Shown here: piece after piece, positions 1 to 64,000 of the stretch | Layout of the letters: each line of letters begins with the position of its first letter | Numbering within the stretch: the first letter of the stretch is position 1 | Origin: an uncultured Alphaproteobacteria bacterium | Lineage (GTDB): Bacteria > Pseudomonadota > Alphaproteobacteria > HIMB59 > GCA-002718135 | Direction of reading: 5' to 3' | Assembly: GCA_902618385.1 (NCBI GenBank) | Contig: CACNAF010000004.1 | Span: 762 to 64,761 of the forward strand | Length of the DNA stretch: 64,000 nucleotides | Notes under the pieces: generated by a model | The model's input: only the letters and a program-made list of their open reading frames with translations | What the model was told of the DNA's origin: nothing | The model's database searches: none | Position numbers and translations under genes: made by a program

Positions 1-233
1 ACATCTGTGTGACCAGCATAAGCAAAATGCTTTCCTTCATTTCCTATCGTTGCAAATAAATTTTTTACTTCATAAGAATTGTTTCCAGAGAAAATTAATG
101 GATGACAGTCACATCCTATAGCACTTAGATGATTTTCAACGACTGTTAAAGCGCCCTCATCTTTTGGAGTTACACTTGCACATTTAACTAAGGATTGTGT
201 AAGAGTAACTGGATCAAAATTAATTTCTGACAT
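1..233 (-). CDS. dapE: Succinyl-diaminopimelate desuccinylase, N-terminal fragment (gene runs off the window start)
   Basis: Not in the ORF track. Reverse-strand ATG at 233-231 gives [36 protein letters not shown]...GKHFAYAGHTDV, a typical DapE/M20 N-terminus with the AGHTDV motif. The start overlaps the dapD stop (TAATG). Confidence 0.75.
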   Translation of the reverse strand, partial: MSEINFDPVTLTQSLVKCASVTPKDEGALTVVENHLSAIGCDCHPLIFSGNNSYEVKNLFATIGNEGKHFAYAGHTD

Positions 234-1057
234 TAATCTCTTAAAAGATCATTGATTGATGTTTTGCTTCTAGTTTTTTCATCAACTCTTTTAACAATAA
301 CTGCACAGTATAAAGAAGGATTAATATCTCCTTCTTTTTTTCCTGGTAATGTACCTGGTACCACAACTGAATACGCTGGAACTTTTCCCATATGAATTTC
401 CCCAGTTGATCGATCGACTATTTTTGTAGATGCTCCAATAAATACACCCATTGATAAAACCGCACCTTCACCAACAATAACACCTTCAGCCACTTCACTT
501 CTAGCTCCAATAAAACAATTGTCTTCAATAATCACAGGATTTGCTTGAAGAGGTTCAAGTACACCGCCAATACCAGCACCTCCAGAAATATGACAGTTTT
601 TACCTATTTGTGCACATGATCCAACTGTTGCCCAAGTATCAATCATTGTTCCTTCGTCAACATATGCACCAAGATTTACAAAAGAAGGCATTAAAACAAC
701 ACCTTTAGCAATAAATGCAGATTTTCTTACAACAGCGTCTGGTACATATCGAAATCCTGCTTTCAGATGATCATCTTTAGTCCAATTTGCAGTTTTACTT
801 TCTACTTTGTCAAACCAAGTAGCATGCGATGCTTTAATGATTTCATTATCATTTAATCTGAAACTTAAAAGAATTGCCTTTTTAATCCATTGATTAACTT
901 GCCATTCATTATTAATTTTTTCACAAACCCTTAAGCTACCACTATCAAGTTTGTTTAAAGTTTCATCTACTGCATTTCTAATATCACCTGCAGTATTGAC
1001 ATTAATATTATCTCTCTCCTCAAAGGCATCATTTATAATTCTTTCCAGATCACTCAT
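233..1057 (-). CDS. dapD: 2,3,4,5-tetrahydropyridine-2,6-dicarboxylate N-succinyltransferase
   Basis: 274 aa. Hexapeptide-repeat C-terminal half ([36 protein letters not shown]) typical of DapD. Lies next to dapE. Confidence 0.9.
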
Positions 1058-1728
1058 ATTTTACCTTCATTTACATCTTTTAAAAATAAACTCAAATCTC
1101 TTGTTTGAAAATCTAAATATTCTTTAGATGCTTCAATATCATCGGAAAAATTTTCATAACCAGCATCAACCCAGACAGGTGTAAAACCAACTTTTTTTGC
1201 TGGAACTAAATTCTTTGCAATATCATCAAACATTGCGGATTTATTTGCTTCGATATCAAATAAGTCGATAATTTTTTCATAGGGAGAAATTTCTGGCTTA
1301 GGAATATAATTAGCCATTTTAATATCATATATTTCATCAAAAAAGTTTGTTAGATTTATTTTCTCTAACACATCTAAGACATGTTGCTTATTAGCATTTG
1401 TATAAATAATTTTTCTTCCCTCAAGTTTATATAATTCATCATTAAGATTTTGATTTGGACCAACAATTGAGTAATCTAACTTATGAACTTCTTCTAAAAA
1501 ATAATCAGGATCTACATCATGATTATCCATCATACCTCTTAATGTAGTGCCATGTTGTTTGTAATATTTTGCTTGTAGTTTTTTTGCTTCAGCTAATTCC
1601 ATATTTAAATTTTTAGCTACAAACTCACCCATTAACTTATGTACTTGCTGAAAAATTCCACTGTCTGCAGAGTACAGTGTGTTATCTAGATCAAATATCC
1701 AGGTATTGATGTTATCTTTAAAGCTCAT
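1054..1728 (-). CDS. HAD-superfamily hydrolase, pyrimidine 5'-nucleotidase-like
   Basis: 224 aa. Intact HAD motif I ([10 protein letters not shown]) and an MFDD...KKVGF motif IV region. Layout resembles the IA-type pyrimidine 5'-nucleotidase subfamily. Confidence 0.65.
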
Positions 1729-2640
1729 TTAATTACTTGTTATTTGTGTACCAATTCCATGTTCAGTGAATAACTCTAATATTACTGAATGAGGAATTCT
1801 TCCATCTAAAATAGTAGATTTTTTAACACCTTTTTTCATTGCATCAATACATGTATTAATTTTTGGCTTCATACCTCCAAAAATATATTCTTTATTAGCA
1901 ATATTTTTAGCTTCTTCTAAAGTTATTGATGATATTAATTTTTCATTTTTGTCTAAAATTCCAGGTACATCGGTTAGTAATAATAATTTACTTGCCTGTA
2001 ACTCACCTGCTATAAAACCCGCAACAGTGTCAGCATTAATATTATATGTAAAATTATTTTCATCCTTACCTAAAGGAGATATGACAGGTATTTGACCATT
2101 TTTTATAAAGCTAGTTAGCATATCTTTGTTTAATTTTTTTGGTTGTCCAACAAAACCAATATCAACTATTTTTTCAATATTTGAATCACTATCTTTAATT
2201 TCCACATTCAATTTAGTTGCAGTGACTAAGTTATCATTACCAGATACTCCTATCGCTTTTCCTCCAGAGGCACTTATAGATTCTACTATTTCTGAATTGA
2301 TATCCTTAGATAAAACTTCCTCAACTACCTTAATTGTTTCTTTATCAGTAACTCGTAATCCTTCAACAAATTGTGTTGATATATTTTTTGATTTAAGTCT
2401 CTCACCAATTTGAGGCCCTCCACCATGAATAATAATTGGTGACACACCTACTTCTTTTAATAACCCAATATCTCTTGAAAAACTCTCAGACAGTTTTTTA
2501 TCTCCCATTGCATGTCCACCGTATTTTATTACAATGGTATCACCACTATGTTCTCGAATGTATGGAAGAGCTTCAACTAAGGTTGAGGCTTTATGAATAA
2601 AATAGGCCTGATCACTCTCTGATAAAAAATCAAATTTCAT
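1729..2640 (-). CDS. argB: Acetylglutamate kinase
   Basis: 303 aa. Amino-acid kinase fold motifs (VIKYGGHAM, IIHGGGPQI, NINADTVAG). Confidence 0.9.
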   Translation of the reverse strand: MKFDFLSESDQAYFIHKASTLVEALPYIREHSGDTIVIKYGGHAMGDKKLSESFSRDIGLLKEVGVSPIIIHGGGPQIGERLKSKNISTQFVEGLRVTDKETIKVVEEVLSKDINSEIVESISASGGKAIGVSGNDNLVTATKLNVEIKDSDSNIEKIVDIGFVGQPKKLNKDMLTSFIKNGQIPVISPLGKDENNFTYNINADTVAGFIAGELQASKLLLLTDVPGILDKNEKLISSITLEEAKNIANKEYIFGGMKPKINTCIDAMKKGVKKSTILDGRIPHSVILELFTEHGIGTQITSN

Positions 2641-2642
2641 AT

Positions 2643-3263
2643 TTATTGTGATAACCCGTATATAGATCTTTGAATCTCTGTAATACCATTATTTTTTTTG
2701 GTCTCAGATTGATATATTTTCGTAAATGATTTTTCATAATTTTGCATTAAACTTAAAATTGATTTTTTTTGATATTCTAAATAGTTATTAGATATTTTAT
2801 CTATTTTAGTTAAAATTATTGAAAATTTTCTTGAACAATCACTCAATAAATCCAACATATCAATATCAGAATTTTTGATACCAACTTTTGAGTCAATGAG
2901 TAAAAAAACATGATCAAGTGTATCTCTATTTTCTATATATTCTTCAATCAGGGTCATTAAGTTTTCTCGAGCAACTTTTGATACTTTGGCAAAACCATAG
3001 CCTGGCAAATCAATCATATTTATTTTTTCACTAATTAAAAAAACATTTATAGCCTGAGTTCTTCCTGGAGTTTTACTAGTTTTCGCTAGTTTTTTTGTTT
3101 TAGTTAACGAATTTATTAAACTAGATTTTCCAACATTAGATCTACCTATAAAACAACATTCTTTTTTTATATCTGAATAAGGAATGTCTTTAAATGACTG
3201 AAAGGAACCTAAAAACTTATTATTATTAAAAAAGTTATTTAAATTTTTATTTAAGCTAGCCAT
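2643..3263 (-). CDS. engB: Ribosome biogenesis GTP-binding protein YihA/YsxC
   Basis: 206 aa. G1 motif GRSNVGKSSLIN and G3 DLPGYG. Conserved position downstream of yidC. Confidence 0.85.
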   Translation of the reverse strand: MASLNKNLNNFFNNNKFLGSFQSFKDIPYSDIKKECCFIGRSNVGKSSLINSLTKTKKLAKTSKTPGRTQAINVFLISEKINMIDLPGYGFAKVSKVARENLMTLIEEYIENRDTLDHVFLLIDSKVGIKNSDIDMLDLLSDCSRKFSIILTKIDKISNNYLEYQKKSILSLMQNYEKSFTKIYQSETKKNNGITEIQRSIYGLSQ

Positions 3264-4983
3264 TTTTGGCTAAAATTCTTCTTTGAATATACCATTGCTG
3301 CGCAATTGATAAAATATTGTTCACTGACCAATATAAAACTAAACCAGCTGCAAAACCAGCTAGTACAAAAGTAAATACAAATGGAAGTAATGCAAAAATT
3401 CTAGCCTGTGTTGGATCAGCGGGAGCAGGATTTAGTTTTTGTTGTAACCACATAGTGAAGCCCATAATGATAGGAAGAATACCAATATCAATTATTGAAA
3501 GTATAGGTGGCACATCCCAAGGAACTAATCCAAATATTGTCATTAAGCCTAATGGGTCTGGCGCAGATAGATCATGAATCCATCCATAAAAAGGAGCGTG
3601 ATACATCTCTATCGTAACAAACAACACTTTATACAAAGAGAAGAAAATTGGTATCTGTACTAAAATTGGTAGACAACCCGCAACAGGATTAGCACCCTCT
3701 CTTTTATACAAGGCCATTAGTTCTTGCTGCATTTTTTGTCTGTCATTTGGATATGTTTCTTTTAATCTTTGCATATCAGGCTGAAGTTTTTTCATCTTTG
3801 CCATAGATTTAAAAGATGCTTGTGCCAGTGGGAATAAAATTAAACGCATTAAAATGGTAAAGGCAATTATTGCTAGACCAAAATTACCTGCATAACCAAA
3901 AAACCAATTAATGGCATATGAAACAGGTTTAGTTAAAAAACTAAACCAGCCCCAGTCAATTGCATCAGTAAATCTTGGTATAGAGAGATTTTCATCATAA
4001 GCACTTAAGACATTTAATTTTTTTGCACCCACAAATAATTTTCCGCCGTAAGATATATTTTCACCCGAGTTAATTTTATATATCTGACCAACATAACCTG
4101 CCCTATAGCTATCACGTCCATTATTACCATACCTATAATTGACGTTAATGGATTGGTCAGCATCAGGAATTAAAGCAGACATCCAATATTTGTCTGTAAA
4201 ACCTAACCAACCTCCTTGTGTTTTATTATCGCAAAACTCTTTTTTTGTTTGCATTAATGAATTACAATCATCGGCAATATCATCATAATTTTTTTCCAAT
4301 AATTCGTCGTTTATTAGACTAATTAAACCCTCGTGAAGTATAAAAAAATTAATTGTATCTGGTGTGTTTATTCTTTTGATTAATCTGTATGGAAAAACTT
4401 CAATATCTTCACCACTGTTATTTTCTATTTCCTGTGTAATTGTAAACATATACTCATCATCAACTTGATAGTTGATTTTGAAAGTTATATTTTTATTATT
4501 CGTCCAACTAAGTGTAACAGGGCTTGAGGGGCTTAGAGTGGTAGAGTTAGTTTTCCAATTTGTTTCTAAATCAGGTAGTTCAATGTTAGAATTTTTTAGC
4601 TCTTTCCAACCTGTTTCAATATAATATGGATTAGCAGTCCCATCCGGTAACAAAAGCTGTATATTAGTCGAATCAGGTTCTAAGCTAGTTTTATATTTTG
4701 ATAATATGAGGTCATCTAAAATTGCTCCTTTTAAATTTATAGAACCTTTAATAGATGCATTTTCAAAAATAACTCTGTCGGTTTGAATTAAAGCTTCATC
4801 TCTACTTTGTATTTCTGAAACAACTTGGCTGCTTTGTCCGTCAATGGATGTTGCAGGCTCTAATACTTCATCTTCTTCAAAGGATGTTGTTTGAATTGGT
4901 TGAGTTGGAAATAATAATTGAAAAAAAATAATTATCGCAATTGAAATACCAATAGCCAAATATAAATTTCTTTGCTCGTTCAT
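3256..4983 (-). CDS. yidC: Membrane protein insertase YidC
   Basis: 575 aa. N-terminal TM segment, large periplasmic domain, and C-terminal 60-kDa insertase core (LRLILFPL...[14 protein letters not shown]). Part of the rpmH-rnpA-yidD-yidC synteny. Confidence 0.92.
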
Positions 4984-5225
4984 TTATTTAACTCAGATTT
5001 TTTTGGTACTGGATCAAATCCGTGGGAACCCCAGGGATGACATTTTGAAATTCTTTTCACCGATAAAATTGATCCTTTAAATAACCCATGTTCCTTTAAT
5101 GCTTTAATAGAATACTCAGAACAGGTTGGTAAATACCGACAATTCTGCCCAAGTATTGGTGAAATCAATAACTGGTATAATCTAATTATTATGATTAAAG
5201 GTAATGAAATATATTTACTAACCAT
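4980..5225 (-). CDS. yidD: Membrane protein insertion efficiency factor YidD
   Basis: 81 aa. Motif [19 protein letters not shown]...KRISKCHPW is diagnostic of YidD. Confidence 0.88.
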
Positions 5226-5547
5226 TTATCTTTCCCTTAAGTTCTAATAAAAGTTTATCAAATTTCTCTTCGAGCAATGACGTTTTAGCTATTAACACAT
5301 AATATGAATTAATTTTACCATTAATAATAATTTTTCTAGCTAATTCTCTCATTATTCTCTTTGCTCTATTTCTTTTTACTGCGTTGCCAATTTTTTTGGA
5401 AGCTGTGTATCCTACACCTATAGAATTTTCTAGATCTTGATTGTGTAAAATTTGGATATTCATATTTTTACCTTTTATAAATTCTCCCTCGTTTCGTATC
5501 ATAACGAAGGTCGATCTTTTCTTAATTGTAAATAATGTTTGGGCCAT
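5218..5547 (-). CDS. rnpA: Ribonuclease P protein component
   Basis: 109 aa basic protein ([18 protein letters not shown] = RnpA RNR motif region). Lies between rpmH and yidD. Confidence 0.8.
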
Positions 5548-5556
5548 TTGGCCTTT

Positions 5557-5691
5557 TTAAGCGCTTAATTGAGCTCTTCCTTTTGCACGTCTTCTATTAA
5601 TGATTTGACGACCTGCTTTAGTTGCCATTCTAGCCCTAAAACCGTGTCTTCTTTTTCTAATTACTCTACTAGGTTGGTAAGTGCGTTTCAT
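5557..5691 (-). CDS. rpmH: 50S ribosomal protein L34
   Basis: Too short for the ORF track. Reverse-strand ATG 5691 to TAA 5557 encodes [44 protein letters not shown] (44 aa), the canonical L34 sequence. Confidence 0.93.
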
Positions 5692-5745
5692 AATAAATCT
5701 CTGGGCCTAATACGAATTCATTATATATAAGTCAAATATTTACTT

Positions 5746-6585
5746 ATGCAATCGATGAAAATTTTCAGAAAAGCTAGTGAATTAGAGCCAAATTTAGTTT
5801 CAATCAAAGACAAGGGTCAGTCTATTGGTTTAGTTTTAACAATGGGAAACTTACACGATGGACATTTATCTCTCATTAGAGAAGCACAATTACATAACGA
5901 ATTTGTGATCTGTTCAATATTTATTAATCCTACTCAATTTAACAATGAAAATGATTTCAATTCTTATCCAAAGACAATTGATGAAGATATTTCTAAATTA
6001 GAAAATATTGGTTGTAATGCACTCTTCTTACCTGACATTCAAGAGATATACCCTAAAGGATTGGCAAAGAAAAAAATTGTAAACAATTTTAGAAATATTT
6101 TATGTGATAAATTTCGACCTGGCCATTTTGATGGAGTTACTACTGTTGTGGATCTTTTTTTTAATATGATTAAACCAACAAATAGTTATTTTGGTGAGAA
6201 GGATTTTCAGCAAGTAAAAATAATACAAGATTTAGTAAAAATTAATCATCACAATATTAAAATAATTCAATGCCCATCTGTACGAGATAAAACAGGTATG
6301 AGTTTATCTTCAAGGAACTCTAAATTTTCTAATGATCAATTAAAAATTTTTGATGTATTAGGAAATAAAATTAAAGAACATATTAATCTGTTAAAACAAA
6401 ATGAAATTAATAATTTAGATCAATTAAAAATAGAGTTTCTTCAAAATAATATAAATAAAATTGACTATTTAGAGATAAGAAATGAAAATAATTTAGAAAT
6501 AACAAAAAATTATTCTGAAGCTAGATTATTTATTGCTTTATATATTGGTGAAATTAGAATTATTGATAATTTTAAATTATATTAA
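5746..6585 (+). CDS. panC: Pantoate--beta-alanine ligase
   Basis: 279 aa. TMGNLHDGHLSL (HxGH nucleotidyltransferase motif of PanC) and FGEKDFQQ. Confidence 0.9.
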   Translation: MQSMKIFRKASELEPNLVSIKDKGQSIGLVLTMGNLHDGHLSLIREAQLHNEFVICSIFINPTQFNNENDFNSYPKTIDEDISKLENIGCNALFLPDIQEIYPKGLAKKKIVNNFRNILCDKFRPGHFDGVTTVVDLFFNMIKPTNSYFGEKDFQQVKIIQDLVKINHHNIKIIQCPSVRDKTGMSLSSRNSKFSNDQLKIFDVLGNKIKEHINLLKQNEINNLDQLKIEFLQNNINKIDYLEIRNENNLEITKNYSEARLFIALYIGEIRIIDNFKLY

Positions 6586-7190
6586 GGTATTAACCAATTA
6601 TATTCTGGTTCGTTATTTTTAAATGTTAATTTTAATCTACGATGACCTGAAATTTCTAAATAAAGCCAATCAATTTCATTAATTTTATTTTCAACTACTG
6701 TAAAATTTTTATATCCTTTTTCACTTTCTTCATGACTTGGTTCCTTTCCGGTTAAGTGTTCAGGGATACCATCTTCTGGAAATTCAGTGATTGAGCTTGG
6801 ATCTTTCAATGTTAAGTAACATTTTCTACTAAACAATCTTGTTTTGTCCCACATTTCTTTAGCTTTATCATTCTGATTATTAACCAAAGACGTTGTTTTG
6901 ATTCGCATTTGAATTTTTAATTTATGATCATAAAAAACAAATTGAGAACTACTATTTTTTTTTAAATTAGGAACCTTCGGAGATCTAAAGTCTGTGTGAA
7001 AATTTAGTGTCATGCTACTGGGATCAAACTTTCTTAAGACTACAACTCTAGAATCAATTCCACCTTCACTATTAATATTACTAAAGACTGGAGTGTGAAA
7101 GGTGTGTTTTCTATCTTTAACTCCTCTAGTTAAATTTTTCTTTATATCCTCAAATATTTCTGCAGCATTTTCTTTTGAAGAAGTCGACAT
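6582..7190 (-). CDS. Pyridoxamine 5'-phosphate oxidase-like FMN-binding family protein
   Basis: 202 aa. The pattern HTFHTPVF...SRVVVLRKFD...FHTDFRS...IQMRI resembles the PNPOx-like split-barrel family. Specific function unknown. Confidence 0.5.
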   Translation of the reverse strand: MSTSSKENAAEIFEDIKKNLTRGVKDRKHTFHTPVFSNINSEGGIDSRVVVLRKFDPSSMTLNFHTDFRSPKVPNLKKNSSSQFVFYDHKLKIQMRIKTTSLVNNQNDKAKEMWDKTRLFSRKCYLTLKDPSSITEFPEDGIPEHLTGKEPSHEESEKGYKNFTVVENKINEIDWLYLEISGHRRLKLTFKNNEPEYNWLIP

Positions 7191-7231
7191 TGTTATTGTA
7201 ATATAAATTGTTTTGAAGAAATAGCTAGATA

Positions 7232-8026
7232 ATGGAAATAAATAAAATTACGAATTTATTGAATCTGGAGCATGTTAAGTTTTTAATATCTATCTTTAAA
7301 GAAAATAATATTGAAATTCGATTAGTAGGAGGATGTATACGAGATGCTCTTCTTGAAAGAGAAATCAAAGATATTGATACAGCAACAACTTTGGAGCCTC
7401 AGGATGTTTTGTCATTACTAAAAGATAACAATATTGAATTTGATGATTTTGCTATTCAATATGGATCTATAATTGCTTATCCTCATAATCGAAAAATACA
7501 AATTACAACTTTACGTGAAGATATTAATCAAATGGGAAGACATACAAATGTAATTTACACCAACAGCTGGAAAAAAGATTCAGCCAGAAGAGATTTTACT
7601 TTCAATGCTTTATATGTCGGAAACAATAATAAACTACATGATTATTACAATGGCCAATCAGATTTAAATGAAAGTAAAATTCGTTTTATTGGTGAAATAG
7701 AGGATAGAATAAAAGAAGATTACTTAAGAATCTATCGATACTTTAGATTTAGAGGTTTATTTAATTTGCCTAAAACATCTTTAAGTGATCAAAAAATTGT
7801 AGAAAAATATATTCACGAATCTTTAGCAGTGTTGACCAACGATGTAATAAGGCAAGAAATATTAAAAATGTTTAATATGTCTTTTCCATTAAATTGTTTT
7901 TACATATCTCATCAAACGTTACAAAAATTTAAATGGGTTGAAATAGTGCAAGAGCATTTCATACGAACAAAATATGATCTTGGATTAAATAAATGTCTGA
8001 ATAAGATTGATAATTTAATAAATTAG
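7232..8026 (+). CDS. cca: tRNA nucleotidyltransferase / poly(A) polymerase family protein, unusually short
   Basis: 264 aa. Class-II NTase motifs are present: LVGGCIRDALL...DIDTAT (A), RRDFTFNAL (B), EDYLRIYRYFRF (D). Little sequence follows the neck region. Confidence 0.75.
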   Translation: MEINKITNLLNLEHVKFLISIFKENNIEIRLVGGCIRDALLEREIKDIDTATTLEPQDVLSLLKDNNIEFDDFAIQYGSIIAYPHNRKIQITTLREDINQMGRHTNVIYTNSWKKDSARRDFTFNALYVGNNNKLHDYYNGQSDLNESKIRFIGEIEDRIKEDYLRIYRYFRFRGLFNLPKTSLSDQKIVEKYIHESLAVLTNDVIRQEILKMFNMSFPLNCFYISHQTLQKFKWVEIVQEHFIRTKYDLGLNKCLNKIDNLIN

Positions 8027-8427
8027 TTTTTAAGTTTACAATTTTCGCACAAACCAAATATTTCTAAATTATGTTTTTTATAATTGAAGTTATTTTTTTC
8101 TGCTTGTTTTGAAAAATAAGAAAACAAATTATTTCCAGTTAGCTCAGTAACACTATCACAGTTTTCACATATCAAAAAAGATGTAGAAGTTTTTGCATTA
8201 CAGCCTTCATGCTTACAAGCAACATATGAATTTCTACTTTCTATTTTATGTACTTTACCAATTTCTATAAGCTTATCTAAAGCTCTATAAACTTGAAGAG
8301 GAGATTTAATTCCTTTTTTTTGAATATCAAAAAGGATTGTATATGCTTTAAGAGGTTCTGATGAGTTTTCTAAAATATCAAGAACTGTTTTCTGGTTTTT
8401 GGTTAAATTTTCTGATGCTAATGCCAT
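8023..8427 (-). CDS. zur: Fur-family zinc uptake regulator
   Basis: Fur-like winged helix plus two CxxC pairs (CENC...CENC). Last gene of the znuC-znuB operon. The track ORF starts at TTG 8442; I prefer ATG 8427 (MALASENL...). Confidence 0.75.
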   Translation of the reverse strand: MALASENLTKNQKTVLDILENSSEPLKAYTILFDIQKKGIKSPLQVYRALDKLIEIGKVHKIESRNSYVACKHEGCNAKTSTSFLICENCDSVTELTGNNLFSYFSKQAEKNNFNYKKHNLEIFGLCENCKLKN

Positions 8428-8449
8428 AATTTTAATTAACAAATAGTTT

Positions 8450-9253
8450 TCATTTTTGCAACTGACCCTTTATCTCTAGAGGAATAAGTGAAATAATAAA
8501 TAATAATAATGCAACTACAATTATAGAAGGCCCTGAAGAAGTATTAATCTCAAGCGAAACAAACAATCCTGCAATTACAGATACGACACCAGCTAAAGTT
8601 GCAATTATAACCATTTGACGAGGACTGCTGCTAATATTTCTTGCAATTGCTGCAGGTATTAAAAGTAAACCAGTTATCAATAAAGCGCCAATCATTTTAA
8701 TAGATAAAGCAATTACTCCTGCCAATAAGAGTGTGAATATAAAATTAGAAACTTCTGGTCGCATTCCTTCTGCTGCTGACAAATCATAATTTACCGTTGC
8801 TGAAAATAAAGATTTCCAAATAAAGTACAAAATCAATAATATTGTAGCACCACCTAAATAAACTATAGTTATATCTTCTACATCAACTGCAAGTATATCT
8901 CCAAATAATAAACCCATAAGGTCAAATCTAATTGATGTAAGAAACCCAATTAATACTAAACCTATAGCAAGTGTAGAGTGAGCAAGTAGACCGAGTAATG
9001 AGTCTCCTGCGAGTTTTGTTCTTTTTTGTAAATTAATTAATAGTAAAGCAACAACAGCTGAAATTATAAAAACTGAAAATGTAATATTAAAGCTAAAAGA
9101 ATAAGCTAAAGTTACACCCAATAATGCCGAGTGAGACAGCGTATCTCCAAAATAGGATAACCTTCTCCAAATTACAAGACATCCTAGAGGTCCGGCAATT
9201 ATTGCAATACCAATGCCAGCTATGAGAGCTCTAGTAAAAAAATCATCAAACAT
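8450..9253 (-). CDS. znuB: Zinc ABC transporter permease
   Basis: 267 aa polytopic membrane protein of the ABC-3 (ZnuB/MntB) type. Sits between znuC and zur. Confidence 0.85.
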   Translation of the reverse strand: MFDDFFTRALIAGIGIAIIAGPLGCLVIWRRLSYFGDTLSHSALLGVTLAYSFSFNITFSVFIISAVVALLLINLQKRTKLAGDSLLGLLAHSTLAIGLVLIGFLTSIRFDLMGLLFGDILAVDVEDITIVYLGGATILLILYFIWKSLFSATVNYDLSAAEGMRPEVSNFIFTLLLAGVIALSIKMIGALLITGLLLIPAAIARNISSSPRQMVIIATLAGVVSVIAGLFVSLEINTSSGPSIIVVALLLFIISLIPLEIKGQLQK

Positions 9254-9995
9254 TATTTGTTACTCTCCCATCTGTTTCATGAGAATGATCATGATTATGT
9301 TGATAAAGTGATAGAGTTGTGGCGTTATGTTCACCAAATAATTCTATGTATGCCGAATTCTTTACAATTGATCTTGGCGTTCCAGAGCAACATATATGAC
9401 CATTTAAGCAAATTACATGATCTGTAGCTGACATAACAAAATGAAGATCATGTGATATCAGTAATATTCCACAATTAAGTGTTGAACAAATTTTTTTAAT
9501 AAGATTATAAAGTGCAATTTCTCCATTAAAATCTACACCTTGAACTGGTTCATCCAAAACAAGTAAGTCTGGTTTTTTTGCGATTGCTCTGGCGATTAAG
9601 ACTCTTTGAAATTCTCCGCCAGATAAATTATGAATATCGTTATAGAGAAGGTTATCTACTCCAGTTAATTTTAAAGCATCAACAATTTCAAGATTATTTA
9701 TATGACTTGTTAATTTCATAAAATCAACGACACGAAGAGGCATTGTCCAATCAATATTAATTTTTTGTGGTACGTAAGCCATTTTAGAAGCAAAGTTTTT
9801 TATTTGCCCTTCATCAGACTTAAGTATCTTAAGTATCATTTTAGCTGAAGTTGTTTTTCCAGAACCATTAGGCCCTATTAGAGTAACAATTTTCCCCTTG
9901 TGAATTTCCAAGCTTATTCCTCGTACAATCCACTTGGATGACTTGTACACACCACAGTTATCTAGTTTAACCAATAAATTATTATTTTCTGCCAT
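9246..9995 (-). CDS. znuC: Zinc ABC transporter ATP-binding protein
   Basis: 249 aa. Walker A GPNGSGKTT, signature LSGGEFQR, Walker B LLVLDEP, and a His-rich C-terminus (HNHDHSHETD). Confidence 0.85.
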   Translation of the reverse strand: MAENNNLLVKLDNCGVYKSSKWIVRGISLEIHKGKIVTLIGPNGSGKTTSAKMILKILKSDEGQIKNFASKMAYVPQKINIDWTMPLRVVDFMKLTSHINNLEIVDALKLTGVDNLLYNDIHNLSGGEFQRVLIARAIAKKPDLLVLDEPVQGVDFNGEIALYNLIKKICSTLNCGILLISHDLHFVMSATDHVICLNGHICCSGTPRSIVKNSAYIELFGEHNATTLSLYQHNHDHSHETDGRVTNNV

Positions 9996-10014
9996 TTTAT
10001 TATTTACAACTTAA

Positions 10015-10033
10015 AATGTTATATTATAACATT
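10015..10033. promoter_or_regulatory. Zur box in the divergent znuC / znuA promoter region
   Basis: Perfect 19-nt palindrome AATGTTATATTATAACATT. It matches the proteobacterial Zur operator core (GTTATA-N-TATAAC) and lies 41 nt upstream of the znuA ATG. Confidence 0.75.
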
Positions 10034-10073
10034 ACAATACTTTAACACACTTAAATCTAATAGGAATACTTTT

Positions 10074-11165
10074 ATGAAACAAATGAATATTTTTCTACAT
10101 GTTTTTAAAATTATCTTGTTTTCAGGAATTCTTGTTGCAACTGTATCTGCTAGAGCAGAACTAAAAGTTGTAACGACTATTAAACCACTTCATTCATTGA
10201 TTGCTAATGTTATGAATGGAATTGGTGAACCTGGACTTATAATTGAAGGAAGCATATCTCCACATAGTTTTACTATGAAACCATCTCATGCAAAAATGCT
10301 TGAAGAAGCAGATATAGTATTTTGGATTGGTGAGAGTATTGAGACATCATTAGAAGAACCTCTGGAGTCAATAGCAAAAAGTGCTGAAGTCGTAGAGTTT
10401 ATGGAAGTTGAAACAATTGCTAAATTAAAATTTAGAGAAGAATCTATATTTGGTGACCACGATGATCATGACGATCACGACGACCATGACGATCATGACG
10501 ACCATGACGATCATGACGACCATGACGATCATGATGACCATGACGATCATGACGATCATGATGACCATGACGATCATGACGATCACGACGATCACGACGA
10601 CCATGACGATCATGATGATCATGACGATCACAGTGGACACGACGACCACGGTCATGCACATGGTGAATTTGATGCTCACATTTGGTTAGATCCAATGAAT
10701 GCTAAAGAAATGGTTCATGAGATTGCTCATGAGTTAGGTGATTTAGATCCTGCCAATAAAGAGAAATATGAAGCAAATGCTGATGCAACAATCAAAGCTT
10801 TAGACCAATTGATAAATGACGTTAGCAAGGATATTAATTCCGATGCAAAATTTGTCGTTTTCCATGACGCCTACCAATACTTTGAAGAAAGATTTGGTGT
10901 AAGAGCTGCAGGAGCTTTAACATTGAATACTGATGTTTTACCTGGTGCAAAGCAAATAGCTGATATTCAGGATGTTATTAAGGATAAGGGAATAAAATGT
11001 ATTTTCTCTGAACCTCAATTTAATCCAAAGATTATTTCAACAATAGCTGAGGATATGAATATCAAAACAGGAGTTTTTGATCCTTTAGGTGCTAACATCG
11101 ATGCTGGTAAGTCACTTTACTTTACGTTGATTAGTAATCTCGGGGACGAGCTTAAAGGCTGTTAA
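10074..11165 (+). CDS. znuA: Zinc ABC transporter substrate-binding protein with a greatly expanded Asp/His loop
   Basis: 363 aa. Signal peptide, cluster-9 SBP fold motifs (TIKPLHSL..., DAHIWLDP, VVFHDAYQYF), and an internal DH(DDH)n tract. Confidence 0.88.
   Translation: MKQMNIFLHVFKIILFSGILVATVSARAELKVVTTIKPLHSLIANVMNGIGEPGLIIEGSISPHSFTMKPSHAKMLEEADIVFWIGESIETSLEEPLESIAKSAEVVEFMEVETIAKLKFREESIFGDHDDHDDHDDHDDHDDHDDHDDHDDHDDHDDHDDHDDHDDHDDHDDHDDHDDHDDHDDHSGHDDHGHAHGEFDAHIWLDPMNAKEMVHEIAHELGDLDPANKEKYEANADATIKALDQLINDVSKDINSDAKFVVFHDAYQYFEERFGVRAAGALTLNTDVLPGAKQIADIQDVIKDKGIKCIFSEPQFNPKIISTIAEDMNIKTGVFDPLGANIDAGKSLYFTLISNLGDELKGC
10455..10661 (+). repeat. In-frame 9-nt (18-nt super-unit) tandem repeat encoding DH(DDH)19 followed by SGHDDHGHAH
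   Basis: The stretch 10455-10631 contains only GAY and CAY codons (59 residues of D/H). Units such as gacgaccatgacgatcat recur with synonymous third-base variation. Confidence 0.95.
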
Positions 11166-11181
11166 TTTTTAATATTTAAAT

Positions 11182-11210
11182 AAATTCCACCTTGTATTAA
11201 GGTGGAATTT
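11182..11210 (+). terminator. Stem-loop after znuA (10-bp perfect stem)
   Basis: AAATTCCACC-ttgtattaa-GGTGGAATTT, 17 nt after the znuA stop. The downstream T-run is only 3 nt, so it could be a terminator or an attenuator. Confidence 0.5.
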
Positions 11211-11236
11211 ATAGAACTAATTATAAGGAAATTGAT

Positions 11237-12208
11237 ATGGAAAATACTTCTCAGGTTCCAGTTACGGTTTTAACAGGTTTTCTTGGAGCTGGAAAAACAA
11301 CACTTTTAAATCGAATTTTAACTGAACAGCATGGACGTAAATACGCTGTCATTGTTAATGAATTTGGTGAGCAGGGAATTGATAATGACCTTGTTGTTGA
11401 TGCTGATGAAGAAGTATTTGAAATGAATAACGGTTGCATTTGTTGCACTGTTAGAGGTGATTTAATTAGAATTCTTAGTGGTTTAATGAAACGTGCTGAC
11501 AAACTAGATGCAATTATAGTTGAAACAACTGGTTTAGCTGATCCAGCCCCAGTTGCTCAGACATTTTTTGTTGATCAAGACGTTGCTGATAGAACAAAAT
11601 TAGATGCAATTGTTACAGTTGCTGATGCTGTTCATCTAAGTTCTCAACTAGTAGATCATCATGAAGCAGAAGAGCAAATTGCTTTTGCTGATGTAATTTT
11701 GTTAAATAAAGTTGAACTTGTTGAAGATAATGACATTGTGAAAATTAATGATCGTATTAGAAAAATAAATCCTTTTGCAAAGATTATTAAAACAACACGT
11801 TGTGATGCACCTCTTGATGAAATCGTAGGCTTAAATGCATTTAGTCTAGATAGAGTATTAGATATTGAACCTGACTTTCTTGAATCAGATCATGATCATG
11901 AACATGATGATGATGTTACTAGTCTATCCTTTGTATCTGATACACCATTAGATATGGATAAGTTTCAAGATTGGTTTGGAAATTTACTTAGGACTAAGGG
12001 CCAGGATATTCTTCGATCAAAAGGCATTTTGAACTTTAAAGGTGAAGAAGAGCGATATGTATTTCAAGGAGTGCATATGCTTATGGATGCTTCACCAATG
12101 GGACCTTGGCCTAAAGGAAAAGATAGAAGTTCTCGAGTAGTATTTATTGGTCGTGATCTTGATAATATGAATCTTAAGGAAGGCTTTGAAAATTGTAAAT
12201 CAGCATGA
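11237..12208 (+). CDS. COG0523-family (CobW/ZigA/YeiR-like) G3E GTPase, putative zinc metallochaperone
   Basis: 323 aa. P-loop GFLGAGKTTLL, the metal-binding CxCC motif (GCICCT), a His/Asp stretch (SDHDHEHDDD) and a CobW C-terminal domain. Next to the znu genes. Confidence 0.85.
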   Translation: MENTSQVPVTVLTGFLGAGKTTLLNRILTEQHGRKYAVIVNEFGEQGIDNDLVVDADEEVFEMNNGCICCTVRGDLIRILSGLMKRADKLDAIIVETTGLADPAPVAQTFFVDQDVADRTKLDAIVTVADAVHLSSQLVDHHEAEEQIAFADVILLNKVELVEDNDIVKINDRIRKINPFAKIIKTTRCDAPLDEIVGLNAFSLDRVLDIEPDFLESDHDHEHDDDVTSLSFVSDTPLDMDKFQDWFGNLLRTKGQDILRSKGILNFKGEEERYVFQGVHMLMDASPMGPWPKGKDRSSRVVFIGRDLDNMNLKEGFENCKSA

Positions 12209-13242
12209 ACGCTGATTTAGAAAAACTTCAAGAATCAAATAAAACTGAACTTGAAAGAAGAGGTTCAATTTTTAATATTGGAGCTCCAGCTACAGAAGCG
12301 GTTACAATTCGTGATCAAATAGCGGTAGGATTTGGAGACGGCACCGTAAGATTTTTTCAATCTGGATCTGATCCTAAAACTGTTAAAGCACATAAGGGTG
12401 TAGTGTTGAGTATGACAAATTATGAAGATCATGTGTTAACGGGAGGAGACGATGGACGTTTTCTAAAAATATCATCTGATGGAAATATTGATGAAATTTT
12501 TAATTTTGGTTCAAAGTGGGTTGACTGTGTAGCTTCTCACAAAGATACTAAAGTTTGTTCATCAGGAAAGACTGTTTATATTTGGACAAAAAACAAGGAT
12601 AAACCTCAAACTTTAGAGCATCAAAGTACTGTTGCTGGATTAGCATTTGACAATAAAGGTAAGCGTCTTGCGGTCTCAAGATACGGTGGAGTAACAGTGT
12701 GGAAACTTAATAATAATAAATGGACAGCATCAAATTTTACCTGGAAAGGATCGCATGGAACTGTAACGTTTAGCCCAGATACAAAATATATTGTAACTGC
12801 AATGCAAGAAAATCAAATTCATGGTTGGCGCATAAATGACAAAGCGGATTTAGCAATGAGAGGTTATCCATCAAAAATTAAAAGTTTTACTTGGGTTGGT
12901 GATACACCGTATTTGGTAACATCTGGATCCAGTGATGCAGTTTGCTGGCCATTTGATGGTAAAGAAGGACCAATGGGGAGAAAGCCAATTGTTGTTGCAA
13001 ACGGTGGTAAAGAACTTGCAACATTTGTTAAAGCACTTAATGGAGAAAAAGCTGTTTTCACCGGTTTTACAGATGGGTCAGTTTTATTAGCAGAAATTGA
13101 TGAAAGCAAAAAACCAATTATGATTAGAAGTTCAACAGGTTCAGAAGTTTCAACAATAGCTATATCTAGTGATAACTCACAAATATTAATTGGCGATATG
13201 AAAGGTTCTATTCTTTTATCATCTTTATGGGCAGACAATTAA
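12205..13242 (+). CDS. WD40/beta-propeller repeat protein
   Basis: 345 aa with repeated ...GG.DG......W / ...S.D... blades (e.g. LTGGDDGRFLKIS, VTSGSSDAVCWPF, LIGDMKGSILLSS). Its ATG overlaps the COG0523 stop (ATGA). Confidence 0.7.
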   Translation: MNADLEKLQESNKTELERRGSIFNIGAPATEAVTIRDQIAVGFGDGTVRFFQSGSDPKTVKAHKGVVLSMTNYEDHVLTGGDDGRFLKISSDGNIDEIFNFGSKWVDCVASHKDTKVCSSGKTVYIWTKNKDKPQTLEHQSTVAGLAFDNKGKRLAVSRYGGVTVWKLNNNKWTASNFTWKGSHGTVTFSPDTKYIVTAMQENQIHGWRINDKADLAMRGYPSKIKSFTWVGDTPYLVTSGSSDAVCWPFDGKEGPMGRKPIVVANGGKELATFVKALNGEKAVFTGFTDGSVLLAEIDESKKPIMIRSSTGSEVSTIAISSDNSQILIGDMKGSILLSSLWADN

Positions 13243-13252
13243 AGGAGAAAAT

Positions 13253-13507
13253 ATGTTTAATCGTAAAACTCAAAATGTTGAAAAAATAAGAAATCTTAAA
13301 CATTTAATTTCCAAGAAATATAAATTACCAGAAAATACTATAATAAGTATTGCTGAGCTCAGTTGTCATGAACCTGATTGTCCACCAATTGAAACTGTAA
13401 TTACTGCAAGAAATGAAGACGGATCAATGAAAAATTGGCGAGTTGCAAAATCAATAGAAGAAATAGAGGAGTCAGATATTAATAATCTAACAAATCACAC
13501 TCATTAA
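13253..13507 (+). CDS. Small conserved-looking hypothetical protein with a CHEPDCPP motif
   Basis: 84 aa. Strong RBS (AAAGGAGAAAAT-ATG) 10 nt after the WD40 stop. Only 2 Cys, in C-x4-C-P-P, and the C-terminus ends NHTH. I recognise no family. Confidence 0.5.
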   Translation: MFNRKTQNVEKIRNLKHLISKKYKLPENTIISIAELSCHEPDCPPIETVITARNEDGSMKNWRVAKSIEEIEESDINNLTNHTH

Positions 13508-13530
13508 ATTATTAAATTTAAAATAATTTA

Positions 13531-13614
13531 TTAACAGCAATCTCCACCTTCACAAGTACAGCAACAGCTACAACTGCAACCACACTTTGGTGGGTTTGGA
13601 TTTTGATTTTTCAT
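13531..13614 (-). CDS. 27-aa cysteine-rich peptide (metallothionein-like), below the ORF-track size cutoff
   Basis: Reverse-strand ATG 13614 to TAA 13531 encodes MKNQNPNPPKCGCSCSCCCTCEGGDCC (9 Cys of 27). AGGT lies 6 nt upstream of the ATG. It fills an otherwise unexplained 147-nt gap and forms a local G+C rise. Confidence 0.55.
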   Translation of the reverse strand: MKNQNPNPPKCGCSCSCCCTCEGGDCC

Positions 13615-13654
13615 AATCATACCTATATATTTTATATAATAATTTAAAATACAT

Positions 13655-14512
13655 ATGAGAAAAGCATTAGAAATTAAACAATGTATGAAGACTTTCGAGG
13701 GTGACGGGATACCTGTAACGAGAGCTTTCCCTGTCCCCGGAATGAGAGAAAACGATCCATTTCTTCTTTTTGATCATTTCGGCCCAATTAATTATGAGCC
13801 AGGAGGTGCAACTGGTGTACCAGCACATCCTCATTGTGGATTTGAGGCAATTACTTATATGCTTGGTGGTGAAGTAGAGCATAGAGACTCATTTGGAGGA
13901 AAAGCAGAAATTGAAACTGGTGATGTACAATGGATGACAACCGGATCAGGTTTAATCCACTCTGAATTAGTAACAGAAAAATTTAAGAAGAGTGGTGGTA
14001 TCATGCAAGGATTACAAATTTGGGTAAATCTTCCACAAAAAAATAAAAAAGTGAAACCTTGGTACCAACATATTAAAAGAAACACTATTCCAACAGTATC
14101 TGAAAATGCAAATATAGAAATTAAAGTTCTTGTGGGTGAAATAAATGGAACCAAATCCAAAGTTCAAACATATTCACCTGTATCAATATTTGATATTCAA
14201 TTTTCAAAACCAGATATGACAAAGTTTAATGTTGATAAAGAACAAAATCTTATGATCTATATTATTGATGGTCAGTTACAGTTTAATGAGCAAGATAAAA
14301 TTGCTAATAAAGGTGATATGATTTATTTTGATCAATCAAGTGATGAGATTCAACTTACATCAATATCAGAAAAAGGATCCTACCTAGTTTTAGCAGGTAA
14401 GCCGCTTAAAGAACCAGTAGCACGTTATGGTCCTTTTGTGGCAAATTCTGAAGGAGAAATCAAGCAAGCAATGATGGACTATCAAGAAGGAAAGATGGGA
14501 AGCTTAGCTTAA
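13655..14512 (+). CDS. Pirin family protein
   Basis: 285 aa. N-terminal cupin with HPHCGFEAITYMLGGEVEHRDS (pirin metal-site motif) and a C-terminal pirin domain (RYGPFVANSEGEIKQAMMDYQ). Confidence 0.88.
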   Translation: MRKALEIKQCMKTFEGDGIPVTRAFPVPGMRENDPFLLFDHFGPINYEPGGATGVPAHPHCGFEAITYMLGGEVEHRDSFGGKAEIETGDVQWMTTGSGLIHSELVTEKFKKSGGIMQGLQIWVNLPQKNKKVKPWYQHIKRNTIPTVSENANIEIKVLVGEINGTKSKVQTYSPVSIFDIQFSKPDMTKFNVDKEQNLMIYIIDGQLQFNEQDKIANKGDMIYFDQSSDEIQLTSISEKGSYLVLAGKPLKEPVARYGPFVANSEGEIKQAMMDYQEGKMGSLA

Positions 14513-14955
14513 GTTAATTGACGTAACATTTCACCAGCTACAATAGCAACTGAACTACTAAGATTAATCGATCTAGGCCCCTTTATCATTGGTATTGTTA
14601 ATCTTTCATCGACAGAGCTATGAACAAAATCAGGTGCTCCTGCACTTTCTCTGCCAAATAAAATAATATCATTTGATTGAAATTTATAATCGAAATATCT
14701 TTTTTTACTTTTTGTTGTTAGAAGAACGAGTCGATATGAATTATCTTTTGACCACTCATAAAATTTTTCCCAACTTAAATGTTTTTTTAATTCTAGATAA
14801 TCATAGTAATCCATTGATGCTCTTTTTAATCTTCTATCATCAATCACAAAGCCAGCTGGCTCTATTATATCTACTGGTATTCCAAGACACGCACCTAGTC
14901 TAAATATGTTTCCTGCATTTTGAGGTATGTCGGGTTCAAATAGAGCAATTCTCAT
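14509..14955 (-). CDS. trmL: tRNA (cytidine/uridine-2'-O)-methyltransferase, SpoU/TrmL type
   Basis: 148 aa. MRIALFEPDIPQNAGNIFR...LFGRESAG...IPM...RSINLSSSVAIV are the SPOUT TrmL motifs. Confidence 0.8.
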   Translation of the reverse strand: MRIALFEPDIPQNAGNIFRLGACLGIPVDIIEPAGFVIDDRRLKRASMDYYDYLELKKHLSWEKFYEWSKDNSYRLVLLTTKSKKRYFDYKFQSNDIILFGRESAGAPDFVHSSVDERLTIPMIKGPRSINLSSSVAIVAGEMLRQLT

Positions 14956-15050
14956 GTTTTTTTACTATATTATTTTATTACTTGCGTCACGCTGGCACAT
15001 ATTTAAAAAGTATTTTTTTGAGTAATTAAGATATAAGAAATTCACAATAA

Positions 15051-15578
15051 ATGGCTAAAAAACCCAAAAATAAGAGAAGAGATTTCCTACAACTTAGCAC
15101 AGTAACGCTTGGTGCTGTTGGAACAGCTGCTTTTATATGGCCTTTTCTAAAAAGTATGAGTCCAGCAGAAGACACTTTAGCTGCAGGATCAACCGAAGTA
15201 GATATTAGTGCTATTGAAGAAGGTCAAAGTATAACAATAAAGTGGCGTGGAAAACCTGTTTTTATTAAAAAAAGAACAAAAGATGAGATTGATGCAGCTA
15301 AAATGGTTCAAGCTTCTGACTTAAGAGATCCACAAGATGATGCAGATAGAGTTCAAAAAGAAGAATGGTTAGTTTTAGTGGGAGTATGTACACACTTAGG
15401 TTGTGTTCCACTTGGTCAGAAGGTTTCAGATATGAAAGGTGAGTATGATGGTTGGTACTGCCCATGTCATGGTTCACATTACGATACATCAGGTAGGATA
15501 AGAAAGGGACCAGCACCAAAAAACTTGGACGTTCCGCCCTATACCTTTTTAAATGATAATACTATAAAGATAGGATAA
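15051..15578 (+). CDS. petA: Ubiquinol-cytochrome c reductase Rieske iron-sulfur subunit
   Basis: 175 aa. Tat-like N-terminus (RRDFL) and Rieske boxes CTHLGC and CPCHGS. Confidence 0.93.
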
Positions 15579-15579
15579 C

Positions 15580-16872
15580 ATGGATAAGAATAGAAAAGTA
15601 CATCAGTTTAAAAATCCTATCCTCAATTGGATAGAGTTTCGTTTACCAATTATTTCTTACTTCAAAAAAGAATACGGTGATTATCCAATGCCTAAAAATT
15701 GTAATTATTTTTGGAGTTTTGGTGCATTAGCAACAATTACGCTTGTTACAATGATAGTAAGCGGAATTTTTCTTGCAATGAATTACACGCCACATACCGA
15801 TATGGCATTTGATAGTGTTGAAAGAATAATGCGAGATGTCAATTACGGTTGGTTAATGCGATACATCCATTCCAATGGTGCAGCCTTTTTCTTCATCATA
15901 GTTTACATTCATATAGTAAGAGCAATGTATTTTGGTTCTTACAAGTATCCAAGAGAGCTTAATTGGATTTTAGGTGTATTTATATTTTTATTAATGATGG
16001 CAACTTCTTTTCTTGGTTACACATTACCGTGGGGACAAATGTCTTATTGGGGAGCAACGGTTATAACTAATTTATTTAGCGCAATTCCATTTATTGGTGA
16101 GGGATTAAAGACATGGCTTCTTGGTGATTACAATGTTGGAAATGCTACTTTAAACCGTTTCTTTGCTCTTCATTATGTTTTACCATTTGTTATTTTTGGT
16201 GTTGTAGGATTACATGTTGCTGCAGTCCATGTTCATGGTTCAAATAACCCTGATGGGATTGATATTAAAACTAACAATGACTCAGTAAACTTTTTTCCAT
16301 ATATGTTAATTAAAGATACAGTAGCTATGTGTGCTTTTGGTGTTGCTATTTCTGCAGTAATATTCTTTGGACCAAATCTTATGGCTGAAGTTGATAATTA
16401 TATTCCAGCAGATCCACTTGTTACTCCAGCTCACATTGTTCCAAACTGGTATCTTGCACCTTTTTATGCAATTTTAAGAGCAGTACCTGATAAATTAGGA
16501 GGGGTTCTCCTAATGTTTGGTGCGATAGTAATTCTCTTTGTTCTACCTTGGCTTGATAGATCAAAAGTGAGAAGCTGTAATTATAGACCAATATATAAGT
16601 GGTTTATGATGGGCTTTTTTGTTAACTTCTTTGCATTAGGCTACGTTGGTATGCTTCCTGCTGAAGGTTTATATCTTTTAATTGCTAGAGTAGGTTTACT
16701 TTACTACTTTGGTTTTTTCTTTATCATTACACCTTTTGTTGGTTGGATAGAGAAGCCAAGTAAGCTACCGCTCAGTATTAGTGATGTTTATGCTAAAAAT
16801 ATAGCTCCTAATATCGGTGGAGGAGAAAAAGGAATTCCTTCACCAGCAATGCAAAAAGATACAAATCTATAA
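15580..16872 (+). CDS. petB: Cytochrome b
   Basis: 430 aa polytopic protein with cytochrome b motifs (RYIHSNGAAFFF, PWGQMSYWGATVITN, PEWY-type region VPNWYLAPFY). Confidence 0.95.
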   Translation: MDKNRKVHQFKNPILNWIEFRLPIISYFKKEYGDYPMPKNCNYFWSFGALATITLVTMIVSGIFLAMNYTPHTDMAFDSVERIMRDVNYGWLMRYIHSNGAAFFFIIVYIHIVRAMYFGSYKYPRELNWILGVFIFLLMMATSFLGYTLPWGQMSYWGATVITNLFSAIPFIGEGLKTWLLGDYNVGNATLNRFFALHYVLPFVIFGVVGLHVAAVHVHGSNNPDGIDIKTNNDSVNFFPYMLIKDTVAMCAFGVAISAVIFFGPNLMAEVDNYIPADPLVTPAHIVPNWYLAPFYAILRAVPDKLGGVLLMFGAIVILFVLPWLDRSKVRSCNYRPIYKWFMMGFFVNFFALGYVGMLPAEGLYLLIARVGLLYYFGFFFIITPFVGWIEKPSKLPLSISDVYAKNIAPNIGGGEKGIPSPAMQKDTNL

Positions 16873-17621
16873 TGCGCCTATTACTTATTATTTTTTTATT
16901 ATTCTCTTCAAATCTATTTGCTGCAGAAATGAGTACTGAAAAAATGCCAAAACATGATTGGTCTTTTAAAGGTGTAACGGGAACTTTTGATAGAGCTGCA
17001 ATACAAAGGGGCTATAAAGTTTATAGAGAAGTATGCGCAGGATGTCATTCAATGAAACTTCTGTATTACAGGGATCTTATTGATATTGGTTTTTCTGAAG
17101 CTCAAGTAAAAGTAATTGCTTCTGAATATACTGTATTAGACGGTCCAAATGATGACGGTGAAATGTTTGAAAGACCGGCTAGACCAGCAGATAGATTTGT
17201 CAATCCATATGCTAATGATAACGAGGCAAGAGCAAATAATAATGGAGCTTATCCTCCAGATTTGAGTGTAATTACAAAAGCTAGAAAATATGGGGTTGAT
17301 TATATTTATAACCTTCTTCTAGGTTATGTTGAACCTCCAAAGGGAATGGAGGTCGGTAATGGAATGTGGTACAATAAATGGATGGCTGGAAATCAAATAG
17401 CTATGCCAGCACCTATAGCCGATGGAAGTGTAGATTATGATGACGGCACTGATAATAATGCAGAACAGTTATCGGCTGATGTAACACATTTTCTTCACTG
17501 GGCTGCTGAACCAGAAATGGAAGAAAGAAAAAATTTAGGAATCAAAGTAATATTATTCTTTATTATTCTAGGAACAATTGTGTACTTAGCAAAAAATAGA
17601 CTTTGGCGAGACGTCACTTAG
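16872..17621 (+). CDS. petC: Cytochrome c1
   Basis: 249 aa. Signal peptide, haem motif CAGCHS, and a C-terminal TM anchor. Third gene of petABC. Confidence 0.92.
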   Translation: MRLLLIIFLLFSSNLFAAEMSTEKMPKHDWSFKGVTGTFDRAAIQRGYKVYREVCAGCHSMKLLYYRDLIDIGFSEAQVKVIASEYTVLDGPNDDGEMFERPARPADRFVNPYANDNEARANNNGAYPPDLSVITKARKYGVDYIYNLLLGYVEPPKGMEVGNGMWYNKWMAGNQIAMPAPIADGSVDYDDGTDNNAEQLSADVTHFLHWAAEPEMEERKNLGIKVILFFIILGTIVYLAKNRLWRDVT

Positions 17622-18718
17622 ACATTAAATAAAAAGTTCATTACATCACCGTCTCTGACGATATAATCCTTACCTTCTTGTCTTAGCTTTCCTGAATCTC
17701 TACTTCCTGCATCACCATTATTTTCTATATAGTCGTCATAAGATACAGTCTCTGCTCTAATAAATCCTTTTTCAAAATCAGTGTGAATTTTTCCAGCAGC
17801 TTGAGGTGCGAGTGTTTCTTTTTTTATTGTCCATGATCTTGTTTCTTTTGGACCACATGTAAAATAATTTATCAAACCTAAAAGCTCATATCCTGATTTT
17901 ATAACCTTATTCAATGTTGTTTGATCTAAATTAAGTTCTTTTAGAAATTCAAGTTTTTCTTCCTCATTATCTAATTCCGCTATTTGTGCTTCTATTGATG
18001 CAGAGATTAAAACTACAGAATGATTATTTTTTTTGGCAAACTCAATGACTTTTTTTGATAACTCGTTTCCAGTGTGAATAGATTCTTCATCTACATTACA
18101 TATATACATAGTAGGCTTTAGACTAATTAAGTTAAGACTATTTACAAAGTCAATTTCATTACTAGCAAATTCATCAATTTTTAAGATACTATTAGCATCT
18201 AGCATTTGTAAGATTTTATTTGTTATCTCAAATTGATGTTTAGCTTCTTTATCATTTGCTTTTAATTTTTTTTCTAAACTAGTTTTTTTATTATTTAAGC
18301 TTTCAAGATCAGCCAATTGTAATTCTAAATTTATTGTTTCAATATCATCTAGTGGATCAATTTTTGATGATACATGAGTAATGTTAGTATCTTCAAAGCA
18401 TCTAACAACATGTGCTATTGCGTCAACTTCCCTAACATGTCCTAAAAATTTATTTCCTAAACCTTCTCCTTGTGAAGCTCCTTTTACTAATCCTGCAATA
18501 TCAACAAAATCCATAAAAGAAGGAATTATTTTTTCACTCTTTCCAATGATTGCTAGTTTATCTAATCTGTCATCGGGCACTGCAACTCTTCCTATATTTG
18601 GTTCTATAGTCGCAAATGGATAATTTGCAGCTTCCGCTTTATTTGATTGGGTAAGAGCATTGAATAAAGTAGATTTACCAACATTTGGCAATCCAACTAT
18701 CCCACACTTAAATCCCAT
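17618..18718 (-). CDS. ychF: Redox-regulated ATPase YchF
   Basis: 366 aa. GIVGLPNVGKSTLFNALT, a TGS-like C-terminus (DFEKGFIRAE). Part of the conserved ychF-pth-rplY-prs block. Confidence 0.92.
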   Translation of the reverse strand: MGFKCGIVGLPNVGKSTLFNALTQSNKAEAANYPFATIEPNIGRVAVPDDRLDKLAIIGKSEKIIPSFMDFVDIAGLVKGASQGEGLGNKFLGHVREVDAIAHVVRCFEDTNITHVSSKIDPLDDIETINLELQLADLESLNNKKTSLEKKLKANDKEAKHQFEITNKILQMLDANSILKIDEFASNEIDFVNSLNLISLKPTMYICNVDEESIHTGNELSKKVIEFAKKNNHSVVLISASIEAQIAELDNEEEKLEFLKELNLDQTTLNKVIKSGYELLGLINYFTCGPKETRSWTIKKETLAPQAAGKIHTDFEKGFIRAETVSYDDYIENNGDAGSRDSGKLRQEGKDYIVRDGDVMNFLFNV

Positions 18719-18720
18719 AA

Positions 18721-19281
18721 TTAATTTTGCTCACTTATTTTTGTTAAAAATAAAGGAATATTTGAAAATATTAATTCTATATTTTTAACCATTTTATCAA
18801 TTTTTTTCTTTATTATTTCTTCTTCTGAATTTGAAAATTTATTTAAAACATAACCTGAAACTAAATCTTTATGCCCAGGATGATCAATTCCAATACGGAT
18901 TCTAAAATAATTTTCTCCTATAAATTGGTCAATGCTTTCCAATCCATTATGACCTCCGTTTCCACCACCTTGTTTTATTTTTACTTTCGATAATTCTAAA
19001 TCAAGGTCATCATGTATAACAAAAGTATGGTCTAATTTTATTTTATAAAAATTTACAATCTCTGAAACAGCTTTTCCAGACAAGTTCATGAATGTAAGAG
19101 GTTTTAACACAAAGATTTTTTGATTATTAATTACGCCTGAATATAATTCTTTAATTTTATCTTCTTTGATTTTGTCTAAATTAAAATGCAAGATTATACT
19201 ATCCACTAAATGGAAACCTAAATTATGTCTGGTATTTTTATAATTTACACCTGGGTTCCCAAGTCCACAAATTAAAAACAT
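18721..19281 (-). CDS. pth: Peptidyl-tRNA hydrolase
   Basis: 186 aa. GLGNPG..Y..TRHN.GF and GGHNGL motifs. Confidence 0.92.
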   Translation of the reverse strand: MFLICGLGNPGVNYKNTRHNLGFHLVDSIILHFNLDKIKEDKIKELYSGVINNQKIFVLKPLTFMNLSGKAVSEIVNFYKIKLDHTFVIHDDLDLELSKVKIKQGGGNGGHNGLESIDQFIGENYFRIRIGIDHPGHKDLVSGYVLNKFSNSEEEIIKKKIDKMVKNIELIFSNIPLFLTKISEQN

Positions 19282-19302
19282 AAAATGAAATATAAAGTAA
19301 AG

Positions 19303-19980
19303 TTACTTAGATTCTTTATTTTCTTCTTTATTATCAGAAGATTCTTCCTTCTTTTCCTCTGATTTTTCTTCACCACCCTCTGTTGCACCCTCTTCAGTTG
19401 TTTCTTCAGTTTTAGTTTCAACTTCTACAGTTGGTGGAACTAAGGTAGCTATTACGAAATCTCTATCTGTAATAGTAGGAGCAACTCCATCAGGTAGTTG
19501 AATATTACTAATCTTAACTGCGTCACCTATTTCACTTTCAATTAGATCAAATTCAAGTTTGCTAGGTATATTATTTGCATTACATGTTAGCTCAACAAGT
19601 CTTCTTACAGTATTTAAAACTCCACCTTTTTTCAAACCAGGACATTTATCTTGATTTAAAAACTCAACAGGAATTTCAACGTTTACTTTCGTATTTTCCT
19701 GAACTCTTAAAAAATCAAAATGTATAAGTCGATCACTTACAGGATGATATTGTAATTGTTTAGGAAGTATTTTTTCTTTCTTTCCATCAACATCAAGATC
19801 GATAATTGTTGAATAAAAAGAACCAGTACCCATTAATTTTTTGAGTATTTTATCTTCTAGAGCAATCTTCTTAGGCTCAGTTCCCTTGCCATAAATAATA
19901 CCAGGGACCAATCCCTTCATTAAAAGACTATGATTGGAACCAATATCTTTATTTCTTTCTATCGCTTTAAAATCACTCAT
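19303..19980 (-). CDS. rplY: 50S ribosomal protein L25 / general stress protein Ctc
   Basis: 225 aa. L25/Ctc N- and C-domains followed by an acidic/Lys-rich tail. Lies between pth and prs. Confidence 0.85.
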   Translation of the reverse strand: MSDFKAIERNKDIGSNHSLLMKGLVPGIIYGKGTEPKKIALEDKILKKLMGTGSFYSTIIDLDVDGKKEKILPKQLQYHPVSDRLIHFDFLRVQENTKVNVEIPVEFLNQDKCPGLKKGGVLNTVRRLVELTCNANNIPSKLEFDLIESEIGDAVKISNIQLPDGVAPTITDRDFVIATLVPPTVEVETKTEETTEEGATEGGEEKSEEKKEESSDNKEENKESK

Positions 19981-19994
19981 AAAATAAAAAAAAT

Positions 19995-20930
19995 TTAATC
20001 GAAAAGGGCGGACACTGAAGTATCAGTGTTAATCCTTTTAATCGCATCACCCATTAAAGGAGCAATACTAATATGTCTAATGTTTTTTGTGCTTTTTACC
20101 TCTTTAGAAGGCTCTATTGTATCTGTTAATACCAATTCTTTTATGCTTGAATTTTCGATCTTTTTTAGCGCATCTCCAGATAATACACCGTGAACAATAT
20201 AAGAATAAATTTCTTTAGCCCCATTTTTACTCAGAGCTTCAGCAGCGTTGCATAACGTGCCTGCAGAGTCAGCTATATCATCTAGTAAGATACAAGTTTT
20301 ATCTTTTACATCTCCAATGATATTCATTACTTCAGACTCACCAGCTTTTTCTCTTCTTTTATCAGCAATTGCTAGTCCAGCCTCTAACCTTTTAGCAAAA
20401 GCTCTAGCTCTAACAACACCGCCAACATCAGGTGAAGCAACAACTAAATCTTTGTTTCCATTAAACCTTTCTTTAACATCATCGATTATCGGTCTTACAG
20501 AAAAAATATTGTCTAAAGGAATGTCAAAAAAACCTTGAATTTGACCAGCATGTAAATCCATTGTTAATACCCTATCAGCGCCCGCGGATGTAATTAAATT
20601 TGCAACAAGTTTGGCAGTTATTGGTGTTCTAGGCCCAGTCTTTCTATCTTGTCTTGCATATCCATAATAAGGGATAACAGCAGTAATCCTTTTTGCTGAA
20701 CCTCTTCTTGCAGCATCAATTGTAATTAAAAGTTCCATTAAATGATCATTTGCTGGATGTGATGTAGATTGAATAATAAAAACATCTTCACCTCTAATAT
20801 TTTCATTGATTTCGACAAATATTTCTCTGTCGTTAAAAGTTCTGACAGAGGCATCTGCTAATGGCACATCAATATGTTTAGAAATTTTTTCTGCTAGGGA
20901 TTTGCTACTATTACAGGCGATTATCTTCAT
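19995..20930 (-). CDS. prs: Ribose-phosphate pyrophosphokinase
   Basis: 311 aa. [10 protein letters not shown], the PRPP-binding loop [12 protein letters not shown], and [11 protein letters not shown]. Confidence 0.95.
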
Positions 20931-20977
20931 ATAATCAAATTAATCTGTATATTAGAATAATAATAGATCAACCAAAA

Positions 20978-21742
20978 TTAATCATTAAATGCAATGATAT
21001 TGAGCATTCTTCCAGTATCTCTAAATTTTTGTGACTCCCTTCGATGGCTAAAAAAAACTCTCTTATTTGAGAAGGTATCTTTGTTAATATTATATATATT
21101 TTTAATACCCAATTCCTTAAATTGATAGTTAATCAATCTTCTTAAATTAAATAAATCTTTGTCTTTATTTTTGTGTTTGAAGAAAATAGAATATTTTTTA
21201 TTTTTACTTATAAACTTACTTTTAAAGTCTTTTGAAACTTCAAAGTTTTTAAAGCTCAAACAAGGACCAATAAGAACCACAATATTTTTTTTAGTTATTT
21301 TTTTTTTAACAAAATATTCTATACTTTTAGCAGCTATATTCTTTAATCCCCCCTTCCAACCTGAATGAAGAGCGCAAATATATTTTTTATTTTTATCAAA
21401 AATAAAAATTGGACAGCAATCTGCAGTTAAAACCCCTAGCGCTATTTGCTTGTTGCTTGTTATTAATCCATCTCCAGAATATTTATTACCTATATTTTTT
21501 TTATTAATTTCTACAATTTTGTTGGAATGTATTTGACTAATAAATTTAATTTTTTTTTTAATATTTAAATTTTTAAGACAGATATTAATATTTTTATTTA
21601 CATTTGCTTTAGTATCTTTGTGGTTTAAGCTACAGTTTAATGAATAGTTTTCTTTTTTTGATACTCCACCATTTCTAGTAAAAAAACCAGCTCTAACAAA
21701 AGTCTCAATTTTTTTATGTGTAAAATAATTTTTAGTAATCAT
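20978..21742 (-). CDS. pgeF: YfiH/PgeF (laccase-domain, purine nucleoside phosphorylase/peptidoglycan editing factor) family protein
   Basis: 254 aa. LTADCCPIF...ALHSGWKG motif pair characteristic of the DUF152/YfiH family. Confidence 0.75.
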   Translation of the reverse strand: MITKNYFTHKKIETFVRAGFFTRNGGVSKKENYSLNCSLNHKDTKANVNKNINICLKNLNIKKKIKFISQIHSNKIVEINKKNIGNKYSGDGLITSNKQIALGVLTADCCPIFIFDKNKKYICALHSGWKGGLKNIAAKSIEYFVKKKITKKNIVVLIGPCLSFKNFEVSKDFKSKFISKNKKYSIFFKHKNKDKDLFNLRRLINYQFKELGIKNIYNINKDTFSNKRVFFSHRRESQKFRDTGRMLNIIAFND

Positions 21743-22791
21743 AAGTTAGAAACAACAAGACACTTAAATAAGTTTCCCATCCTATCAACATTAATTAATC
21801 TATCCACTTCTTCATCTAATAAATTTTTATTTAATCTTGAATTTTTAGTTAACAATTTTTTCTTTCGTTCTAATATTCCATATTTTATTAAAAAATCTCT
21901 TTGTGAAATAAATTCGTTAATTTGTAATTTGTGTTGTTTTGCTATTTCAATTAATTCATTGAAATTTACATGACTTGAAATGTCTTGTTGACCTATGTTT
22001 TCAAATATACTGGTTTTTTTATGATTATATATTGCTTGCAATGTAAAGTTTTTTATTTTCTTATTATATCCATAATCAATTAAAATACATATACCTCTAT
22101 TTTTTTTGAGATATCTACAAATTTCCTTAAAATATTTATTTCTTGAATTAGAAACTTCATAAATTTTTTGTTTTTTGTACATACTTAAATAATCTAGTAT
22201 TTTTTTACTAGTTACTCGTTTATTTATAGAATAATATTTATTTTCATTTTCATTAAATTTTACATATTTTTCAAACCAATGATTATTATCATTTAAAAAT
22301 TGCCTTACAGGAAAACAATCAAAAAATTCATTTGAATAAATTATTGAAGGCAGTTTAGATTTGAAATTTAAAGCTTTTGACCATCTAATTTTTGATTGTT
22401 TAAAATAATTTAAATTTTTTTCTTGTAGTTTTCTTAGTTCTTTATTTATTTCTATAAAATTAACATAAGCATTTTCAAAAAAATTTGGAAGTATCTTTGC
22501 AGTTCTTGCAATATCTTTAAATAATGTGCCATTTCCTGGACCCAATTCAATTAAATTAAATTTCGAGTTAATTTTTTGTTTCCAATGATAAAGTAAATAC
22601 ACACCAATAATTTCTCCAAACATTTGTGAAATTTCTGGAGATGTAACAAAGTCAAATTTTCTTCCTATTGGTTTTTTGCTTAAGTAATAACCATTTCTTT
22701 TGTATAGAATCAAGTCAATAAATTTATCTAAACGCAAATTTTTTTTATTGTTAAGTAGTTTTTTTATATTAATTTCTCTTTTGCTTAACAT
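21739..22791 (-). CDS. Class I SAM-dependent methyltransferase, DUF185/MidA (NDUFAF7-like) family
   Basis: 350 aa. FVTSPEISQMFGE and ELGPGNGTLFKDI motifs of the MidA family. The lgt-adjacent arrangement is common in alphaproteobacteria. Confidence 0.7.
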   Translation of the reverse strand: MLSKREINIKKLLNNKKNLRLDKFIDLILYKRNGYYLSKKPIGRKFDFVTSPEISQMFGEIIGVYLLYHWKQKINSKFNLIELGPGNGTLFKDIARTAKILPNFFENAYVNFIEINKELRKLQEKNLNYFKQSKIRWSKALNFKSKLPSIIYSNEFFDCFPVRQFLNDNNHWFEKYVKFNENENKYYSINKRVTSKKILDYLSMYKKQKIYEVSNSRNKYFKEICRYLKKNRGICILIDYGYNKKIKNFTLQAIYNHKKTSIFENIGQQDISSHVNFNELIEIAKQHKLQINEFISQRDFLIKYGILERKKKLLTKNSRLNKNLLDEEVDRLINVDRMGNLFKCLVVSNL

Positions 22792-23560
22792 TTTGAATTA
22801 TCAATATTCCAAAAATAAAAAAAGGTATACATAGTATTTGACCCATGGAAATAAAATTAAAAAATAATCCTAGGTGCAAATCTGGTTCTCTGACGTATTC
22901 AATTAAAAATCTAAATATGGAATAAAATATTAAAAAAAGACCACTAATTTCTCCATAAATTTTGTATTTTTTTATCTTATAAAAATAGATTAATAATATG
23001 AGAAATAAAATAATTCCCTCAAGAAAAGCTTCATATATTTGAGAGGGATGCCTTGGTATATTATCTATTGATGGATAAATAACTGAAATATAAAAATCAG
23101 TTGGTCTACCTATTAGTTCTGTATTAATAAAGTTTGCAATTCTACCAAAGAACAATCCAATAGGAGCAACGATTGAAACTAAATCAGATAAGTAGAAAAA
23201 ACTTTTTCCATTAATTTTTGCAAATATTAAAGTACTTATTATTATACCCGTCAACCCACCATGAAATGACATTCCTCCATTCCAAATTTCAAATAGATAA
23301 AAAGGATTAGTTAAAAATTCATTAAGTTGATAAAAAATAACATAACCAGTTCGTCCTCCGATAATTATACCTAATACTGCCCAAATAAGAAAGCTATCTA
23401 TATTTTTATTAGTGTATTGATTTCCATAAATTTTGTTTAATCTTTTAATAATATAAATTCCTAATAGAAACCCAAAGATATATGCTAAACTGTACCATCT
23501 TATCTCAATGAAACCTATTGATAAGATGACAGGATCTATTGATGGTTGAATAAAATTCAT
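22769..23560 (-). CDS. lgt: Prolipoprotein diacylglyceryl transferase
   Basis: 263 aa membrane protein. IRWYSLAY, GGMSFHGGL, GRIANFIN.E..G and HPSQIYE motifs. Confidence 0.92.
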   Translation of the reverse strand: MNFIQPSIDPVILSIGFIEIRWYSLAYIFGFLLGIYIIKRLNKIYGNQYTNKNIDSFLIWAVLGIIIGGRTGYVIFYQLNEFLTNPFYLFEIWNGGMSFHGGLTGIIISTLIFAKINGKSFFYLSDLVSIVAPIGLFFGRIANFINTELIGRPTDFYISVIYPSIDNIPRHPSQIYEAFLEGIILFLILLIYFYKIKKYKIYGEISGLFLIFYSIFRFLIEYVREPDLHLGLFFNFISMGQILCIPFFIFGILIIQNVKQKRN

Positions 23561-23583
23561 TTATCTATATTTAATATTATAAC

Positions 23584-23874
23584 ATGGTTGATAGAAACAA
23601 AATACTTTCTGATTTATCAAAATTTGCAGTTGATGCTATGAGCACTTTTTCAGGCGTTAAAGAAGAGATTGAAACAATTGTATCTTTACGAGTTAATAAA
23701 ATAATAAAAAAAATGAATCTTGTTAAAAAAGATGAATTTGATGCACTGAAAAAAATGGTGCAAAAAGTAATGATGGAAAATGAAAAATTTAGAAAAACAT
23801 CTTCAAGAGCAGTAAAATCTAAGAAAAAAACTGTTAAAAAGAAAAAAACTATTAAAAAGAAATCAAAAAGGTAG
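23584..23874 (+). CDS. ubiK: UbiK/BMFP-family accessory factor (coiled coil) with a Lys-rich tail
   Basis: 96 aa. Central ...LVKKDEFDALKKMVQKV... heptad region resembles the BMFP/UbiK family. Family call from memory. Confidence 0.5.
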   Translation: MVDRNKILSDLSKFAVDAMSTFSGVKEEIETIVSLRVNKIIKKMNLVKKDEFDALKKMVQKVMMENEKFRKTSSRAVKSKKKTVKKKKTIKKKSKR

Positions 23875-23982
23875 GAATCCTCAACTAATTCACAATTTTT
23901 TTAGATTTTAACTTGCAAAATACGAGTTCAATCTAGTAATCAAGATATAGTACTAATTATATGTGTCATTACTATATAGTGT

Positions 23983-24471
23983 ATGGAAAATGAGAATATA
24001 TTGTTAAATCCTATAGATATCATTGAAGATGTTATTCATCAAAAAAAATGGAATTTTAGTAGAGCTGCCGATCATGAATTGGTTGCTGAGATAGCATCCC
24101 ATTGGTGCGCTTACAGATTATATTTCACTTGGTCAGAAAATATTAACGCGCTAAGTTTTTCAATAACTTTTGATATTAAGTTTCCTGAAACTAAACTCAA
24201 TAAGGCGTACGAACTACTAGGACTTATAAATGAGAATTTATGGATTGGGCATTTTGATATAACAAGTAAAAATGGTATTCCAGCTTTTAGACATACTTTA
24301 TTATCAAATAATTCAACAGAAACATTACACAAAAAATTTGAAGATCTTGTTGATATTGGAATTTATGAATGTGAAAAATTTTATCCAAGTTTTCAGCAAG
24401 TTCTCTTTGACGATATTCCTCCTAAAGAAGCTATAAAATTTTCTAATTTTGAAGTTATTGGTAGAGCTTAA
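23983..24471 (+). CDS. YbjN-domain (putative sensory transduction/chaperone-like) protein
   Basis: 162 aa. Its position immediately upstream of proC, and general resemblance to the alphaproteobacterial YbjN family, support the call. Weak motif support. Confidence 0.45.
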   Translation: MENENILLNPIDIIEDVIHQKKWNFSRAADHELVAEIASHWCAYRLYFTWSENINALSFSITFDIKFPETKLNKAYELLGLINENLWIGHFDITSKNGIPAFRHTLLSNNSTETLHKKFEDLVDIGIYECEKFYPSFQQVLFDDIPPKEAIKFSNFEVIGRA

Positions 24472-24503
24472 TTTTTATAATAAAACTGCTATATTATAGA
24501 TAG

Positions 24504-25319
24504 ATGAAAAATATCTTATTAATTGGATGTGGTCATATGGGAGGATCTTTAATGTCTGGATGGTCCAATTTTAAGAATTACACCATCAGTGTTATAGATA
24601 AAAAAAAATATTCAATTCTTAAAAATAGAAATAGAAATAAGAAAATAAAATTCTTTAAATCAATTGATGATATTAGTAATCAAAATAATTTTGATTATAT
24701 CATATTTGCAACTCGACCTCTTGAATTAAATAATGTCTTTAAAGAATTAAAAAATGCAAATTTTAATAAAAAATCTATAGCAATAAGTGTAATAGCTGGC
24801 AAAAAAACAGAAATTTTTAAAAAAAATTTATTAAATATTAGCAAAATTGTAAGAGTAATGCCAAACATGCCCGCTTTAATAGGAGAGGGTGTTCATTGTA
24901 TATATACGAATAAATCTATTAATAAAAAAGAAATAAAAGAGATTGATAAATTGTTCTCTTTGAGCGGCAAAACTCTTTTTTTTAATAGCGAAACTTTTAT
25001 AGACAAAGCAACAGCAGTATCAGGGAGTGGTCCAGGTTTCATATTTCAATTAATTGATATTATGGAAAAATCTGCAATTAATTTAGGTTTTTCCAAAAAC
25101 ACAGCTAAAATTTTAATTAATGAAACTTTTAGAGGTTCTTTAAATCTACTAAACTCTAATAATATTTCTGCTGAAAAAATGGTTGAAACTGTTGCAACTA
25201 GAGGTGGCACAACCGAAGCAGGAATCAAGAAAATGAAAATAAATAAGGTTGATAATATCTTTAATCAAGTTTTTAAGGCAGCATATACAAGAGCAAAACA
25301 ACAAGGTGAAGGTAAGTGA
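24504..25319 (+). CDS. proC: Pyrroline-5-carboxylate reductase
   Basis: 271 aa. N-terminal Rossmann motif (LIGCGHMGGSL), RVMPNMPALIGEG, and C-terminal TRGGTTEAGI. Confidence 0.87.
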   Translation: MKNILLIGCGHMGGSLMSGWSNFKNYTISVIDKKKYSILKNRNRNKKIKFFKSIDDISNQNNFDYIIFATRPLELNNVFKELKNANFNKKSIAISVIAGKKTEIFKKNLLNISKIVRVMPNMPALIGEGVHCIYTNKSINKKEIKEIDKLFSLSGKTLFFNSETFIDKATAVSGSGPGFIFQLIDIMEKSAINLGFSKNTAKILINETFRGSLNLLNSNNISAEKMVETVATRGGTTEAGIKKMKINKVDNIFNQVFKAAYTRAKQQGEGK

Positions 25320-25852
25320 ATAAAAATAAAATATCTCTAGCAAAAAAAACTTTACAATATTTAGAGAAAAAAAAATTAAGAGACATTAATCTTAAAAATT
25401 TTTTATCTAATACTAAAGTGCCAAATATGAATAACAAAATTGATTTAATTTTAAATATTAATGACTTCTTTGATTTTCAGTTAAAAAAAAATCTTGCTAA
25501 TATAGAAAAGTCATCACAGAGAGATATGTTGTTTGAAATAATGATGGCACGTTATGATATATTGAATGAATACAGAACTTCTGTGAAAAATATAATTAAT
25601 CAATTTATGTCTAGACCACAAGGAGTATTAAAACTTATTCCTAAATTAATTGAGAGTAAAATTTTAATTGCTACTTTTGCAAATATTAATCCTAGTGGTG
25701 TTCAGGGTGTTATAAAAATAAAAATTATTTTTGCTCTTTATTATATAACTCTATTTACTTGGTTTAATGATGAAAATGAAAGTTTAGAAAAAACTATGAG
25801 TGCCTTGGATAAATATTTAAACACTATTGAAAAAGTTATAAAATTTTCATGA
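25316..25852 (+). CDS. COQ9-like / rpsU-divergently-transcribed family protein (tentative)
   Basis: 178 aa helical protein. The C-terminal region (DMLFEIMMARYD...LFTWFNDENESLEKTMSALDKYL) resembles the alphaproteobacterial COQ9 family. Low certainty. Confidence 0.4.
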   Translation: MNKNKISLAKKTLQYLEKKKLRDINLKNFLSNTKVPNMNNKIDLILNINDFFDFQLKKNLANIEKSSQRDMLFEIMMARYDILNEYRTSVKNIINQFMSRPQGVLKLIPKLIESKILIATFANINPSGVQGVIKIKIIFALYYITLFTWFNDENESLEKTMSALDKYLNTIEKVIKFS

Positions 25853-26196
25853 ACTGTCATAATTTTATAAATTACAAAGAATTTGAAGATGTAGATATAA
25901 GAATAGGAACAGTAATTGAAGCCTATGAATATAATGAACTTAAAAAACCATCCATAATTTTGAAAATAGATTTTGGTGAAAAAATTGGTATAAAAAAAAC
26001 CTCTGCACAATTACAAAAATATTATAAAAGTGATAAATTAATTAATAAACAAGTTATTGCTGTTGTAAATTTTAAACCCAAACAAATTGGTAAAATTATT
26101 TCAGAAGTATTAGTTCTTGGTGTGCCAGATTTAGAAAATGAACCAGTTTTATTGTCTCCGGATAAACCGGTAAATAATGGTGGTAAATTATTTTAA
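25849..26196 (+). CDS. csaA: tRNA-binding (EMAP/CsaA-type OB-fold) protein
   Basis: 115 aa. F..VDIRIGTVIEA...L.IDFGE..G.K.TSAQL...VVAVVNF.PKQIG...SEVLVLG pattern of CsaA/tRNA_bind. Confidence 0.7.
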   Translation: MNCHNFINYKEFEDVDIRIGTVIEAYEYNELKKPSIILKIDFGEKIGIKKTSAQLQKYYKSDKLINKQVIAVVNFKPKQIGKIISEVLVLGVPDLENEPVLLSPDKPVNNGGKLF

Positions 26197-26198
26197 AA

Positions 26199-27491
26199 TC
26201 AAAGAGGAAGTAAAACTTTAAGCTGAAGACCTCCTAGATTTGAGTCAGATAACTTAACATCACCTCCATGTGATCTAATAATATCTCTTGTAATAGTTAA
26301 TCCCAAACCACTTTCTCCTTTAAGTTTGTTCCTGGAGGGATCTAAAGTAAAAAATGGTTTAAATACATCTTCATATTTATCTCTTGGTATACCCTCACCA
26401 TTATCATTAAATTCAATGACACAATCTTTTTCATTTGTATAAAGAATTATTTCAATTTTTTTTGCATATCTTTTTGAATTGTCAATTATGTTATTGAAAG
26501 CTCTTTTAAGTTGGATCTGTCTGCCAGAAGTTTGAATAGTTTCTTTCTCTTTTATACTTAAGTCAACACCATCGTTTTCAACAGTTTTAACTATATCGCC
26601 AATTAATTCATTTATTATAATTGTTTCAATTGGTTCAGGTGATTCTGTTTTTACAAAACTAACATAACTATCTAACATTGAAGTCATTTCATTAATATCT
26701 ACTTCTAGTTCAGATTTTGCTTTCTCATCTTTCATCAATGAAATTTGTAATTTCATTCGCGTTAAAGGAGTTCTGAGATCATGACTAACACCAGCTAGCA
26801 TTTCTGTTCTTTGTTTTAAAAATCTTTTAATTCTTGTTCTCATTTGATTAAAGGCATTAGCTGTTTGTCTTATTTCATATGCTCCAGCAGACTTAATATC
26901 TGGAGCATCTAAACCTCGTCCAAATGTTTCAGCAATTATCGCAAGTCTTTTAAGTGGTCTTAATTGTCTACTCATCAAAAAATAAGACATAAAAAAAAGA
27001 ATTATAGAAGCAAAAATCATCCAAAGAAGGAAGACAAAAGCTGATTCACTGTAAAGCCTATCTTTATTTACATTAATTTCTAAAATATTTTCATCAATTT
27101 GAATATATATTAAAACACCTTCTTCAATATTAGATAGATCATAATCAAATTTTTTTTTCAAATTACTTAAGGATTGATTCAATCTATTTGATAATATTCC
27201 TGAGTTTAGATTAAATTTTGAAGATAATAATTGTTTATCATAAATAATATTGATTTTCATTTTAAAATCCTGATTTGCGATATCAATTGCATTATTAGTA
27301 AGATCATTATCAATTAATTTAACTAAAACATTGATATCTGCAGCTACAGATTCAGTTAATCTTTTAGAAATAATACTCCATGAAGTTTGATAGAACACAA
27401 TTGAAGTTAGTAAAACTATTATAATTATAGGCACAAATATGATAATTATTGATCTTCCAATCAAAGTTGAAGGTATTATTTTTCTAATCAT
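26199..27491 (-). CDS. Sensor histidine kinase (EnvZ-like, HAMP + HisKA + HATPase)
   Basis: 430 aa. Two TM segments, H-box GVSHDLRTPLT, and N/G boxes (NIIDNSKRYA, DNGEGI, GLGLTI). Confidence 0.88.
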   Translation of the reverse strand: MIRKIIPSTLIGRSIIIIFVPIIIIVLLTSIVFYQTSWSIISKRLTESVAADINVLVKLIDNDLTNNAIDIANQDFKMKINIIYDKQLLSSKFNLNSGILSNRLNQSLSNLKKKFDYDLSNIEEGVLIYIQIDENILEINVNKDRLYSESAFVFLLWMIFASIILFFMSYFLMSRQLRPLKRLAIIAETFGRGLDAPDIKSAGAYEIRQTANAFNQMRTRIKRFLKQRTEMLAGVSHDLRTPLTRMKLQISLMKDEKAKSELEVDINEMTSMLDSYVSFVKTESPEPIETIIINELIGDIVKTVENDGVDLSIKEKETIQTSGRQIQLKRAFNNIIDNSKRYAKKIEIILYTNEKDCVIEFNDNGEGIPRDKYEDVFKPFFTLDPSRNKLKGESGLGLTITRDIIRSHGGDVKLSDSNLGGLQLKVLLPL

Positions 27492-28171
27492 TAAATTTCA
27501 TTACAAATTAACTTATATCCTTTTCCCCTTATAGTCTTAATAAATTGAGGTTGTTTTGCATTTGTTTCAATTTTTTGTCTTAAACGTGTAACTTGAACAT
27601 CTACTCTCCTAAGTTCAGTTTCATCAAATTCCTGATCCGCCAATTCTTCTCTTAAAACAATATCATTTCTTTTATTTATTAATTTAACAAGTAAATTATT
27701 CTCTCCTTCAGTTAAATAAATCAATTTATCATTTTTTTGTAATTTATAGTCGGATGTATCAAAAGTAAATTCACCAAAAGAAATTTTAATTTTTTCATTT
27801 TTTAGGTTTTCAAATAAATTTAATAATTTTTTAATCCTTAAAAATAATTCCTCTGGTTCAAATGGTTTCGATAGATAGTCATCAGCACCAATTTTTAAAC
27901 CATCAATTTTATCTTTATCCTCACCCATTGCTGTAAGCATTATTACTGGCGTACTAGAGAATTTTTTTATTTTCTCAATAAGTTCAATACCATCACCACT
28001 TGGCATCATTCTGTCAAGTATAATTAAATCAAATATAGCAATTGATAATATCTCTGTTGCTTCATCATAATCTTCACTTTGGTAAATTTTAAAATTTTTT
28101 TCTGTTAAATAGTCTTTTAACAGTTCCCTCAATCTTTTATCATCATCAACAATCAAGATATTTTTATTCAT
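27491..28171 (-). CDS. OmpR-family response regulator
   Basis: 226 aa. Receiver domain (ILIVDDD...DLIILDRMMP...LTAMG...K) plus winged-helix output (TIRGKGYKL). Its stop overlaps the kinase start. Confidence 0.9.
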   Translation of the reverse strand: MNKNILIVDDDKRLRELLKDYLTEKNFKIYQSEDYDEATEILSIAIFDLIILDRMMPSGDGIELIEKIKKFSSTPVIMLTAMGEDKDKIDGLKIGADDYLSKPFEPEELFLRIKKLLNLFENLKNEKIKISFGEFTFDTSDYKLQKNDKLIYLTEGENNLLVKLINKRNDIVLREELADQEFDETELRRVDVQVTRLRQKIETNAKQPQFIKTIRGKGYKLICNEI

Positions 28172-28173
28172 TA

Positions 28174-28659
28174 TTATCTATTTATTTCATCAAACTTTTC
28201 TTTGTTTTTATCATCGACCATCTCATACAGTATTTTTTTAAAACCATTTATGTCCATTTCATTGAATTTTAATAAAACATTACGTATTTTTTTTATTTGA
28301 ATTTCAGATAATCTTTTCTCTAATTCTTGACCTTTTTTTGAAAGTATTAATTTCTTAGTACGTTTATCTTCACCAACAGATAATATAATATATTTTTCGT
28401 TTACAAGTTGGTTCAACACTCTAGACAAACTTTGTTTAGTAATTTTTAAAATTGAAAGAAGTTCCTTAATTGTAAGATTTTTTTGCTTTCCAACAAAATA
28501 TATCACTCTATGATGCGCTCTACCAAAATTTATTTTTTCCAAAACCTTATCAGGACCTTCTGTAAAATCTCTATATGAGAAAAATAATAGTTCTATAATC
28601 TTTCTAATTTCCTCCTCATTTAAAAAAAGAGGAGTTAACAACTTATTTAGGTCAGCCAT
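28174..28659 (-). CDS. MarR-family transcriptional regulator
   Basis: 161 aa. Winged HTH (LTIKELLSILKITKQSLSRVLNQLVNEKYI...DKRTKKLILSKKG). First gene of the MarR-RR-HK operon. Confidence 0.75.
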   Translation of the reverse strand: MADLNKLLTPLFLNEEEIRKIIELLFFSYRDFTEGPDKVLEKINFGRAHHRVIYFVGKQKNLTIKELLSILKITKQSLSRVLNQLVNEKYIILSVGEDKRTKKLILSKKGQELEKRLSEIQIKKIRNVLLKFNEMDINGFKKILYEMVDDKNKEKFDEINR

Positions 28660-28717
28660 ATTGACTTAATTATGCATCACTGATAGTCAATTGTCATTAA
28701 AAAAAATAATAAGGAAT

Positions 28718-29602
28718 ATGCTTAAATCATTTGAAAATAGGAATGGATGGATTTGGATGAATGGGAAAATAATTCCATGGAAGGATGCAAATTCCCATAT
28801 AATCTCACAAGGTCTTCATTATGCAAGTGCAGTGTTTGAAGGGGAAAGAGCCTATAATGGTAAGATTTTTAAATCAGAGGAACATACTAAAAGGTTCTTT
28901 AAATCTGCTGAAATAATTGGAATGGAAATTCCTTTCACACATGATCAGATTAATAAAGCAAAATATGAACTTATTGATAAAATGAATTATAAAAATTGTT
29001 ATGTAAGACCACTTGCTTGGAGAGGTGGTGATCAAATGGGGTTATCCACTGGTAAATCGAATATCAATGTAGCTATTGCTGTTTGGGATGATTGGGCAAC
29101 TTATTTTAAAATTGAAGATCAAAAAGCAGGATTGAGATTAATCACATCTCCTTGGAAAAGACCTGCACCAGATACTGCTCCATATGAAGCAAAAGCTTCT
29201 GGACCCTATATTATTTGTACTCTGTCAAAAGAATTTGCAGAAAAAAAAGGCTATCACGATGCCTTAATGCTAGATTACAGAGGTTATGTTGCTGAAGGAA
29301 CAGGAGCAAATATTTTTTTTATTAAGGACAATAATATCCATACTCCTATACCAGATTGTTTTCTTAATGGGATTACACGTCAAACAGTTATTGAAATGGC
29401 AACTAATCAAGGTTTTGAAATAACAGAAAAGCATTTAATGCCTGACGAAATCGGAAATTATGATGAAGCTTTTTTAACGGGAACTGCTGCAGAAATTACC
29501 CCTATTAAATCCATTGACGATTTTAAATATAATACTGGAGATAATACTACTACTTTTAAATTTATGAATGATTTTAGCGATATGGTTAAAAACTCTAGCT
29601 AG
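28718..29602 (+). CDS. ilvE: Branched-chain amino acid aminotransferase (class IV)
   Basis: The track ORF starts at TTG 28691; I prefer ATG 28718, preceded by AAGGA. Motifs LHYASAVFEGERAY, EGTGANIF and GITR. Confidence 0.87.
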   Translation: MLKSFENRNGWIWMNGKIIPWKDANSHIISQGLHYASAVFEGERAYNGKIFKSEEHTKRFFKSAEIIGMEIPFTHDQINKAKYELIDKMNYKNCYVRPLAWRGGDQMGLSTGKSNINVAIAVWDDWATYFKIEDQKAGLRLITSPWKRPAPDTAPYEAKASGPYIICTLSKEFAEKKGYHDALMLDYRGYVAEGTGANIFFIKDNNIHTPIPDCFLNGITRQTVIEMATNQGFEITEKHLMPDEIGNYDEAFLTGTAAEITPIKSIDDFKYNTGDNTTTFKFMNDFSDMVKNSS

Positions 29603-30011
29603 AATTTTCTAGCCATTTATTATCTTTATAATAAAATTCATTTTTCCAGAACGGTGCATCTTTTTTTAAATAATTCATAATAAACTCACAAGCTTCAAAA
29701 CTATTTTTTCTATGTTGTGAAAAACAACATACTAAAACAATTTTTTCATTAACATTTAATTTTCCGTATCTATGAATTATCAAAGTATCAATTAAACTCC
29801 ATCTTTTAGTCGCGTTATTTTCAATTTTTGATAATTCTTTAAATGCCATTTCTTCATAAACTTCTAAGTTTAAATATTTAACGTCTTTATTGTTATTTAA
29901 ATCTCTTACATACCCAACAAAAGAAGTTAATGCCCCTATGTCTGAATGTTTATTTTTAATTTTTTCTATTTCTTCTTCTAAATTAAAATTTTTTTTTTGT
30001 ATTTTTATCAT
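29595..30011 (-). CDS. moaE: Molybdopterin synthase catalytic subunit
   Basis: 138 aa. Family resemblance GA..SFVGYVRD... and C-terminal APFWK.E. Directly follows moaD. Confidence 0.8.
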   Translation of the reverse strand: MIKIQKKNFNLEEEIEKIKNKHSDIGALTSFVGYVRDLNNNKDVKYLNLEVYEEMAFKELSKIENNATKRWSLIDTLIIHRYGKLNVNEKIVLVCCFSQHRKNSFEACEFIMNYLKKDAPFWKNEFYYKDNKWLENSS

Positions 30012-30256
30012 TATCCACCACTAACTGGCGGAAAGATTGCAATTTCATCAATTGGTTTTAAATTCAAATTTTCTGAAACATATTCTTGATTAACTGCAAA
30101 TCTTAAAACATCTTGTAAAAAATGTTTTTTTAGCTCAGGGTATGAATTTTCTAAATATTTTTTTAATTCTTGTATGGATTTAGGGTGATTTATATCAATT
30201 ATTTCGTCTTCTTTATTTGTTATATCTTTAATCCAAGCAAAATATCGAATTCTCAT
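30011..30256 (-). CDS. moaD: Molybdopterin synthase sulfur-carrier subunit
   Basis: 81 aa ThiS/MoaD-size protein ending in FPPVSGG (C-terminal Gly-Gly). Confidence 0.78.
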   Translation of the reverse strand: MRIRYFAWIKDITNKEDEIIDINHPKSIQELKKYLENSYPELKKHFLQDVLRFAVNQEYVSENLNLKPIDEIAIFPPVSGG

Positions 30257-30257
30257 T

Positions 30258-30800
30258 TTAAAAATGTTTTATTGATCCTTTAATATAATCATAGGCTGTG
30301 TAGAGAGTTAGAATTCCGGCAATCCATAGAAAAGTTTTACCTAAATAAATAATAAAAAATAAATTTAGATTGCTCTCGGATAATATAAGTAATCCAAGTG
30401 AAGCTAGTTGAAGGAAGGTTTTTGCTTTTGCAATTCTTGAAACTGGTATACTAATTTTTATCCCCGCTAAGTATTCCCTTAAACCTGATACTGTTATTTC
30501 TCTTAGTAATATTATTAGGGCTGGAATGGTATCCCAGTCTTTTATTACACCCTTTGAAGTTAAAATAAGAATAACTGCTGCTACTAATAATTTATCTGCA
30601 ATTGGATCTAAAAATGTTCCAAAGTTTGTAACTTCATTTCTTAGTCTTGCTAAATAACCATCAAAGTAATCTGTTATTCCAGCTAAACAAAATAAAATAA
30701 AGGCAATCCAGCCAAAGTATGGATTCGTAAGATATATACAAAGCACTATAATTGGGATTATAACTATTCTAATTATTGTCAGAATATTTGATAAATTCAT
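30258..30800 (-). CDS. pgsA: CDP-diacylglycerol--glycerol-3-phosphate 3-phosphatidyltransferase
   Basis: 180 aa. CDP-alcohol phosphatidyltransferase motif D.FDG..AR......G..LDP.ADK. Confidence 0.87.
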   Translation of the reverse strand: MNLSNILTIIRIVIIPIIVLCIYLTNPYFGWIAFILFCLAGITDYFDGYLARLRNEVTNFGTFLDPIADKLLVAAVILILTSKGVIKDWDTIPALIILLREITVSGLREYLAGIKISIPVSRIAKAKTFLQLASLGLLILSESNLNLFFIIYLGKTFLWIAGILTLYTAYDYIKGSIKHF

Positions 30801-30827
30801 TTCTATTCTTTGTAGATGAAGAATTTT

Positions 30828-32660
30828 TTAAACGCTATGAAAATATTCATAAATTTTTGTTAGAATTGACTCAGGTATAGATTTAACCTCTTTTAATTCA
30901 TCTAAACTAGCTAATTTTAATTTCTCCACTGTGCCAAAGTGTTTTTTTAAAATTTTCTTTCTTTCTGGACCCACCCCTTCAATTTCATCAAACACAGATC
31001 TGACACTCATCTTTGTTCTTTTTGATCGATGTGTTGTTATTGCGAATCTGTGTACTTCATCTCTAATATTTTGTAAAAAGTGCAGAAGTGGATTATTTTC
31101 GTTTAATCTATGTGTAAATTTATCATGTATCAGAATTTCTCTACCTGCATCTCTTTCTTCACCTTTTGCCATAGAGATAATTGGTATATCTATTTTTAAA
31201 TTATCTAATACTTTTTTTGCAGAATTATATTGTCCTTTGCCTCCATCAATAAGCAATAAACTTGGCAAATCTAATTCGTCTTGAAATTTTAAATTACTAA
31301 ATCTCCTAGTTAGCATTTCTTTCATCATATAATAATCATCAACTTTATTTTTGTTTTCTTCAAGATCAAATCGAATATTAAATTTTCTATAATTTGATTT
31401 AATAAATCCATTTTGATTATAGGCAACCATTACACCTATAGGATGTTTTCCAAATGTATGGCTGTTATCGTAAGCTTCTATTTTTATAATTTCATCCTTG
31501 AATTTAAATATTTTTTTAATTTCTGCATTAAAGTTATCAAAAGATTTAAGTTTATTTAATTTGATGTCTAAATTTATTTTAGAATTTCTTTCTGCAAATT
31601 TAAGTAAATTTTTTTTAGGTCCTTTTAAAGGTTTAATGAATTTTGTTTTATCAAAATTTTTTCCTAAAATTTGTGAATTATTTTTTTTGTCAATAGTTAT
31701 GTTAGTAATAATTGTTTCAGGAATATCTTTTTCTGCATAAAATATATTTAAGAAACCTAACATTATTTCTTCATGATCCAATAAGTTGTCATGATCTGGG
31801 TAGAAAGCTTTACCGCCATAAGAAGTATTATTTCTAAAAAAACTTCCATAAATACATGTTTTGCCTTCACTTGATGTTATTGCAAAAATATCAGCATTTT
31901 TAATATCCTTAATCTTAATTGAATTATTTTGCTCAATATGTTTTAAAGCTTTAAGTCTATCTCTTAAAGAAGCTGCTAATTCAAAATTATTTTTTTTTGA
32001 AGCCTTATACATCTGATCTGTAAAATTTTTTTGTATTTTTTGAGAATTACCACTACTGAGAAAATCATCTGCTGCCTCTATTAATTTTGAATAGGCTTCT
32101 TTGGTTATTTTGCCTCCGCAAGGACCAGAACATCTTTTAAGATAATAATTGAAGCACAATTTATTTCCTGCATTTACTTCTTTATCTGTACATGACCTTA
32201 AAAGAAATATTCGTTGTAGTGTATTGATCGTTCTATTTACTGCATCTGGACTTGCAAATGGCCCATAATATCTACCTTTTTTCTTTTGAGGACCGCGATG
32301 TTTTTCAATTCTAGGAAAATCATGTTCAGATGAAATAAATATATAAGGGAATGATTTGTCGTCCCTTAACAAAACATTAAATCTAGGTTTATGTTTTTTA
32401 ATTAAATTACATTCAAGTATGATTGCTTCTAACTCTGTATTTGTTACAAAGAAGTTCATTGATTTAGTAAGACTAACCATTCTTTGAATTCTTCTAGTTA
32501 GGTTATTTAAAGATAGATAATTCTTTACTCTATTGGATAATACTTTTGCTTTTCCAATATATAGAATGTTGCCATTTTCATCTCGCATTTGGTAAACACC
32601 AGGTTGATTTGGTAAAGTTTTAGATGTAGCCCTAATAATCTTTTGTCCAAGAAGCGTCAT
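30828..32660 (-). CDS. uvrC: Excinuclease ABC subunit C
   Basis: 610 aa. GIY-YIG N-terminus (GVYQMRD...ILYIGKAK), UVR domain, Endo-V-like domain and C-terminal (HhH)2. Confidence 0.95.
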   Translation of the reverse strand: MTLLGQKIIRATSKTLPNQPGVYQMRDENGNILYIGKAKVLSNRVKNYLSLNNLTRRIQRMVSLTKSMNFFVTNTELEAIILECNLIKKHKPRFNVLLRDDKSFPYIFISSEHDFPRIEKHRGPQKKKGRYYGPFASPDAVNRTINTLQRIFLLRSCTDKEVNAGNKLCFNYYLKRCSGPCGGKITKEAYSKLIEAADDFLSSGNSQKIQKNFTDQMYKASKKNNFELAASLRDRLKALKHIEQNNSIKIKDIKNADIFAITSSEGKTCIYGSFFRNNTSYGGKAFYPDHDNLLDHEEIMLGFLNIFYAEKDIPETIITNITIDKKNNSQILGKNFDKTKFIKPLKGPKKNLLKFAERNSKINLDIKLNKLKSFDNFNAEIKKIFKFKDEIIKIEAYDNSHTFGKHPIGVMVAYNQNGFIKSNYRKFNIRFDLEENKNKVDDYYMMKEMLTRRFSNLKFQDELDLPSLLLIDGGKGQYNSAKKVLDNLKIDIPIISMAKGEERDAGREILIHDKFTHRLNENNPLLHFLQNIRDEVHRFAITTHRSKRTKMSVRSVFDEIEGVGPERKKILKKHFGTVEKLKLASLDELKEVKSIPESILTKIYEYFHSV

Positions 32661-32792
32661 TTTATCAATCGTAAATAATTAATTTTTCTTTAAATAGGAT
32701 TTTTATAAAATTAATAAATAACTAACAAGATTATTGTAGTTCATTTAATAATTAATTTAATGTAGGTAAGAATAATATATTAAGGATTTATA

Positions 32793-34562
32793 ATGGCAAA
32801 AATGACTACAGAAGAGGCTTTCGTAAAAGTTTTACAAAAACACGGTATTCAACATGCTTTTGGAATAATTGGTTCGGCATTTATGCCGATATCAGATCTT
32901 TTTCCTAAAGCTGGAATAACATTTTGGGATGTTGCTCATGAGTCAAATGGTGGAATTATGGCTGATGGCTATACAAGATCTACAGGTAAAATTGCAATGT
33001 GTATTGCGCAAAATGGACCTGGTATAACTGGCTTGGTTACACCTATAAAAACTGCTTTTTGGAACCATACTCCAATGCTCTTAGTTACTCCTCAAGCAGC
33101 TAATAAAACTATTGGTCAAGGAGGATTCCAAGAAGTCGAGCAAATGAACTTATTTAAAGATATGGTGTGCTATCAAGAAGAAGTAAGAGATCCCTCCAGA
33201 GTTGCAGAGGTTTTAAATAGAGTAATTTCAAAAGCTATTAAAGGATCCGCTCCTGCTCAATTAAATATACCAAGAGATTTTTGGACCCAAGTTGTTGATA
33301 TTGATCTGCCACCTATAATTAAATTTGAAAGACCTGCTGGTGGAACAGAAGCAATTAAAGAAGCTGCTGATCTTTTATCTAATGCAAAATTCCCAGTCAT
33401 TTTGTCTGGTGCTGGAGTGATATTAGCTGATGCTATTGATGATTGCAAAAAACTTGCTGAAAAATTAAGCGCTCCTGTTGCTTGCGGATACCAACACAAT
33501 GATAGTTTTCCAGGCAAACATCCCCTTGCGGTTGGTCCTTTAGGATACAATGGATCTAAAGCAGCAATGGAAATAATATCTAAGGCAGATGTAGTTTTAG
33601 CACTTGGTACAAGATTAAATCCCTTCTCAACTTTACCAGGTTATGGAATAGATTATTGGCCAAAAAATGCGGCTGTTATTCAAGTTGATATCAATTCTGA
33701 TCGCATTGGTTTAACAAAAAAAATTAGCGTTGGTATTTGTGGAGATGCAAAACTAGTTGCAGAACAAATTTTAGAAAACCTTACAACAAATGCAGGTGAT
33801 CAAAATAGAAAAGAACGAGAGGATTTAATTCATAAAACAAAGTCAGCTTGGCTTCAAACATTAACTGGCCTTGATCATGAAGAAGATGATCCTGGTACAT
33901 CTTGGAATAAAGATTCACGAGATAGAGAACCAGAAAAAATGTCACCAAGAATGGCATGGCGAGCTATTCAAGCAGGTCTTCCTGAAGATGCAATTATATC
34001 AAGTGATATAGGAAATAATTGTGCAATAGGTAATGCATATCCAACATTTGAGAATGGTAGAAAGTATTTAGCACCTGGTTTATTTGGGCCATGTGGGTAT
34101 GGTTTTCCATCTGTAATTGGAGCAAAGATAGGTTGCCCTAATACACCAGTTGTTGGTTTTGCAGGTGACGGCGCATTTGGAATTAGTATGAGTGAAATGA
34201 CTTCTTGTAATAGAGAAGGTTGGCCAAATATTACAATGATAATTTTTAGAAATTATCAATGGGGAGCGGAGAAAAGAAATACTACACTTTGGTATAATAA
34301 TAATTTTGTTGGAACAGAACTTGATCCTAAATTAAGCTATGCAAAGATTGCAGAAGCATGTGGATTTAAAGGTGTTAAAGTTTACACTCAAGAGGAACTA
34401 ACAGAAGCTTTGCAACAATCTTGCAAGGATCAAATGGAAGGCATAACTACTTTTATAGAAGTTATGTTAAATCAAGAACTAGGAGAACCTTTTAGACGAG
34501 ATGCTATGAAGGCCCCAGTTGAAGTTGCTGGAATTGATCCAAAAGATACAGTAGTTCAATAA
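32793..34562 (+). CDS. xsc: Sulfoacetaldehyde acetyltransferase (ThDP-dependent)
   Basis: 589 aa. The N-terminus MAKMTTEEAFVKVLQKHGIQHAFGIIGSAFMPISDLFPKAGITFWD closely matches my memory of characterised Xsc proteins. ThDP motif GDGAFG...N. A pta and a taurine-type aminotransferase are also in the window. Confidence 0.8.
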   Translation: MAKMTTEEAFVKVLQKHGIQHAFGIIGSAFMPISDLFPKAGITFWDVAHESNGGIMADGYTRSTGKIAMCIAQNGPGITGLVTPIKTAFWNHTPMLLVTPQAANKTIGQGGFQEVEQMNLFKDMVCYQEEVRDPSRVAEVLNRVISKAIKGSAPAQLNIPRDFWTQVVDIDLPPIIKFERPAGGTEAIKEAADLLSNAKFPVILSGAGVILADAIDDCKKLAEKLSAPVACGYQHNDSFPGKHPLAVGPLGYNGSKAAMEIISKADVVLALGTRLNPFSTLPGYGIDYWPKNAAVIQVDINSDRIGLTKKISVGICGDAKLVAEQILENLTTNAGDQNRKEREDLIHKTKSAWLQTLTGLDHEEDDPGTSWNKDSRDREPEKMSPRMAWRAIQAGLPEDAIISSDIGNNCAIGNAYPTFENGRKYLAPGLFGPCGYGFPSVIGAKIGCPNTPVVGFAGDGAFGISMSEMTSCNREGWPNITMIIFRNYQWGAEKRNTTLWYNNNFVGTELDPKLSYAKIAEACGFKGVKVYTQEELTEALQQSCKDQMEGITTFIEVMLNQELGEPFRRDAMKAPVEVAGIDPKDTVVQ

Positions 34563-36167
34563 TTATTTCTGATCGTTAATAATTAAGTCTGATGCTTTTT
34601 CAGCAATCATCATAGTAGGGGCATTCGTATTACCTGAAGTTATAGTTGGCATCACAGATGCATCAACAACTCTTAAGTTGTTTATTCCTTTTACTTTAAG
34701 ATTATCACTTACAACTGAGTTATCATCATTACCCATTTTACAGGTACTTACTGGATGAAAAATAGTGTTTGCAAATTTACCCGCTTCTTTTGCTAGAGAT
34801 TGATTATCTTTAAATTGTATTCCTGGCCTATATTCTTCTGGTTCATAATTTTTATATGCTTTTGATTCTAAAACTATTTTTCTTACAATTTTAATTGATT
34901 TTCCTGCAATTTCCCTATCTTCATCGGTAGATAAATAGTTCATTTTTATTTGAGGATAAATTCTTGTATCTGAAGATTTAATTTCTACAGAGCCTCTACT
35001 TGTAGGTTGTATATTTGTTATTGTAGGAGTGAATGCTGGAAATTTATGTAGGCCTGCTTTTCCTAATAAATCAGTGCTAGCTGGCGAGATATGAAATTGT
35101 AGATTAGGGTTTTCTAAATAGGAATCACTTTTAATAAAGCCGCACAAGTAACTTGCTCCAACTGTTAAAGGTCCTTTTTTATAAATTAAATAATTTAATC
35201 CTGTTAAAAATTTTTTAGTAAAACTGTGATATATATCATTTAATGTTTCTAAGTTTTTAATTTTGTAAACTGGTCTTAACATTAAATGATCGGTTAAATT
35301 TTTTCCAACACCTTTAATTTCTTTTACAATATTAATATTATTTTCATTTAATAATTTACCTGGACCAATACCTGAAGCTTGTAATATGTGAGGAGATCCA
35401 ATAGTTCCCGCAGACAATAAAACTTCTCTATTTACAGAATATGAAAATTCTTCGTTGTTTTTCCATATATTTACAGTTTTTACTTTTAAATTTTCAATTG
35501 TTAATTTTTTAACATGTGCCTTGGTTATAATTTTTAAATTTTTTCTATTTTTTATAGGATTTAAGAAAGCAACTGAAGCACTACATCTATACCCTTTATC
35601 AATTGTCATTGGAAAATAACCCATTCCTTCATTGTCACCATCGTTAAAGTCTTCATTTTTTTTGTATCCAAATTCTTGAGAGGCCTCTAAAAATAAATCC
35701 AATAATTTAAAATTTGATCTAATTTTCTCTACTTTGATGGGTCCATTGGTACCATGAAATTCACTTTTAGAAATTCTGTAATCTTCAGATTTTTTAAAGT
35801 ACGGTAATACGTCTTCCCAAGACCATCCAATATTACCTAATTGTCTCCAGTAATTGTAGTCATTTGCATGACCTCTTATATATAACATCCCATTAATTGA
35901 TGAACTTCCACCCAATGTTTTTCCTCTTGGAATAAGCATTTTTCTATTATTACAAAATTTTTCCTCTTCAGTTGTGAAGCACCAATCAGTTTTAGGATTA
36001 TGCATTGTTTTAAAATAACCACCTGGAATATGTATCCAAGGATTAGTGTCTTTTCCTCCAGCCTCAATCAAAAGCACTTTAATGTTTTCATTCTCTGAAA
36101 GTCTATTTGCTAATATGCAACCAGCTGTACCTGCACCAATAATAATATAGTCAAAACTTTGGTTCAT
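34563..36167 (-). CDS. GMC-family FAD oxidoreductase (choline-dehydrogenase-like; candidate isethionate dehydrogenase)
   Basis: 534 aa. FDYIIIGAGTAGCILANRLSE...LLIEAG and C-terminal GMC signatures (HP.STCKMG, VVDASVMP). Its stop abuts the xsc stop with 0 nt between. Only the family call is secure. Confidence 0.85.
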   Translation of the reverse strand: MNQSFDYIIIGAGTAGCILANRLSENENIKVLLIEAGGKDTNPWIHIPGGYFKTMHNPKTDWCFTTEEEKFCNNRKMLIPRGKTLGGSSSINGMLYIRGHANDYNYWRQLGNIGWSWEDVLPYFKKSEDYRISKSEFHGTNGPIKVEKIRSNFKLLDLFLEASQEFGYKKNEDFNDGDNEGMGYFPMTIDKGYRCSASVAFLNPIKNRKNLKIITKAHVKKLTIENLKVKTVNIWKNNEEFSYSVNREVLLSAGTIGSPHILQASGIGPGKLLNENNINIVKEIKGVGKNLTDHLMLRPVYKIKNLETLNDIYHSFTKKFLTGLNYLIYKKGPLTVGASYLCGFIKSDSYLENPNLQFHISPASTDLLGKAGLHKFPAFTPTITNIQPTSRGSVEIKSSDTRIYPQIKMNYLSTDEDREIAGKSIKIVRKIVLESKAYKNYEPEEYRPGIQFKDNQSLAKEAGKFANTIFHPVSTCKMGNDDNSVVSDNLKVKGINNLRVVDASVMPTITSGNTNAPTMMIAEKASDLIINDQK

Positions 36168-36241
36168 AATTTAGAAAAATTTATTTATTATATACTATTT
36201 AATTTAAACATATAACTAACTTAAATAATTAAAAATTTTCA

Positions 36242-37153
36242 ATGGATATTTTATTTTCGATAATTGGATTAGGGCTTCTAGTTTTAGGTGCTGAAATAAT
36301 TATAAGAGGTTCAGTTAGTTTTGGAAGAAAGATTAATATCTCATTGTTTGCAATTGGTGTTGTAATTGTAGCTGGGGGAACATCATTACCTGAATTGGCG
36401 AGCAGCATTAATGCAGTTCTTAATGATTTTTCGGATCTTGCTTTAGGCGCTGTAGTTGGAAGTAATATTGCAAACTTGATACTTGTAATGGCCACGACGA
36501 CATTAATTTTTCCAATTGTAAATATAAATAAAAATCAAATTAACCAAGCTTGGATAAATATTATTTTAGGAATTGTATTAATTATTATGACTTTTTTTTA
36601 TTTTAATTTTATTTTTGGATTAATTGCAACTACTTCATTGATTTATCTAATGTATGTTCAAATAAAAAAAGGAGAAATTGATAATTTAGAAATAGATAAA
36701 AACGATTATTCAATAACAATCTCATTAATATTAATCATAATAGGTATAGCATGTTTGGTATTTGGTGCAGATTTACTTGTTGATTCAGCAATTAATATTG
36801 CAAGAACTTATAATGTTCCAGCTTCAGTAATTGGATTATCATTAGTAGCTTTTGGAACTTCTCTTCCAGAACTTGCAGTTGGTATTGTTTCTGCCTTTAG
36901 AAAAAAGATTGATTTCGCTTTAGGAAATATTCTGGGGTCTAATATTTATAATGTATTAGGTGTTCTAGGTATTAGTTCTTTTTTTGGTAATTTTAAAGTT
37001 CCTGCAGTTTTAGCAAATCAAGACTTATACTTCATGTTATCAATTACAGCATTAATTTTAATTTTTATGATTTTTGCAAAAAAAATTGGACGTATTTATG
37101 GAATTATTGGATTAACTTTGTATTTTGGATATATGTATTTCATTTACATATAA
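36242..37153 (+). CDS. Ca2+/cation antiporter family (CaCA, YrbG-type) membrane protein
   Basis: 303 aa. Two alpha-repeat motifs (GTSLPELASS...GSNIANL and GTSLPELAVG...GSNIYNV). Confidence 0.8.
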   Translation: MDILFSIIGLGLLVLGAEIIIRGSVSFGRKINISLFAIGVVIVAGGTSLPELASSINAVLNDFSDLALGAVVGSNIANLILVMATTTLIFPIVNINKNQINQAWINIILGIVLIIMTFFYFNFIFGLIATTSLIYLMYVQIKKGEIDNLEIDKNDYSITISLILIIIGIACLVFGADLLVDSAINIARTYNVPASVIGLSLVAFGTSLPELAVGIVSAFRKKIDFALGNILGSNIYNVLGVLGISSFFGNFKVPAVLANQDLYFMLSITALILIFMIFAKKIGRIYGIIGLTLYFGYMYFIYI

Positions 37154-37170
37154 TTTTAATTAATAAAAAA

Positions 37171-37186
37171 ATTCTTTTAAAAGAAT
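37171..37186. promoter_or_regulatory. Perfect 16-nt palindrome ATTCTTTTAAAAGAAT between the CaCA gene and cysQ
   Basis: Seen directly; it ends 1 nt before the cysQ ATG (37188). It could be a weak hairpin/terminator or an operator. All A/T except one C/G pair per arm. Confidence 0.3.
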
Positions 37187-37187
37187 C

Positions 37188-37979
37188 ATGAACTTAGAAT
37201 TACATAAATCAAAAAATTTATTAAAAATATTAAATACTGCTATAGATGCAGGTAAGGAAATTCAAAAAGTATATAAAAAATCTTTTAATGTAGAAATAAA
37301 AGATGATAATTCACCTATTACCGAAGCTGATATAAAATCAAATAATTTAATTTTAAATAGATTAAAATCTTTTAGCCCGAATGTTCCTATATTAAGCGAA
37401 GAAAGTCTAATAGAATGGAAAGAAAGAAAAACTTGGAATTCATATTGGTTAATAGATCCATTAGATGGAACTAAAGAATTTATAAAAAAAAATGGAGAAT
37501 TTACAGTTAACATTGCATTAATAAAAAATAATTCACCAATATTTGGTATTATATATGCGCCTGCTAAGTCTTTGCTTTATTATGCTTTAAAAAACAATGG
37601 CGCATATAAATTAATTACAGAGTCAAATATTGAAACAACTAAAGATTTTATAAAAATAAATTCAGTAAAAGACAAAAGTAATTTAACAAAGGTTATTGGT
37701 AGTCGATCACATTCTAATAAAGATTTTGATAATTGGATAAATGATAATTGTAATAATTTTGAGTTAATCCAAATTGGAAGTTCTCTCAAATTTTGTTACT
37801 TAGCTGAAAGTAAGGCAAATATCTATCCAAGACTAGGTCCAACTTCAGAATGGGATATTGCTGCGGGTCATATTATTCTTGAAGAGGCAGGAGGATCAAT
37901 TAAAGATTTTAATGAAAATATATTACTATACAACACTAAACAAAGTGTTATTAACCCTAATTTTATTGCTAAAATTTAA
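37188..37979 (+). CDS. cysQ: 3'(2'),5'-bisphosphate nucleotidase
   Basis: 263 aa. Inositol-monophosphatase-fold motifs ILSEES, WLIDPLDGTKEF and WDIAAGHIIL, with CysQ-like length and layout. Confidence 0.8.
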   Translation: MNLELHKSKNLLKILNTAIDAGKEIQKVYKKSFNVEIKDDNSPITEADIKSNNLILNRLKSFSPNVPILSEESLIEWKERKTWNSYWLIDPLDGTKEFIKKNGEFTVNIALIKNNSPIFGIIYAPAKSLLYYALKNNGAYKLITESNIETTKDFIKINSVKDKSNLTKVIGSRSHSNKDFDNWINDNCNNFELIQIGSSLKFCYLAESKANIYPRLGPTSEWDIAAGHIILEEAGGSIKDFNENILLYNTKQSVINPNFIAKI

Positions 37980-37990
37980 ATTATAAAGAT

Positions 37991-38404
37991 ATGAAAATAC
38001 TTATTTGTGGCCTTCCTGGTGCTGGTAAAACTTGGTTAGCTGAAAGGATTATTAAAGTAATTGATAATTGTGCTTGGTATAACGCAGATGTAGTAAGGAA
38101 GTCAGCAAACGATTGGGATTTTACGATGGAAGGTAGAATACGACAAGCCAATAGAATGAAAACATTTGCTGATTTTGAAAAACAAAATGGAAGATGGGTA
38201 ATTTGTGACTTTGTAGCACCAACTGAAAAAGCAAGAGAAGCTTTTGAGCCTGATTTTGTTATCTGGCTGGATACTATTAAAGAAGGTAGGTTTGAAGATA
38301 CAAATAAAATGTTTGAACAACCAAATAATACTGACATTAAAATAACCAAATTTTTATCAGATGAAGAAATAGAAAATCTAGCAAAGGAGATTAAAAATGT
38401 TTGA
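37991..38404 (+). CDS. Minimal P-loop kinase resembling the core of adenylyl-sulfate (APS) kinase
   Basis: 137 aa. Walker A GLPGAGKTWLA. The downstream pattern YNADVVRKS..DWDFT..GRIRQANRM......G.WVICDFVAPT..AR lines up by eye with the APS-kinase LDGDxVR...LGFS..DR.ENIRR....G.....FISP core. The C-terminal lid is missing. Confidence 0.5.
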   Translation: MKILICGLPGAGKTWLAERIIKVIDNCAWYNADVVRKSANDWDFTMEGRIRQANRMKTFADFEKQNGRWVICDFVAPTEKAREAFEPDFVIWLDTIKEGRFEDTNKMFEQPNNTDIKITKFLSDEEIENLAKEIKNV

Positions 38405-38792
38405 TTGGAAAAAACCAACAGTACAAATGTTAGGTAGATGGCAACCATGGCATGATGGACATACAGAATTATTTAAAAGGGCACTTCAGAAAACAGGTCA
38501 GGTATGTATTATGTATCGTGATGTGGGAGGTGTAGATGCAGGTGTAGAAGGTCAAGGTGACAATCCATTTCAATTTGAAGAAGTAAAAGCAAAAATTAAT
38601 GAAGGTTTAGCCCAACATGGTTTTACTGATGGAAAAGAATATGTAGTTGTTAAGGTTCCAAACATTATTGATATTTCTTATGGAAGAGGAGTTGGTTATT
38701 CATTTACAGAACATGATTTAGGAAAAGAAATACATGATATCTCGGCAACAAAAATTAGAAATGAAATGAGAGTTAAAGGGGAATTAAAATAA
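38397..38792 (+). CDS. Minimal HxGH-type nucleotidylyltransferase (cytidylyltransferase-like superfamily)
   Basis: 131 aa. GRWQPWHDGH (HxGH motif) and DISATKIRNEM (ISxTxIR motif). The ATG overlaps the kinase stop by 8 nt (ATGTTTGA). Confidence 0.6.
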   Translation: MFDWKKPTVQMLGRWQPWHDGHTELFKRALQKTGQVCIMYRDVGGVDAGVEGQGDNPFQFEEVKAKINEGLAQHGFTDGKEYVVVKVPNIIDISYGRGVGYSFTEHDLGKEIHDISATKIRNEMRVKGELK

Positions 38793-38793
38793 G

Positions 38794-40113
38794 CTAAATT
38801 TTTTCTCCTGCTGGTTTTCCATATCCAACATTTTTTTTCCCATATCGTCTTACTCTCACATTACATTGTTCTGCATGGCCAATAAAACCTTCTAAATGTG
38901 AAAGTCTAGATCCATATTCTCCGATGAGAGTTGCAGCTTCATCTGTCATAATCTTTTGATAAGTATGGGTTTTAATGAACTTACCAACCCACAAACCACC
39001 AGTATATCTTCCAGCTTTTTTAGTTGGAAGAGTATGGTTAGTGCCTATGACTTTATCACCATTAGCAACATTAGTTCTGGCGCCCAAAAATAGAGCTCCA
39101 TAAGATGTCATATTTTCTAAAAACCAATCATCTTTTTTTGTCATAACTTGTACGTGCTCTGAAGCTATTTCATTTGCTTTAGATAACATCTCCTCATAGG
39201 TATCACATAAAATTATTTCTCCATAATCTCTCCAGCTTGTACTTGCTGTTTCTTTAGTAGGTAAAATTTCTAAAATTCTATCAATTTCTTTAAATGTTTC
39301 TTCTGCAAGTTTTCTTGAGTTCGTTATCATCACAGCAGGAGAATTATATCCATGTTCAGCTTGTCCTAATAAGTCTGTTGCACATATTTCACCATCAACA
39401 GTTTCATCTGCAATTACCATTGTTTCAGTTGGACCAGCAAATAAATCGATACCAACTTTGCCATACAATTGTCTTTTCGCTTCAGCAACAAATGCATTGC
39501 CAGGTCCAACAAGCATATCTACAGGTCTAATAGTTTCTGTACCAATAGCCATAGCACCAACTCCTTGCATTCCTCCCAAAACATAAATTTCGTGAGCACC
39601 ACCCATTTTCATTGCAGTAACGACAGCTGGATTTGGCTTACCTTTAAAAGGTGGTGTAGTAGCAACAATTCTTGGAACCCCAGCAACAGAGGCAGTAACA
39701 ACTGACATATGAGCAGAAGCTACCATTGGGAATTTTCCGGCAGGTACATAGCAACCTACTGCTTGTACAGGTATATTCTTATGACCTAGAATAACACCTG
39801 GATGCGTTTCTACTTCTAATTCACTTAAAGTTTTAAGTTGTGCTTCTGCAAATGATCGCACTTGTTTTTGAGCAAATTTAATATCTTCTTTGTCTTCGTC
39901 AGAGACTTCACTCATTAATTGATTTATTTGATCTTCACTTAATCGAAAACTATCTGGTGAATAGTTATCAAATTTTTGTGATAATTCTCTAACATATTTA
40001 TCACCTTCTGATTCAATTTTACTTAATGTTTCCTCAACAATTTTTTTTACTTTATCATTATCTTCAATTCTTTGTTTTTCATCTAAACCTTTTTTTAAAT
40101 ATTCAATTGCCAT
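38794..40113 (-). CDS. Histidinol-dehydrogenase-family 4-electron alcohol dehydrogenase, non-his-operon paralogue (candidate sulfopropanediol 3-dehydrogenase HpsN)
   Basis: 439 aa. HisD catalytic and Zn motifs are retained ([27 protein letters not shown]). The context is catabolic, not histidine biosynthesis. The HpsN assignment is an inference. Confidence 0.8.
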
Positions 40114-40115
40114 AA

Positions 40116-41210
40116 TTATTTTTTATGAATTAATTTAAAGATATCAATGCCTATTTGATCTAATATGTGTGCTATGTCGATTGGTACCCAATTTTCTCTA
40201 ATTCGCCCTTCATGATGTAAATAAAAATCCATAACTCTTATTGTGACAGCTTTACCAGTACCTTGGTAGCCTAGCCACTCATTAGAACCATGTATACACT
40301 CAATACTTTGCCAGCCTGATGTCATTGAATAATTACCATCAGCTATTTCTATATAATGACCAATTTTCCAATAATCTCTCTCTTTAAATGTAAACCTAAA
40401 AGGTAATTGATGATGATCAACATATCCTTTTAAACCTCTTGCTGTACCAATACCGCAAGGTCCGTACCACATCATTTTAGGATGCCAGAATTCTTTTTGA
40501 GGATGATTTAGTAATTTATCTCTAACGTATTCATGCGTTGATCCAGGATCTGTTTCTGGTTTTATATTTAAACTTCTCTGCATTGTTAAAGCTTGATTCA
40601 TCGAATTGATGGACAACTTATCATCCATATTTTCAAATGTTGTACCATCACCGGTTATAGGACCAGGCCACATTCCTTCTACTCCTAATGATTTATTTAT
40701 TGGCCAAAATCCTGCCTGACGAATAAAATCTAGAGTATCAATCAAAATATGTGATTGAATGATTTTATTATCTTTAATTTGATGCGCTTCACATATTCTT
40801 AAATGTATAGTTTTGCCATGAGCAGGAACATTAAGCCATGGATTAACAAAAGTCCCAGTTAAATGAGCTATTGTTGAAACAAAAACTGAGTTTTGAAAAG
40901 AACCCCCAAGAATTAGGTTATCCCTTCTCTCAAGATCAGGAAATGCATTTAAAAGCGGTTTCCATAATTTTTCTGTTATTTCAGAAATGCCTTTTAAGTC
41001 ATTAAGTGGATGGAAGGTTCTTATTTCTGCATCATCATGATACGCATCACTAATATTTTTATTAATATTTTCTGAATTGGATTCAGCTATATTTTTTAAA
41101 AGAATTCTGATTTTTTTTTTATTTGCTATATTTATCTTTGGATTTAAATTAATTACTTCAGTGCTTCCTTCTTTTTTTATTCCAGTATTAAAATTTTCAA
41201 TTTCTGTCAT
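40116..41210 (-). CDS. Tandem (two-domain) SnoaL-like/ester-cyclase NTF2-fold protein, paralogue 1
   Basis: 364 aa. Domain 1: [15 protein letters not shown]...GTF...[24 protein letters not shown]. Domain 2: [16 protein letters not shown]...[20 protein letters not shown]. Both fit the ester-cyclase pattern FPD...G.H.G...TGk......f....gkI.E.W...D...ll.QiG. Confidence 0.6.
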
Positions 41211-41260
41211 AATTTACTTAGTTTCAGTTACTCACAGTTTAGGCTCAATATTTAATTGAT

Positions 41261-41299
41261 TTATTCAATATTTTGAATAATATTCATTAAAAATGCATA
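41261..41299. promoter_or_regulatory. Cluster of overlapping palindromes in the divergent promoter region (candidate operator)
   Basis: TTATTCAA-TATT-TTGAATAA (41261-41280), TGAATA-A-TATTCA (41274-41286), then TATTCATTAAAAATGCATA (41281-41299). The last motif recurs upstream of the LacI/SBP genes. Confidence 0.3.
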
Positions 41300-41318
41300 A
41301 AATATAATTTTTCTTAAT

Positions 41319-42290
41319 ATGTCAATAAATATAGAAAGTCGTCTTGCGAGATTTAATGATTTAATACCAAGTAAGGTTCCTTTTGTTGAGGGTAAATTAA
41401 AAGGACATCAAGATAGATTGAATTACTCATTAGTGGGTCCTGGCGTAAGTGAAGATTCTAAACAAAATGTAAAAATTGCTGAGGAGCATGGGTTTAATAT
41501 TGGGGCAGTAAGTGCTGCACCGATGAATGGTTCTGGGCTTCATAGTCATACAACAGCTGAGGTGTTTATTATCTTTTCTGGTTCATGGCGTTTTTATTGG
41601 GGACCAGATGGAAAAGAGGGTGAGGTTATTTTACATAAAGGAGATGTCGCTTCATTTCCTACTAATATGTTTAGAGGATTTCAAAATGTTAGTGATCAAC
41701 AAGCATTAATGTTTGTAGTTTTAGGTGAAAATGATCCTGGAGTAATTACATGGACTCCTTCATTGTTAAAAAAAGCAAAAGAAACTGGAATGGTTCTTTT
41801 AAATGATAACTCTCTTATTGATTTAGAAAAAAATCAAATACCTGATGGTAAAAAAGCAATAGAGCCAATCACAGATAATGAATTAACACAATTTGATCAT
41901 TACACTTCTGAAGAAATTGAAAAATTTGTAATTCGTTATGCAGATCAAAAAAATTATTTTCTAGATGACGAACATTATAATTCAAATTCTATTTTAAATT
42001 ATCTAGATGATTTCACTATTCATAATAAAGAATTTAAACCATATATTAGTCATAAAACTGGATTTGGACTTACTCTTCTTGAAGGTAATAATGCTCATAT
42101 ACATTCTTACACCTCATCAAAATCTGAAGTTTATTTATGTTTGGCGGGAGAATGGGAAATTACATGTAATGATAAAAAGGTGTTAATTGGCCCTAGAGAT
42201 GCCTTCTCCCCTCCAAAAAACTCTACAAGAAGCCTTAAAAATATAAGTAGCGATAAAGGTAGCATTTATATAGTGCGCCAAAAAAATTAA
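41319..42290 (+). CDS. Bicupin (two cupin barrels) protein of unknown function
   Basis: 323 aa. The N-terminal barrel has a full metal motif, GSGLHSHTTAEVFIIFSG (G..H.H...E......G). The C-terminal barrel has AHIHSYTSSKSEVYLCLAGEW. Confidence 0.65.
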   Translation: MSINIESRLARFNDLIPSKVPFVEGKLKGHQDRLNYSLVGPGVSEDSKQNVKIAEEHGFNIGAVSAAPMNGSGLHSHTTAEVFIIFSGSWRFYWGPDGKEGEVILHKGDVASFPTNMFRGFQNVSDQQALMFVVLGENDPGVITWTPSLLKKAKETGMVLLNDNSLIDLEKNQIPDGKKAIEPITDNELTQFDHYTSEEIEKFVIRYADQKNYFLDDEHYNSNSILNYLDDFTIHNKEFKPYISHKTGFGLTLLEGNNAHIHSYTSSKSEVYLCLAGEWEITCNDKKVLIGPRDAFSPPKNSTRSLKNISSDKGSIYIVRQKN

Positions 42291-42293
42291 AAG

Positions 42294-43265
42294 ATGAAGG
42301 GTTTTGATAAAAAATTTAGAGATCTACCCGATTATATACTAAAAATTACACATCAAATTTGGGAAGACAAGGATGTTGAGTCAATAAGAGAATATTATGC
42401 AAAAGGAATTCCAGTTAGGTCCCCTGCTGGAGTTGTGTATGGACCTGATGCAGTTGTGAAAGCAACTTATGCAACTTTAGAAGAATTTCCTGACCGTCAA
42501 CTTTTAGGTGAAGATGTCATATGGATAGGTAATGAACATGATGGGTATTTATCTTCGCACCGAATTTTAACTAGAGCAACCCACTTAAATGATGGTGTTT
42601 ATGGAAAAGCAACAGGAAAAAAACTTATTTATAGAGTAATTGCAGATTGTGCATGCAAGGATAATCAAGTGTATGATGAATGGCTTGTTAGAGATCAGGG
42701 CGCAATCGTAAGACAACTTAATTTAGATCCAAAAAAATATGCAAAACAAATAATTGATAATCAAGGGGGTGTTGAAAATTGCGCAGTTCCTTTTAACAAA
42801 AATACGCCTTTGGATTTAAAATATTCACAATTAAATTTACCGGAAAAAAATTCAGGTTATGAATATGCAGAAGTCCTAAAATCTATATTTAATAAAGATA
42901 TTAATATAGTTGATAAAAAATATGATAGAGCAATAAATCAAGAATTACCAGGCGGATTGAAAGCTTACGGAGTAGAAGAAGTAAAAACTTTTTGGACTTC
43001 TCTATTGTCATCATTTCCTGATGCAACATTTTCAATTGATCATGTTAGCTATTTAGAAGAACCAAATCAGTACAGAAAGGCAGCTATTAGATGGTCACTT
43101 AATGGTGTTCATTCGGGTTCGGGATATTTTGGAGTACCTAGTCAAGCAGCAGTTCATGTCATGGCTATATCACATGTTGAATTTGGACCACGAGGTATTA
43201 AAAATGAATGGATTTTGTTTGATGAAACTGAAATTTGGAAACAAATTTTGATGAAAACAGGATAG
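42294..43265 (+). CDS. Tandem SnoaL-like/ester-cyclase NTF2-fold protein, paralogue 2 (more divergent)
   Basis: 323 aa. EEFPDRQLLGEDVIWIG...ATHLNDGVYGKATGKKLIYRVIADCACKDNQVYDEWLVRD, then a second SFPDATFSIDHVSYL...GVHSG...VHVMAISHVEFGPRGIKNEWILFDE. Confidence 0.55.
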   Translation: MKGFDKKFRDLPDYILKITHQIWEDKDVESIREYYAKGIPVRSPAGVVYGPDAVVKATYATLEEFPDRQLLGEDVIWIGNEHDGYLSSHRILTRATHLNDGVYGKATGKKLIYRVIADCACKDNQVYDEWLVRDQGAIVRQLNLDPKKYAKQIIDNQGGVENCAVPFNKNTPLDLKYSQLNLPEKNSGYEYAEVLKSIFNKDINIVDKKYDRAINQELPGGLKAYGVEEVKTFWTSLLSSFPDATFSIDHVSYLEEPNQYRKAAIRWSLNGVHSGSGYFGVPSQAAVHVMAISHVEFGPRGIKNEWILFDETEIWKQILMKTG

Positions 43266-43272
43266 CTAAAGA

Positions 43273-44403
43273 TTGAACACGAAAATTTTAACAACACATG
43301 TAGGAAGTTTACCTCGTTCTAAAGCTTTATCAGAATTACTTTTTGCAAAAGATAAGGGAGATAGTTTTAGTGAAAATGAATTTGATGATGTTGTAAAACA
43401 AAATGTAAGTGACATTGTCAAAAAACAACTTGATACAGGTATTGATTTTGTCAGTGATGGTGAAATGAGTAAAATCAGTTATGCTACATATGTTAAAGAT
43501 AGAATTAATGGTTTTTCCGGTGAAAGTGAAAGAAGAGCGCCAGCTGACTTAGATGCATTTCCTGAATATAAAGATAAAATTGCTAAAAGTGGGGGAACAC
43601 CTACTTATACCCGACCCTGTTGTACTGGAGAACTCTCTATTAAAAATAATTATGATCTTTTAAAAGATATAAATAATCTATCTTCTGCATTAAATGCTAA
43701 TAATCATACTAAGGGCTTTATGAATGCTGCTTCACCAGGAGTCATAAATGTTTTTTTACCAAATAAATTTTACAAAAATGATGACGAGTACCTAAGTAAG
43801 CTTAGCGTGATTATGGCAGAAGAATATCAACAAATTACTTATAATAATTTATTCTTGCAAGTTGATTGTCCAGATTTAGCCCTAGCAAGGCATATGAATT
43901 TTAAAGAATTAGATGAAAAAAGTTTTTTGCTGCGAGCAGAAAAACAAATTGAAGCTCTTAATCTTTCACTGGCATCAGTTCCACAAGACAAAATTAGAAT
44001 GCATATCTGCTGGGGAAATTATGAAGGACCTCATACCTTTGATATTGGTTTGGAAAAAATTTTACCAATAGTACTTAAGGCAAAAAGTAAATATTTATTA
44101 ATTGAGTCTTCTAATCCAAGACATGCTCATGAATGGAAAGTTTTTGAAAAGATCAAATTGCCACAAGATAAAGTTATTGTGCCAGGTGTTATTGATTCTA
44201 CTTCAAATTTTGTTGAACACCCGGAAGTTGTTGCTGATCGGTTAAAACAATTTTCTACTTTTGTACCAAAGGAGCAAATTATGGCTGGTACAGATTGTGG
44301 TTTTAGTACTTTTGCTGGATTTGGAAAAGTTGATGAAAAAATTTGTTATGAGAAATTAATTTCGTTAGTTAAGGGCACTCAAATAGCATCTAAAACGATT
44401 TGA
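43273..44403 (+). CDS. Cobalamin-independent methionine synthase catalytic-domain-only (core-MetE / MetE-II family) protein, copy 1
   Basis: 376 aa, TTG start in the track. THVGSLPR N-terminus, and Zn-ligand pattern H-x-C (RMHICWGNYEG), IESSNPRH, DCG (AGTDCGFS). Confidence 0.7.
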   Translation: MNTKILTTHVGSLPRSKALSELLFAKDKGDSFSENEFDDVVKQNVSDIVKKQLDTGIDFVSDGEMSKISYATYVKDRINGFSGESERRAPADLDAFPEYKDKIAKSGGTPTYTRPCCTGELSIKNNYDLLKDINNLSSALNANNHTKGFMNAASPGVINVFLPNKFYKNDDEYLSKLSVIMAEEYQQITYNNLFLQVDCPDLALARHMNFKELDEKSFLLRAEKQIEALNLSLASVPQDKIRMHICWGNYEGPHTFDIGLEKILPIVLKAKSKYLLIESSNPRHAHEWKVFEKIKLPQDKVIVPGVIDSTSNFVEHPEVVADRLKQFSTFVPKEQIMAGTDCGFSTFAGFGKVDEKICYEKLISLVKGTQIASKTI

Positions 44404-44404
44404 T

Positions 44405-45097
44405 TTAAAATAAAAAATTAGTAATAATTTTATTAAAAGTTTTTGGCTTCTCTAGCATTACAAAATGAGAAGAATTTTTAATTTCTGTATAAACTGAATA
44501 TTTTATTTTCTTATTTAATTCATTGTTCATAATATTAGAGGATAGTTTATCGTTTTTGCCACGAATAATAAGAGTTTTTGATATAATCTTATCTAGTTTA
44601 TTTAATTGATTAGGTCTTTTTAGAGTCAAATTCGTTTGGTCTAAAAAAGTTTTATATCCTAATTGTTTAGCCATTGAATAAACAGTATTTTGGTATGATG
44701 TATTTTTCAAATCTTTATAAGAAAAATAGGAACTATAGTTTTTTTGATAAAATAATTTTGCGAAGTTATTTTTATTTAATGTTGTTAATGACTTTTCTAA
44801 AAGCAGCTTTCTTTTTTGTGAAATATTTCTTGCATTAGTTCCTATTAAAACTAATTTATCTAATATTTCTGGATAATCGATTGCTAATTTTATTGCAATA
44901 AATCCTCCCATTGAAAAACCAATAACAGAAATTTTTTTTTTATTTTTGTTTATGATTTTTTGTACAGCATCATCAACTGTAGCAATATTCTTTAGAGAAG
45001 GAATGGAAACATTATATTTTTTTTTTAGAATAGATATTTGTGCATCCCAAATGCTATTGGTACACATATATCCTGGAATCAAAATTATTTTAGACAA
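44405..45097 (-). CDS. Alpha/beta hydrolase
   Basis: 230 aa. Nucleophile elbow GFSMGG and C-terminal SSHFVMLEKP (catalytic His region). Downstream of, and co-oriented with, the LacI gene. Confidence 0.7.
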   Translation of the reverse strand: MSKIILIPGYMCTNSIWDAQISILKKKYNVSIPSLKNIATVDDAVQKIINKNKKKISVIGFSMGGFIAIKLAIDYPEILDKLVLIGTNARNISQKRKLLLEKSLTTLNKNNFAKLFYQKNYSSYFSYKDLKNTSYQNTVYSMAKQLGYKTFLDQTNLTLKRPNQLNKLDKIISKTLIIRGKNDKLSSNIMNNELNKKIKYSVYTEIKNSSHFVMLEKPKTFNKIITNFLF

Positions 45098-45100
45098 TTT

Positions 45101-46105
45101 CTATCTAGTTGTATTTCGATAAATAAATTTACCCTGAATTAAATGATTGATAGGCTCTAACTCTGGATCCTTAATGTTATCATCTATTATTTGGGTTACA
45201 AGTTTAGACATTTGTCTTACTGGTTGTCTAATTGTTGTTAAATTATATGAATGCCAATTTGCTGAAGATATATCATCATATCCAATTACCTCTATCTCTT
45301 CTGGTATATTAAGTTTTGTATTTTTTTTAATATAATCAACACAACCAAAAGCCATAATATCATCAGCACAAAACAATGCTGTAATATTATTTTTTAAAAG
45401 TTTATTTGCTGAATCTAAACCTCCTTCATATGTAAAATTTCCTCTTTCATGAAACAGTTTAATTTTGTCTAAATTATTTAAATAGTTTTTGAAACCTTTA
45501 CATCTTTCTTTACTCACAAATGATCCAATTGGTCCTTCAACCATTCCTATTTTAGTATGCCCATTATTAACGAAATGTTCTGCCGCCGCTTCTCCACCAT
45601 ACTTATGATCACAAGCTACAGAACTCAGTGTAGGTATTTTCCAATTTCTATTAAATGCAATAAGTTGAATTTGTTTGGCTAAACAGTTTTCTACAAACGC
45701 ATCAGTAGGCTTTGTTGCTGAAACAATTGCAACTAACTTTTCTTTTAAGTAGGGTTGAATTAAATTATCATCTAATTCCTCACCATCATCAGTAGTAATT
45801 AATAAAATTCTATACCCTGATACTCTTAGAGCTTCATGTAATTCGATAAGAACTTCAGGATAATATCTATTCGTAATATATGGTAATATAACACCAACTA
45901 AACCTCCCTCATCTAAACTCAGAGAATTAGTTGAAAAGGCCTGTGGTTTATATCCTAGTTTTTTTGCTGCCTCGATAACTCTCAATTTTGTTCTATTAGA
46001 AATGCTTGCTCCTTTTGTAAAGCATCGTGAAACAGCCGATTGTGACACACCTGCTAGCTTTGCCACACTACTTGATGTCGGTAATTTTGCTTTCTGAATG
46101 TTCAT
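45101..46105 (-). CDS. LacI-family transcriptional regulator
   Basis: 334 aa. N-terminal HTH (SSVAKLAGVSQSAVSRCFT......R..V..AA..LGYKP) plus a periplasmic-binding-protein-like sensor domain. Confidence 0.9.
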   Translation of the reverse strand: MNIQKAKLPTSSSVAKLAGVSQSAVSRCFTKGASISNRTKLRVIEAAKKLGYKPQAFSTNSLSLDEGGLVGVILPYITNRYYPEVLIELHEALRVSGYRILLITTDDGEELDDNLIQPYLKEKLVAIVSATKPTDAFVENCLAKQIQLIAFNRNWKIPTLSSVACDHKYGGEAAAEHFVNNGHTKIGMVEGPIGSFVSKERCKGFKNYLNNLDKIKLFHERGNFTYEGGLDSANKLLKNNITALFCADDIMAFGCVDYIKKNTKLNIPEEIEVIGYDDISSANWHSYNLTTIRQPVRQMSKLVTQIIDDNIKDPELEPINHLIQGKFIYRNTTR

Positions 46106-46121
46106 TTATCCACTATTAATT

Positions 46122-46159
46122 TATTCATTACATTGCATATTAATTCAAAGTAATGCAAT
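46122..46159. promoter_or_regulatory. Candidate operator in the lacI / ABC-SBP divergent region
   Basis: TATTCATTACATTGCATA (46122-46139) resembles 41281-41299. Inverted repeat ATTGCAT (46132-46138) / ATGCAAT (46153-46159). A TACGCGTA palindrome lies further downstream. Confidence 0.3.
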
Positions 46160-46232
46160 ATCATTTTAATAATTATAGTAATATACATACGCGTAAAAAA
46201 ATTGTTTTTTATACGTAATATATGGAGGAAAC

Positions 46233-47474
46233 ATGTTTTTAAAAAAATTAATTTTAGGTGGATTAACAGCACTATTCTTCAGCTCATCTTTGTTTGCGGC
46301 TGATTGTGGTCCTAATGGACAATCCATCCGAATTTTAGCAAGTGATTTTCCAGCAATTCACGCAATAGCAAATTCTGCTGAAAGCAATTGTGCAGGATCT
46401 GCATCTGAATTCACTCGCAATCATACTACTGAAGCGCGCCAAATAATGAACGCTGCTCAAACACCAGATCCAGCAGAGTATACATCAGTGATTGTAGCTA
46501 ACTCTACTCTTGTTCAGTTAATGAATGATGGACTAGTGAGACCATTAAATGACCTAGTTGAAAAATATGGTGGCAACTTAAAATCTAATCAACTTATAAC
46601 TATTGATGGTAAAATAATGGCTATAGCATTCATGGCTAATTCTCAGCACATGTATTATAGAACAGATATTTTAGATAAAGCTGGAGTTGATGGAATGCCA
46701 GCAACTTATGATGAAATAATTTCTGCTGCTGAAAAAATACGTTCAGCTGGTATCATGGAGCATCCACTTGTAATGAATCTTAAAGTAGGATGGAATGTTG
46801 GAGAAGTATTTAATACTATATACTTAGCACATGGTGGAGAATTCTTTAAGCAAGGTAGTGCAGAAGCATCTATTAATAACGCTAAAGGTATTGCGGCTCT
46901 AGAAACAATGAAAGCTCTAGTTGAGTATGCTCATCCTGATCATTTAACACAGGCATCTGATGATACGCAAGGATTATGGGAAGCTGGTCAAGCTGCAATT
47001 GGCTTTATGTGGGGTTCTCGTGGAGGAGTTATACTAGATAATGAAGGTTCTTCAGCTGAGGTGACTTCAAATACTGTTCTATCTGCAGCTCCAACTGTTA
47101 CTGGTGGTTCAATACCAGGAGCAACTTTATGGTGGGATGGAATAACTATAGCAACTAACGTGTCTGACAGTGAAGCAGAAGCAACGTTTGCAGCACTTGT
47201 AAGTGGTATGACTTCAGAAATGGTTGCTGCTAATAATGATGATGCAATTTGGTTAATTGATGGTTTTAAACCTGGTCCAGCTGCAGCAGGAGTGTCTGCA
47301 ACTGCTCAAGGCGGCGCTAAATCTTATCCAATGTTTGCTCAAATGGGATTATTGCACAATGCATTAGGTGCAGAGCTAGTTGATTTTTTAAAGGGAGCAG
47401 AAAGTGCTGAACAAGCACTTAGTGATGTAGAGGCTGTTTACGAAACAGCTGCTAAAGACGCAGGTTATCTGTAG
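46233..47474 (+). CDS. ABC transporter substrate-binding protein, family 1 (CUT1: sugar / glycerol-3-phosphate type)
   Basis: 413 aa. Signal peptide (…SSSLFAADC), SBP_bac_1-like composition, and a strong RBS (GGAGGAAAC-ATG). Confidence 0.85.
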   Translation: MFLKKLILGGLTALFFSSSLFAADCGPNGQSIRILASDFPAIHAIANSAESNCAGSASEFTRNHTTEARQIMNAAQTPDPAEYTSVIVANSTLVQLMNDGLVRPLNDLVEKYGGNLKSNQLITIDGKIMAIAFMANSQHMYYRTDILDKAGVDGMPATYDEIISAAEKIRSAGIMEHPLVMNLKVGWNVGEVFNTIYLAHGGEFFKQGSAEASINNAKGIAALETMKALVEYAHPDHLTQASDDTQGLWEAGQAAIGFMWGSRGGVILDNEGSSAEVTSNTVLSAAPTVTGGSIPGATLWWDGITIATNVSDSEAEATFAALVSGMTSEMVAANNDDAIWLIDGFKPGPAAAGVSATAQGGAKSYPMFAQMGLLHNALGAELVDFLKGAESAEQALSDVEAVYETAAKDAGYL

Positions 47475-47496
47475 TCAATAAATATAAATCAATAAA

Positions 47497-47524
47497 AAGG
47501 GGTTTTCAAATTTGAAAACCCCTT
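47497..47524 (+). terminator. Perfect 28-nt palindrome (14-bp stem) between the SBP and permease genes: intra-operon attenuator/terminator
   Basis: AAGGGGTTTTCAAA|TTTGAAAACCCCTT, 23 nt after the SBP stop. Its G/C-rich base stands out in an AT-rich spacer. Confidence 0.6.
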
Positions 47525-47554
47525 ATATCTTTCTATGTAATTTAAAATAGCATA

Positions 47555-48589
47555 ATGAAGCACAGCACATTCTTATTATTCATCTTTCCTTCATTAAGTG
47601 TAATGTTTTTATTTATTGCAATACCTATAGTTTCTGTTTTTATTCAATCCCTACATATAGAACATAAACAAGTAATAATTGTTTCAGAAAATTGTGATCC
47701 TTTTGGATGTGAGACGACAACATCTGTGGATACTGAAGCTTCTGCGAAGTTAAAAGAAAAAGCACCTCTTGGTAAATTTAATGGATTTAAAACGTATTCA
47801 AACAGAATGCATTTTGCATTTGATGAAATAGGAGAGGCTTGGAATAGCTCGGATAGTTTTATAGTTTTTGTAAAAAAAATATATAATTACCCCTTATATA
47901 GAGCGCTTAGCTTTACTCTTACTTACACCTTTGTAGTTACTCCGTTTGTTTTATTTCTTGGTTTTTTAGTTGCTCTTGGAGTCAATAATCTTCCTAAGTT
48001 GTTAAAAGGTCCAACAATTTTTGCATCTCTTCTTCCAATGATAGTTACACCTCTTGTGGGTTCATTGATATTGTTTTGGATGGTTGATGGCGATGGTGTT
48101 ATTGGAGCCACACTCCAAAAATTATTTAATGATAATTCTCTGAGCTTGAAAGCATCACCTGTGCTTACCTGGGTCATGTTGATGGTCTATGGTATATGGC
48201 ATTTGATGCCGTTTAGTTTTATTGTTTTTTATGCAGGTCTTCAAACAGTTCCTCATGAAACAATTGAGGCAGCAACTATAGATGGTGCATCTAAATTTCA
48301 AAGAACACGCCATGTCGTTATTCCTCATTTAATGCCACTTGCTATTTTTATAACTTTAATACTTTTAATGGATAATTTTAGAGTTTTTGAACCAATAATA
48401 AGTTTTAGAGCAGAAGCCCACGCTACCTCAATATCCTGGTTAATATGGAATCATTTGCGTGAAAGTGCTTACCCTCTATATAATGCAGCAGGCGCAACAT
48501 CTATGATTACTATTTTTTGTGTAGGAATTTTACTTTTGCCAGTGCTAATTCGAACATGGAGAGATTTTAATGAAAAAAATAAGGGTTAG
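47555..48589 (+). CDS. CUT1 ABC transporter permease (UgpA/MalF-like)
   Basis: 344 aa. Multi-TM protein with the EAA loop region ETIEAATIDGASKFQRTRHVVIPHL. Confidence 0.85.
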   Translation: MKHSTFLLFIFPSLSVMFLFIAIPIVSVFIQSLHIEHKQVIIVSENCDPFGCETTTSVDTEASAKLKEKAPLGKFNGFKTYSNRMHFAFDEIGEAWNSSDSFIVFVKKIYNYPLYRALSFTLTYTFVVTPFVLFLGFLVALGVNNLPKLLKGPTIFASLLPMIVTPLVGSLILFWMVDGDGVIGATLQKLFNDNSLSLKASPVLTWVMLMVYGIWHLMPFSFIVFYAGLQTVPHETIEAATIDGASKFQRTRHVVIPHLMPLAIFITLILLMDNFRVFEPIISFRAEAHATSISWLIWNHLRESAYPLYNAAGATSMITIFCVGILLLPVLIRTWRDFNEKNKG

Positions 48590-48595
48590 AAATTT

Positions 48596-49477
48596 ATGAA
48601 TACAAAAATTGAAAATAAATTAACCCCAGTTCGAATTATTGCTTTTGTATTCGTGGCTCTTTGGTTGATTGTTGCTATGTTTCCTTTTATCTGGACATTG
48701 TGGGGGTCTTTTAAAGTACAAGCTGATTTTTTTTCAAAAGCTGACTGGGCAAATGCAATATTTGGCTTTCATACTGAAAAACAAACAGGTAATTTTTTTA
48801 CTATTGATGGATATTATGGCTCTTGGATAGAAGAGGAATTTTGGCGCGCTGTTATTAACACAAGCATAGTAGTATTTTTTACAGTTTTAATTTCTCTTAC
48901 ATTTGGAACTTTAGGAGGCTATGCTCTTGCAAGGTCTACTTATCGATATGCCTTCTGGATTTTAATGGCAGGTCTTATTTTTCGTGCGATGCCTCATATG
49001 ACTTTAGTTTCAGGATATCTTCAACCTTTTTTTGCTTGGAATGTTTGGGGAATTTTACCTACAACAATAATTGTACTTGTTGCAATTAATCAGCCTTTTA
49101 CTCTGTGGATGTTACATTCATTTTTTTTAAATATACCAAAAGATTTAGATGAAAGCGCTATGTGCGATGGCTGTAATAGATTTCAAGCATTTAGATATGT
49201 GATCATTCCTATAATGTGGCCGGGTGTAATAACTACTGGATTATTTAGTTTCCTTCTTGCTTACAATGATTTTACAGTTACATCTATGTTGCTTTCAGAT
49301 GAAAATGAAACAATGATCCCAGCAATTGCTAGCTTTTTAGGTACCGTACAGGAAGAAGGTAAAGTAATGTATGCTGTAGCTGCCGTTGTTTCAGCAACTG
49401 CTCCATTATTCTTTCTTGTAATGTTTTTTCAAAGACAGATTGTTAGCGGATTAACAGCTGGAGCAGTTAAAGGTTAA
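48596..49477 (+). CDS. CUT1 ABC transporter permease (UgpE/MalG-like)
   Basis: 293 aa. EAA loop DLDESAMCDGCNRFQAFRYVIIPIM. Confidence 0.85.
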   Translation: MNTKIENKLTPVRIIAFVFVALWLIVAMFPFIWTLWGSFKVQADFFSKADWANAIFGFHTEKQTGNFFTIDGYYGSWIEEEFWRAVINTSIVVFFTVLISLTFGTLGGYALARSTYRYAFWILMAGLIFRAMPHMTLVSGYLQPFFAWNVWGILPTTIIVLVAINQPFTLWMLHSFFLNIPKDLDESAMCDGCNRFQAFRYVIIPIMWPGVITTGLFSFLLAYNDFTVTSMLLSDENETMIPAIASFLGTVQEEGKVMYAVAAVVSATAPLFFLVMFFQRQIVSGLTAGAVKG

Positions 49478-49482
49478 AAATT

Positions 49483-50556
49483 ATGAAACCTGAAGAGTTA
49501 AAAAAATATTTTGAAAATTATCAATTAGCTACTCAAAATTTTAACAAAAATTCAATAAAAAATTCTCTAGTTAAATATTTTTCTGAAAATTCGGTGTTTC
49601 ATTTCTGCTATCCTTTTGGAACATTTAATGGTTTAGATAAATTGTTAACTAATTGTATAAACCCCCTTTTAGATAGCATTCCTGATCTTGAAAGAAGAGA
49701 TATGATTGTTATGGCAGGCACAACACCTGAAGGTAAAGATTGGTTAGGCACTATGGGCAATTATATGGGAACTTTTTTAAAATCATTTTTAGATATTCCG
49801 CCAACAGGAAATTTAGTTCATATGCGTTATCATGAGTTTTTCCAAATAGAAAATAATCAAATTATAGAAATGCAATCAATTTGGGATCTACCTGAATTGA
49901 TGATGCAGGCAAATGCATGGCCAATGAGTCCTCAGCTAGGATCTTTTTTATGCACACCATCTCCTATGACAGGAGACGGCTTAAAGATAGAAGGTGATGG
50001 ATCAAAAAATTTTGACATTGTAATAAATATGCTTCGAGATATGGTTTTACACCCTAGTAATCCAAATCCACAAGTTATGAATTTAGATAAATATTGGCAC
50101 CCCAGATTTAATTGGTACGGACCAGTTGGAATTGGCACAGCAAGAGGTATCGAAGGATTTCGCCATTGGCATCAAATACCTTTTTTGCGTGCAATGCCTG
50201 ATAGAAAGGGAGGCTCATCAAATGATAGTTTAAAAAATGAGGGGTTGCAGGATATGCAAACACATTGGATATATGAAGGCGATTATGTTTGTGAAACTGG
50301 TTGGCCAAATATGCGATCTACAATTTCTCAAGATGGATGGATGGGTATTGCTCCATCAAATCAAATTATAGAAATGCGGAGTTTAGATTTTTGGAGATTA
50401 GAAAATGGTCTTATCAGAGAGAATTGGGTTTTAGTAGACCTTCTCGATGTTTACCAGCAAATAGGTGTTAATGTTTTTGATAGAATAAAAGAATTTAACA
50501 AAGCGAGAAACATTGGAGATATTAATATTTCTAAAGGACTTGGGTCAATAAAATAA
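49483..50556 (+). CDS. Tandem SnoaL-like/ester-cyclase NTF2-fold protein, paralogue 3
   Basis: 357 aa. Shares with paralogue 1 the strings (S/A)(I/F)PDLERRD, TGDG, WYGP.GIGTARG.(K/E)G(Y/F) and (R/L)IRENWV..D.....QIG. Lies directly after the permease genes, where an ATPase gene would be expected. Confidence 0.6.
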   Translation: MKPEELKKYFENYQLATQNFNKNSIKNSLVKYFSENSVFHFCYPFGTFNGLDKLLTNCINPLLDSIPDLERRDMIVMAGTTPEGKDWLGTMGNYMGTFLKSFLDIPPTGNLVHMRYHEFFQIENNQIIEMQSIWDLPELMMQANAWPMSPQLGSFLCTPSPMTGDGLKIEGDGSKNFDIVINMLRDMVLHPSNPNPQVMNLDKYWHPRFNWYGPVGIGTARGIEGFRHWHQIPFLRAMPDRKGGSSNDSLKNEGLQDMQTHWIYEGDYVCETGWPNMRSTISQDGWMGIAPSNQIIEMRSLDFWRLENGLIRENWVLVDLLDVYQQIGVNVFDRIKEFNKARNIGDINISKGLGSIK

Positions 50557-50598
50557 TAAGTTATATGATTTCTTGTTCCATAAAATTGAAAGGATAAA

Positions 50599-51258
50599 AT
50601 GGATTATAAAGCACTTTTATTTGGATCTATTGGAACACTTATTGAATCTTCTAATATTCAACGTAATTCATTTAATGAAGCTTTTAAAGAAGCTGGTCTA
50701 GATTGGTATTGGGATGAGCAAGATTATAAAATTTTGTTAAAAAAATCTGGTGGGACAAAAAGAGTAGAAGATTTTGCTGAAAAAAATAATGTTAATGTAA
50801 ATGCTTCACAAATTAGAAATAGAAAAACAGAAATTTTTAGTTCATTCATTATTAAGAATAAACAAAAATTAAGAAAAAGTGTTGATGAGATAATTAAGTA
50901 TACAAAAGATAACAATATTAAACTTGCTTTCTCAACTTCTACAACTTTAAATAATGTCGATGCAGTATTTGAAAGTCTTTCTAGTCAAATTGCTAAAGAA
51001 GATTTTGACTTTATTGGCAATAAATCGTTTGTTAAAAATGAAAAACCCCATCCAGAAATATACAAAGTAACTTTAGATAAACTAAATTTACACCCAGAAG
51101 ATTGTCTTGCAATAGAAGATACTGAAGAAAGTAGTAACTCTGCCGTAAACGCTGGAATTAAGTGTATAGGGTTTCCAGGAGATTATCACCTAGAAGATAA
51201 TTTTCAGATGTGCATCAAAAAAATGAATTTATTAGATCAATCTATCTTTTCATTGTAA
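50599..51258 (+). CDS. HAD-fold protein (beta-phosphoglucomutase-like subfamily) lacking the motif-I aspartates
   Basis: 219 aa. Motif I reads LLFGSIGTLIES instead of FDxDGTLxDS. Motifs II (FSTST), III (KPHPEIY) and IV (EDTEESSNSAVNAG) are recognisable. Confidence 0.65.
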   Translation: MDYKALLFGSIGTLIESSNIQRNSFNEAFKEAGLDWYWDEQDYKILLKKSGGTKRVEDFAEKNNVNVNASQIRNRKTEIFSSFIIKNKQKLRKSVDEIIKYTKDNNIKLAFSTSTTLNNVDAVFESLSSQIAKEDFDFIGNKSFVKNEKPHPEIYKVTLDKLNLHPEDCLAIEDTEESSNSAVNAGIKCIGFPGDYHLEDNFQMCIKKMNLLDQSIFSL

Positions 51259-51270
51259 ATAATCAGATCA

Positions 51271-52038
51271 ATGTTTCTAAAAAATTTTAATGTAAAAAAT
51301 AAGACTGCTCTTGTTACAGGATCAGGCAAAGGCATCGGTAAAGCATGTGCTATAGCATTAGCAGAAGCAGGTGCAAATGTAATTATTCTTAGTCGTACAG
51401 AAAAAGATCTTTTGATTGTTAAAAACAAAATTCAAAAACTCAAAAAGAAATGTAGTTATTATGTGTGCGATGTAACTAATTTAAAAGAAATAAAAAAAAT
51501 ATTTTCTGAAATCAATAAATTAGACATTTTAGTAAATAATGCTGGTACAAACAGACCTGAATATTTTACCAAAATTAAAAGAAAAGACATGAGTGAAGTT
51601 GTTGATCTTAATATTAAAGCATCATTCGATATTGCTCAATTAGCTACAAAAGTTATGCTTAAATCAAAAAATAGAAAAAAAATCGGTGGATCAATAATAA
51701 ATATCTCTTCTCAATTAGGTAAAGTTGGAGCTCCTCTTAGAAGTGTTTATAATATGACTAAATTTGGCGTTGAAGGTCTCACTAGAGGAATGGCTATTGA
51801 TTTGTCTAAATATAACATTAGAGTTAACTCTGTTTGTCCTACATTTGTGGAAACACCAATGGTCAAAAAATTTTTTAAAGATAAAAGTTTTAAAAAATCT
51901 GTAATTGAAAACATACCTTTGGGGAAAGTAGCAACAGAAAGTGATATTGCTAGTGCTGTAGTGTATCTTGCTTCAGATGCCGCATCAATGATGACTGGTT
52001 CATCACTAGTAATTGATGGAGGATGGACAGCTAAATAA
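51271..52038 (+). CDS. Short-chain dehydrogenase/reductase (classical SDR)
   Basis: 255 aa. TGSGKGIG cofactor motif, NNAG, catalytic S...YNMTK, and PTFVETP. Confidence 0.9.
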   Translation: MFLKNFNVKNKTALVTGSGKGIGKACAIALAEAGANVIILSRTEKDLLIVKNKIQKLKKKCSYYVCDVTNLKEIKKIFSEINKLDILVNNAGTNRPEYFTKIKRKDMSEVVDLNIKASFDIAQLATKVMLKSKNRKKIGGSIINISSQLGKVGAPLRSVYNMTKFGVEGLTRGMAIDLSKYNIRVNSVCPTFVETPMVKKFFKDKSFKKSVIENIPLGKVATESDIASAVVYLASDAASMMTGSSLVIDGGWTAK

Positions 52039-52045
52039 TCAAAAA

Positions 52046-52903
52046 TTAATTTTCTTTATTTATAAAATAAGTTGCTACGATTACAATTACACCACCAATA
52101 AAAGTAATTAAAGTTGGTATTTCATAAAAAATTATAAATGTTAACAACACACCAAATACAGGAAATAAAGCGTAAAATGGAAATACTCTATTAACAGGAT
52201 ACATCCTATACAAATAAAACATCGACATATGTGCAGCAATTGAAACAAAGATACCTGAATGCAATATTAATAACCATGACTGAAAACTAATATTTTTTAT
52301 TTCGTTTATCGTTTGTCCTTCAAATATTGATGATGAAATAATTAGTAATACAAATCCAACTAGTCCCATTACTGCATTTGTGAGAGTAACTTCTAAATCT
52401 TTTAGGTACCTGGAAAATACTTGTGCACTAGCATAGAAGAATGCCATTAACGTTATTAAGATTAATGCAAAAATTTCATTTCTTATCAATGGATCAAAGC
52501 CTAACAAAATAATGCCAAAAAAAGAAATAAATATAAGTACCCATTTTTTAATACTTACTTTCTCTTTTAAAAAAAATGAGCTTAATAATATTGCAAATGG
52601 TACAGCCAGTTGAGAACCAATAATTATCGGAGAAACTATGTTTGCTTCATTTAAAGATAATGTCATAAAAACATTTGCCAAAAAACCCATAGAAATTGAA
52701 AAAAAGAGAAGTGGTAACCAGTATTTTTTTTCAGGAATTCTAAATTGCCAAAAAGGCAAAAGACATATGAAAACCACTAACATTCTTAAACTTCCCATTA
52801 ATAATGGGGGAACATTTTCATTAAAAATAACTTTCTGAACAGGGTAGGCACTTCCAAATAAAAAAGTGATTATTAAAATTAAAAAGTAATGTCTTAAAAG
52901 CAT
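52046..52903 (-). CDS. EamA/DMT-family transporter
   Basis: 285 aa, about 10 TM segments, two EamA-like halves. Downstream of pta on the same strand. Confidence 0.8.
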   Translation of the reverse strand: MLLRHYFLILIITFLFGSAYPVQKVIFNENVPPLLMGSLRMLVVFICLLPFWQFRIPEKKYWLPLLFFSISMGFLANVFMTLSLNEANIVSPIIIGSQLAVPFAILLSSFFLKEKVSIKKWVLIFISFFGIILLGFDPLIRNEIFALILITLMAFFYASAQVFSRYLKDLEVTLTNAVMGLVGFVLLIISSSIFEGQTINEIKNISFQSWLLILHSGIFVSIAAHMSMFYLYRMYPVNRVFPFYALFPVFGVLLTFIIFYEIPTLITFIGGVIVIVATYFINKEN

Positions 52904-52926
52904 TCGAGCTAAAATTTATTTTCTAA

Positions 52927-53826
52927 TTAGTTATTTGCAGCAACTACAGCTGCCATAATTGACGCAAGTTTAGAATTTTTACTATCTGCTCTGCTAGGGA
53001 CTACAACTGGTACTTTACCACCAATTACTATTCCTGCCGCACAAGCATTCATAAAATAAACCATTATTTTGGACAAAGAATTTCCAGTTTCTAAATTAGG
53101 TACTAATAATACATCAGCATCACCAGCAACATCATTATTTATTCCTTTTATTTTAGCTGCTTCCTTAGAAACAGCATTATCAAAAGCAAGCGGTCCATGA
53201 ACAAAAGCATTAATTTTTTCTTCTAACGCAAGTTCCATAACTTTTTTGGCATCTACTGAACTTGGCATACTGTCAATTGGATCTTCTGTACCTGATAAAA
53301 TTGCAACTTTTGGTTTAGTAATATTTAATTTATTACAAAATTGAACAGCATTTTTAAGAATTTGTAATTTTATATCAACTCTTGGTAAAACATTTAAGGC
53401 GCCATCAGTAATAAAAAGGGGTTTTTTAAGCTGTGGCGTAGTCATATGCCAAATATGACTTAATCTTCTACCATCAAGTAAATTAAATTCTTTTTTTAAA
53501 TAAGAGCGCATTAAAATATCAGTATGAAGATTCCCTTTAATTATGATTTTACTTTTATTTTCATTAGAAATTTGACAAGCAATTGATGCACTATCCTCTT
53601 CATCTTTAGCCTCTACAATATTAAAATTAGAAATATCCAAACTTAATTTTTTCGCTGTTTCAGTAATTAAACTTTTATTTCCAATTAAAGTTGGATCGAT
53701 GAGGTTCATATTCTTACCTTCAATTACAGCTGATAATATGCTTTCTTGATTGGGGCACACAACTGCTGCTGGTATGTTAGGAGTCTCTAAAGCTTTACTT
53801 TTAAGATCTTCTGGTAATGTGCTCAT
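52927..53826 (-). CDS. pta: Phosphate acetyl/butyryl-transferase (short PTA_PTB form)
   Basis: 299 aa. PTA_PTB family features (IIKGNLHTD, FITDGALN, GDADVLLVPNLETGN, PVVVPSRADS). Its partner enzyme Xsc is in the window. Confidence 0.75.
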   Translation of the reverse strand: MSTLPEDLKSKALETPNIPAAVVCPNQESILSAVIEGKNMNLIDPTLIGNKSLITETAKKLSLDISNFNIVEAKDEEDSASIACQISNENKSKIIIKGNLHTDILMRSYLKKEFNLLDGRRLSHIWHMTTPQLKKPLFITDGALNVLPRVDIKLQILKNAVQFCNKLNITKPKVAILSGTEDPIDSMPSSVDAKKVMELALEEKINAFVHGPLAFDNAVSKEAAKIKGINNDVAGDADVLLVPNLETGNSLSKIMVYFMNACAAGIVIGGKVPVVVPSRADSKNSKLASIMAAVVAANN

Positions 53827-53944
53827 ATTTGATATTCTCTCTATACCACTGCTACAATTTTTCCTATGATATTTCTTTATTGTGTAAGAAATATTCTTTG
53901 ATTTATCTATAATTTCATATACTCAATCTTTAATAAGGAAAAAA

Positions 53945-55285
53945 ATGGACTTAGAAAAAAGAACAGAAATACCTAATTCATTAGAAGAACATTGGATGCC
54001 ATTTACATCTAATAGAGATTATAAAAATAGTCCAAGATTAATGGTTAAGGCAGAAGGTGTTTATTATACTGATCATTATGGAAATAAATTAATTGATGCT
54101 AGCTCAGGGCTATTTTGTAGTCCAGCGGGTCATTCAAGACCAGAAATAAGAGAAGCAGTATCAAAACAATTAGAGCAATTAGATTATGTTCAACCATTTC
54201 AACAAGGTTTTGGTGGTTCATTTGATTTAGCTAGAAAAGTTTCAAAACATACACCCGAAGATTTAAATAAAATATTTTTTACTATTTGTGGTTCGTCAGC
54301 TGTTGAAACAGCAATTAAAACAGCCATAGCATATTTTAAAGCAAAAGGAGAAGGTCATAGATCTCACATAGTAGGAAGAGAAAGAGGTTATCATGGAATG
54401 AATATTGGAGGAATTTCTGTTGGTGGAATGATTGCTAATAGAAAAACTTTCTCAAATATTCTCATGCCAAATGTACATCATCTAAGACATACTCATTTAC
54501 CTGAAAATTTATTTGTAAAAGGCGAACCTGAAACAGGTGCTGATCTAGCAGATGATCTTGAAAGAATTGCTGGTAACATAGGTGCTGAAAATATTGCAGC
54601 ATGTATTGTAGAGCCAGTTGCAGGATCAACAGGAACTTTAGTTCCACCAAAAGGATATTTAAAAAGATTAAGAGAAATTTGTGACAAACACGGAATTCTT
54701 TTAATTTTTGATGAAGTTATTACTGGTTGGGGAAGAATGGGTGCTCCATTTGCAGCTCAAGCTTTTGATGTTTGTCCAGATATCATGACAATGGCTAAAG
54801 CAATTACTAATGGCGTTGTACCTTTAGGGGCAGTAGCTTCACGTGATCATATCTATGATACTATTGTTGATGCATCACCTACAGGAGCTATAGAATTTTT
54901 TCATGGTTATACTTATTCTGCTATACCAGTTTCAATGGCAGCAGGTTTAGCAATGCAAGATATAATCGAGAAAGAAGATTTATTTAATAGAGCAAAGGAT
55001 ATGTCTCCATATTTCTTAGATGGTTTATTTTCGTTGAAAGACTTAGATATCATTACTGATATAAGAGGATATGGAATGATGGGAGGAATTGACATTAAAA
55101 TGGATGAGCGTTTAGGCAAAGCTGGATATGCTTGTTTTAAAAAATTATTTGAAGCAGGCTTAAGCTTGAAAGCAACAGGTGATTGTTTAATTGTTGCACC
55201 TCCATTTACTTGTGAAAAAAAACATATTGATGAGATAATTGAAAAATTAAGAACAGGTATCTCAAACTATATGCATGACAGATAA
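53945..55285 (+). CDS. Class-III omega-amino acid/taurine:pyruvate aminotransferase
   Basis: 446 aa. HWMPFTSNR..., GYHG, LIFDEVITGWGRMG, and MAKAITNG (PLP Lys). Close by eye to beta-alanine/taurine--pyruvate transaminases, and coupled to ald. Confidence 0.85.
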   Translation: MDLEKRTEIPNSLEEHWMPFTSNRDYKNSPRLMVKAEGVYYTDHYGNKLIDASSGLFCSPAGHSRPEIREAVSKQLEQLDYVQPFQQGFGGSFDLARKVSKHTPEDLNKIFFTICGSSAVETAIKTAIAYFKAKGEGHRSHIVGRERGYHGMNIGGISVGGMIANRKTFSNILMPNVHHLRHTHLPENLFVKGEPETGADLADDLERIAGNIGAENIAACIVEPVAGSTGTLVPPKGYLKRLREICDKHGILLIFDEVITGWGRMGAPFAAQAFDVCPDIMTMAKAITNGVVPLGAVASRDHIYDTIVDASPTGAIEFFHGYTYSAIPVSMAAGLAMQDIIEKEDLFNRAKDMSPYFLDGLFSLKDLDIITDIRGYGMMGGIDIKMDERLGKAGYACFKKLFEAGLSLKATGDCLIVAPPFTCEKKHIDEIIEKLRTGISNYMHDR

Positions 55286-56400
55286 TGAAAATAGGTGTTC
55301 CCTCTGAGATTAAAGCTCAGGAGTCCAGAGTTGGGCTTACCCCACAAAGTGTTAAAGAATTAGTAAAAGATAAACATACCGTTCTAATCCAAAAGGATGC
55401 GGGTATTGGAGCTGGCTTTTCAAATAGTGATTATGAATTGTCAGGTGCTAAAATTGTAAATTCCGCTGAAGATGTTTTCAATGATTCTGAAATGATCGTA
55501 AAAGTAAAAGAACCTCTAATGAATGAAGTAGCAATGATAAGAGAAAACCAAATTTTATTTACTTATTTACATCTTTCAGCAGCTCCAGAATTGACAAAGG
55601 GTTTAATTGATTCAAATTCTATTTGTATAGCTTATGAAACGGTAAGTGATCATAATAATAAATTACCTCTGCTAGCACCAATGAGTGCTGTAGCAGGTAG
55701 AATGTCGATACAAGCAGGAGCTTATTCTCTTGAAAAACATAAGGGTGGAAGTGGTTTACTTTTAGGTGGCGCACCTGGAGTTCAGCCTGGAAATGTATTA
55801 ATTTTAGGTGGAGGTGTTGTTGGAGAAAATGCAGCAATAATTGCTACAGGTATGCAAGCAAAAGTTTTCATCGTTGATAAATCAGAAAAAAGATTAGAAG
55901 AATTACAAGAAAAATTTGGTGATAAAATAGAACCACTACATAGTGATAAAATAAATCTAAAAGATTATATTTCTGAATGTGATTTACTAATTGGCGGAGT
56001 ACTTGTTCCAGGCTCTAATGCTCCAAAGATTATAACTAAGGACATGATAAAAGAGATGAAAAGTGGATCTGTAATTGTTGATGTTGCAATTGATCAAGGT
56101 GGTTGTGTTGAAACTAGTAAACCAACAACTCATGCAAACCCTACATATGTTGTTGATGATGTTGTTCATTATTGTGTTGCAAATATGCCAGGGGGAGTTC
56201 CTAGAACTTCCACTCTTGCTTTAAATGCAGTCACTTTGCCATTTATTCAAAACTTAGCTTCTAATGGTTTTAAAGATGCTTTAAAAAATGATAAAAATTT
56301 TATGAATGGTTTAAATATTTTTAAAGGTGCCGTTACATATAAGGCTATTGCTGATGATTTAAATTATGATTATGCTAATCCAGAAACTTTAGTACACTAA
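55285..56400 (+). CDS. ald: Alanine dehydrogenase
   Basis: 371 aa. MKIGVPSEIKAQESRVGLTP, NAD motif ILGGGVVGENAA, and VHYCVANMPG. The start overlaps the aminotransferase stop (TAATG). Confidence 0.95.
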   Translation: MKIGVPSEIKAQESRVGLTPQSVKELVKDKHTVLIQKDAGIGAGFSNSDYELSGAKIVNSAEDVFNDSEMIVKVKEPLMNEVAMIRENQILFTYLHLSAAPELTKGLIDSNSICIAYETVSDHNNKLPLLAPMSAVAGRMSIQAGAYSLEKHKGGSGLLLGGAPGVQPGNVLILGGGVVGENAAIIATGMQAKVFIVDKSEKRLEELQEKFGDKIEPLHSDKINLKDYISECDLLIGGVLVPGSNAPKIITKDMIKEMKSGSVIVDVAIDQGGCVETSKPTTHANPTYVVDDVVHYCVANMPGGVPRTSTLALNAVTLPFIQNLASNGFKDALKNDKNFMNGLNIFKGAVTYKAIADDLNYDYANPETLVH

Positions 56401-57446
56401 AAACTATTAGAAGCTTCTACCATTATCTTTAATTTTATTTTTGCCAAATCTCGAGGTAAGTGACCAAGGCCACAATCAGGAGCAACAATTAATTGTTCCT
56501 TATCAATAAACTTTAATGCATCATTTATTCTCGAGACAATTTCTTCTTTAGACTCTACTTGAGAGCTTGCTATTTTTACTAAACCAAAAATAACTTTTGT
56601 TTGTTTAAAATCTTTTAAAAAATTTAAATCATTATATCGATGAGCATCTTCAATAGAAACTGTATCTATAATTGACTCATCTAAAGCTTTACTAATTTTA
56701 CTGTAAGAATCTAAAGGCGCTTTTGGATAATCTACTGCATCTAATTTATCAGGATAGCCGCAACAAATATGAGTAATTTTTTCAATACTTTGATTATTAA
56801 TATTCTTAAAACATCTTTCTAGGTTTTTAATTCCAAAATTAAGAGCATTTTCTGGTTTTCTAGCAAACAACGGTTCATCGACTTGAATGTATTTACATCC
56901 TGCATCAACCAATCTTTTAATTTCTACATTAATAGCATCAGCTAAGTCTTCACCCATATGTTCATCTGAATCATAAAATGTATTTGCTATGGTGTCTGTT
57001 ATAGTCATTGGTCCAGGTATAGTAATTTTTAAATCTTTATTCGTTAAACTCTGATTTTTTTTCCACTCTTCAACCAAAAAAGATTCTTTTGCTTTAACTT
57101 TTGAAGTTATTGTTGGTAACCAGCATTTATAATTACCTGTCCTAGCAACTTTTTCTGTGAGATTTGCAAAGTCAATTCCTTCTAAATATCTACAATGATA
57201 GTGAATGTAATTTTCTCTTCTAACTTCACCATCGGTTACGATATCAATACCACATTCTTCCTGATCACTAATTATTTCTTTGCTAGCTTTATTAAATAAC
57301 TCTTCAACATTATCGCCCATTTTTTTTATTTCATCTTCGTAAAATTTAGTTGGATATTCAGTGTCTGTGCCACCAGAAGCATTAAACCAATCAGTTATTT
57401 TTAAGTAGCTTGGTTTTGGATACGCGCCTATAACAGTCGTTAACAT
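56397..57446 (-). CDS. Core-MetE / MetE-II family Zn-dependent (thiol) methyltransferase-like protein, copy 2
   Basis: The track ORF (to 57497) overlaps the upstream gene by 44 nt. I prefer ATG 57446 (MLTTVIGAYPKPSY...), 7 nt after the sulfatase stop. Zn pattern THICCGYPD, SIEDAHR, APDCGLGHL. Confidence 0.7.
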   Translation of the reverse strand: MLTTVIGAYPKPSYLKITDWFNASGGTDTEYPTKFYEDEIKKMGDNVEELFNKASKEIISDQEECGIDIVTDGEVRRENYIHYHCRYLEGIDFANLTEKVARTGNYKCWLPTITSKVKAKESFLVEEWKKNQSLTNKDLKITIPGPMTITDTIANTFYDSDEHMGEDLADAINVEIKRLVDAGCKYIQVDEPLFARKPENALNFGIKNLERCFKNINNQSIEKITHICCGYPDKLDAVDYPKAPLDSYSKISKALDESIIDTVSIEDAHRYNDLNFLKDFKQTKVIFGLVKIASSQVESKEEIVSRINDALKFIDKEQLIVAPDCGLGHLPRDLAKIKLKIMVEASNSF

Positions 57447-57453
57447 ATCTTTA

Positions 57454-58989
57454 TTATTCCATTTTTCTGCTAAATGGTCCAGATTTTGTATTAACACCTG
57501 AACTGGAAAGTTTAGTGTTTGATAATTGTCGCTCCTGATGAATCATGCGGTGACTTAACAATTTTGATACTAGTTCATGTTTTATATCTTTAAATTCTCT
57601 TAAGTCTGATAGATCATTTATTTCCTCAGGATCTTTTTCTAAATCAAATAATAAACATGGCAATGAAGGAAAATGAACATATTTCCATTTATTATTTCTA
57701 ATGACCGATAGATTACATTGTTCGGGTGCTAATTTTTTATCTTTAACAAATGAAGTACTTTCTCTAAAATCATAATCAAAAACAACATATTCTTTATTAG
57801 GTGATTTTTCGTATTTATGATTGATATTGTGCATCAGTGATTGACCATTCCAATCAATGGGGATGTCACCACCAAGCCATTCTAAAATTGTAGGAGCAAC
57901 ATCTACAGATTCTGTTAAATGGTTAATTTCTTTTGGATTGTTTTGAGGCAGATAAATAAATAATGGAATTCTATAAGAAGAGTCCCACCAACCTAATTTC
58001 CCCCATAAATTATTTTCATTTAACATCTCTCCATGATCACTAGTAAAAATTATCATTGTATTTTCTTCTTGCCCTGATTCTTTAAGAGCATTCAAAATTT
58101 TACCAATATTAAAATCAACTTCTGCGCACATAGCAAAATAGACACTCATAATATTTTTGATATCTTGATCTTTTAAAAGATCATAATTAATTTCAGAGAA
58201 ATTTTCTTTTAGTAAAAATTTTTTACATAACTCTTCAAGTAGTGGATGTTTTTTTGATAATTCTTTCAGTGAAATATCATTTTTAGATAAGTTAATACTA
58301 TCTGGATTAAATTTACTAAACCATGGATCAGCTACATGAAAGGGTGGGTGTGGTTTTAAAAAAGATACATGCATAAAAAATGAATCTTTAACCTTTTTTA
58401 AGTCGTTAACAACTTTGTCTGCTAAAAATGCGGTGTCTGAAAATTCAGTTGGAATATAATATGGCTCATAAATATACGCTTGATCATCTTTAGGCTTTCT
58501 TCCTTTGTACAAATCTTCTGCTTTATTAATTTCAAAACCATTTTGATTAAGATGGTTAGCCCAAGGCTCAGGTTTTCCCCCTGGTAAAACACAACCATCA
58601 TCAAATCCTTCCATTGGTGATTCATAGGTAAAATTTTTTTTATCTTTTGGATCCAAGTATCTTGGATCCCAAGAAGTATCAGTGTATCCGTAAAGTCTTG
58701 GATTATAATTTAGTTTACGAACTTCTTTAGCGATATTTGTAAATCTTTTATCAAGAGGAGCGCCATTATATACTGAACGATGTATAAATGGATATAAACC
58801 TGTAAGCATAGTAGTTCTAGATGGACCACAAGGGACAATTCCAGCAAAATGTGATTTAAAAACTACACTTTTTTTTGCAAGTTTGTCTAAGTTTGGTGTT
58901 AGAGCATATGGATGATTTAGGAAGCTAAAGCAGTCAAAACGCCATTGATCAGCACATATAAAAAGAACAGATTTTTTGGATTTTTCCAT
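57454..58989 (-). CDS. Formylglycine-type sulfatase-family hydrolase, phosphonate-monoester-hydrolase (PMH)-like subgroup
   Basis: 511 aa, no signal peptide. CADQWRFD, active-site C-x-P-x-R (VPCGPSRTTMLTGLYP), FTSDHGE, PTILEWLGG, KYVHF and LFDLEKDPEE, which match my memory of rhizobial PMH. Confidence 0.8.
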   Translation of the reverse strand: MEKSKKSVLFICADQWRFDCFSFLNHPYALTPNLDKLAKKSVVFKSHFAGIVPCGPSRTTMLTGLYPFIHRSVYNGAPLDKRFTNIAKEVRKLNYNPRLYGYTDTSWDPRYLDPKDKKNFTYESPMEGFDDGCVLPGGKPEPWANHLNQNGFEINKAEDLYKGRKPKDDQAYIYEPYYIPTEFSDTAFLADKVVNDLKKVKDSFFMHVSFLKPHPPFHVADPWFSKFNPDSINLSKNDISLKELSKKHPLLEELCKKFLLKENFSEINYDLLKDQDIKNIMSVYFAMCAEVDFNIGKILNALKESGQEENTMIIFTSDHGEMLNENNLWGKLGWWDSSYRIPLFIYLPQNNPKEINHLTESVDVAPTILEWLGGDIPIDWNGQSLMHNINHKYEKSPNKEYVVFDYDFRESTSFVKDKKLAPEQCNLSVIRNNKWKYVHFPSLPCLLFDLEKDPEEINDLSDLREFKDIKHELVSKLLSHRMIHQERQLSNTKLSSSGVNTKSGPFSRKME

Positions 58990-59031
58990 ATTTACTAATG
59001 ATTATTAAAGTAATTAATTAAGAAGAAATAC

Positions 59032-59053
59032 ACAATTTTTTTAAAAAAATTGT
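59032..59053. promoter_or_regulatory. Perfect 22-nt palindrome ACAATTTTTTTAAAAAAATTGT in the sulfatase / ABC-SBP divergent region
   Basis: Seen directly. A second inverted repeat, TTGTTT-AC-AAACAA, lies at 59091-59104. Function unproven; A/T tracts are common here. Confidence 0.3.
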
Positions 59054-59140
59054 AATAAAAACGTCAAATATTTTTGCTAAAAAATCAAAATTGTTTACAA
59101 ACAAAATCATACGATAAATTTATCTTATAGGAGAAAATAT

Positions 59141-61195
59141 ATGTTAAAAAAACTATTCATAGCGTTAGTATTTTCTTCCGCAACCTTTGTCTGGAGTGGA
59201 AGCTCTTTTGCAGGTGGTCATTGCGTAGGTACAACAATGAACGATGCACAGACAGGCGGAAAATATCCTCAGCAATATGAGTTATCAGAATATGAAAGTG
59301 CAGCCGGCTGTACTATGAAGTTTTCAGATAATCCAAATATTGCTAGCATAAACGCTACAATACAAGGTAACCCAGGAAGTCTACCCCCAGTTGAGGATAG
59401 ATTACCTGATGAGCCACTTGTTGTAGTACCATATGAGTCTATTGGTAAATATGGAAATACAATAAACTTCTTATCGAATGCAACTGAAGCTGGAACTTCT
59501 GATATGCTATCTACAAGACACGTAAACTTATTACGTTTTGCTGATGATTTAACTACAATTGTTCCAAACGTTGCTAAAGATTATGAGTGGAATGATGATT
59601 TTACTACTTTAACATTCATGTTACGTAAAGGTCACAAGTGGTCAAATGGTGAACCTTTTGTGGCTAGAGATGTTGAGTTTTGGTACGAAGATTTGATGAT
59701 GAATCCAAAGATTCGTGAAAAACCATATCCATATCTTTTAGTTGGTGGTGAGCCAATGACTGTTGATGTAATTGATGATCAAACAGTAAGATTTAACTTA
59801 CCATCTCCGTTCCCTGGTTTAACTGCAACTATTGCATGGTCATATAACCAGTTCTTCATGCCTTCACATTTCCTAGAACAATTCCATCCGGAAATTGATT
59901 CAAATGCTGATGCAAATGCTCAGGCATTAGGATTTGCAGATGGTTATGATGCTTTAGCAGCATATTATGGTAACTCAGGTTGGACTGATACTCCAACTCC
60001 TTTACTAGCTAAACCAGATCTAGTTGCTGGATTACCTTATGCAGCTTATCCTTCTTTAGAAGCTTACATGACTATTGAAGACACTACTGAAGGTAGAGTC
60101 TATGCAGCTAACCCATACTTTTTCCAAGTTGATACAGCTGGGAATCAATTACCATACATTGATTATCAAAATGAAAGATACATCAATGAAAATGAAATAA
60201 GATTGTTAAAACTTGTTAATGGTGAAGTTGATTATAAATCACAGTCTGTTCAATTAGAGTCCGCTCCTCAATTACTTGATGGTGCTGAGTCTGGTGGATA
60301 TCAAGTTCAAATCAATCCAGGTTGTGGTGCTGCATTATTTAGCTTTAATGTAACACATCCTGATCCTGAAAAACGTAAAGTCTATGGGGATATTCGTTTC
60401 CGTCAAGCAATGTCAATTGCAATGAATAGAGACGAGATCAACGAAGTTGCATATTACGGTTTAGGTAAAGTTGAGCAGTTTGTAGGATTTTCTCCTGCAC
60501 CTGACTTCGTTCCTGAAAGTATAAAAATGCATATGACTCAATACGATCCAGATGGAGCTAATGCTCTGCTTGATGAAGTAGGATTAAAAGACGTTGATGG
60601 TGATGGATTTAGAGAATTACCAAATGGTGATGCTCTAGCTATTAACATTGACTATGCTACTCAAGGTATTGGTGGTGTTGAAGTTGAACTTGTTGCAAGA
60701 TACTTCAATGAAGTAGGAGTAAAAACTACTTTTAAAGAGGTAACTCCAGATGAATATCGTGGTTCGCAAGCTGCTAACCAACTTGACGTTCATGTTTGGG
60801 ATAAAGGTCAACCATTAGCAATTGTTGCTGGTAACCCAGAAACATTTAAACCTCCGTTTGGTAACTACTTTAACCATACACAAGGTTTAGATTGGGCAGC
60901 ATACATTGATAGTAATGGTGACGAAGGTACTAAACCTCCTCAGTGGGTATATGACTTAAGTGATGGAATTGATAAATTCCAATCTTACGCTCTTGGTACT
61001 GCTGAGTCTAATGAGTGGGGTGAAAAAATTGCAACAATGTTAACAGAGCAAAGTCTATTGATTGGTACGGTGAAAGCACCTTTCCCAACTTATCATAGAA
61101 ATGCTTTGAAAAACTTTACGCAGTTTAAAACTACTTCGTATGAGTATTATAGAACATACCCATACCTAGCTACTCAATGGTGGTTAGACGAGTAA
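59141..61195 (+). CDS. ABC transporter substrate-binding protein, family 5 (peptide/opine/nickel type), long form
   Basis: 684 aa. Signal peptide (…WSGSSFAGG), SBP_bac_5-like core (…TFMLRKGHKWSNGEPFVARDVEFWYE…), and RBS GGAG. Confidence 0.85.
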   Translation: MLKKLFIALVFSSATFVWSGSSFAGGHCVGTTMNDAQTGGKYPQQYELSEYESAAGCTMKFSDNPNIASINATIQGNPGSLPPVEDRLPDEPLVVVPYESIGKYGNTINFLSNATEAGTSDMLSTRHVNLLRFADDLTTIVPNVAKDYEWNDDFTTLTFMLRKGHKWSNGEPFVARDVEFWYEDLMMNPKIREKPYPYLLVGGEPMTVDVIDDQTVRFNLPSPFPGLTATIAWSYNQFFMPSHFLEQFHPEIDSNADANAQALGFADGYDALAAYYGNSGWTDTPTPLLAKPDLVAGLPYAAYPSLEAYMTIEDTTEGRVYAANPYFFQVDTAGNQLPYIDYQNERYINENEIRLLKLVNGEVDYKSQSVQLESAPQLLDGAESGGYQVQINPGCGAALFSFNVTHPDPEKRKVYGDIRFRQAMSIAMNRDEINEVAYYGLGKVEQFVGFSPAPDFVPESIKMHMTQYDPDGANALLDEVGLKDVDGDGFRELPNGDALAINIDYATQGIGGVEVELVARYFNEVGVKTTFKEVTPDEYRGSQAANQLDVHVWDKGQPLAIVAGNPETFKPPFGNYFNHTQGLDWAAYIDSNGDEGTKPPQWVYDLSDGIDKFQSYALGTAESNEWGEKIATMLTEQSLLIGTVKAPFPTYHRNALKNFTQFKTTSYEYYRTYPYLATQWWLDE

Positions 61196-61219
61196 TTTAA
61201 CTCAATAAATAGTAAAAAA

Positions 61220-61253
61220 AGCGGCAATTATATATTGCCGCTTTTCTTTTTTT
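61220..61253 (+). terminator. Rho-independent terminator/attenuator after the family-5 SBP gene
   Basis: AGCGGCAAT-tatat-ATTGCCGCT followed by TTTCTTTTTTT, with an A-run upstream. Confidence 0.7.
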
Positions 61254-61281
61254 AATTATTCTTGTCTCCTAATTATTTTAT

Positions 61282-62295
61282 ATGATTAATTTTATACAAT
61301 TTACTCTCACAAGAGCAGGACTTGCAATTATAACTTTGCTTCTTGTATGCTTTATTGTTTTTTCATTAATGGAATTAGTTCCTGGAACTTGTGCTGAAAG
61401 ATATCTAGCATTTAAAAATACACAAGGATCACAAATAACTTATGAAGATATAGAAAAAGAAAAAATTCGTTTAGGTTTAGATAAACCTTTTTTATATAGA
61501 TATGGCAAATGGGTTTCTAATATAGTTTTTAATGGAGATTTTGGTGATAGTTGTATTCTAAGAATGAATATTAATGAATTATTAAGTGGAAGATTTACTT
61601 TATCTTTAACAATATGTTTGGTTGCACTAATATTTTCATATTTAATTGCCATACCAGTTGGGATCATATCGGCCACGACAAAATATGCATCATTAGATAA
61701 TACGCTTAAATTTATTAGTTATCTTGGAATAGCACTTCCCAATTTTTTAGTAGCACTCTGTATTATGCTTTTTATGACTGTTTACTATGGCGATACGATG
61801 ACAGGTTTATTTTCTCAAGAATATGAAAACGAACCCTGGTCATCAGCAAAACTATTTGATTTTTTAAGTAGAGCTTGGCTTCCAATATTTGTTTTAGGTT
61901 GGAATGCAACTGCCTTTGCTCTTCAAACAGTAAGAGCACTAATGCTAGATGAAAATGATAAACTATATGTAATGGCTGCAAGGGCTAGAGGAATATCAGG
62001 AATGAGTTTGTTGTGGAGATATCCAGCAAAACATTCTTTAGGTCCAGTAATCAATTCTATAGGTTTCGACCTTAATCGTATATTTAGTGCATTGCCGATT
62101 GTGGCCTTAATTTTAATTCTTACAGAAGCTGGAGCATTGTTGATTGAAGCTTTAGCAAGATCAAATGATCAGCAATTAGCAGGTGCAATTATTTTTCTTC
62201 TGACAGCAACAATTGTTTTTGTAAATTTTATAACGGATATTATTTTAGCTATAATTGATCCAAGAATAAGAAAAGGAGTTATGGGTGGAGGTTAG
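61282..62295 (+). CDS. ABC transporter permease (DppB/OppB-like)
   Basis: 337 aa. BPD_transp_1 core with ...YVMAARARGISGMSLLWRYPAKHSL... (EAA-like loop). Confidence 0.85.
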   Translation: MINFIQFTLTRAGLAIITLLLVCFIVFSLMELVPGTCAERYLAFKNTQGSQITYEDIEKEKIRLGLDKPFLYRYGKWVSNIVFNGDFGDSCILRMNINELLSGRFTLSLTICLVALIFSYLIAIPVGIISATTKYASLDNTLKFISYLGIALPNFLVALCIMLFMTVYYGDTMTGLFSQEYENEPWSSAKLFDFLSRAWLPIFVLGWNATAFALQTVRALMLDENDKLYVMAARARGISGMSLLWRYPAKHSLGPVINSIGFDLNRIFSALPIVALILILTEAGALLIEALARSNDQQLAGAIIFLLTATIVFVNFITDIILAIIDPRIRKGVMGGG

Positions 62296-63445
62296 TAATC
62301 AAAAAAAAGAAGCTTATTATACTGCAACGCAGATGCAGTTAGTAAGAACACGCTTTTTTGGAAATAGATCTGCTATGATTGCTGGTTCTATTTTATTATT
62401 TATGATTATTTGTAGTCTATTTGCAGATTTTCTATCTCCTTATGATCCAACAATTAAAGGAAGAGATAAAGATTATGAAAACGGAGCACCTCAAATTCCA
62501 ATGTTTTGGGATGATAATGGATTTTCTGCTAGGCCGTTTTTACACACATTAGAAAAGTATAGAGGTGCAGATACAAATTTTAGATGGGTCTATAAAGTTG
62601 ATACTGAAAAAAGAAGATACGTTTATTTTTTTGTTGAAGGATGGGAATATAAAGTTTTTGATTTTAATATAAATCTTCCAGGAAAAATTTTAGATTTTAA
62701 AATTCCAGGTTTTACATTTAATACTCATTTATTTGGAGTTGAAGAAGGCGGTATCCATATATTTGGCACAGATAAGGCAGGAAAAGATTTATTCAGTAGA
62801 ACCTTAAGCGCAATTTACATTTCACTGGCTGTTGGAACTCTTGGTGTATTTATATCTTTTGTTCTATCCCTAATAATAGGCGGGATCTCAGGTTACTATG
62901 GTGGTTGGATTGATAGCGTATTACAAATGTTTACCGATGCAATTCGAACGGTTCCACCCATACCTCTGTTTATGTGTCTTGCTGCCTTTGCGCCATTAGA
63001 ATGGAGTTCTGAATTACGGTTCTTTTTTATTTCTTGTTTGCTTGGATTAATTTCATGGCCAACACTTGCTAGAAGAGTAAGAACGCATCTACTTAGTGAA
63101 AGAAGCCAAGAATATATTCTTGCTGCAAAGCTTTGTGGAGCATCATCCACTCATATTATTGTAAGACACTTATTACCAAGTTTCACGAGTTATATTATTG
63201 TCGATTTAGTCATTAGTTTCCCATACATGTTATTATCTGAAACAGCTTTAAGTTTTATAGGACTTGGTTTGAGAGAACCAGTAAACTCTCTGGGTGTACT
63301 TTTGCAAAATGCAACAAAGGCCGACGTACTTTTAAACTATCAATGGTATTTTATCCCTGTATTTTTCTTAGTCGTATTAATTTTAACATTTGTCTATGTA
63401 GGGGATGGATTACGTGATGCAGCAGATCCTCATAAGGTAAAGTAA
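62285..63445 (+). CDS. ABC transporter permease (DppC/OppC-like) with an extended periplasmic insertion
   Basis: 386 aa. N-terminal TM, an insertion of about 110 aa, then the core with ...YILAAKLCGASSTHIIVRHLLP... Overlaps the previous permease gene by 11 nt. Confidence 0.85.
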   Translation: MEVSNQKKEAYYTATQMQLVRTRFFGNRSAMIAGSILLFMIICSLFADFLSPYDPTIKGRDKDYENGAPQIPMFWDDNGFSARPFLHTLEKYRGADTNFRWVYKVDTEKRRYVYFFVEGWEYKVFDFNINLPGKILDFKIPGFTFNTHLFGVEEGGIHIFGTDKAGKDLFSRTLSAIYISLAVGTLGVFISFVLSLIIGGISGYYGGWIDSVLQMFTDAIRTVPPIPLFMCLAAFAPLEWSSELRFFFISCLLGLISWPTLARRVRTHLLSERSQEYILAAKLCGASSTHIIVRHLLPSFTSYIIVDLVISFPYMLLSETALSFIGLGLREPVNSLGVLLQNATKADVLLNYQWYFIPVFFLVVLILTFVYVGDGLRDAADPHKVK

Positions 63446-63446
63446 T

Positions 63447-64000
63447 ATGAGTCATTTATTAGAAGTAAAAAATTTAGATGTAAAATTTGATACTGATGAA
63501 GGTAGAATTACAGCAGTTGAAAATATTTCTCTTTCTGTAGATCAAGGTGAAGTACTTGGTATAGTTGGTGAATCCGGATCAGGTAAATCTGTGACTGCTA
63601 AATCGATTATGAAATTAAATCCAGGTAATACTTCTTATAATGAAGACGCAGAAATAATATTAGACAACGAAAATGTTCTTAAATTTACCTCTAAGCAAGA
63701 CTTAAAAAAAATAAGAGGTGGTAAAGTATCAATGATTTTTCAAGAGCCTATGGCAAGTTTTGCTCCAGCAATAAAAATTGGCGCACAAATGGTTGAGCAA
63801 TTACTAATTCATAAAAATATTAATAAAGAGGAAGCAAAATCAATATCCATAAACATGCTAAAAAGAGTAGGCATAGCAGATGCAGAAAAACGGTTTAATC
63901 AATATGCATTTGAATTATCTGGGGGAATGCGTCAAAGAGCAATGATAGCTATGGCATTATCCACTATGCCTAAACTTTTATTAGCAGATGAGCCAACAAC
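63447..64000 (+). CDS. ABC transporter ATP-binding protein (DppD/OppD-like), 5' part (runs off the window end)
   Basis: ATG 63447: MSHLLEVKNLDVKF...GESGSGKSV (Walker A)...LSGGMRQR (signature)...LLLADEPT (Walker B). Truncated by the window edge. Confidence 0.9.
   Translation, partial: MSHLLEVKNLDVKFDTDEGRITAVENISLSVDQGEVLGIVGESGSGKSVTAKSIMKLNPGNTSYNEDAEIILDNENVLKFTSKQDLKKIRGGKVSMIFQEPMASFAPAIKIGAQMVEQLLIHKNINKEEAKSISINMLKRVGIADAEKRFNQYAFELSGGMRQRAMIAMALSTMPKLLLADEPT

What the first reader, a model, noticed from the sequence alone, without database searches (positions are those of the whole stretch)
38794..40113. HisD paralogue with intact catalytic motifs outside any his operon: candidate DHPS (sulfopropanediol) 3-dehydrogenase HpsN
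The protein keeps the HisD Zn and catalytic motifs (QAEH, G.NH.LPT, H near the C-terminus), so it should perform an NAD-dependent alcohol-to-acid oxidation. It is co-transcribed with an ester cyclase in a catabolic island. The one well-known catabolic HisD homologue is HpsN, which oxidises 2,3-dihydroxypropane-1-sulfonate to sulfolactate. Sulfolactate can be degraded via sulfopyruvate and sulfoacetaldehyde, and xsc and pta (present here) process sulfoacetaldehyde. DHPS is structurally a sulfonate analogue of glycerol-3-phosphate, and the island's importer is of the CUT1 family that includes UgpBAE. No recognisable sulfopyruvate decarboxylase (ComDE), SuyAB or CuyA is in the window. The route from sulfolactate to sulfoacetaldehyde would therefore have to be encoded elsewhere or by the uncharacterised genes, for example the bicupin or the SDR.
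Basis: inference. Interest (0 to 1): 0.6.

Follow-up and report, generated by a model that had tools for sequence, protein, structure and literature searches.

The report
HpsN-like dehydrogenase, probably not HpsN
This SAR11 gene is a real, intact relative of the DHPS-oxidising enzyme HpsN, but it lacks HpsN's sulfonate-binding histidine and always travels with an uncharacterised catabolic gene island, so it is probably being miscounted as a DHPS gene in ocean surveys.

Summary
38794-40113(-) encodes an intact 439-aa HisD-family dehydrogenase outside any his operon, 2 nt downstream of a double-SnoaL gene. Its closest characterised relatives are HpsN (402 bits vs 261 for the best HisD).

It fails the published HpsN test: the loop G-R-Y-A/S-H (His126 binds the sulfonate) reads G-K-F-P-M, invariant in 80/80 SAR11 orthologues. 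SAR11-like contigs carry a separate genuine hpsN (GRYAH loop, 56-58% identical to crystallised HpsNs, 50% to this ORF) in an Ldh_2-regulator-SBF-pta-hpsN cluster. True HpsNs are 55-58% identical to one another; this ORF is 46-50% identical to them.

Its constant partners are SnoaL_A, a bicupin, SnoaL_B and a MetE-like protein, with LacI, a CUT1 importer, an SDR and a hydrolase or aldolase also present. xsc is nearby in only 36/80 loci. A homologous module occurs in soil Actinobacteria without desulfonation genes. xsc and pta are explained by an adjacent taurine-type module.

Best reading (about 0.55): a His-less sister-clade enzyme oxidising an alcohol intermediate of the island's unknown substrate. 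DHPS or cysteinolate activity remains possible (about 0.25). Verdict: partly supported; a new variant of a known kind.

The parts
38794..40113 (-). HisD/HpsN-family NAD+/Zn2+ dehydrogenase, 439 aa (the finding)
   Evidence: ORF. PF00815 446 bits. PDB best hits are HpsN 8V35 at 402 bits and HisD 4G07 at 261 bits. 80 SAR11 orthologues at 83-99% identity.
39724..39738 (-). Codons 126-130, G-K-F-P-M: the loop that reads G-R-Y-A/S-H in HpsN (His126 binds the sulfonate) and G-S-A-P-L in HisD
   Evidence: Pairwise and multiple alignments. The back-translated G-K-F-P-M-V-A pattern occurs exactly once in each of the 80 orthologous loci. Motif definition from PMC11382572.
39052..39060 (-). Codons 352-354, G-D-K: the Zn-ligand Asp plus the Lys equivalent to CpHpsN Lys353 (a sulfonate H-bond). 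HisD has G-D-Y here.
   Evidence: Alignments. The motif match at 39023-39060 is the only one in the window.
40116..41210 (-). SnoaL_A: two-domain SnoaL/NTF2-like protein, 364 aa, upstream operon partner (2-nt gap)
   Evidence: Pfam SnoaL + SnoaL_2. Adjacent in 78/80 loci. 53% orthologue in L140. No solved relative by sequence.
41319..42290 (+). Bicupin metalloenzyme, 323 aa, divergently transcribed
   Evidence: Cupin_2/Cupin_1. Present in 69/80 loci, which is all loci long enough. 31% identical over its full length to the Microbacterium cluster cupin, E=9e-56. AF2 pLDDT 78; Foldseek finds only generic bicupins such as oxalate decarboxylase and quercetinase, TM about 0.5. The H-x-H-x3-E motif is visible.
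42294..43265 (+). SnoaL_B: second two-domain SnoaL-like protein, 323 aa
   Evidence: Pfam. 69/80 loci. 25% identical over its full length to the Microbacterium double SnoaL, E=2e-23.
43273..44403 (+). MetE-like protein (cobalamin-independent methionine-synthase catalytic domain only), 376 aa
   Evidence: PF01717 54 bits. NCBIfam hits are all far below their cutoffs. Weak PDB hits. 67/80 loci. Absent from the Actinobacterial clusters.
44405..45097 (-). Small alpha/beta-hydrolase, 230 aa, weakly PcaD/enol-lactonase-like
   Evidence: Pfam, NCBIfam. Full-length homologue in Microbacterium next to the CUT1 permeases, E=3e-19. Present in only 8/80 SAR11 loci; an RraA-like aldolase occupies this slot in L069.
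45101..46105 (-). LacI-family regulator
   Evidence: Pfam LacI + Peripla_BP. A LacI gene also flanks the Actinobacterial HisD-like genes.
46233..49477 (+). CUT1-type ABC importer: SBP (46233-47474) and two permeases (47555-48589, 48596-49477). No ATPase gene in the island.
   Evidence: Pfam. The SBP has only distant PDB relatives (54 bits or less) and 8HQQ (SAR11_0769) is not among them. 24% homologue in Friedmanniella.
49483..50556 (+). SnoaL_C: third two-domain SnoaL-like protein, 357 aa
   Evidence: Pfam.
50599..52038 (+). HAD (beta-phosphoglucomutase family) hydrolase 50599-51258 and SDR 51271-52038
   Evidence: Pfam, NCBIfam. In the 84% clade the orthologous SDR and HAD lie immediately downstream of the HisD-like gene (L069). 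An SDR also directly follows the Actinobacterial HisD-like gene.

Best explanation
The ORF encodes an active NAD+- and Zn2+-dependent dehydrogenase of the HisD/HpsN superfamily. It should carry out the family's two-step, four-electron oxidation of a primary alcohol, through the bound aldehyde, to a carboxylate. The substrate is held on the zinc by a vicinal OH or NH2 group and a second ligating group.

It is neither the housekeeping HisD nor an orthologue of the DHPS dehydrogenase HpsN. It belongs to a His-less sister clade with the loop G-[KR]-[YF]-P-[LM]. Members of this clade, in SAR11 and in Actinobacteria, are embedded in a catabolic module. The module comprises two-domain SnoaL proteins, a bicupin metalloenzyme, an SDR, a small hydrolase or a class-II pyruvate aldolase, a LacI regulator and a CUT1 ABC importer.

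The most likely role is oxidation of a hydroxymethyl group on an intermediate derived from the island's imported substrate. That substrate is unidentified and probably resembles a polyol, lactone or sugar acid. Free DHPS is less likely.

Shown: family membership, intact catalytic and cofactor residues, the variant loop and its strict conservation, paralogy to a genuine SAR11 hpsN, and the conserved gene linkage across phyla.
Inferred: the reaction type (from the family), operon expression, membership of one pathway with the island genes, and the nature of the substrate.
For: Catalytic, Zn and NAD residues are conserved. The HpsN loop GRY[AS]H is replaced by GKFPM, invariant in 80/80 orthologues at 83-99% identity.

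Identity matrix: true HpsNs are 55-58% identical to one another (Cp-Rp 55, L140-Rp 56, L140-Cp 58). The window ORF is 46-50% identical to them. All closer relatives at 52-65% have a P-L or P-M loop.

A genuine SAR11-type hpsN (GC 0.29-0.30, GRYAH loop) sits in an Ldh_2-regulator-SBF-pta-hpsN cluster on two contigs.

Linkage: SnoaL_A in 78/80 loci, bicupin 69, SnoaL_B 69 and MetE-like 67, against xsc in 36/80. In L069 the operon is SnoaL_A, HisD-like, SDR, HAD.

Actinobacterial relatives (P0123 family, GKYPL loop) sit in LacI / double-SnoaL / cupin / SDR / HpcH-aldolase / abhydrolase / CUT1 clusters with no sulfonate genes. Their cupin, SnoaL, hydrolase, SDR and SBP are full-length homologues of the window's.

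xsc and pta are explained by the adjacent aminotransferase plus alaDH. SAR11 DHPS uptake is by TRAP SAR11_0864.
Against: No enzyme of this clade has been assayed. Burchill et al. mutated Glu318, His319 and Asp352 but not His126, so loss of the His is not proven to abolish DHPS turnover. Lys353, the other sulfonate contact, is retained.

The island lies between xsc and pta/aminotransferase/ald in the window. In L140 the same island (SnoaL_A 53%, bicupin 50%) abuts the genuine hpsN-pta cluster, so a link to organosulfonates is possible.

The window's pta lacks the neighbouring true hpsN, and no contig carried both paralogues. That pattern is also compatible with functional replacement.

Sulfoglycolytic bacteria commonly excrete C3 sulfonates (general knowledge). 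The absence of desulfonation genes in the Actinobacterial clusters therefore does not prove a non-sulfonated substrate.

The substrate is not identified. Fold and sequence searches of the partner enzymes were uninformative.
Confidence: 0.55

Rival explanations
1. It is a working C3-sulfonate dehydrogenase, oxidising R-DHPS to sulfolactate and/or L-cysteinolate to cysteate, with a variant substrate loop. Zn plus the retained Lys bind the sulfonate. In lineages that lack the pta-linked hpsN, it substitutes for that gene.
For: HpsN is the closest characterised relative. Lys353 and all catalytic residues are kept. HpsN-family enzymes are promiscuous towards L-cysteinolate. The gene lies about 4 kb from xsc in 36/80 loci. 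The island abuts the genuine hpsN in L140. No contig holds both paralogues, and the window's pta has no adjacent true hpsN. KO-based pipelines call it HpsN.
Against: The diagnostic loop differs at all four variable positions and is fixed as GKFPM. The ORF lies outside the HpsN identity group. No hpsO/hpsP, Ldh_2/SlcD, SuyAB, ComDE or CuyA lies nearby, whereas the genuine SAR11 hpsN has Ldh_2, SBF and pta. Homologous modules in soil Actinobacteria lack sulfonate genes. DHPS uptake in SAR11 is by a TRAP system.
Confidence: 0.25
2. It acts on a different sulfonated alcohol produced by the island, for example an intermediate of a sulfonated sugar or glycerol derivative. Carbon would then flow towards the flanking xsc/pta genes.
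For: The island is bracketed by xsc on one side and pta/aminotransferase/ald on the other. CysQ and an APS-kinase-like gene are adjacent. The SBP's third-best PDB hit is the sulfoquinovosyl-glycerol binder SmoF, but at only 44 bits. The anion-binding Lys is kept.
Against: No sulfoquinovosidase, sulfolyase or known sulfoglycolysis enzyme is in the island. xsc linkage is absent in 44/80 loci. Nothing sulfonate-specific is present in the Actinobacterial clusters. This rests purely on position.
Confidence: 0.12
3. It is the genome's ordinary histidinol dehydrogenase, displaced from the his operon.
For: It passes NCBI's hisD model TIGR00069 (432 bits, cutoff 243.8). NCBI records name close relatives 'histidinol dehydrogenase'. 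The P-M loop resembles HisD's P-L.
Against: TIGR00069 does not discriminate: crystallised HpsNs score 428-429 bits and a true HisD 535. The ORF is only about 35% identical to solved HisDs, against 46-48% to HpsN. It has G-D-K rather than G-D-Y. It is operonic with a SnoaL gene in a variable island. SAR11 genomes lacking HpsN-like genes still have a roughly 30% HisD hit.
Confidence: 0.02

Closest known systems
HpsN, (R)-DHPS 3-dehydrogenase (EC 1.1.1.308): Cupriavidus pinatubonensis (PDB 8V35) and Ruegeria pomeroyi (PDB 8WWE)
   Same: Same fold and length. It has the same Zn ligands (Gln, His, Asp, His'), the catalytic Glu-His pair, the NAD-specifying Asp and the Lys353 equivalent. These are the best-scoring characterised relatives (402 and 360 bits; 48% and 46% identity).
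   Different: The sulfonate-recognition loop G-R-Y-A/S-H is G-K-F-P-M, with no His126 equivalent. The ORF lies outside the 55-58% identity group of true HpsNs. It has no hpsO/hpsP, TRAP HpsKLM or sulfolactate-processing neighbours.
SAR11 genuine HpsN: the 57-59% class listed by Liu et al. 2024 (including the assayed CuHpsN, PU1002_02401), represented here by L140:5732-7018
   Same: Same lineage (GC about 0.30) and same superfamily. In L140 it lies next to orthologues of the window's SnoaL_A and bicupin.
   Different: It has the GRYAH loop and is 56-58% identical to Rp/Cp HpsN, but only 50% identical to the window ORF. It sits in an Ldh_2-regulator-SBF-pta-hpsN cluster. The published kinetics (Km for R-DHPS about 106 mM) most likely refer to this class and should not be transferred to the window ORF.
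Bilophila sp. 4_1_30 HpsN (L-cysteinolate dehydrogenase; JBC 2025, PMC12814064)
   Same: It is an HpsN-family enzyme used outside DHPS catabolism, which shows the family takes amino-alcohol sulfonates.
   Different: It is reported to share identical substrate-binding residues with CpHpsN and to cluster with cuyA, cuyB and cuyC. The window ORF has neither feature.
Histidinol dehydrogenase HisD (EC 1.1.1.23; for example Brucella 4G07, E. coli 1K75)
   Same: Same fold and chemistry (four-electron alcohol-to-acid oxidation). Both have a Pro plus a hydrophobic residue at the end of the loop (P-M against P-L).
   Different: About 35% identity. G-D-K instead of G-D-Y. Not in a his operon; it lies in a variable catabolic island.
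Unnamed Actinobacterial HisD-like subfamily (P0123 family: Microbacterium, Friedmanniella, Microlunatus, Streptomyces)
   Same: It shares the His-less loop (GKYPL) and G-D-K. The accompanying genes are homologous: LacI, double SnoaL, large cupin, SDR, small alpha/beta-hydrolase, CUT1 importer and a pyruvate-type aldolase.
   Different: Only 46-49% identical to the window ORF. The Actinobacterial clusters add a CN-hydrolase and a second HisD-like paralogue and lack the MetE-like gene. Nothing in the family is characterised.

Membership tests
HpsN (sulfopropanediol 3-dehydrogenase) | PF00815 fold with Zn ligands (Gln248, His251, Asp352, His411') and catalytic Glu318/His319 | tested here: met
   Q251, H254, D353, H413 and E319/H320 lie in invariant columns. 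Residue roles come from PMC11382572.
HpsN (sulfopropanediol 3-dehydrogenase) | HpsN-specific loop G-R-Y-A/S-H, whose final His (His126) ligates Zn in the resting enzyme and H-bonds the sulfonate | tested here: not met
   The window has G126-K-F-P-M130. The same loop is found in 80/80 orthologues. Cp, Rp, SAR11-L140, P0129, P0139, P0151, P0162 and P0172 all carry the His.
HpsN (sulfopropanediol 3-dehydrogenase) | Second sulfonate contact, Lys353 (G-D-K; HisD has G-D-Y) | tested here: met
   G352-D353-K354.
HpsN (sulfopropanediol 3-dehydrogenase) | Orthology: groups with characterised HpsNs rather than beside them | tested here: not met
   True HpsNs are 55-58% identical to one another across the beta-proteobacterial, Roseobacter and SAR11 enzymes. 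The window ORF is 46-50% identical to each, including the SAR11 enzyme. No formal tree could be built because the scripting machine was lost.
HpsN (sulfopropanediol 3-dehydrogenase) | Genomic association with hpsO/hpsP, a DHPS transporter and a sulfolactate route (SuyAB, SlcD/ComC with ComDE and Xsc, or CuyA) | tested here: not met
   None of these lies in the window or within 10 kb in the 80 loci, apart from xsc in 36/80. The genuine SAR11 hpsN has Ldh_2, SBF and pta.
HpsN (sulfopropanediol 3-dehydrogenase) | NAD+-dependent oxidation of R-DHPS to R-sulfolactate with millimolar or better Km | not testable with these tools
   This needs a purified enzyme. The published SAR11 assay most likely concerns the other paralogue.
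HisD (histidinol dehydrogenase) | Passes the curated hisD model | tested here: inconclusive
   TIGR00069 gives 431.6 bits against a cutoff of 243.8. Crystallised HpsNs also pass at 428-429 bits, and a true HisD scores 535, so the model does not discriminate.
HisD (histidinol dehydrogenase) | Loop G-S-A-P-L type and G-D-Y; roughly 50% or higher identity to bona fide HisDs of related bacteria | tested here: not met
   GKFPM and G-D-K. 35% identity to Brucella HisD.
HisD (histidinol dehydrogenase) | Sole HisD-family gene of the genome, or located with his genes | tested here: inconclusive
   It is not located with his genes in the window or in the 80 loci. Whether a separate hisD exists in this genome could not be checked. 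Support is indirect: SAR11 genomes without HpsN-like genes still show a roughly 30% HisD hit. Attempts to fetch a SAR11 hisD failed.
Unnamed His-less HpsN-sister clade ('island-type' HisD-like) | Loop G-[KR]-[YF]-P-[LM] with G-D-K, and adjacency to double-SnoaL, bicupin, SDR, LacI and CUT1 genes | tested here: met
   Loop. Context in SAR11. Context in Actinobacteria: with homology of the partner genes. This clade is defined here; it is not a curated family.

The most novel reading that the evidence does not exclude
The ORF marks an undescribed, cross-phylum catabolic pathway found in SAR11 and soil Actinobacteria. It is built from a His-less HpsN-like dehydrogenase, several two-domain SnoaL enzymes, a bicupin, an SDR, a hydrolase or pyruvate aldolase, and a dedicated CUT1 importer, acting on an abundant metabolite that nobody has yet assigned to SAR11. 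Homology- and KO-based pipelines label this paralogue hpsN. Meta-omic estimates that attribute much of oceanic DHPS oxidation to SAR11 may therefore partly count this gene instead.
Probability: 0.4. Interest if true: 0.75.

Novelty: new variant of a known kind. Interest (0 to 1): 0.55.

Why it matters
SAR11 is the most abundant heterotroph in the surface ocean, and hpsN counts are used to apportion DHPS (organosulfur) flux among bacteria (Liu 2024).

This paralogue is very abundant. Single 90%-identity clusters hold 470-858 member sequences, and its bicupin partner's clusters reach 954. It is auto-annotated either as HpsN or as HisD, and the curated hisD model cannot separate the classes.

If it is not a DHPS enzyme, two things follow. 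First, gene-based DHPS budgets need a loop-aware filter: GRY[AS]H against G[KR][YF]P[LM]. Second, SAR11 has an unrecognised substrate and uptake system, in a genome famous for having very few carbohydrate-type transporters.

If it does oxidise DHPS without His126, the published specificity determinant of HpsN would need revising. Either outcome can be tested directly with one recombinant protein.

Tried and rejected
- A scripted alignment and tree of about 100 representatives failed because the scripting machine was lost. I replaced it with MAFFT alignments and a BLASTP identity matrix.
- I first assumed the assayed SAR11 CuHpsN (Km about 106 mM) was the orthologue of this ORF and that the Met explained its poor kinetics. 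I rejected this after calibration: Liu's SAR11 entries are 57-59% identical to RpHpsN, while this ORF is 46%. The 56% GRYAH-type SAR11 gene was then found directly.
- I proposed 'GGLWVG vs GGLSVH' as a second signature. I dropped it because the genuine SAR11 HpsN has GGLFVG.
- P0151, an AT-rich GRYTH type, is not the SAR11 HpsN of the literature; it is 46% identical to RpHpsN.
- Shared LacI operator: both intergenic regions contain AT-rich palindromes but no common site. Inconclusive.
- Riboswitch or regulatory RNA: no Rfam hit in the window, even at E of 1 or less across the island.
- Literature: no paper links SAR11 with SnoaL or describes a HisD-like/SnoaL/cupin module.
- Separate SAR11 hisD: the candidates P0174 and P0223 proved to be non-SAR11.
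- The closest non-SAR11 relatives (P0124, P0128, P0134) lie on contigs too short to give context.
- P0126 (GKYPM, G-D-R) has a different context, with a TRAP system, an aminotransferase and a D-Ser-dehydratase-like gene. I did not use it for inference.
Full report
**1. The observation**

The window (GC about 0.30, SAR11-like) has an ATG-initiated 439-aa ORF at 38794-40113 on the minus strand. It matches Pfam Histidinol_dh over its whole length (446.5 bits) and NCBI's hisD model TIGR00069 (431.6 bits against a cutoff of 243.8).

- Zn ligands Q251, H254, D353, H413
- catalytic E319/H320
- H360 in N-H-T-L-P-T
- the NAD-specifying Asp (D49)

It is the only HisD-family gene in the window, and no his gene appears among the ORFs scanned. 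The upstream two-domain SnoaL ORF ends 2 nt before its start codon. xsc (TIGR03457, 956 bits), a pta-family gene and a CUT1-type importer are present. No ComDE, SuyAB or CuyA-type protein is present.

**2. Closest characterised relatives**

Against all PDB sequences the best matches are:

| Structure | Enzyme | Bits |
|---|---|---|
| 8V35 | Cupriavidus HpsN | 402 |
| 8WWE | Ruegeria HpsN | 360 |
| 4G07 | Brucella HisD (best HisD) | 261 |

Near-identical metagenomic proteins are labelled 'sulfopropanediol 3-dehydrogenase' by JGI and 'histidinol dehydrogenase' by NCBI. A control shows the NCBI model does not discriminate: crystallised HpsNs score 428-429 bits, the window ORF 432, and a genuine HisD 535.

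**3. The HpsN membership test fails at the diagnostic loop**

Burchill et al. (PMC11382572) define HpsN against HisD by the loop G-R-Y-A/S-H (HisD: G-S-A-P-L). The final His126 is a Zn ligand in the resting enzyme and hydrogen-bonds the sulfonate in the product complex, together with Lys353. Liu et al. independently highlight Arg124, Tyr125 and Ser126 of RpHpsN.

The window protein reads G126-K-F-P-M130, while Lys353 is kept as G-D-K. The back-translated G-K-F-P-M-V-A pattern occurs exactly once in each of 80 orthologous SAR11 loci spanning 83-99% identity. The Met is therefore maintained by selection.

His126 itself was not mutated in that study. The loop difference lowers the claim 'it is an HpsN', but it does not prove inactivity on DHPS.

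**4. SAR11 has a different, genuine hpsN**

Liu et al. list SAR11 HpsN homologues at 57-59% identity to RpHpsN. They assayed one, CuHpsN, and found a Km for R-DHPS of about 106 mM. BLASTP reproduces their 55% for Cp against Rp but gives only 46% for the window ORF against Rp. The published SAR11 enzyme is therefore most likely another paralogue.

A metagenome scan with an AT-biased back-translation of the HpsN loop returned more than 120 marine contigs. On L140 (GC 0.29-0.30) the gene encodes a 428-aa protein with P-A-G-R-Y-A-H-I-A-S-A. Its identities are 56% to RpHpsN, 58% to CpHpsN and 50% to the window ORF. On both L140 and L134 it sits in a conserved Ldh_2(ComC-type)-regulator-SBF symporter-pta-hpsN cluster.

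True HpsNs from three distant lineages are thus more alike (55-58%) than the two SAR11 paralogues are to each other (50%). Every relative closer than about 50% to the window ORF carries a P-L or P-M loop. The window ORF belongs to a His-less sister clade, not to the HpsN orthologous group.

**5. What the gene travels with**

In 80 GTDB species-representative SAR11 genomes, neighbour frequencies are as follows:

| Neighbour | Loci (of 80) |
|---|---|
| SnoaL_A | 78 |
| Bicupin | 69 |
| SnoaL_B | 69 |
| MetE-like | 67 |
| xsc | 36 |

The bicupin, SnoaL_B and MetE-like counts cover every locus long enough to show them. xsc is absent from the 83-85% clade.

In that clade the operon is SnoaL_A, HisD-like, SDR, HAD. 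An RraA-type aldolase replaces the window's alpha/beta-hydrolase.

The nearest full-length non-SAR11 relatives (P0123 family, GKYPL loop) are Actinobacterial: Microbacterium, Friedmanniella, Microlunatus and Streptomyces. Their clusters read CN-hydrolase, large cupin, double SnoaL and LacI on one strand, then divergently HisD-like, SDR and HpcH/HpaI aldolase. An alpha/beta-hydrolase and a CUT1 importer are also present, along with a second HisD-like paralogue that also lacks the His.

The partners are true homologues of the window's genes:

| Partner | Identity | E-value |
|---|---|---|
| Bicupin | 31% | 9e-56 |
| Double SnoaL | 25% | 2e-23 |
| SDR | 30% | 3e-32 |
| Alpha/beta-hydrolase | 19% | 3e-19 |
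| SBP | 24% | 4e-21 |

The bicupin, SnoaL and hydrolase alignments span the full protein. No desulfonation gene occurs in those clusters. The dehydrogenase is therefore one component of a multi-gene catabolic module shared across phyla.

**6.

xsc and pta need no DHPS. The window encodes a class-III omega-aminotransferase (AptA/Tpa-like, 587 bits) and alanine dehydrogenase (483 bits) next to pta. This is the usual taurine to sulfoacetaldehyde to acetyl-phosphate arrangement (the pathway assignment rests on established knowledge of Tpa-Ald-Xsc-Pta).

DHPS in SAR11 is bound by the TRAP protein SAR11_0864. The island's CUT1 SBP is unrelated to the one characterised SAR11 sugar SBP and has only distant sugar-binding relatives.

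**7. Caveats that keep a sulfonate role alive**

- The island lies between xsc and pta/aminotransferase/ald in the window.
- In L140, orthologues of SnoaL_A (53%) and the bicupin (50%) directly abut the genuine hpsN-pta cluster.
- The window's pta (57% orthologue) has EamA, not hpsN, beside it.
- No contig carried both paralogues, so replacement cannot be excluded.
- The region downstream of the genuine hpsN is variable. The island itself exists in at least four diverged versions while the dehydrogenase stays 96-99% identical. Adjacency may therefore only reflect a recombination hot spot.

**8. Mechanism and verdict**

- **Most likely (about 0.55):** a Zn/NAD-dependent four-electron oxidation of a hydroxymethyl group on an intermediate of the island's unidentified, CUT1-imported substrate. 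The accessory enzymes weakly suggest lactone or sugar-acid chemistry: a PcaD-like hydrolase, a KduD/gluconate-5-DH-like SDR, pyruvate-type aldolases and a 2-His-1-Glu bicupin.
- **Rival (about 0.25):** a DHPS or cysteinolate dehydrogenase with a variant loop.
- **Rival (about 0.12):** a dehydrogenase acting on another sulfonated alcohol.
- **Rival (about 0.02):** housekeeping HisD.

The gene is a new variant of a known enzyme kind. No paper describes the module. Its practical importance is that this abundant paralogue is probably being counted as hpsN.

Noticed in passing
window 52927-56400, with 32793-34562: A taurine-type module: pta (-), an AptA/Tpa-like class-III aminotransferase (+) and alanine dehydrogenase (+), with xsc 20 genes away. 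The SnoaL/bicupin island is inserted between the two halves.
   Followed up: partly
window 38794-52038; loci L001-L080: The island is strongly allelic. In loci where the dehydrogenase is 96-99% identical, SnoaL_A, the bicupin, SnoaL_B and the MetE-like gene are only 56-75% identical, and the SBP and permease 39-58%. There are at least four island versions, with a sharp identity break at the dehydrogenase/SnoaL_A junction.
   Followed up: partly
L140:49-7018 and L134:4609-10133: The genuine SAR11-type hpsN (GRYAH loop) lies in a conserved Ldh_2(ComC-type)-HTH regulator-SBF symporter-pta-hpsN cluster. This cluster is absent from the window, where EamA sits beside pta.
   Followed up: yes
window 46233-49477; L140:7015-8070: The window's CUT1 importer has no ATPase gene in the island. 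In L140 an ABC ATPase occupies the position downstream of the SnoaL_A orthologue, where the window has the dehydrogenase.
   Followed up: no
window 37188-38792: CysQ (289 bits, above its cutoff), a 137-aa APS-kinase-like P-loop protein and a 131-aa NMNAT-like protein lie between xsc and the dehydrogenase. The two small genes are present in only 25/80 loci. An antisense 155-aa ORF at 37981-38448 is probably spurious.
   Followed up: no
window 56397-58989: A second, better-scoring MetE-like gene (PF01717, 139 bits) overlaps by 44 nt the start of a PehA-like phosphoric/sulfuric ester hydrolase (sulfatase family). It is followed by a family-5 SBP peptide/opine-type ABC system at 59141-63445.
   Followed up: no
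window 8450-13242: ZnuABC zinc-uptake genes are followed by a CobW-type GTPase and a 345-aa WD40 beta-propeller protein, an unusual companion in a streamlined genome.
   Followed up: no
L085:3383-4699 and L087:19960-21291: The Actinobacterial versions of the module contain a second HisD-like paralogue (loop A-G-R-F-P-L, S/A-D-K-G), also without the HpsN histidine. This hints at two alcohol-to-acid oxidations in that pathway.
   Followed up: partly
NCBIfam TIGR00069: The curated 'hisD' equivalog-domain model is passed by crystallised HpsN enzymes (428-429 bits against a cutoff of 243.8). No HpsN-specific model matched any of these proteins. Automated names in this family are therefore unreliable.
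   Followed up: yes
L084 (P0126 context): Another His-less HisD-like gene (GKYPM, G-D-R) sits with a TRAP transporter, an AraC regulator, an aminotransferase and a D-serine-dehydratase-like gene. It may act on an amino-alcohol substrate.
   Followed up: no

Follow-up and report, generated by a model that had tools for sequence, protein, structure and literature searches.

Tandem SnoaL-like proteins as signature genes of a proposed LacI-controlled, transporter-linked regulon in SAR11 and other marine bacteria

The window analyzed here is a 64 kb stretch of DNA from a contig that is 100% identical to the SAR11-type SAG AG-920-K10. It contains an island of four tightly packed transcription units, with gaps of 2-12 nt inside units. 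All three open reading frames that an earlier note on this DNA had described as two-domain SnoaL-like proteins were confirmed, namely P1 (40116..41210, minus strand, 364 aa), P2 (42294..43265, plus strand, 323 aa) and P3 (49483..50556, plus strand, 357 aa). The Pfam SnoaL model (PF07366, cut-off 28.4 bits) matched each of them in two stretches, with scores of 66.4, 61.1 and 73.5 bits, respectively. Their description as one per operon is true of three of the four transcription units.

A gene for a predicted Zn-dependent four-electron alcohol dehydrogenase of the HisD/HpsN family (38794..40113, minus strand; PF00815, 446 bits) is separated by 2 nt from P1, with which it is co-transcribed. The divergent promoter between P1 and the bicupin gene carries two adjacent operator-like palindromes, TATTCAATATTTTGAATA and TATTCATTAAAAATGCATA (41262..41299); a second adjacent pair, TATTCATTACATTGCATA and AATTCAAAGTAATGCAAT (46122..46159), lies in the divergent promoter between the genes for a LacI-family repressor (45101..46105, minus strand; LacI HTH and Peripla_BP domains) and a periplasmic solute-binding protein. 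TATTCAATATTTTGAATA is the sole perfect match to TATTCA-N6-TGAATA in the window and TATTCATTACATTGCATA matches it with one mismatch; TATTCAATATTTTGAATA and TATTCATTAAAAATGCATA are kept in orthologous SAR11 intergenic regions, and TATTCATTACATTGCATA is conserved in orthologous SAR11 regions as well. The window is AT-rich, and at two mismatches the palindrome does not stand out statistically. The LacI-family protein putatively binds these palindromes and represses through them.

The bicupin (41319..42290, plus strand, 323 aa) matches Cupin_2 in two stretches. Across 29 sequences its N-terminal barrel has one conserved metal site (H75, H77, E81) and its C-terminal barrel is degenerate; a PDB search gave no relative at E<0.01. 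P2 is followed by a MetE-like (Meth_synt_2) Zn enzyme (43273..44403, plus strand, 376 aa; PF01717, 54 bits). H244, C246 and C342 are invariant among 43 members of this family, which also keep the THVGSLPR and D62-G63-E64 motifs; we take these conserved residues to be equivalent to the Zn and homocysteine sites of MetE, and the protein is a probable thiol methyltransferase. An alpha/beta-fold hydrolase with a GFSMGG nucleophile elbow (44405..45097, minus strand, 230 aa; Abhydrolase_1) has PcaD, MenH and BioH as its nearest NCBIfam models, all far under their cut-offs, and is a divergent member of the cluster hydrolase family, sharing 21% identity with the hydrolase found in other clusters.

The solute-binding protein (46233..47474, plus strand; SBP_bac_1) is assigned to a CUT1 ABC importer of the sugar/polyol/glyceryl-compound type, with NagB2, MalE3 and SmoF (a sulfoquinovosyl-glycerol binder) as weak PDB relatives. 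The translations of the two ABC permease genes (47555-48589 and 48596-49477, both plus strand) read as MalF/MalG-like; they are 42-96% identical to the permeases of related clusters, and their orthologues in relatives are annotated as BPD_transp_1 or sugar ABC permeases. No gene for an ABC ATPase (MalK-like) was found after the permeases or anywhere in the 64 kb window. The earlier remark that P3 occupies the slot of the ATPase is without functional meaning: clusters of Rhodobacterales and Rhizobiaceae likewise have a tandem SnoaL gene behind the permease genes, and their MalK-like ATPase gene lies elsewhere in the cluster. SAR11 has lost the ATPase gene from the cluster. Beyond P3 are a HAD-IA hydrolase of the beta-phosphoglucomutase family (50599..51258, plus strand; HAD_2, 72.6 bits), found in 10 of 41 loci and a cluster member mainly in SAR11, and a short-chain dehydrogenase/reductase (SDR; 51271..52038, plus strand; adh_short_C2, 203 bits).

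The domain search and a predicted structure of P3 agree on the proposed SnoaL/NTF2 fold. The AlphaFold2 model, built from 111 sequences (pLDDT 86.5, pTM 0.89), consists of two alpha+beta cones (approximately residues 1-142 and 174-326) joined by a linker of about 30 residues, with a helix at the C-terminus. Each cone superposes on single-domain SnoaL-like structures, IdmH, AclR, ChaU and SnoaL2 among them, with TM-scores of 0.77-0.82, normalised to the target. The alpha+beta cone and the C-terminal strand motif I.E.W...D are common to the tandem proteins and to the single-domain SnoaL-like enzymes (SnoaL, AknH, IdmH, ChaU and SnoaL2/AclR; PF07366/PF12680), at 11-20% identity between the two groups. 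However, the single-domain enzymes are homodimers of 130-160 aa with aromatic polyketide substrates and belong to Streptomyces biosynthetic clusters, whereas the tandem proteins are fused double domains of 320-365 aa encoded in apparently catabolic, transporter-linked operons of marine bacteria. The second domain of the tandem family opens with a highly conserved segment of its own, WHP..WYGPxGIGTxRG..HQxPF.

The Pfam and NCBI names ("SnoaL-like polyketide cyclase", "ester cyclase") would make the tandem proteins polyketide- or polyether-type cyclases of secondary metabolism, and the top Foldseek match of the full-length P3 model is indeed MonBI-MonBII (PDB 9kw6), which, like Lsd19, is a similar tandem epoxide hydrolase. 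At 11% identity and an rmsd of 16.5 Å the domain arrangement differs, and the match shows only that there are two NTF2 cones per chain. Moreover, Lsd19 and MonBI-MonBII belong to the limonene-epoxide-hydrolase branch and need a polyether PKS and an epoxidase, neither of which is present here; no PKS, epoxidase or tailoring genes occur in the window or in related loci with annotated genes, and in this streamlined SAR11 genome the genes are accompanied by an importer and a LacI repressor. The gene context does not fit the name "ester cyclase" in its sense of polyketide cyclization, and we regard a role in secondary metabolism as extremely improbable. Among the 50 matches listed, the MonBI-MonBII/Lsd19 type is the only solved pair of NTF2-type cones with successive steps on one substrate, and it provides a conceptual precedent for paired NTF2 domains in serial steps.

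The three proteins had been described as paralogues. This stands for P1 and P3, which are 28% identical over their full length (E 2e-54) and, judged by their sequences, are ancient paralogues. P2 is remote from both (pairwise E 0.004), so there are two tandem families, SNO13 (P1 and P3) and SNO2 (P2), whose profiles align collinearly over 271 columns (84.5% probability, E 7e-6). The strings PDLERRD, TGDG, WYGPxGIGTARG and IRENWV..D..QIG, pointed out previously, were found in P1 and P3; in the family alignment of 111 sequences they sit on invariant or nearly invariant columns, which argues for functional constraint rather than recent duplication. The P3 type (subgroup 0) is the most conserved member of SNO13, with at least 4922 homologues and about 60% identity between Alpha- and Gammaproteobacteria; subgroup 2, to which P1 belongs, occurs in 10 of 82 loci, most of them from SAR11. 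At E<=1e-10, the SNO2 family comprises 644 clusters at 50% identity, mostly full-length matches. The P3 type, the P1 type/subgroup 1/subgroup 3 and SNO2 are distinct orthologous groups with a mutual identity of about 30% or less, and each is separately retained in distant taxa. Of the "serial or stereo-complementary steps" suggested in the earlier note, this pattern favors serial steps and disfavors stereo-complementary duplicates.

Co-occurrence was counted in 41 loci with full flanks of +-10 kb. Exactly three tandem SnoaL genes are present in 28 of these loci, and three or more in 33. The partners are LacI (36), SNO2 (36), MetE-like (34), SDR (33), cupin (32), HisD-like (29 overall; 27/32 outside SAR11), hydrolase (27), ABC (26), RraA (13), Amidohydro_2 (12) and HpcH (10). 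Only three of the 41 full-context homologues stand alone, so the tandem proteins are not widespread without their neighbors. The neighbor set recurs across orders and phyla, and the palindrome is common to both divergent promoters; in line with the earlier proposal, it is very probable that the three tandem proteins serve a single pathway.

The cluster is found in marine Alphaproteobacteria, Gammaproteobacteria and one Cryomorphaceae MAG, and independent annotated clusters are those of Agarilytica, Henriciella, Octadecabacter (pOA238_160) and Marinovum (pMaD9). Reduced variants in Vibrio pelagius, the haloarchaeon Halobellus limi and Phaeobacter piscinae retain several tandem NTF2 genes and a transporter. 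The MetE-like gene is retained in H. limi; in V. pelagius an operon with sarcosine oxidase and purU adjoins the cluster in its place, and the P. piscinae variant has neither. SNO2 and cupin are missing from the clusters of Gammaproteobacteria, as are the dehydrogenases from that of Vibrio. This variable composition suggests that lineages may process related, non-identical substrates.

NTF2 proteins may also be non-catalytic. The tandem proteins could then be ligand-binding or chaperoning subunits, binding being a frequent role of this fold, or form one hetero-oligomer performing one reaction, which would agree with the constant co-occurrence of several copies. Nevertheless, the number of copies varies from 2 to 5 among lineages, a better fit to separate enzymes than to a fixed complex, and both halves are dense in invariant charged and aromatic residues (D68, E70, R72, H113, R115, E118, D135, H206, R221, H230, D302, R312 and E313). 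Together with the very high conservation between Alpha- and Gammaproteobacteria, this makes a non-catalytic role very unlikely.

The preferred reading of the tandem proteins as acid/base enzymes has also to be weighed against oxygenation. The P3-type gene directly adjoins the HisD-like gene in 31 loci and in 36 of 55 loci has a same-strand SDR gene as its direct neighbor (order HisD-like > P3 > SDR); in Octadecabacter the stop and start codons of the P3-type and SDR genes overlap. P3 and the SDR might therefore be a two-component cofactor-free hydroxylase of the SnoaL2/SnoaW (AclR/AclQ) type, in which an enone- or quinone-like intermediate, once reduced by the SDR, would react with O2 in the NTF2 cone, so that at least one "SnoaL" step would be an oxygenation. 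AclR and SnoaL2 rank with the nearest structural matches, but their similarity (14-17% identity) does not exceed that of cyclases and pericyclases with this fold, consecutive pathway steps explain the adjacency equally well, and in the window the HAD gene lies between P3 and the SDR gene. We consider such a hydroxylase unlikely.

Among solved structures the HisD-like protein comes nearest to HpsN (402 bits to 8v35, against 261 bits to HisD), and it is 89% identical to Pelagibacteraceae proteins. Its gene is the one annotated as hpsN or hisD in SAR11, and close homologues at JGI are named "sulfopropanediol 3-dehydrogenase". With HpsN (R-DHPS 3-dehydrogenase) it has the fold and the catalytic Glu-His and Asp-Lys residues in common. 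On these grounds the cluster could be a variant DHPS/C3-sulfonate pathway, in which a true HpsN would produce sulfolactate and the SnoaL and cupin proteins would be responsible for desulfonation or for novel steps further down the pathway. The SAR11 island adjoins xsc, a pta-like gene and genes for an aminotransferase and alanine dehydrogenase, and a Halieaceae locus has an MDR dehydrogenase and an aminotransferase by its HisD-like and SDR genes, resembling HpsNOP. However, the specificity motif of HpsN is G-R-Y-A/S-H, with the sulfonate recognised by His126 (PMC11382572). The window protein reads A-G-K-F-P-M at this position, and all 45 cluster orthologues have G-K-[FY]-P-[ML], His126 being replaced by Met or Leu; DHPS is thus unlikely to be the native substrate. 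R-DHPS was oxidised in vitro by a SAR11 "HpsN" homologue, but this enzyme, perhaps not the orthologue of the window gene, had a Km of ~106 mM and a kcat/Km of 1.7e-3 per mM per s, about nine times that of E. coli HisD (1.9e-4, Km likewise ~100 mM) and some 30 times lower than that of the genuine HpsN from R. pomeroyi (0.055) (PMC11131964). Furthermore, the transporter is of the sugar-type CUT1 or SSF class, not the HpsKLM TRAP transporter, HpsP is absent, the cluster has no conserved gene for a sulfo-lyase or a sulfite exporter, and xsc occurs in none of the 91 other loci searched. We consider a DHPS pathway unlikely.

We therefore favor, with moderate confidence, a LacI-controlled, transporter-linked regulon for catabolism of an algal compound, with the tandem SnoaL proteins as its signature genes and serial acid/base enzymes. 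Our literature search turned up no publication about the cluster or its tandem proteins. We infer both the catabolic direction of the pathway and the catalytic role of every cluster enzyme. The CUT1 importer, or an SSF symporter in gammaproteobacteria, would import a polyhydroxylated, methyl-bearing compound from algae; the HpsN-like dehydrogenase would oxidise a -CH(OH)-CH2OH terminus of this compound as far as the carboxylate, the SDR would oxidise a secondary alcohol, and the MetE-like enzyme would remove a methyl group, probably to homocysteine. Opening or trimming of the skeleton may fall to the single-site bicupin and the alpha/beta hydrolase. The tandem SnoaL proteins would each be responsible for an acid/base step of their own that needs no cofactor, for example hydrolysis, dehydration, tautomerisation or retro-aldol cleavage, and these steps would be serial and not redundant.

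In larger genomes the cluster also contains a pyruvate aldolase and a lactonase-like amidohydrolase, and pyruvate would be released there by an aldolase of the HpcH/HpaI or RraA type. Non-phosphorylative sugar-acid and aromatic meta-cleavage lower pathways proceed from a lactonase through a 2-keto-3-deoxy acid to an HpcH/HpaI or LigK-type aldolase. In the cluster, Amidohydro_2 is nearest to L-fucono-1,5-lactonase and the aldolase is nearest to GarL and HpaI, or is an RraA/LigK-type protein, all these matches being far below family cut-offs. The presence of these genes suggests pyruvate and an aldehyde or acid as end products. Unlike the sugar-acid pathways, the cluster has no enolase-superfamily or IlvD-type dehydratase. 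The aldolase, Amidohydro_2 and ATPase genes are absent from the SAR11 window, and the pathway may be shorter there or finished by genes elsewhere. Our leading guesses for the substrate are C7-cyclitol sunscreens (mycosporine-like amino acids or gadusol) or a glyceryl-onium lipid head group. The cluster, conserved from SAR11 to many marine bacteria, most likely degrades an algal compound, and its HisD-like gene is counted in surveys of the ocean as SAR11 hpsN, the "DHPS dehydrogenase".

The ORF list for this region reproduces exactly three reading frames that the earlier note had described as two-domain SnoaL-like proteins, namely P1 (40116-41210, minus strand, 364 aa), P2 (42294-43265, plus strand, 323 aa) and P3 (49483-50556, plus strand, 357 aa). 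Two distinct stretches of each protein match the Pfam SnoaL family (PF07366), which bears out the two-domain description; over the whole protein the scores are 66.4, 61.1 and 73.5 bits, respectively (gathering cut-off 28.4 bits). All three are also matched by SnoaL_2 (PF12680). The proposal that they are three paralogues stands in part: P1 and P3 are related over their full length (28% identity, E 2e-54), but P2 represents a different lineage, with a pairwise E-value against P1/P3 of just 0.004. In profile-to-profile comparison both halves of P2 are collinear with P1/P3 over 271 columns (probability 84.5%, E 7e-6). The P2 family is itself a sizeable one: 644 clusters (50% identity level) fall below E 1e-10, most of them matching over the full length. 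The sequence strings noted as shared by P1 and P3 were all found, and they fall on invariant or near-invariant columns of an alignment of 111 sequences; thus, they mark functional positions rather than a recent duplication.

The cone fold was modelled for P3 only. A first AlphaFold model, built from 13 sequences, was trustworthy in the first domain only and was replaced by a second (AF2) model from 111 sequences (pLDDT 86.5, pTM 0.89), which shows two alpha+beta cones (approximately residues 1-142 and 174-326) that are joined by a linker and followed by a C-terminal helix. For P1, the predicted fold is covered by its full-length homology to P3 at 28% identity. When the P3 model was compared with the PDB using Foldseek, each cone matched single-domain SnoaL types (IdmH, AclR, ChaU and SnoaL2) at 14-17% identity, with TM-scores normalised to the target of 0.77-0.82, as well as structural-genomics entries; no closely related tandem structure was among the matches listed. 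The sole two-cone match among them, and the top one, was the polyether enzyme pair MonBI-MonBII (9kw6, E 6e-9). In Lsd19 and MonBI/BII two NTF2/LEH-type domains act sequentially. P1-P3 have a two-domain architecture as well; however, the MonBI-MonBII domain arrangement differs from that of the P3 model (rmsd 16.5 Å, 11% identity), and neither a polyether PKS nor an epoxidase is present in the window or in any annotated related locus. Both the fold and this kind of system are known; the fused family, its copy number per cluster and the pathway are uncharacterised.

The G+C content of the window is approximately 30%. A contig from the single-cell genome AG-920-K10 is 100% identical to its P3 locus, and its relatives are labelled Pelagibacteraceae; thus, the organism belongs to SAR11. 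Gene spacing defines four transcription units in the island. An HpsN-like dehydrogenase gene (38794-40113, minus strand; termed HisD-like here) and P1 form the first, with a gap of 2 nt. A bicupin gene, P2 and a MetE-like gene on the plus strand form the second (gaps of 3 and 7 nt), LacI and alpha/beta hydrolase genes on the minus strand the third (gap of 3 nt), and genes for a binding protein, two permeases, P3, a HAD protein and an SDR on the plus strand the fourth. Both divergent promoter regions contain paired palindromes of the form TATTCA-N6/7-TG[AC]ATA. The palindrome at 41262-41279 is the only perfect match to this pattern in 64 kb, and that at 46122-46139 is one of four in the window that deviate from it at no more than one position; once two mismatches are tolerated, the AT-rich DNA of the window shows no enrichment of the pattern. 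The palindromes are kept in orthologous SAR11 intergenic regions, although the proteins are just 65-90% identical. The domain search places a LacI-family repressor gene in the island, and we infer that the paired palindromes are its putative operators. Another palindrome, a perfect one of 14+14 nt (AAGGGGTTTTCAAATTTGAAAACCCCTT, 47497-47524), occupies part of the 80 nt that separate the binding-protein gene from the first permease gene, where it may raise binding-protein mRNA relative to permease mRNA.

At least 4922 homologues of P3 were found, annotated as "ester cyclase" only. The protein is unusually conserved, with approximately 60% identity between SAR11, Erythrobacter, Henriciella, Yoonia and the gammaproteobacterium Agarilytica. 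A scan with one genome per species yielded more than 600 loci, 80 of which were kept with 10-kb flanks, and their content was determined by tblastn with the window proteins and extra families from relatives. Two families proposed by the ORF caller (f23 and f25) turned out to be antisense artefacts of high-GC genomes, and the counts were redone by tblastn. Counts of SnoaL genes and of partners within 10 kb refer to the 41 loci with complete flanks. Three tandem SnoaL genes are found in 28 of these loci; one, two and four genes occur in 4 loci each, and five in a single locus. The most frequent partners are LacI and the P2-type SnoaL protein (36 loci each), followed by MetE-like (34), SDR (33), bicupin (32), HisD-like (29; 27 of 32 outside SAR11), alpha/beta hydrolase (27), CUT1 ABC genes (26) and a MalK-like ATPase (20; 19 of the 32 non-SAR11 clusters). 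RraA-type proteins (13 loci), Amidohydro_2 (12) and HpcH/HpaI aldolases (10) are less common. Three loci with P3 homologues (L045, L046 and L060) contain no HisD-like, MetE-like, cupin or P2-type gene within 10 kb. Carriers are found in Rhodobacterales, Hyphomonadaceae/Maricaulaceae, Rhizobiaceae, Devosiaceae, Sphingomonadaceae, Arenicella, Agarilytica, Halieaceae, Granulosicoccus, Woeseiaceae and a Cryomorphaceae MAG. Pfam-annotated loci and the annotated plasmids of Octadecabacter arcticus and Marinovum algicola agree with this picture of the cluster.

The P1/P3 superfamily resolves into four orthologous groups: the P3 type, present once per locus; a group that we call sub1 (37 loci; 31% identity to the P1/P3 profile over 327 columns); the P1 type (10 loci, mostly SAR11); and a group that we call sub3 (5 loci). 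A typical cluster thus combines one P3-type, one sub1-, P1- or sub3-type and one P2-type gene. The immediate neighbours of the P3-type gene are the HisD-like gene on one side (31 loci) and the SDR gene on the other (36 loci). The earlier note had left open whether the copies catalyse serial or stereo-complementary steps. At least three distinct tandem orthologues are each conserved across phyla, which favours a series of different reactions over redundant or mirror-image copies. Comparative genomics supports one pathway with several SnoaL steps, which would be cofactor-free acid/base reactions by analogy with the fold. Known chemistry of the NTF2/SnoaL fold includes aldol and retro-aldol reactions, the dehydration catalysed by scytalone dehydratase, the enolisation catalysed by ketosteroid isomerase and the addition of water by limonene epoxide hydrolase.

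The predicted CUT1 importer of the window consists of an SBP_bac_1 binding protein and both permeases, without an ATPase; no MalK-type ATPase, RraA, HpcH or Amidohydro_2 gene is found within the window. We assume that a shared ATPase is coded elsewhere in the genome. P3 follows the permease genes, in the position that an ABC ATPase gene normally takes according to the earlier note. The permease genes of Rhodobacterales and Rhizobiaceae likewise precede a tandem SnoaL gene, with the ATPase gene located elsewhere, so that the SAR11 arrangement reflects loss of the ATPase gene rather than its replacement.

Gene content varies around this core. In another SAR11 lineage (single-cell genomes L092/L093, 3034-9998), the island occupies the same chromosomal position as in the window lineage and has no alpha/beta hydrolase gene, and its SnoaL genes number five of the tandem type plus one with a single domain, which indicates that SnoaL copy number is fluid within SAR11. 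A reduced variant in Phaeobacter piscinae has LacI, the ABC system and three NTF2 genes, and another in Halobellus limi has four tandem and one single NTF2 genes, MetE-like, the ABC system, an aldehyde dehydrogenase, an oxidoreductase and an MBL hydrolase. The reduced variant in Vibrio pelagius comprises four tandem NTF2 genes and the ABC system and adjoins a sarcosine oxidase and purU operon. On the V. pelagius plasmid (L087), genes for a heterotetrameric sarcosine oxidase and purU directly follow two tandem NTF2 genes (16731-22897), and a DUF1852 and methionine synthase pair (27458-29488) lies 5 kb beyond them. Among the genome loci, this pairing recurs only once, at a distance, in Amylibacter. 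The Vibrio arrangement gives a weak hint of N-methyl or N-substituted-glycine chemistry. On M. algicola pMaD9 (L086, 20794-29003) and on a P. piscinae plasmid (L091, 11705-13768), a gene for a methanethiol-oxidase-type SBP56 protein adjoins the cluster, paired with a conserved hypothetical protein of approximately 214-218 aa; on pMaD9, dmdA and further DMSP genes come after the pair. A methylthio substrate, considered on the basis of this adjacency, was dropped, as SBP56 occurs in none of the 80 genome loci.

The family name points to polyketide biosynthesis. The "ester cyclases" proper, SnoaL, AknH and DnrD, belong to type II PKS clusters, where their substrate is an anthracyclinone methyl ester. 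Neither PKS nor tailoring genes are present in the window or in any annotated related locus, and the SnoaL genes are set among an importer, a LacI repressor and dehydrogenases. This context speaks against a polyketide "ester cyclase" function. A catabolic pathway is far more likely, given the importer, the LacI repressor, two dehydrogenases, hydrolases and a terminal pyruvate aldolase.

The HisD-like dehydrogenase has the PF00815 fold, intact catalytic residues (Glu-His and the Zn-binding Asp) and conserved motifs QAEHG and GDK..NH.LPT. Its score is 402 bits against HpsN (8v35) versus 261 bits against the best histidinol dehydrogenase (HisD, 4g07). In HpsN the final His of the motif G-R-Y-A/S-H binds the sulfonate, the HisD counterpart being G-S-A-P-L (PMC11382572). 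Both solved HpsN enzymes have G-R-Y-[AS]-H at this position; the window enzyme has A-G-K-F-P-M, with the final HpsN His replaced, and G-K-[FY]-P-[ML] is found in all 45 cluster orthologues. Judged by this motif, the cluster enzymes constitute a third specificity class beside HpsN and HisD. Close SAR11 homologues are extremely numerous in metagenomes, named "sulfopropanediol 3-dehydrogenase" by JGI and "histidinol dehydrogenase" by NCBI. The SAR11 "HpsN" PU1002_02401 has a Km of ~106 mM for R-DHPS and a kcat/Km of 1.7e-3 per mM per s, ~30-fold lower than that of R. pomeroyi HpsN (0.055 per mM per s) and ~9x higher than that of E. coli HisD on DHPS (1.9e-4 per mM per s, Km ~100 mM); it is also poor with histidinol (PMC11131964). 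These kinetics, of a homologue that may be the orthologue of the HisD-like enzyme, fit an assay from which the real substrate was missing.

We keep alive the rival explanation that the cluster encodes a DHPS-like pathway. The SAR11 island is embedded among organosulfur genes: xsc (32793-34562, plus strand; 1027 bits with the NF005713 sulfoacetaldehyde acetyltransferase model) on one side and genes for a pta/ptb-like phosphotransacylase (52927-53826, minus), an AptA-like omega-aminotransferase (53945-55285, plus) and alanine dehydrogenase (55285-56400, plus) on the other, so that this sulfoacetaldehyde/taurine module is split by the SnoaL island; cysQ (37188-37979) and a PehA-like sulfatase gene are also nearby. 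One Halieaceae locus, and only this one, has an extra MDR dehydrogenase gene together with an aminotransferase gene. However, xsc lies beside the cluster in SAR11 only, no sulfo-lyase or sulfite exporter is conserved in the cluster, its transporter is of the sugar type, and the HisD-like enzyme lacks His126 of HpsN. An hpsN gene would be expected to cluster with hpsO, hpsP and the TRAP transporter genes hpsKLM; the window has an SDR gene but neither an MDR dehydrogenase gene nor a TRAP system.

Several other genes flank the island. Next to cysQ, a 137-aa P-loop protein (37991-38404, plus) is weakly APS-kinase-like (PF01583, E 4e-7), and a 131-aa protein with HxGH (38397-38792, plus), whose ORF overlaps the former by 8 nt, is weakly cytidylyltransferase-like. 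Other SAR11 genomes carry CysNC and CysD in this slot, and the two small proteins could be a minimal sulfate-activation pair. An antisense ORF here (37981-38448, minus) looks spurious. A choline-dehydrogenase-type GMC oxidoreductase gene (34563-36167, minus; 574 bits, just below the subfamily cut-off of 605) is flanked by xsc and a Na/Ca-exchanger-family gene. The window also has a second short MetE-like gene of more canonical type (56397-57497, minus; Meth_synt_2, 139 bits), which overlaps the end of the PehA-like phosphoric/sulfuric ester hydrolase gene (57454-58989, minus).

The remaining partners supply further clues to the substrate. All 43 members of the MetE-like family of the cluster retain an H-x-C pair, the D-C-G cysteine and the N-terminal T-H-V-G-S-L-P-R and D-G-E motifs, which we take to be the zinc and homocysteine sites of MetE; by analogy, these make methyl transfer to homocysteine the likeliest role. 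Its matches in the PDB are structural-genomics entries only. The bicupin keeps H75, H77 and E81, in the first barrel only, indicating one metal site, and has no match among solved structures; matches of the SDR are generic. The binding protein matches NagB2, MalE3 and SmoF, all weakly. A published survey of SAR11 binding proteins covers SAR11_0769 (glucose/galactose); in the PDB sequence search no chain reached a better value than E 8.8e-14 with the window binding protein, which makes orthology to this solved protein unlikely. In larger clusters the hydrolase, aldolase and amidohydrolase are nearest to PcaD, GarL/HpaI and L-fucono-1,5-lactonase, respectively, each far below the family threshold. 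Taken together, the gene set suggests a polyhydroxylated substrate with a -C(OH)-CH2OH group and a transferable methyl that yields pyruvate. Full-text literature searches on the tandem SnoaL proteins and the cluster, including SAR11, HpsN, sulfonates and mycosporine catabolism, found nothing, and a paper on the homarine (hom) operon mentions none of the cluster's families.

Among specific substrates, mycosporine-like amino acids (MAAs) or gadusol, the C7-cyclitol sunscreens of marine phototrophs, are a long-shot proposal, to which we give a low probability; the case for their bacterial degradation by this cluster consists of the chemical fit to the gene set and its marine, sunlit, alga-associated distribution. 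These compounds have a ring hydroxymethyl, one O-methyl, hydrolysable amino-acid substituents and a reductone core on which a cupin dioxygenase could act. In such a pathway, which would be the first of its kind recognised in bacteria, the tandem SnoaL enzymes would remove the imine and enaminone amino-acid substituents by hydrolysis and act on the ring by dehydration or tautomerisation, the HpsN-like enzyme would oxidise the ring hydroxymethyl group, the MetE-like enzyme would salvage the methyl as methionine, the bicupin would cleave the resulting reductone and aldolases would release pyruvate. Alternatively, the cluster may break down the glyceryl-onium head groups found in betaine lipids or related compounds; in support of this candidate, the HpsN lineage acts on 2,3-dihydroxypropyl-X, the binding protein is distantly similar to the glyceryl-compound binders SmoF and UgpB, and there is precedent for onium methyl donors of zinc thiol methyltransferases.

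SAR11 is auxotrophic for glycine and serine. If the MAA reading is true, SAR11 would gain glycine, serine and a methyl group from these compounds, and the "SAR11 hpsN" signal in metatranscriptomes would report sunscreen turnover, not DHPS turnover. In surveys and annotation pipelines the HisD-like gene is the one counted as SAR11 hpsN; with the sulfonate-binding His missing, this gene context and the weak published kinetics, such counts may not measure DHPS use, and the marker probably belongs to this uncharted pathway. SAR11 genomes are extremely streamlined, yet the window lineage retains a 13-gene island with three double-domain enzymes, and some SAR11 lineages retain five. The cluster is conserved at approximately 60% protein identity in Roseobacters, Hyphomonadaceae, Rhizobiaceae, several Gammaproteobacteria and a Cryomorphaceae MAG. 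This retention and wide conservation point to a common, unrecognised substrate in the marine dissolved organic pool. The tandem SnoaL families are new to enzymology, without a solved structure or an assigned reaction, and once their substrate is identified, a set of new cofactor-free enzymes would become accessible.

Follow-up and report, generated by a model that had tools for sequence, protein, structure and literature searches.

Do a formylglycine-type sulfatase and a MetE-like protein serve one pathway when their genes lie end to end beside an ABC importer, as they do in a HIMB59/AEGEAN-169-type marine alphaproteobacterium? The initial annotation of the window (the whole stretch of DNA analysed here, 64,000 nt) had coupled the hydrolase, the MetE-like enzyme and the importer in this way. 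We re-examined the genes by profile, structure-database and comparative analyses (Table 1).

Table 1. Coordinates of the features discussed, with the evidence for each assignment
Feature	Position	Strand	Evidence
Sulfoacetaldehyde acetyltransferase Xsc	32793..34562	+	TIGR03457, 956.4 vs 676.4 bits
EamA-family transporter	52046..52903	-	Pfam/NCBIfam
Phosphate acetyltransferase (Pta)	52927..53826	-	PTA subfamily NF006045, 307.4 vs 282 bits
Class-III omega-aminotransferase (Tpa-like)	53945..55285	+	AptA, 587 vs 500-bit cut-off; Tpa activity inferred
Alanine dehydrogenase (Ald)	55285..56400	+	alaDH, 482.8 vs 391.85 bits
Catalytic-domain-only MetE homologue, 349 aa, closest to MesD	56397..57446	-	Pfam, PDB, 129-homologue alignment
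Exchangeable cassette (sulfatase gene, ~30 nt 5' and 7 nt 3')	57447..59018		blastn boundaries
PMH-type (SulfAtlas S1_0-like) formylglycine hydrolase, 511 aa, cytoplasmic	57454..58989	-	Pfam, NCBIfam, PDB matches, clade alignment
Divergent intergenic region, 151 nt, common to sulfatase and transporter operon	58990..59140		From 59019 on kept in sulfatase-less loci
Family-5 periplasmic solute-binding protein (SBP), 684 aa, signal peptide	59141..61195	+	Pfam SBP_bac_5, 177.6 bits
Two ABC permease genes	61282..62295 and 62285..63445	+	Orthologues in L001-L007 with BPD_transp_1 and OppC_N
First ABC ATPase gene, start only, cut by window end	63447..64000	+	tblastn against related loci

Identity of the hydrolase and the MetE-like protein

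The 511-aa product contains a Pfam Sulfatase domain (E 4.6e-51) and the annotated C-x-P-x-R formylglycine motif, here C54-G55-P56-S57-R58. The alignment of its clade (11 sequences) keeps C54, G55, P56 and R58 unvarying among a set of invariant key residues (C54GPSR58, D14, N75, Y102-T103-D104, H214, D318-H319 and K331). A resemblance to phosphonate monoester hydrolases (PMHs), proposed in the initial annotation, was borne out along the whole protein. The NCBIfam PehA profile aligns with it over practically its whole length (positions 2-504 of 506) at 410.8 bits, below the 900-bit equivalog threshold, which makes it a whole-profile homologue and no equivalog, and the top four PDB matches are all PMHs (ArPMH 4UPH, 311.9 bits; RlPMH 2VQR, 297.8; BcPMH 2W8S, 297.4; 4UPK, 278.8; E 1e-92 to 1e-82 over query residues 4-502). 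The sister arylsulfatases 4UPI (180.5 bits) and 4UPL (155.7 bits) score far below the PMHs, as does any characterised sulfatase. The fourth metal ligand is a His (D318-H319), the trait that sets PMHs apart from classical arylsulfatases (PMC12421950); a Y-T-D-T motif is identical in ArPMH, and Y-x-D stands where sulfatases have a Lys/His pair.

With RlPMH, BcPMH/PehA and ArPMH (SulfAtlas S1_0), the protein shares full-length homology (E 1e-92 to 1e-87), the nucleophile motif, an Asp/Asp/His metal site completed by the fourth-ligand His, the conserved N75, Y102, H214 and K331, and a cytoplasmic location. As annotated, it has no signal peptide: residues 8-14 already bring the start of the sulfatase domain and its metal ligand, D14, which leaves no space for one, judging from direct reading and the N-terminal consensus of the clade alignment. 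It differs from the known PMHs in lying below the PehA cut-off, in belonging to a separate marine clade (set off by an identity gap between ~54% and ~45%) and in its fixed place beside a family-5 importer and a MetE-like gene; Asp104 takes the position of RlPMH T107, as in ArPMH. By sequence, the hydrolase is PMH-type and a putative formylglycine enzyme; it adds to a family already described, and its gene context is informative.

Orthology to BetC (S1_12), which the initial annotation had named beforehand as evidence against its proposal, is ruled out. Both are cytoplasmic formylglycine-family enzymes, and BetC acts on a small osmolyte ester, but TIGR03417 gives 178.6 bits against a cut-off of 433.45, its best stretch (residues 185-477) covers the C-terminal half only, and PDB matches to BetC stay at E 1e-28. 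Also as annotated, motif and Pfam scans of the window turned up neither a formylglycine-generating enzyme nor an anSME: RGG[SA][WFY] or CX3CX2C occurs in no window ORF of at least 100 aa, and PF03781 and PF04055 are missing from all window Pfam scans, about 15 clearly housekeeping ORFs being judged by eye only.

The hydrolase stop codon (TAA, 57454-57456) is followed after 7 nt by the ATG of the MetE-like gene at 57446; a GTG at 57497 gives a longer alternative start overlapping the sulfatase gene, and the majority of homologues are 349-350 aa. With this gap and no terminator, the annotated co-transcription of the two genes is probable in this genome. The description of the second product as a catalytic-domain-only MetE with an intact Zn site also stood: it contains Meth_synt_2 alone, and 129 homologues show no variation at the Zn ligands H226-x-C228, E266 and C325 or at E74, D190 and Y231, the equivalents of homocysteine-contact residues. 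Canonical MetE was rejected (349 aa against a two-barrel protein of ~750 aa; TIGR01371 112.3 vs 929.95 bits; Meth_synt_1 23.9 vs a 27-bit cut-off). The best PDB match is 3RPD (E 9e-40), the structure of MesD, for which the contact residues are given (PMC7857596); at only 140.1 bits, the match to 3RPD weighs against placing the protein in the MesD family, for which the threshold is at least 390 bits to ACIAD3523. The protein shares with MesD the catalytic-domain-only MetE fold, the four Zn ligands, the Glu/Asp contacts to the amino group of homocysteine and the MesD-specific Tyr (Y231). MesD is an oxygen-dependent core methionine synthase that requires MesX (Price et al. 2021). Unlike MesD, the protein here has Ala at position 8, where the carboxylate-binding Ser (Ser433 equivalent) is expected, as do 115 of the 129 homologues; its neighbours are taurine or aminoethylphosphonate (AEP) catabolic genes and ABC importers, and neither the window scans nor the Pfam annotation of related loci L001-L007 shows a mesX (DUF1852) gene. 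The protein is by sequence a Zn-dependent enzyme and very probably binds homocysteine.

Conservation and exchange of the neighbouring genes

As annotated, the pair and a family-5 importer are read divergently from a spacer of 151 nt that contains a TTGACA-type box and a palindrome, ACAATTTTTTTAAAAAAATTGT, at 59031-59052; a promoter scan gave no signal above chance. The importer set (cluster C) comprises the SBP and two permeases in the window and two ATPases seen in orthologous loci, where ABC_tran/oligo_HPY genes match the ATPase fragment at 85-88% identity (tblastn). The closest solved relatives of the SBP are 5IPW, the pectin-oligosaccharide binder SPH1118, the alpha-galactoside binder AgpA and a chitin-oligosaccharide binder. 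On the other side, the Tpa-like and Ald genes are convergent with the MetE-like gene, and these neighbours are conserved across loci. The window holds a taurine degradation set of Xsc, Ald, class-III aminotransferase and Pta, with Xsc 22 kb off, which by sequence completes a route from taurine to acetyl-CoA with a predicted Tpa activity.

Most marine relatives that bear the PMH conserve hydrolase, MetE-like gene and importer together. The sulfatase gene precedes the MetE-like gene in 102 of 114 evaluable matches, with gaps of 0-15 nt and sulfatase identities of 51-100%, and this order persists where the downstream cluster shifts from taurine to AEP genes. Co-conservation of the three does not extend to loci in which the MetE-like gene and the importer occur without the sulfatase. 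Among 129 MetE-like loci, 34 are without it: 13 have a PHP hydrolase and 21 have neither hydrolase, the transporter also being missing from these 21. Wherever this importer occurs, one of the two hydrolases is present, and importer-less loci hold neither. MetE-like genes with neither unit are found in Pelagibacteraceae (PotD-like ABC, MetE-like, convergent with Ald–Xsc–Tpa), in MarineAlpha5 and in Arenicellales (tpa, PotD-like ABC, MetE-like and aldH on a single strand). What regularly accompanies the MetE-like gene is a set of Ald–Tpa(–Xsc) taurine or PhnA/Y/W genes together with some ABC importer, also in Gammaproteobacteria.

The steady partner of the sulfatase gene is the family-5 importer. 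At L097 the sulfatase is retained and the MetE-like gene is gone; at L132, L133 and L152 its partners are another family-5 SBP and a gene of the enolase superfamily, which comes after the sulfatase in L132. A 56%-identical sulfatase adjoins a different family-5 SBP (41% identity) without a MetE-like gene, and 36%-identical homologues come after an ABC ATPase. A TauABC-like transporter separates the sulfatase from the MetE-like gene at L094 and L108.

The boundaries of the exchange are sharp. Homology by blastn to L005, L042, L043 and L045 stops at 59019-59023 and restarts at 57446-57457, and in these relatives a 302-aa PHP/CehA-McbA-like metallohydrolase occupies exactly the place of the sulfatase on the opposite strand. 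The same importer is kept in the PHP-bearing loci, at 96% identity for the SBP and 99% for the permeases. There the PHP hydrolase gene opens the transporter operon and runs in its direction, and a separate, divergent upstream region of 61 nt precedes the MetE-like gene. On the MetE tree, the PHP state forms two nested clades. PHP homologues outside the clade show no link to family-5 importers, and an equal role of the two cassette genes is therefore tentative. The sulfatase behaves as an exchangeable accessory of the importer, and the MetE-like gene is probably an older resident of a taurine/AEP breakdown neighbourhood.

A proposed two-unit reading and its alternatives

Since the MetE-like gene is kept without hydrolase or importer, the sulfatase/MetE-like pair is real, but probably does not form one pathway. 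We give about an even chance to a reading of two units with separate histories, in which an accessory module of hydrolase and importer came, by insertion, to lie next to a MetE-like gene that is conserved independently of it. The MetE-like gene would have been in place before the module came, and its co-transcription with the hydrolase gene would reflect the geometry of insertion and not a common substrate. By gene distribution, it is probably independent in function of the module; the MesD-like core-MetE may belong to C2 amino-sulfonate/phosphonate catabolism (Tpa–Ald–Xsc–Pta here, PhnA–PhnY–PhnW elsewhere). The adjacency in 102 of 114 matches with gaps of 0-15 nt counts against two units, as it also fits a common function.

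In the two-unit reading, the importer SBP, resembling oligosaccharide/glycoside binders, would bring a small anionic ester into the cell, where the PMH-type hydrolase, read divergently from the common spacer, would split it; in sister lineages its gene would have been traded as a clean cassette for the PHP-family metallohydrolase. The SBP relatives, together with GalM-like and enolase-superfamily neighbours, suggest a sugar-type ligand. A similar logic is known from the Agrobacterium acc operon, in which agrocinopine, a sugar phosphodiester, enters by way of the family-5 SBP AccA and is split by the cytoplasmic phosphodiesterase AccF. There too an anionic sugar ester is taken up by a family-5 importer and its parts are freed by a cytoplasmic esterase, but AccF is a GDPD, unrelated to the alkaline-phosphatase superfamily hydrolase here.

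A phosphonate monoester or phosphodiester would be a likelier substrate than a sulfate ester, for example aminoethylphosphonate, another phosphonate or a phosphate group on a sugar or polyol. PhnA, PhnY-like and PhnW genes lie downstream of the pair at L003, L138, L139 and L144, in L003-type loci as one co-directional string of sulfatase, MetE-like, PhnA, PhnY and PhnW, and a 41%-identical sulfatase homologue at L167 adjoins PhnW, PhnA and PhnY. Marine isolates likewise carry pmh genes adjoining phnWX and phnWYA (PMC13608971), and together these contexts make a phosphorus ester more likely. Unlike those clusters, the one adjoining the pair in this window is of the taurine type (Tpa-like, Ald and Pta, with distant Xsc). 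No phosphonate genes were seen in the 64 kb, and the window is rich in organosulfur genes (Xsc, Tpa-like, Pta, CysQ and an HpsN-like HisD homologue), so the context here favours a sulfur ester.

It is conceivable, if unlikely, that the same architecture harbours a true sulfatase in vivo, which would desulfate an imported sulfated sugar or osmolyte and feed the carbon skeleton, and perhaps organosulfur products, into the surrounding sulfonate/sugar catabolism. The organosulfur neighbourhood, extended in related loci by a sulfopyruvate decarboxylase ComD beyond the transporter (L005) and CysN/C/D-like genes (L007), is consistent with this, as are the sugar-binding type of the SBP, the GalM-like gene found beyond the transporter in related loci and the enolase-superfamily neighbours. 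PMHs are also said, in work of van Loo and colleagues from 2010, to hydrolyse sulfate esters promiscuously. The active site is nevertheless PMH-type (His fourth ligand and Y-x-D in place of the Lys/His pair), the match to PMHs (279-312 bits) exceeds that to 4UPI/4UPL (156-180 bits), and homologues of the hydrolase recur beside Phn genes.

The single pathway of the initial annotation, to which we assign a similarly low probability, would take up a methylated onium ester such as choline-O-sulfate, phosphocholine or a trimethyl-aminoethylphosphonate ester, de-esterify it and pass a methyl group to homocysteine on the Zn site, yielding methionine. The tight adjacency, the L003-type strings and the invariant Zn ligands and homocysteine contacts speak for it, and since SAR11-type cells are reported to be without MetE and MetH (PMC12478193), an additional methionine route would be useful to them. 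The coupling did not hold across relatives: the 34 of 129 MetE-like loci without the hydrolase include some with the same importer, the MetE-like gene there has its own upstream region, the hydrolase is also found without the MetE-like gene (L097 among others), no further-demethylation gene lies nearby, and BetC orthology is excluded.

That the sulfatase has no functional tie to its neighbours, being a stand-alone promiscuous or decaying gene lodged in a recombination hot spot with a conserved block on either side, and its adjacency to both neighbours merely inherited synteny in a streamlined genome, is very unlikely: the clean swap for an unrelated gene in opposite orientation, PMH homologues of 41-42% identity with unrelated neighbours in other bacteria (L166, L168) and the flexible islands at constant positions in HIMB59 (PMC10734472) agree with it, but the gene is intact in more than 100 loci at 51-100% identity with catalytic residues invariant in the 11-sequence alignment, is tandemly duplicated at L144 and always adjoins a family-5 importer, even a divergent one.

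Beyond the two-unit reading, we put forward as a speculation, and a rather improbable one, that marine PMH-type hydrolases are the missing cytoplasmic step that frees phosphonates (aminoethyl-, hydroxyethyl- or methylphosphonate) from sugar or polyol esters after family-5 import, such esters being the form of phosphonates in marine dissolved organic matter and phosphonoglycans. If this were true, PMH would gain its long-sought physiological substrate, oligotrophs such as HIMB59 would be tied to phosphonate cycling, and the MesD-like neighbour would be a separate methionine-forming enzyme of SAR11-type cells.

The hydrolase, the divergent importer and the spacer between them

The window has a low G+C content (about 30%), and its 46-64 kb part shares 98.5% DNA identity with the single-cell genome AG-892-B03. 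The sulfatase-family protein encoded there is covered end to end by the NCBIfam PehA model with 410.8 bits, which falls below the equivalog cut-off of 900 bits. Phosphonate monoester hydrolases (PMHs) take the first four places among its solved relatives, ArPMH (4UPH), RlPMH (2VQR), BcPMH (2W8S) and 4UPK (E 1e-92 to 1e-82, residues 4-502), followed by the sister arylsulfatases 4UPI (E 6e-52) and 4UPL (E 2e-44); the identities of these enzymes are taken from PMC12421950. The nucleophile motif is C54-G-P-S-R58, and an 11-sequence alignment reaching down to 54% identity shows no variation at D14, N75, Y102, H214, D318-H319 and K331. His319 corresponds to the fourth metal ligand that is the signature of PMHs, in contrast to the Asn of classical arylsulfatases (PMC12421950). 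The catalytic domain begins at residue 8, and therefore the protein has no signal peptide, in agreement with the cytoplasmic PMH-like hydrolase of the initial annotation. The hydrolase adds a new member to the PMH family, whose characterised enzymes are placed in SulfAtlas S1_0 (PMC5066984). Orthology to BetC was ruled out on score. As first noted, no formylglycine maturation enzyme (FGE or anSME) is encoded in the 64-kb window.

The divergent arrangement with a family-5 ABC importer was also borne out, the two units being separated by 151 nt. This spacer holds a perfect, A/T-rich palindrome of 11+11 nt, ACAATTTTTTTAAAAAAATTGT, adjoined by a TTGACA box and conserved in part both in loci with the sulfatase and in loci with the replacement hydrolase described below; no Pho box was seen in the spacer alignment by eye. 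A promoter and terminator scan of 56200-59300 gave nothing above shuffled controls and thus neither proves nor disproves co-transcription. Co-transcription of the sulfatase and the MetE-like gene in the window is nevertheless plausible because of the 7-nt gap and the lack of a terminator between them.

Features of the window and of related loci from other genomes
Feature	Locus	Coordinates	Strand	Remark
Sulfatase-family protein, 511 aa	window	57454..58989	-	Pfam domain search
MetE-like gene	window	56397..57446	-	
Alternative mechanical ORF	window	56397..57497	-	GTG start 57497; overlaps sulfatase 3' end by 44 nt
Importer binding protein, 684 aa	window	59141..61195	+	
Spacer palindrome	window	59031..59052		
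Xsc	window	32793..34562	+	equivalog cut-off passed
Pta, Tpa-like, alanine dehydrogenase	window	52927..56400		
MetE-family paralogue, 376 aa	window	43273..44403	+	Meth_synt_2, E 1.8e-14
HAD-family protein	window	50599..51258	+	beta-phosphoglucomutase type
Zinc-uptake island	window	8023..13242		
PHP-fold CehA/McbA-like metallohydrolase, 302 aa	L005	9031..9939	-	also 12 other loci
ComD, sulfopyruvate decarboxylase subunit alpha	L005	147..647	-	above cut-off; same position in L004, L007
Agmatinase-like ureohydrolase	L001	13251..14228		
Agmatinase-like ureohydrolase	L007	12195..14059		
Tandem PMH-like copies	L144	8451..11527		
Insertion between sulfatase and MetE-like gene	L094	5924..10956		
Insertion between sulfatase and MetE-like gene	L108	about 11600..16800		

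The MetE-like protein and its catabolic neighbours

The sulfatase stop codon is followed after 7 nt by ATG 57446 of the MetE-like gene. Some database entries give a 366-aa GTG form of the protein, while most homologues have 349-350 aa and an ATG start. The 349-aa protein consists of the MetE catalytic domain only, and its zinc ligands H226, C228, E266 and C325 are invariant among 129 homologues, so that the H-x-C/E/C site first read from the sequence is indeed intact. Among solved structures it comes closest to 3RPD (E 9e-40), identified as a MesD core methionine synthase (Price et al., PMC7857596). The same 129 homologues also show no variation at E74 and D190, the equivalents of the homocysteine contacts, or at Y231, the Tyr specific to MesD; in 115 of them, Ala stands where the carboxylate-binding Ser would be. 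No MesX (DUF1852) gene was found among the Pfam-annotated genes of the related loci L001-L007. Membership in MesD itself is doubtful, given the low similarity and the missing MesX; it is a relative of MesD, so far uncharacterised, that comes without MesX.

Genomes of SAR11, of HIMB59-type bacteria and of some Gammaproteobacteria share the conserved MetE-like gene, with genes for taurine breakdown beside it. In Pelagibacteraceae, a PotD-like ABC importer is followed by the MetE-like gene, which faces Ald–Xsc–Tpa in convergent orientation. On two chromosomes from Arenicellales (Gammaproteobacteria; 55-56% identity), Tpa-like genes are found ~5 kb upstream of the MetE-like gene; one of the two, L086, has the MetE-like gene on one strand with tpa, a PotD-like ABC importer and an aldehyde dehydrogenase gene, with Ald and Xsc adjoining. 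In the window, the MetE-like gene converges with Ald and the gene of a Tpa-like aminotransferase, followed by Pta, and the taurine-type route is complete but split, Xsc lying 18-22 kb from the other three genes. Four loci (L003, L138, L139 and L144) have PhnA, a PhnY-like dehydrogenase and PhnW, for aminoethylphosphonate (AEP) breakdown, in place of the taurine genes and co-directional with the sulfatase–MetE pair. From these steady neighbours it follows that catabolism of 2-aminoethyl-sulfonate or -phosphonate, together with some importer, is the constant around the MetE-like gene; the sulfatase is not. SAR11 has been described as having neither MetE nor MetH (PMC12478193), and the wide presence of an active-looking core-MetE in SAR11-type bacteria despite this account is therefore worth a direct test.

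Several further features were observed around these genes. An agmatinase-like ureohydrolase stands directly beside Ald–Tpa in L001, L007, L051 and L094, sometimes accompanied by a DUF1989 (urea-related) gene, and beside the PotD-like importer in Pelagibacteraceae; this could be a route for guanidino compounds, e.g. from taurocyamine to taurine. A choline-dehydrogenase-like GMC oxidoreductase (574 bits vs the 605-bit cut-off) is convergent with xsc. The window also encodes a second, distant MetE-family paralogue with, by eye, a zinc site of H-I-C, E and C, clustered with a cupin, three double-SnoaL proteins, a possibly HpsN-like HisD-family dehydrogenase and an SBP_bac_1 ABC importer. The zinc-uptake island comprises a Fur-family regulator, ZnuB, ZnuC, a ZnuA that carries a long (DH)n repeat, and a CobW-type GTPase; a 345-aa WD40 beta-propeller protein, of a kind uncommon in bacteria, is encoded there too. 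Finally, the HAD-family protein has GSIGT instead of the usual DxDGT nucleophile motif and may be catalytically inactive or have a different chemistry.

Conservation and replacement of the hydrolase gene

By database search, homologues of the sulfatase form a marine clade of 54-97% identity, followed by a gap to about 45%. Among 114 evaluable sulfatase hits, comprising loci retrieved via the sulfatase and via the MetE-like gene, the MetE-like gene lies directly downstream in 102 and within 9 kb in 7 more. L094 has a TauABC-like importer (NMT1-type binding protein, ATPase and permease) and an epoxide hydrolase between the two genes, and L108 a similar ~5 kb insertion including an ABC ATPase; an epoxide hydrolase beside a MetE-family zinc enzyme recalls, by analogy, epoxyalkane:CoM transferase. 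In L144, two tandem PMH-like copies, 53-54% identical to the window protein, precede the MetE-like gene and PhnW. L097, where the sulfatase leads straight into alanine dehydrogenase, is a real exception, while L114 and L149 were ruled out as such because their contigs are truncated or frameshifted. The MetE-like gene is also missing from L132, L133 and L152; in the first two, the neighbour of the sulfatase is another family-5 binding protein (41% identity), and in L132 and L152 an enolase-superfamily gene comes after the sulfatase. Homologues of 34-42% identity never have a MetE-like neighbour.

Seen from the MetE-like gene, for which a scan of species-representative genomes gave 80 loci, the association is looser: a sulfatase is directly upstream of 89 of 129 full-length genes and further off in 6, a 302-aa gene takes its position in 13, and 21 have neither. 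The product of this gene is a PHP-fold metallohydrolase with an N-terminal HxH motif, whose best family match, CehA/McbA, scores just below the cut-off (73.9 vs 80 bits). The two hydrolase genes have been swapped exactly: DNA homology between the window and four PHP-type loci runs from 64000 to 59019-59023 and restarts at 57446-57457. The flanks share 82-90% DNA identity, the binding protein is 96% and the permeases 99% identical, and the PHP gene, opposite in orientation to the sulfatase, opens the transporter operon and is read in the same direction. A neighbour-joining tree of the MetE-like proteins places the PHP-type loci in two clades, both within sulfatase-bearing lineages, indicating at least two replacements. 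Such a clean swap of unrelated hydrolase genes between conserved flanks is a good example of flexibility by cassettes in streamlined genomes. The idea that the PHP hydrolase stands in for the sulfatase isofunctionally was not retained: support ends at the shared position, and its homologues in SAR116 and another bacterium have as neighbours an MFS transporter/HisD-like gene or a protein phosphatase instead of family-5 importers.

In the MetE-side comparison, every locus bearing this importer has a sulfatase or a PHP hydrolase, and loci that lack it have neither. The single importer–hydrolase–MetE pathway initially proposed is supported only in part. The comparative data lend good support to a link between hydrolase and importer. 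The hydrolase–MetE link, strong from the sulfatase side, is at least as well explained by a module inserted beside an older, independently conserved gene. Our search of the literature on HIMB59 found nothing on this locus.

Importer and substrate of the hydrolase

To our knowledge, the natural substrate of PMH, a textbook promiscuous enzyme, has never been found. The steady partner of the hydrolase is the family-5 importer, whose binding protein has as nearest solved relatives 5IPW (no ligand assigned), the pectin-oligosaccharide binder SPH1118, the alpha-galactoside binder AgpA and a chitin-oligosaccharide binder. Directly past the ABC ATPases, just beyond the point where the window ends, L004, L005 and L007 carry ComD and a GalM-like epimerase. 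The GalM-like and enolase-superfamily neighbours likewise point to a sugar-like skeleton of the substrate. PMH-like genes lie beside AEP catabolic genes within the marine clade, and also in L167, which holds an unrelated homologue (41% identical); published marine isolates have the same adjacency (PMC13608971).

Judging from sequence and gene context, the bond cleaved is most likely a phosphonate monoester or phosphodiester, because of the PMH-type active site and the partner and neighbour genes (importer, sugar-type binders and AEP genes). Cleavage of a sulfate ester is a serious alternative, as organosulfur genes run through the whole neighbourhood in the window (Xsc, Tpa-like, Pta, CysQ and the HpsN-like dehydrogenase) and ComD occurs just past the transporter in relatives; however, the active site is of the PMH type and PMH-like genes recur beside AEP genes. 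The marine hydrolase clade is fixed next to a single importer and, in certain lineages, also next to AEP genes, which leaves few concrete ligands to test on the binding protein and the enzyme; this context narrows the search for the natural substrate of PMHs.
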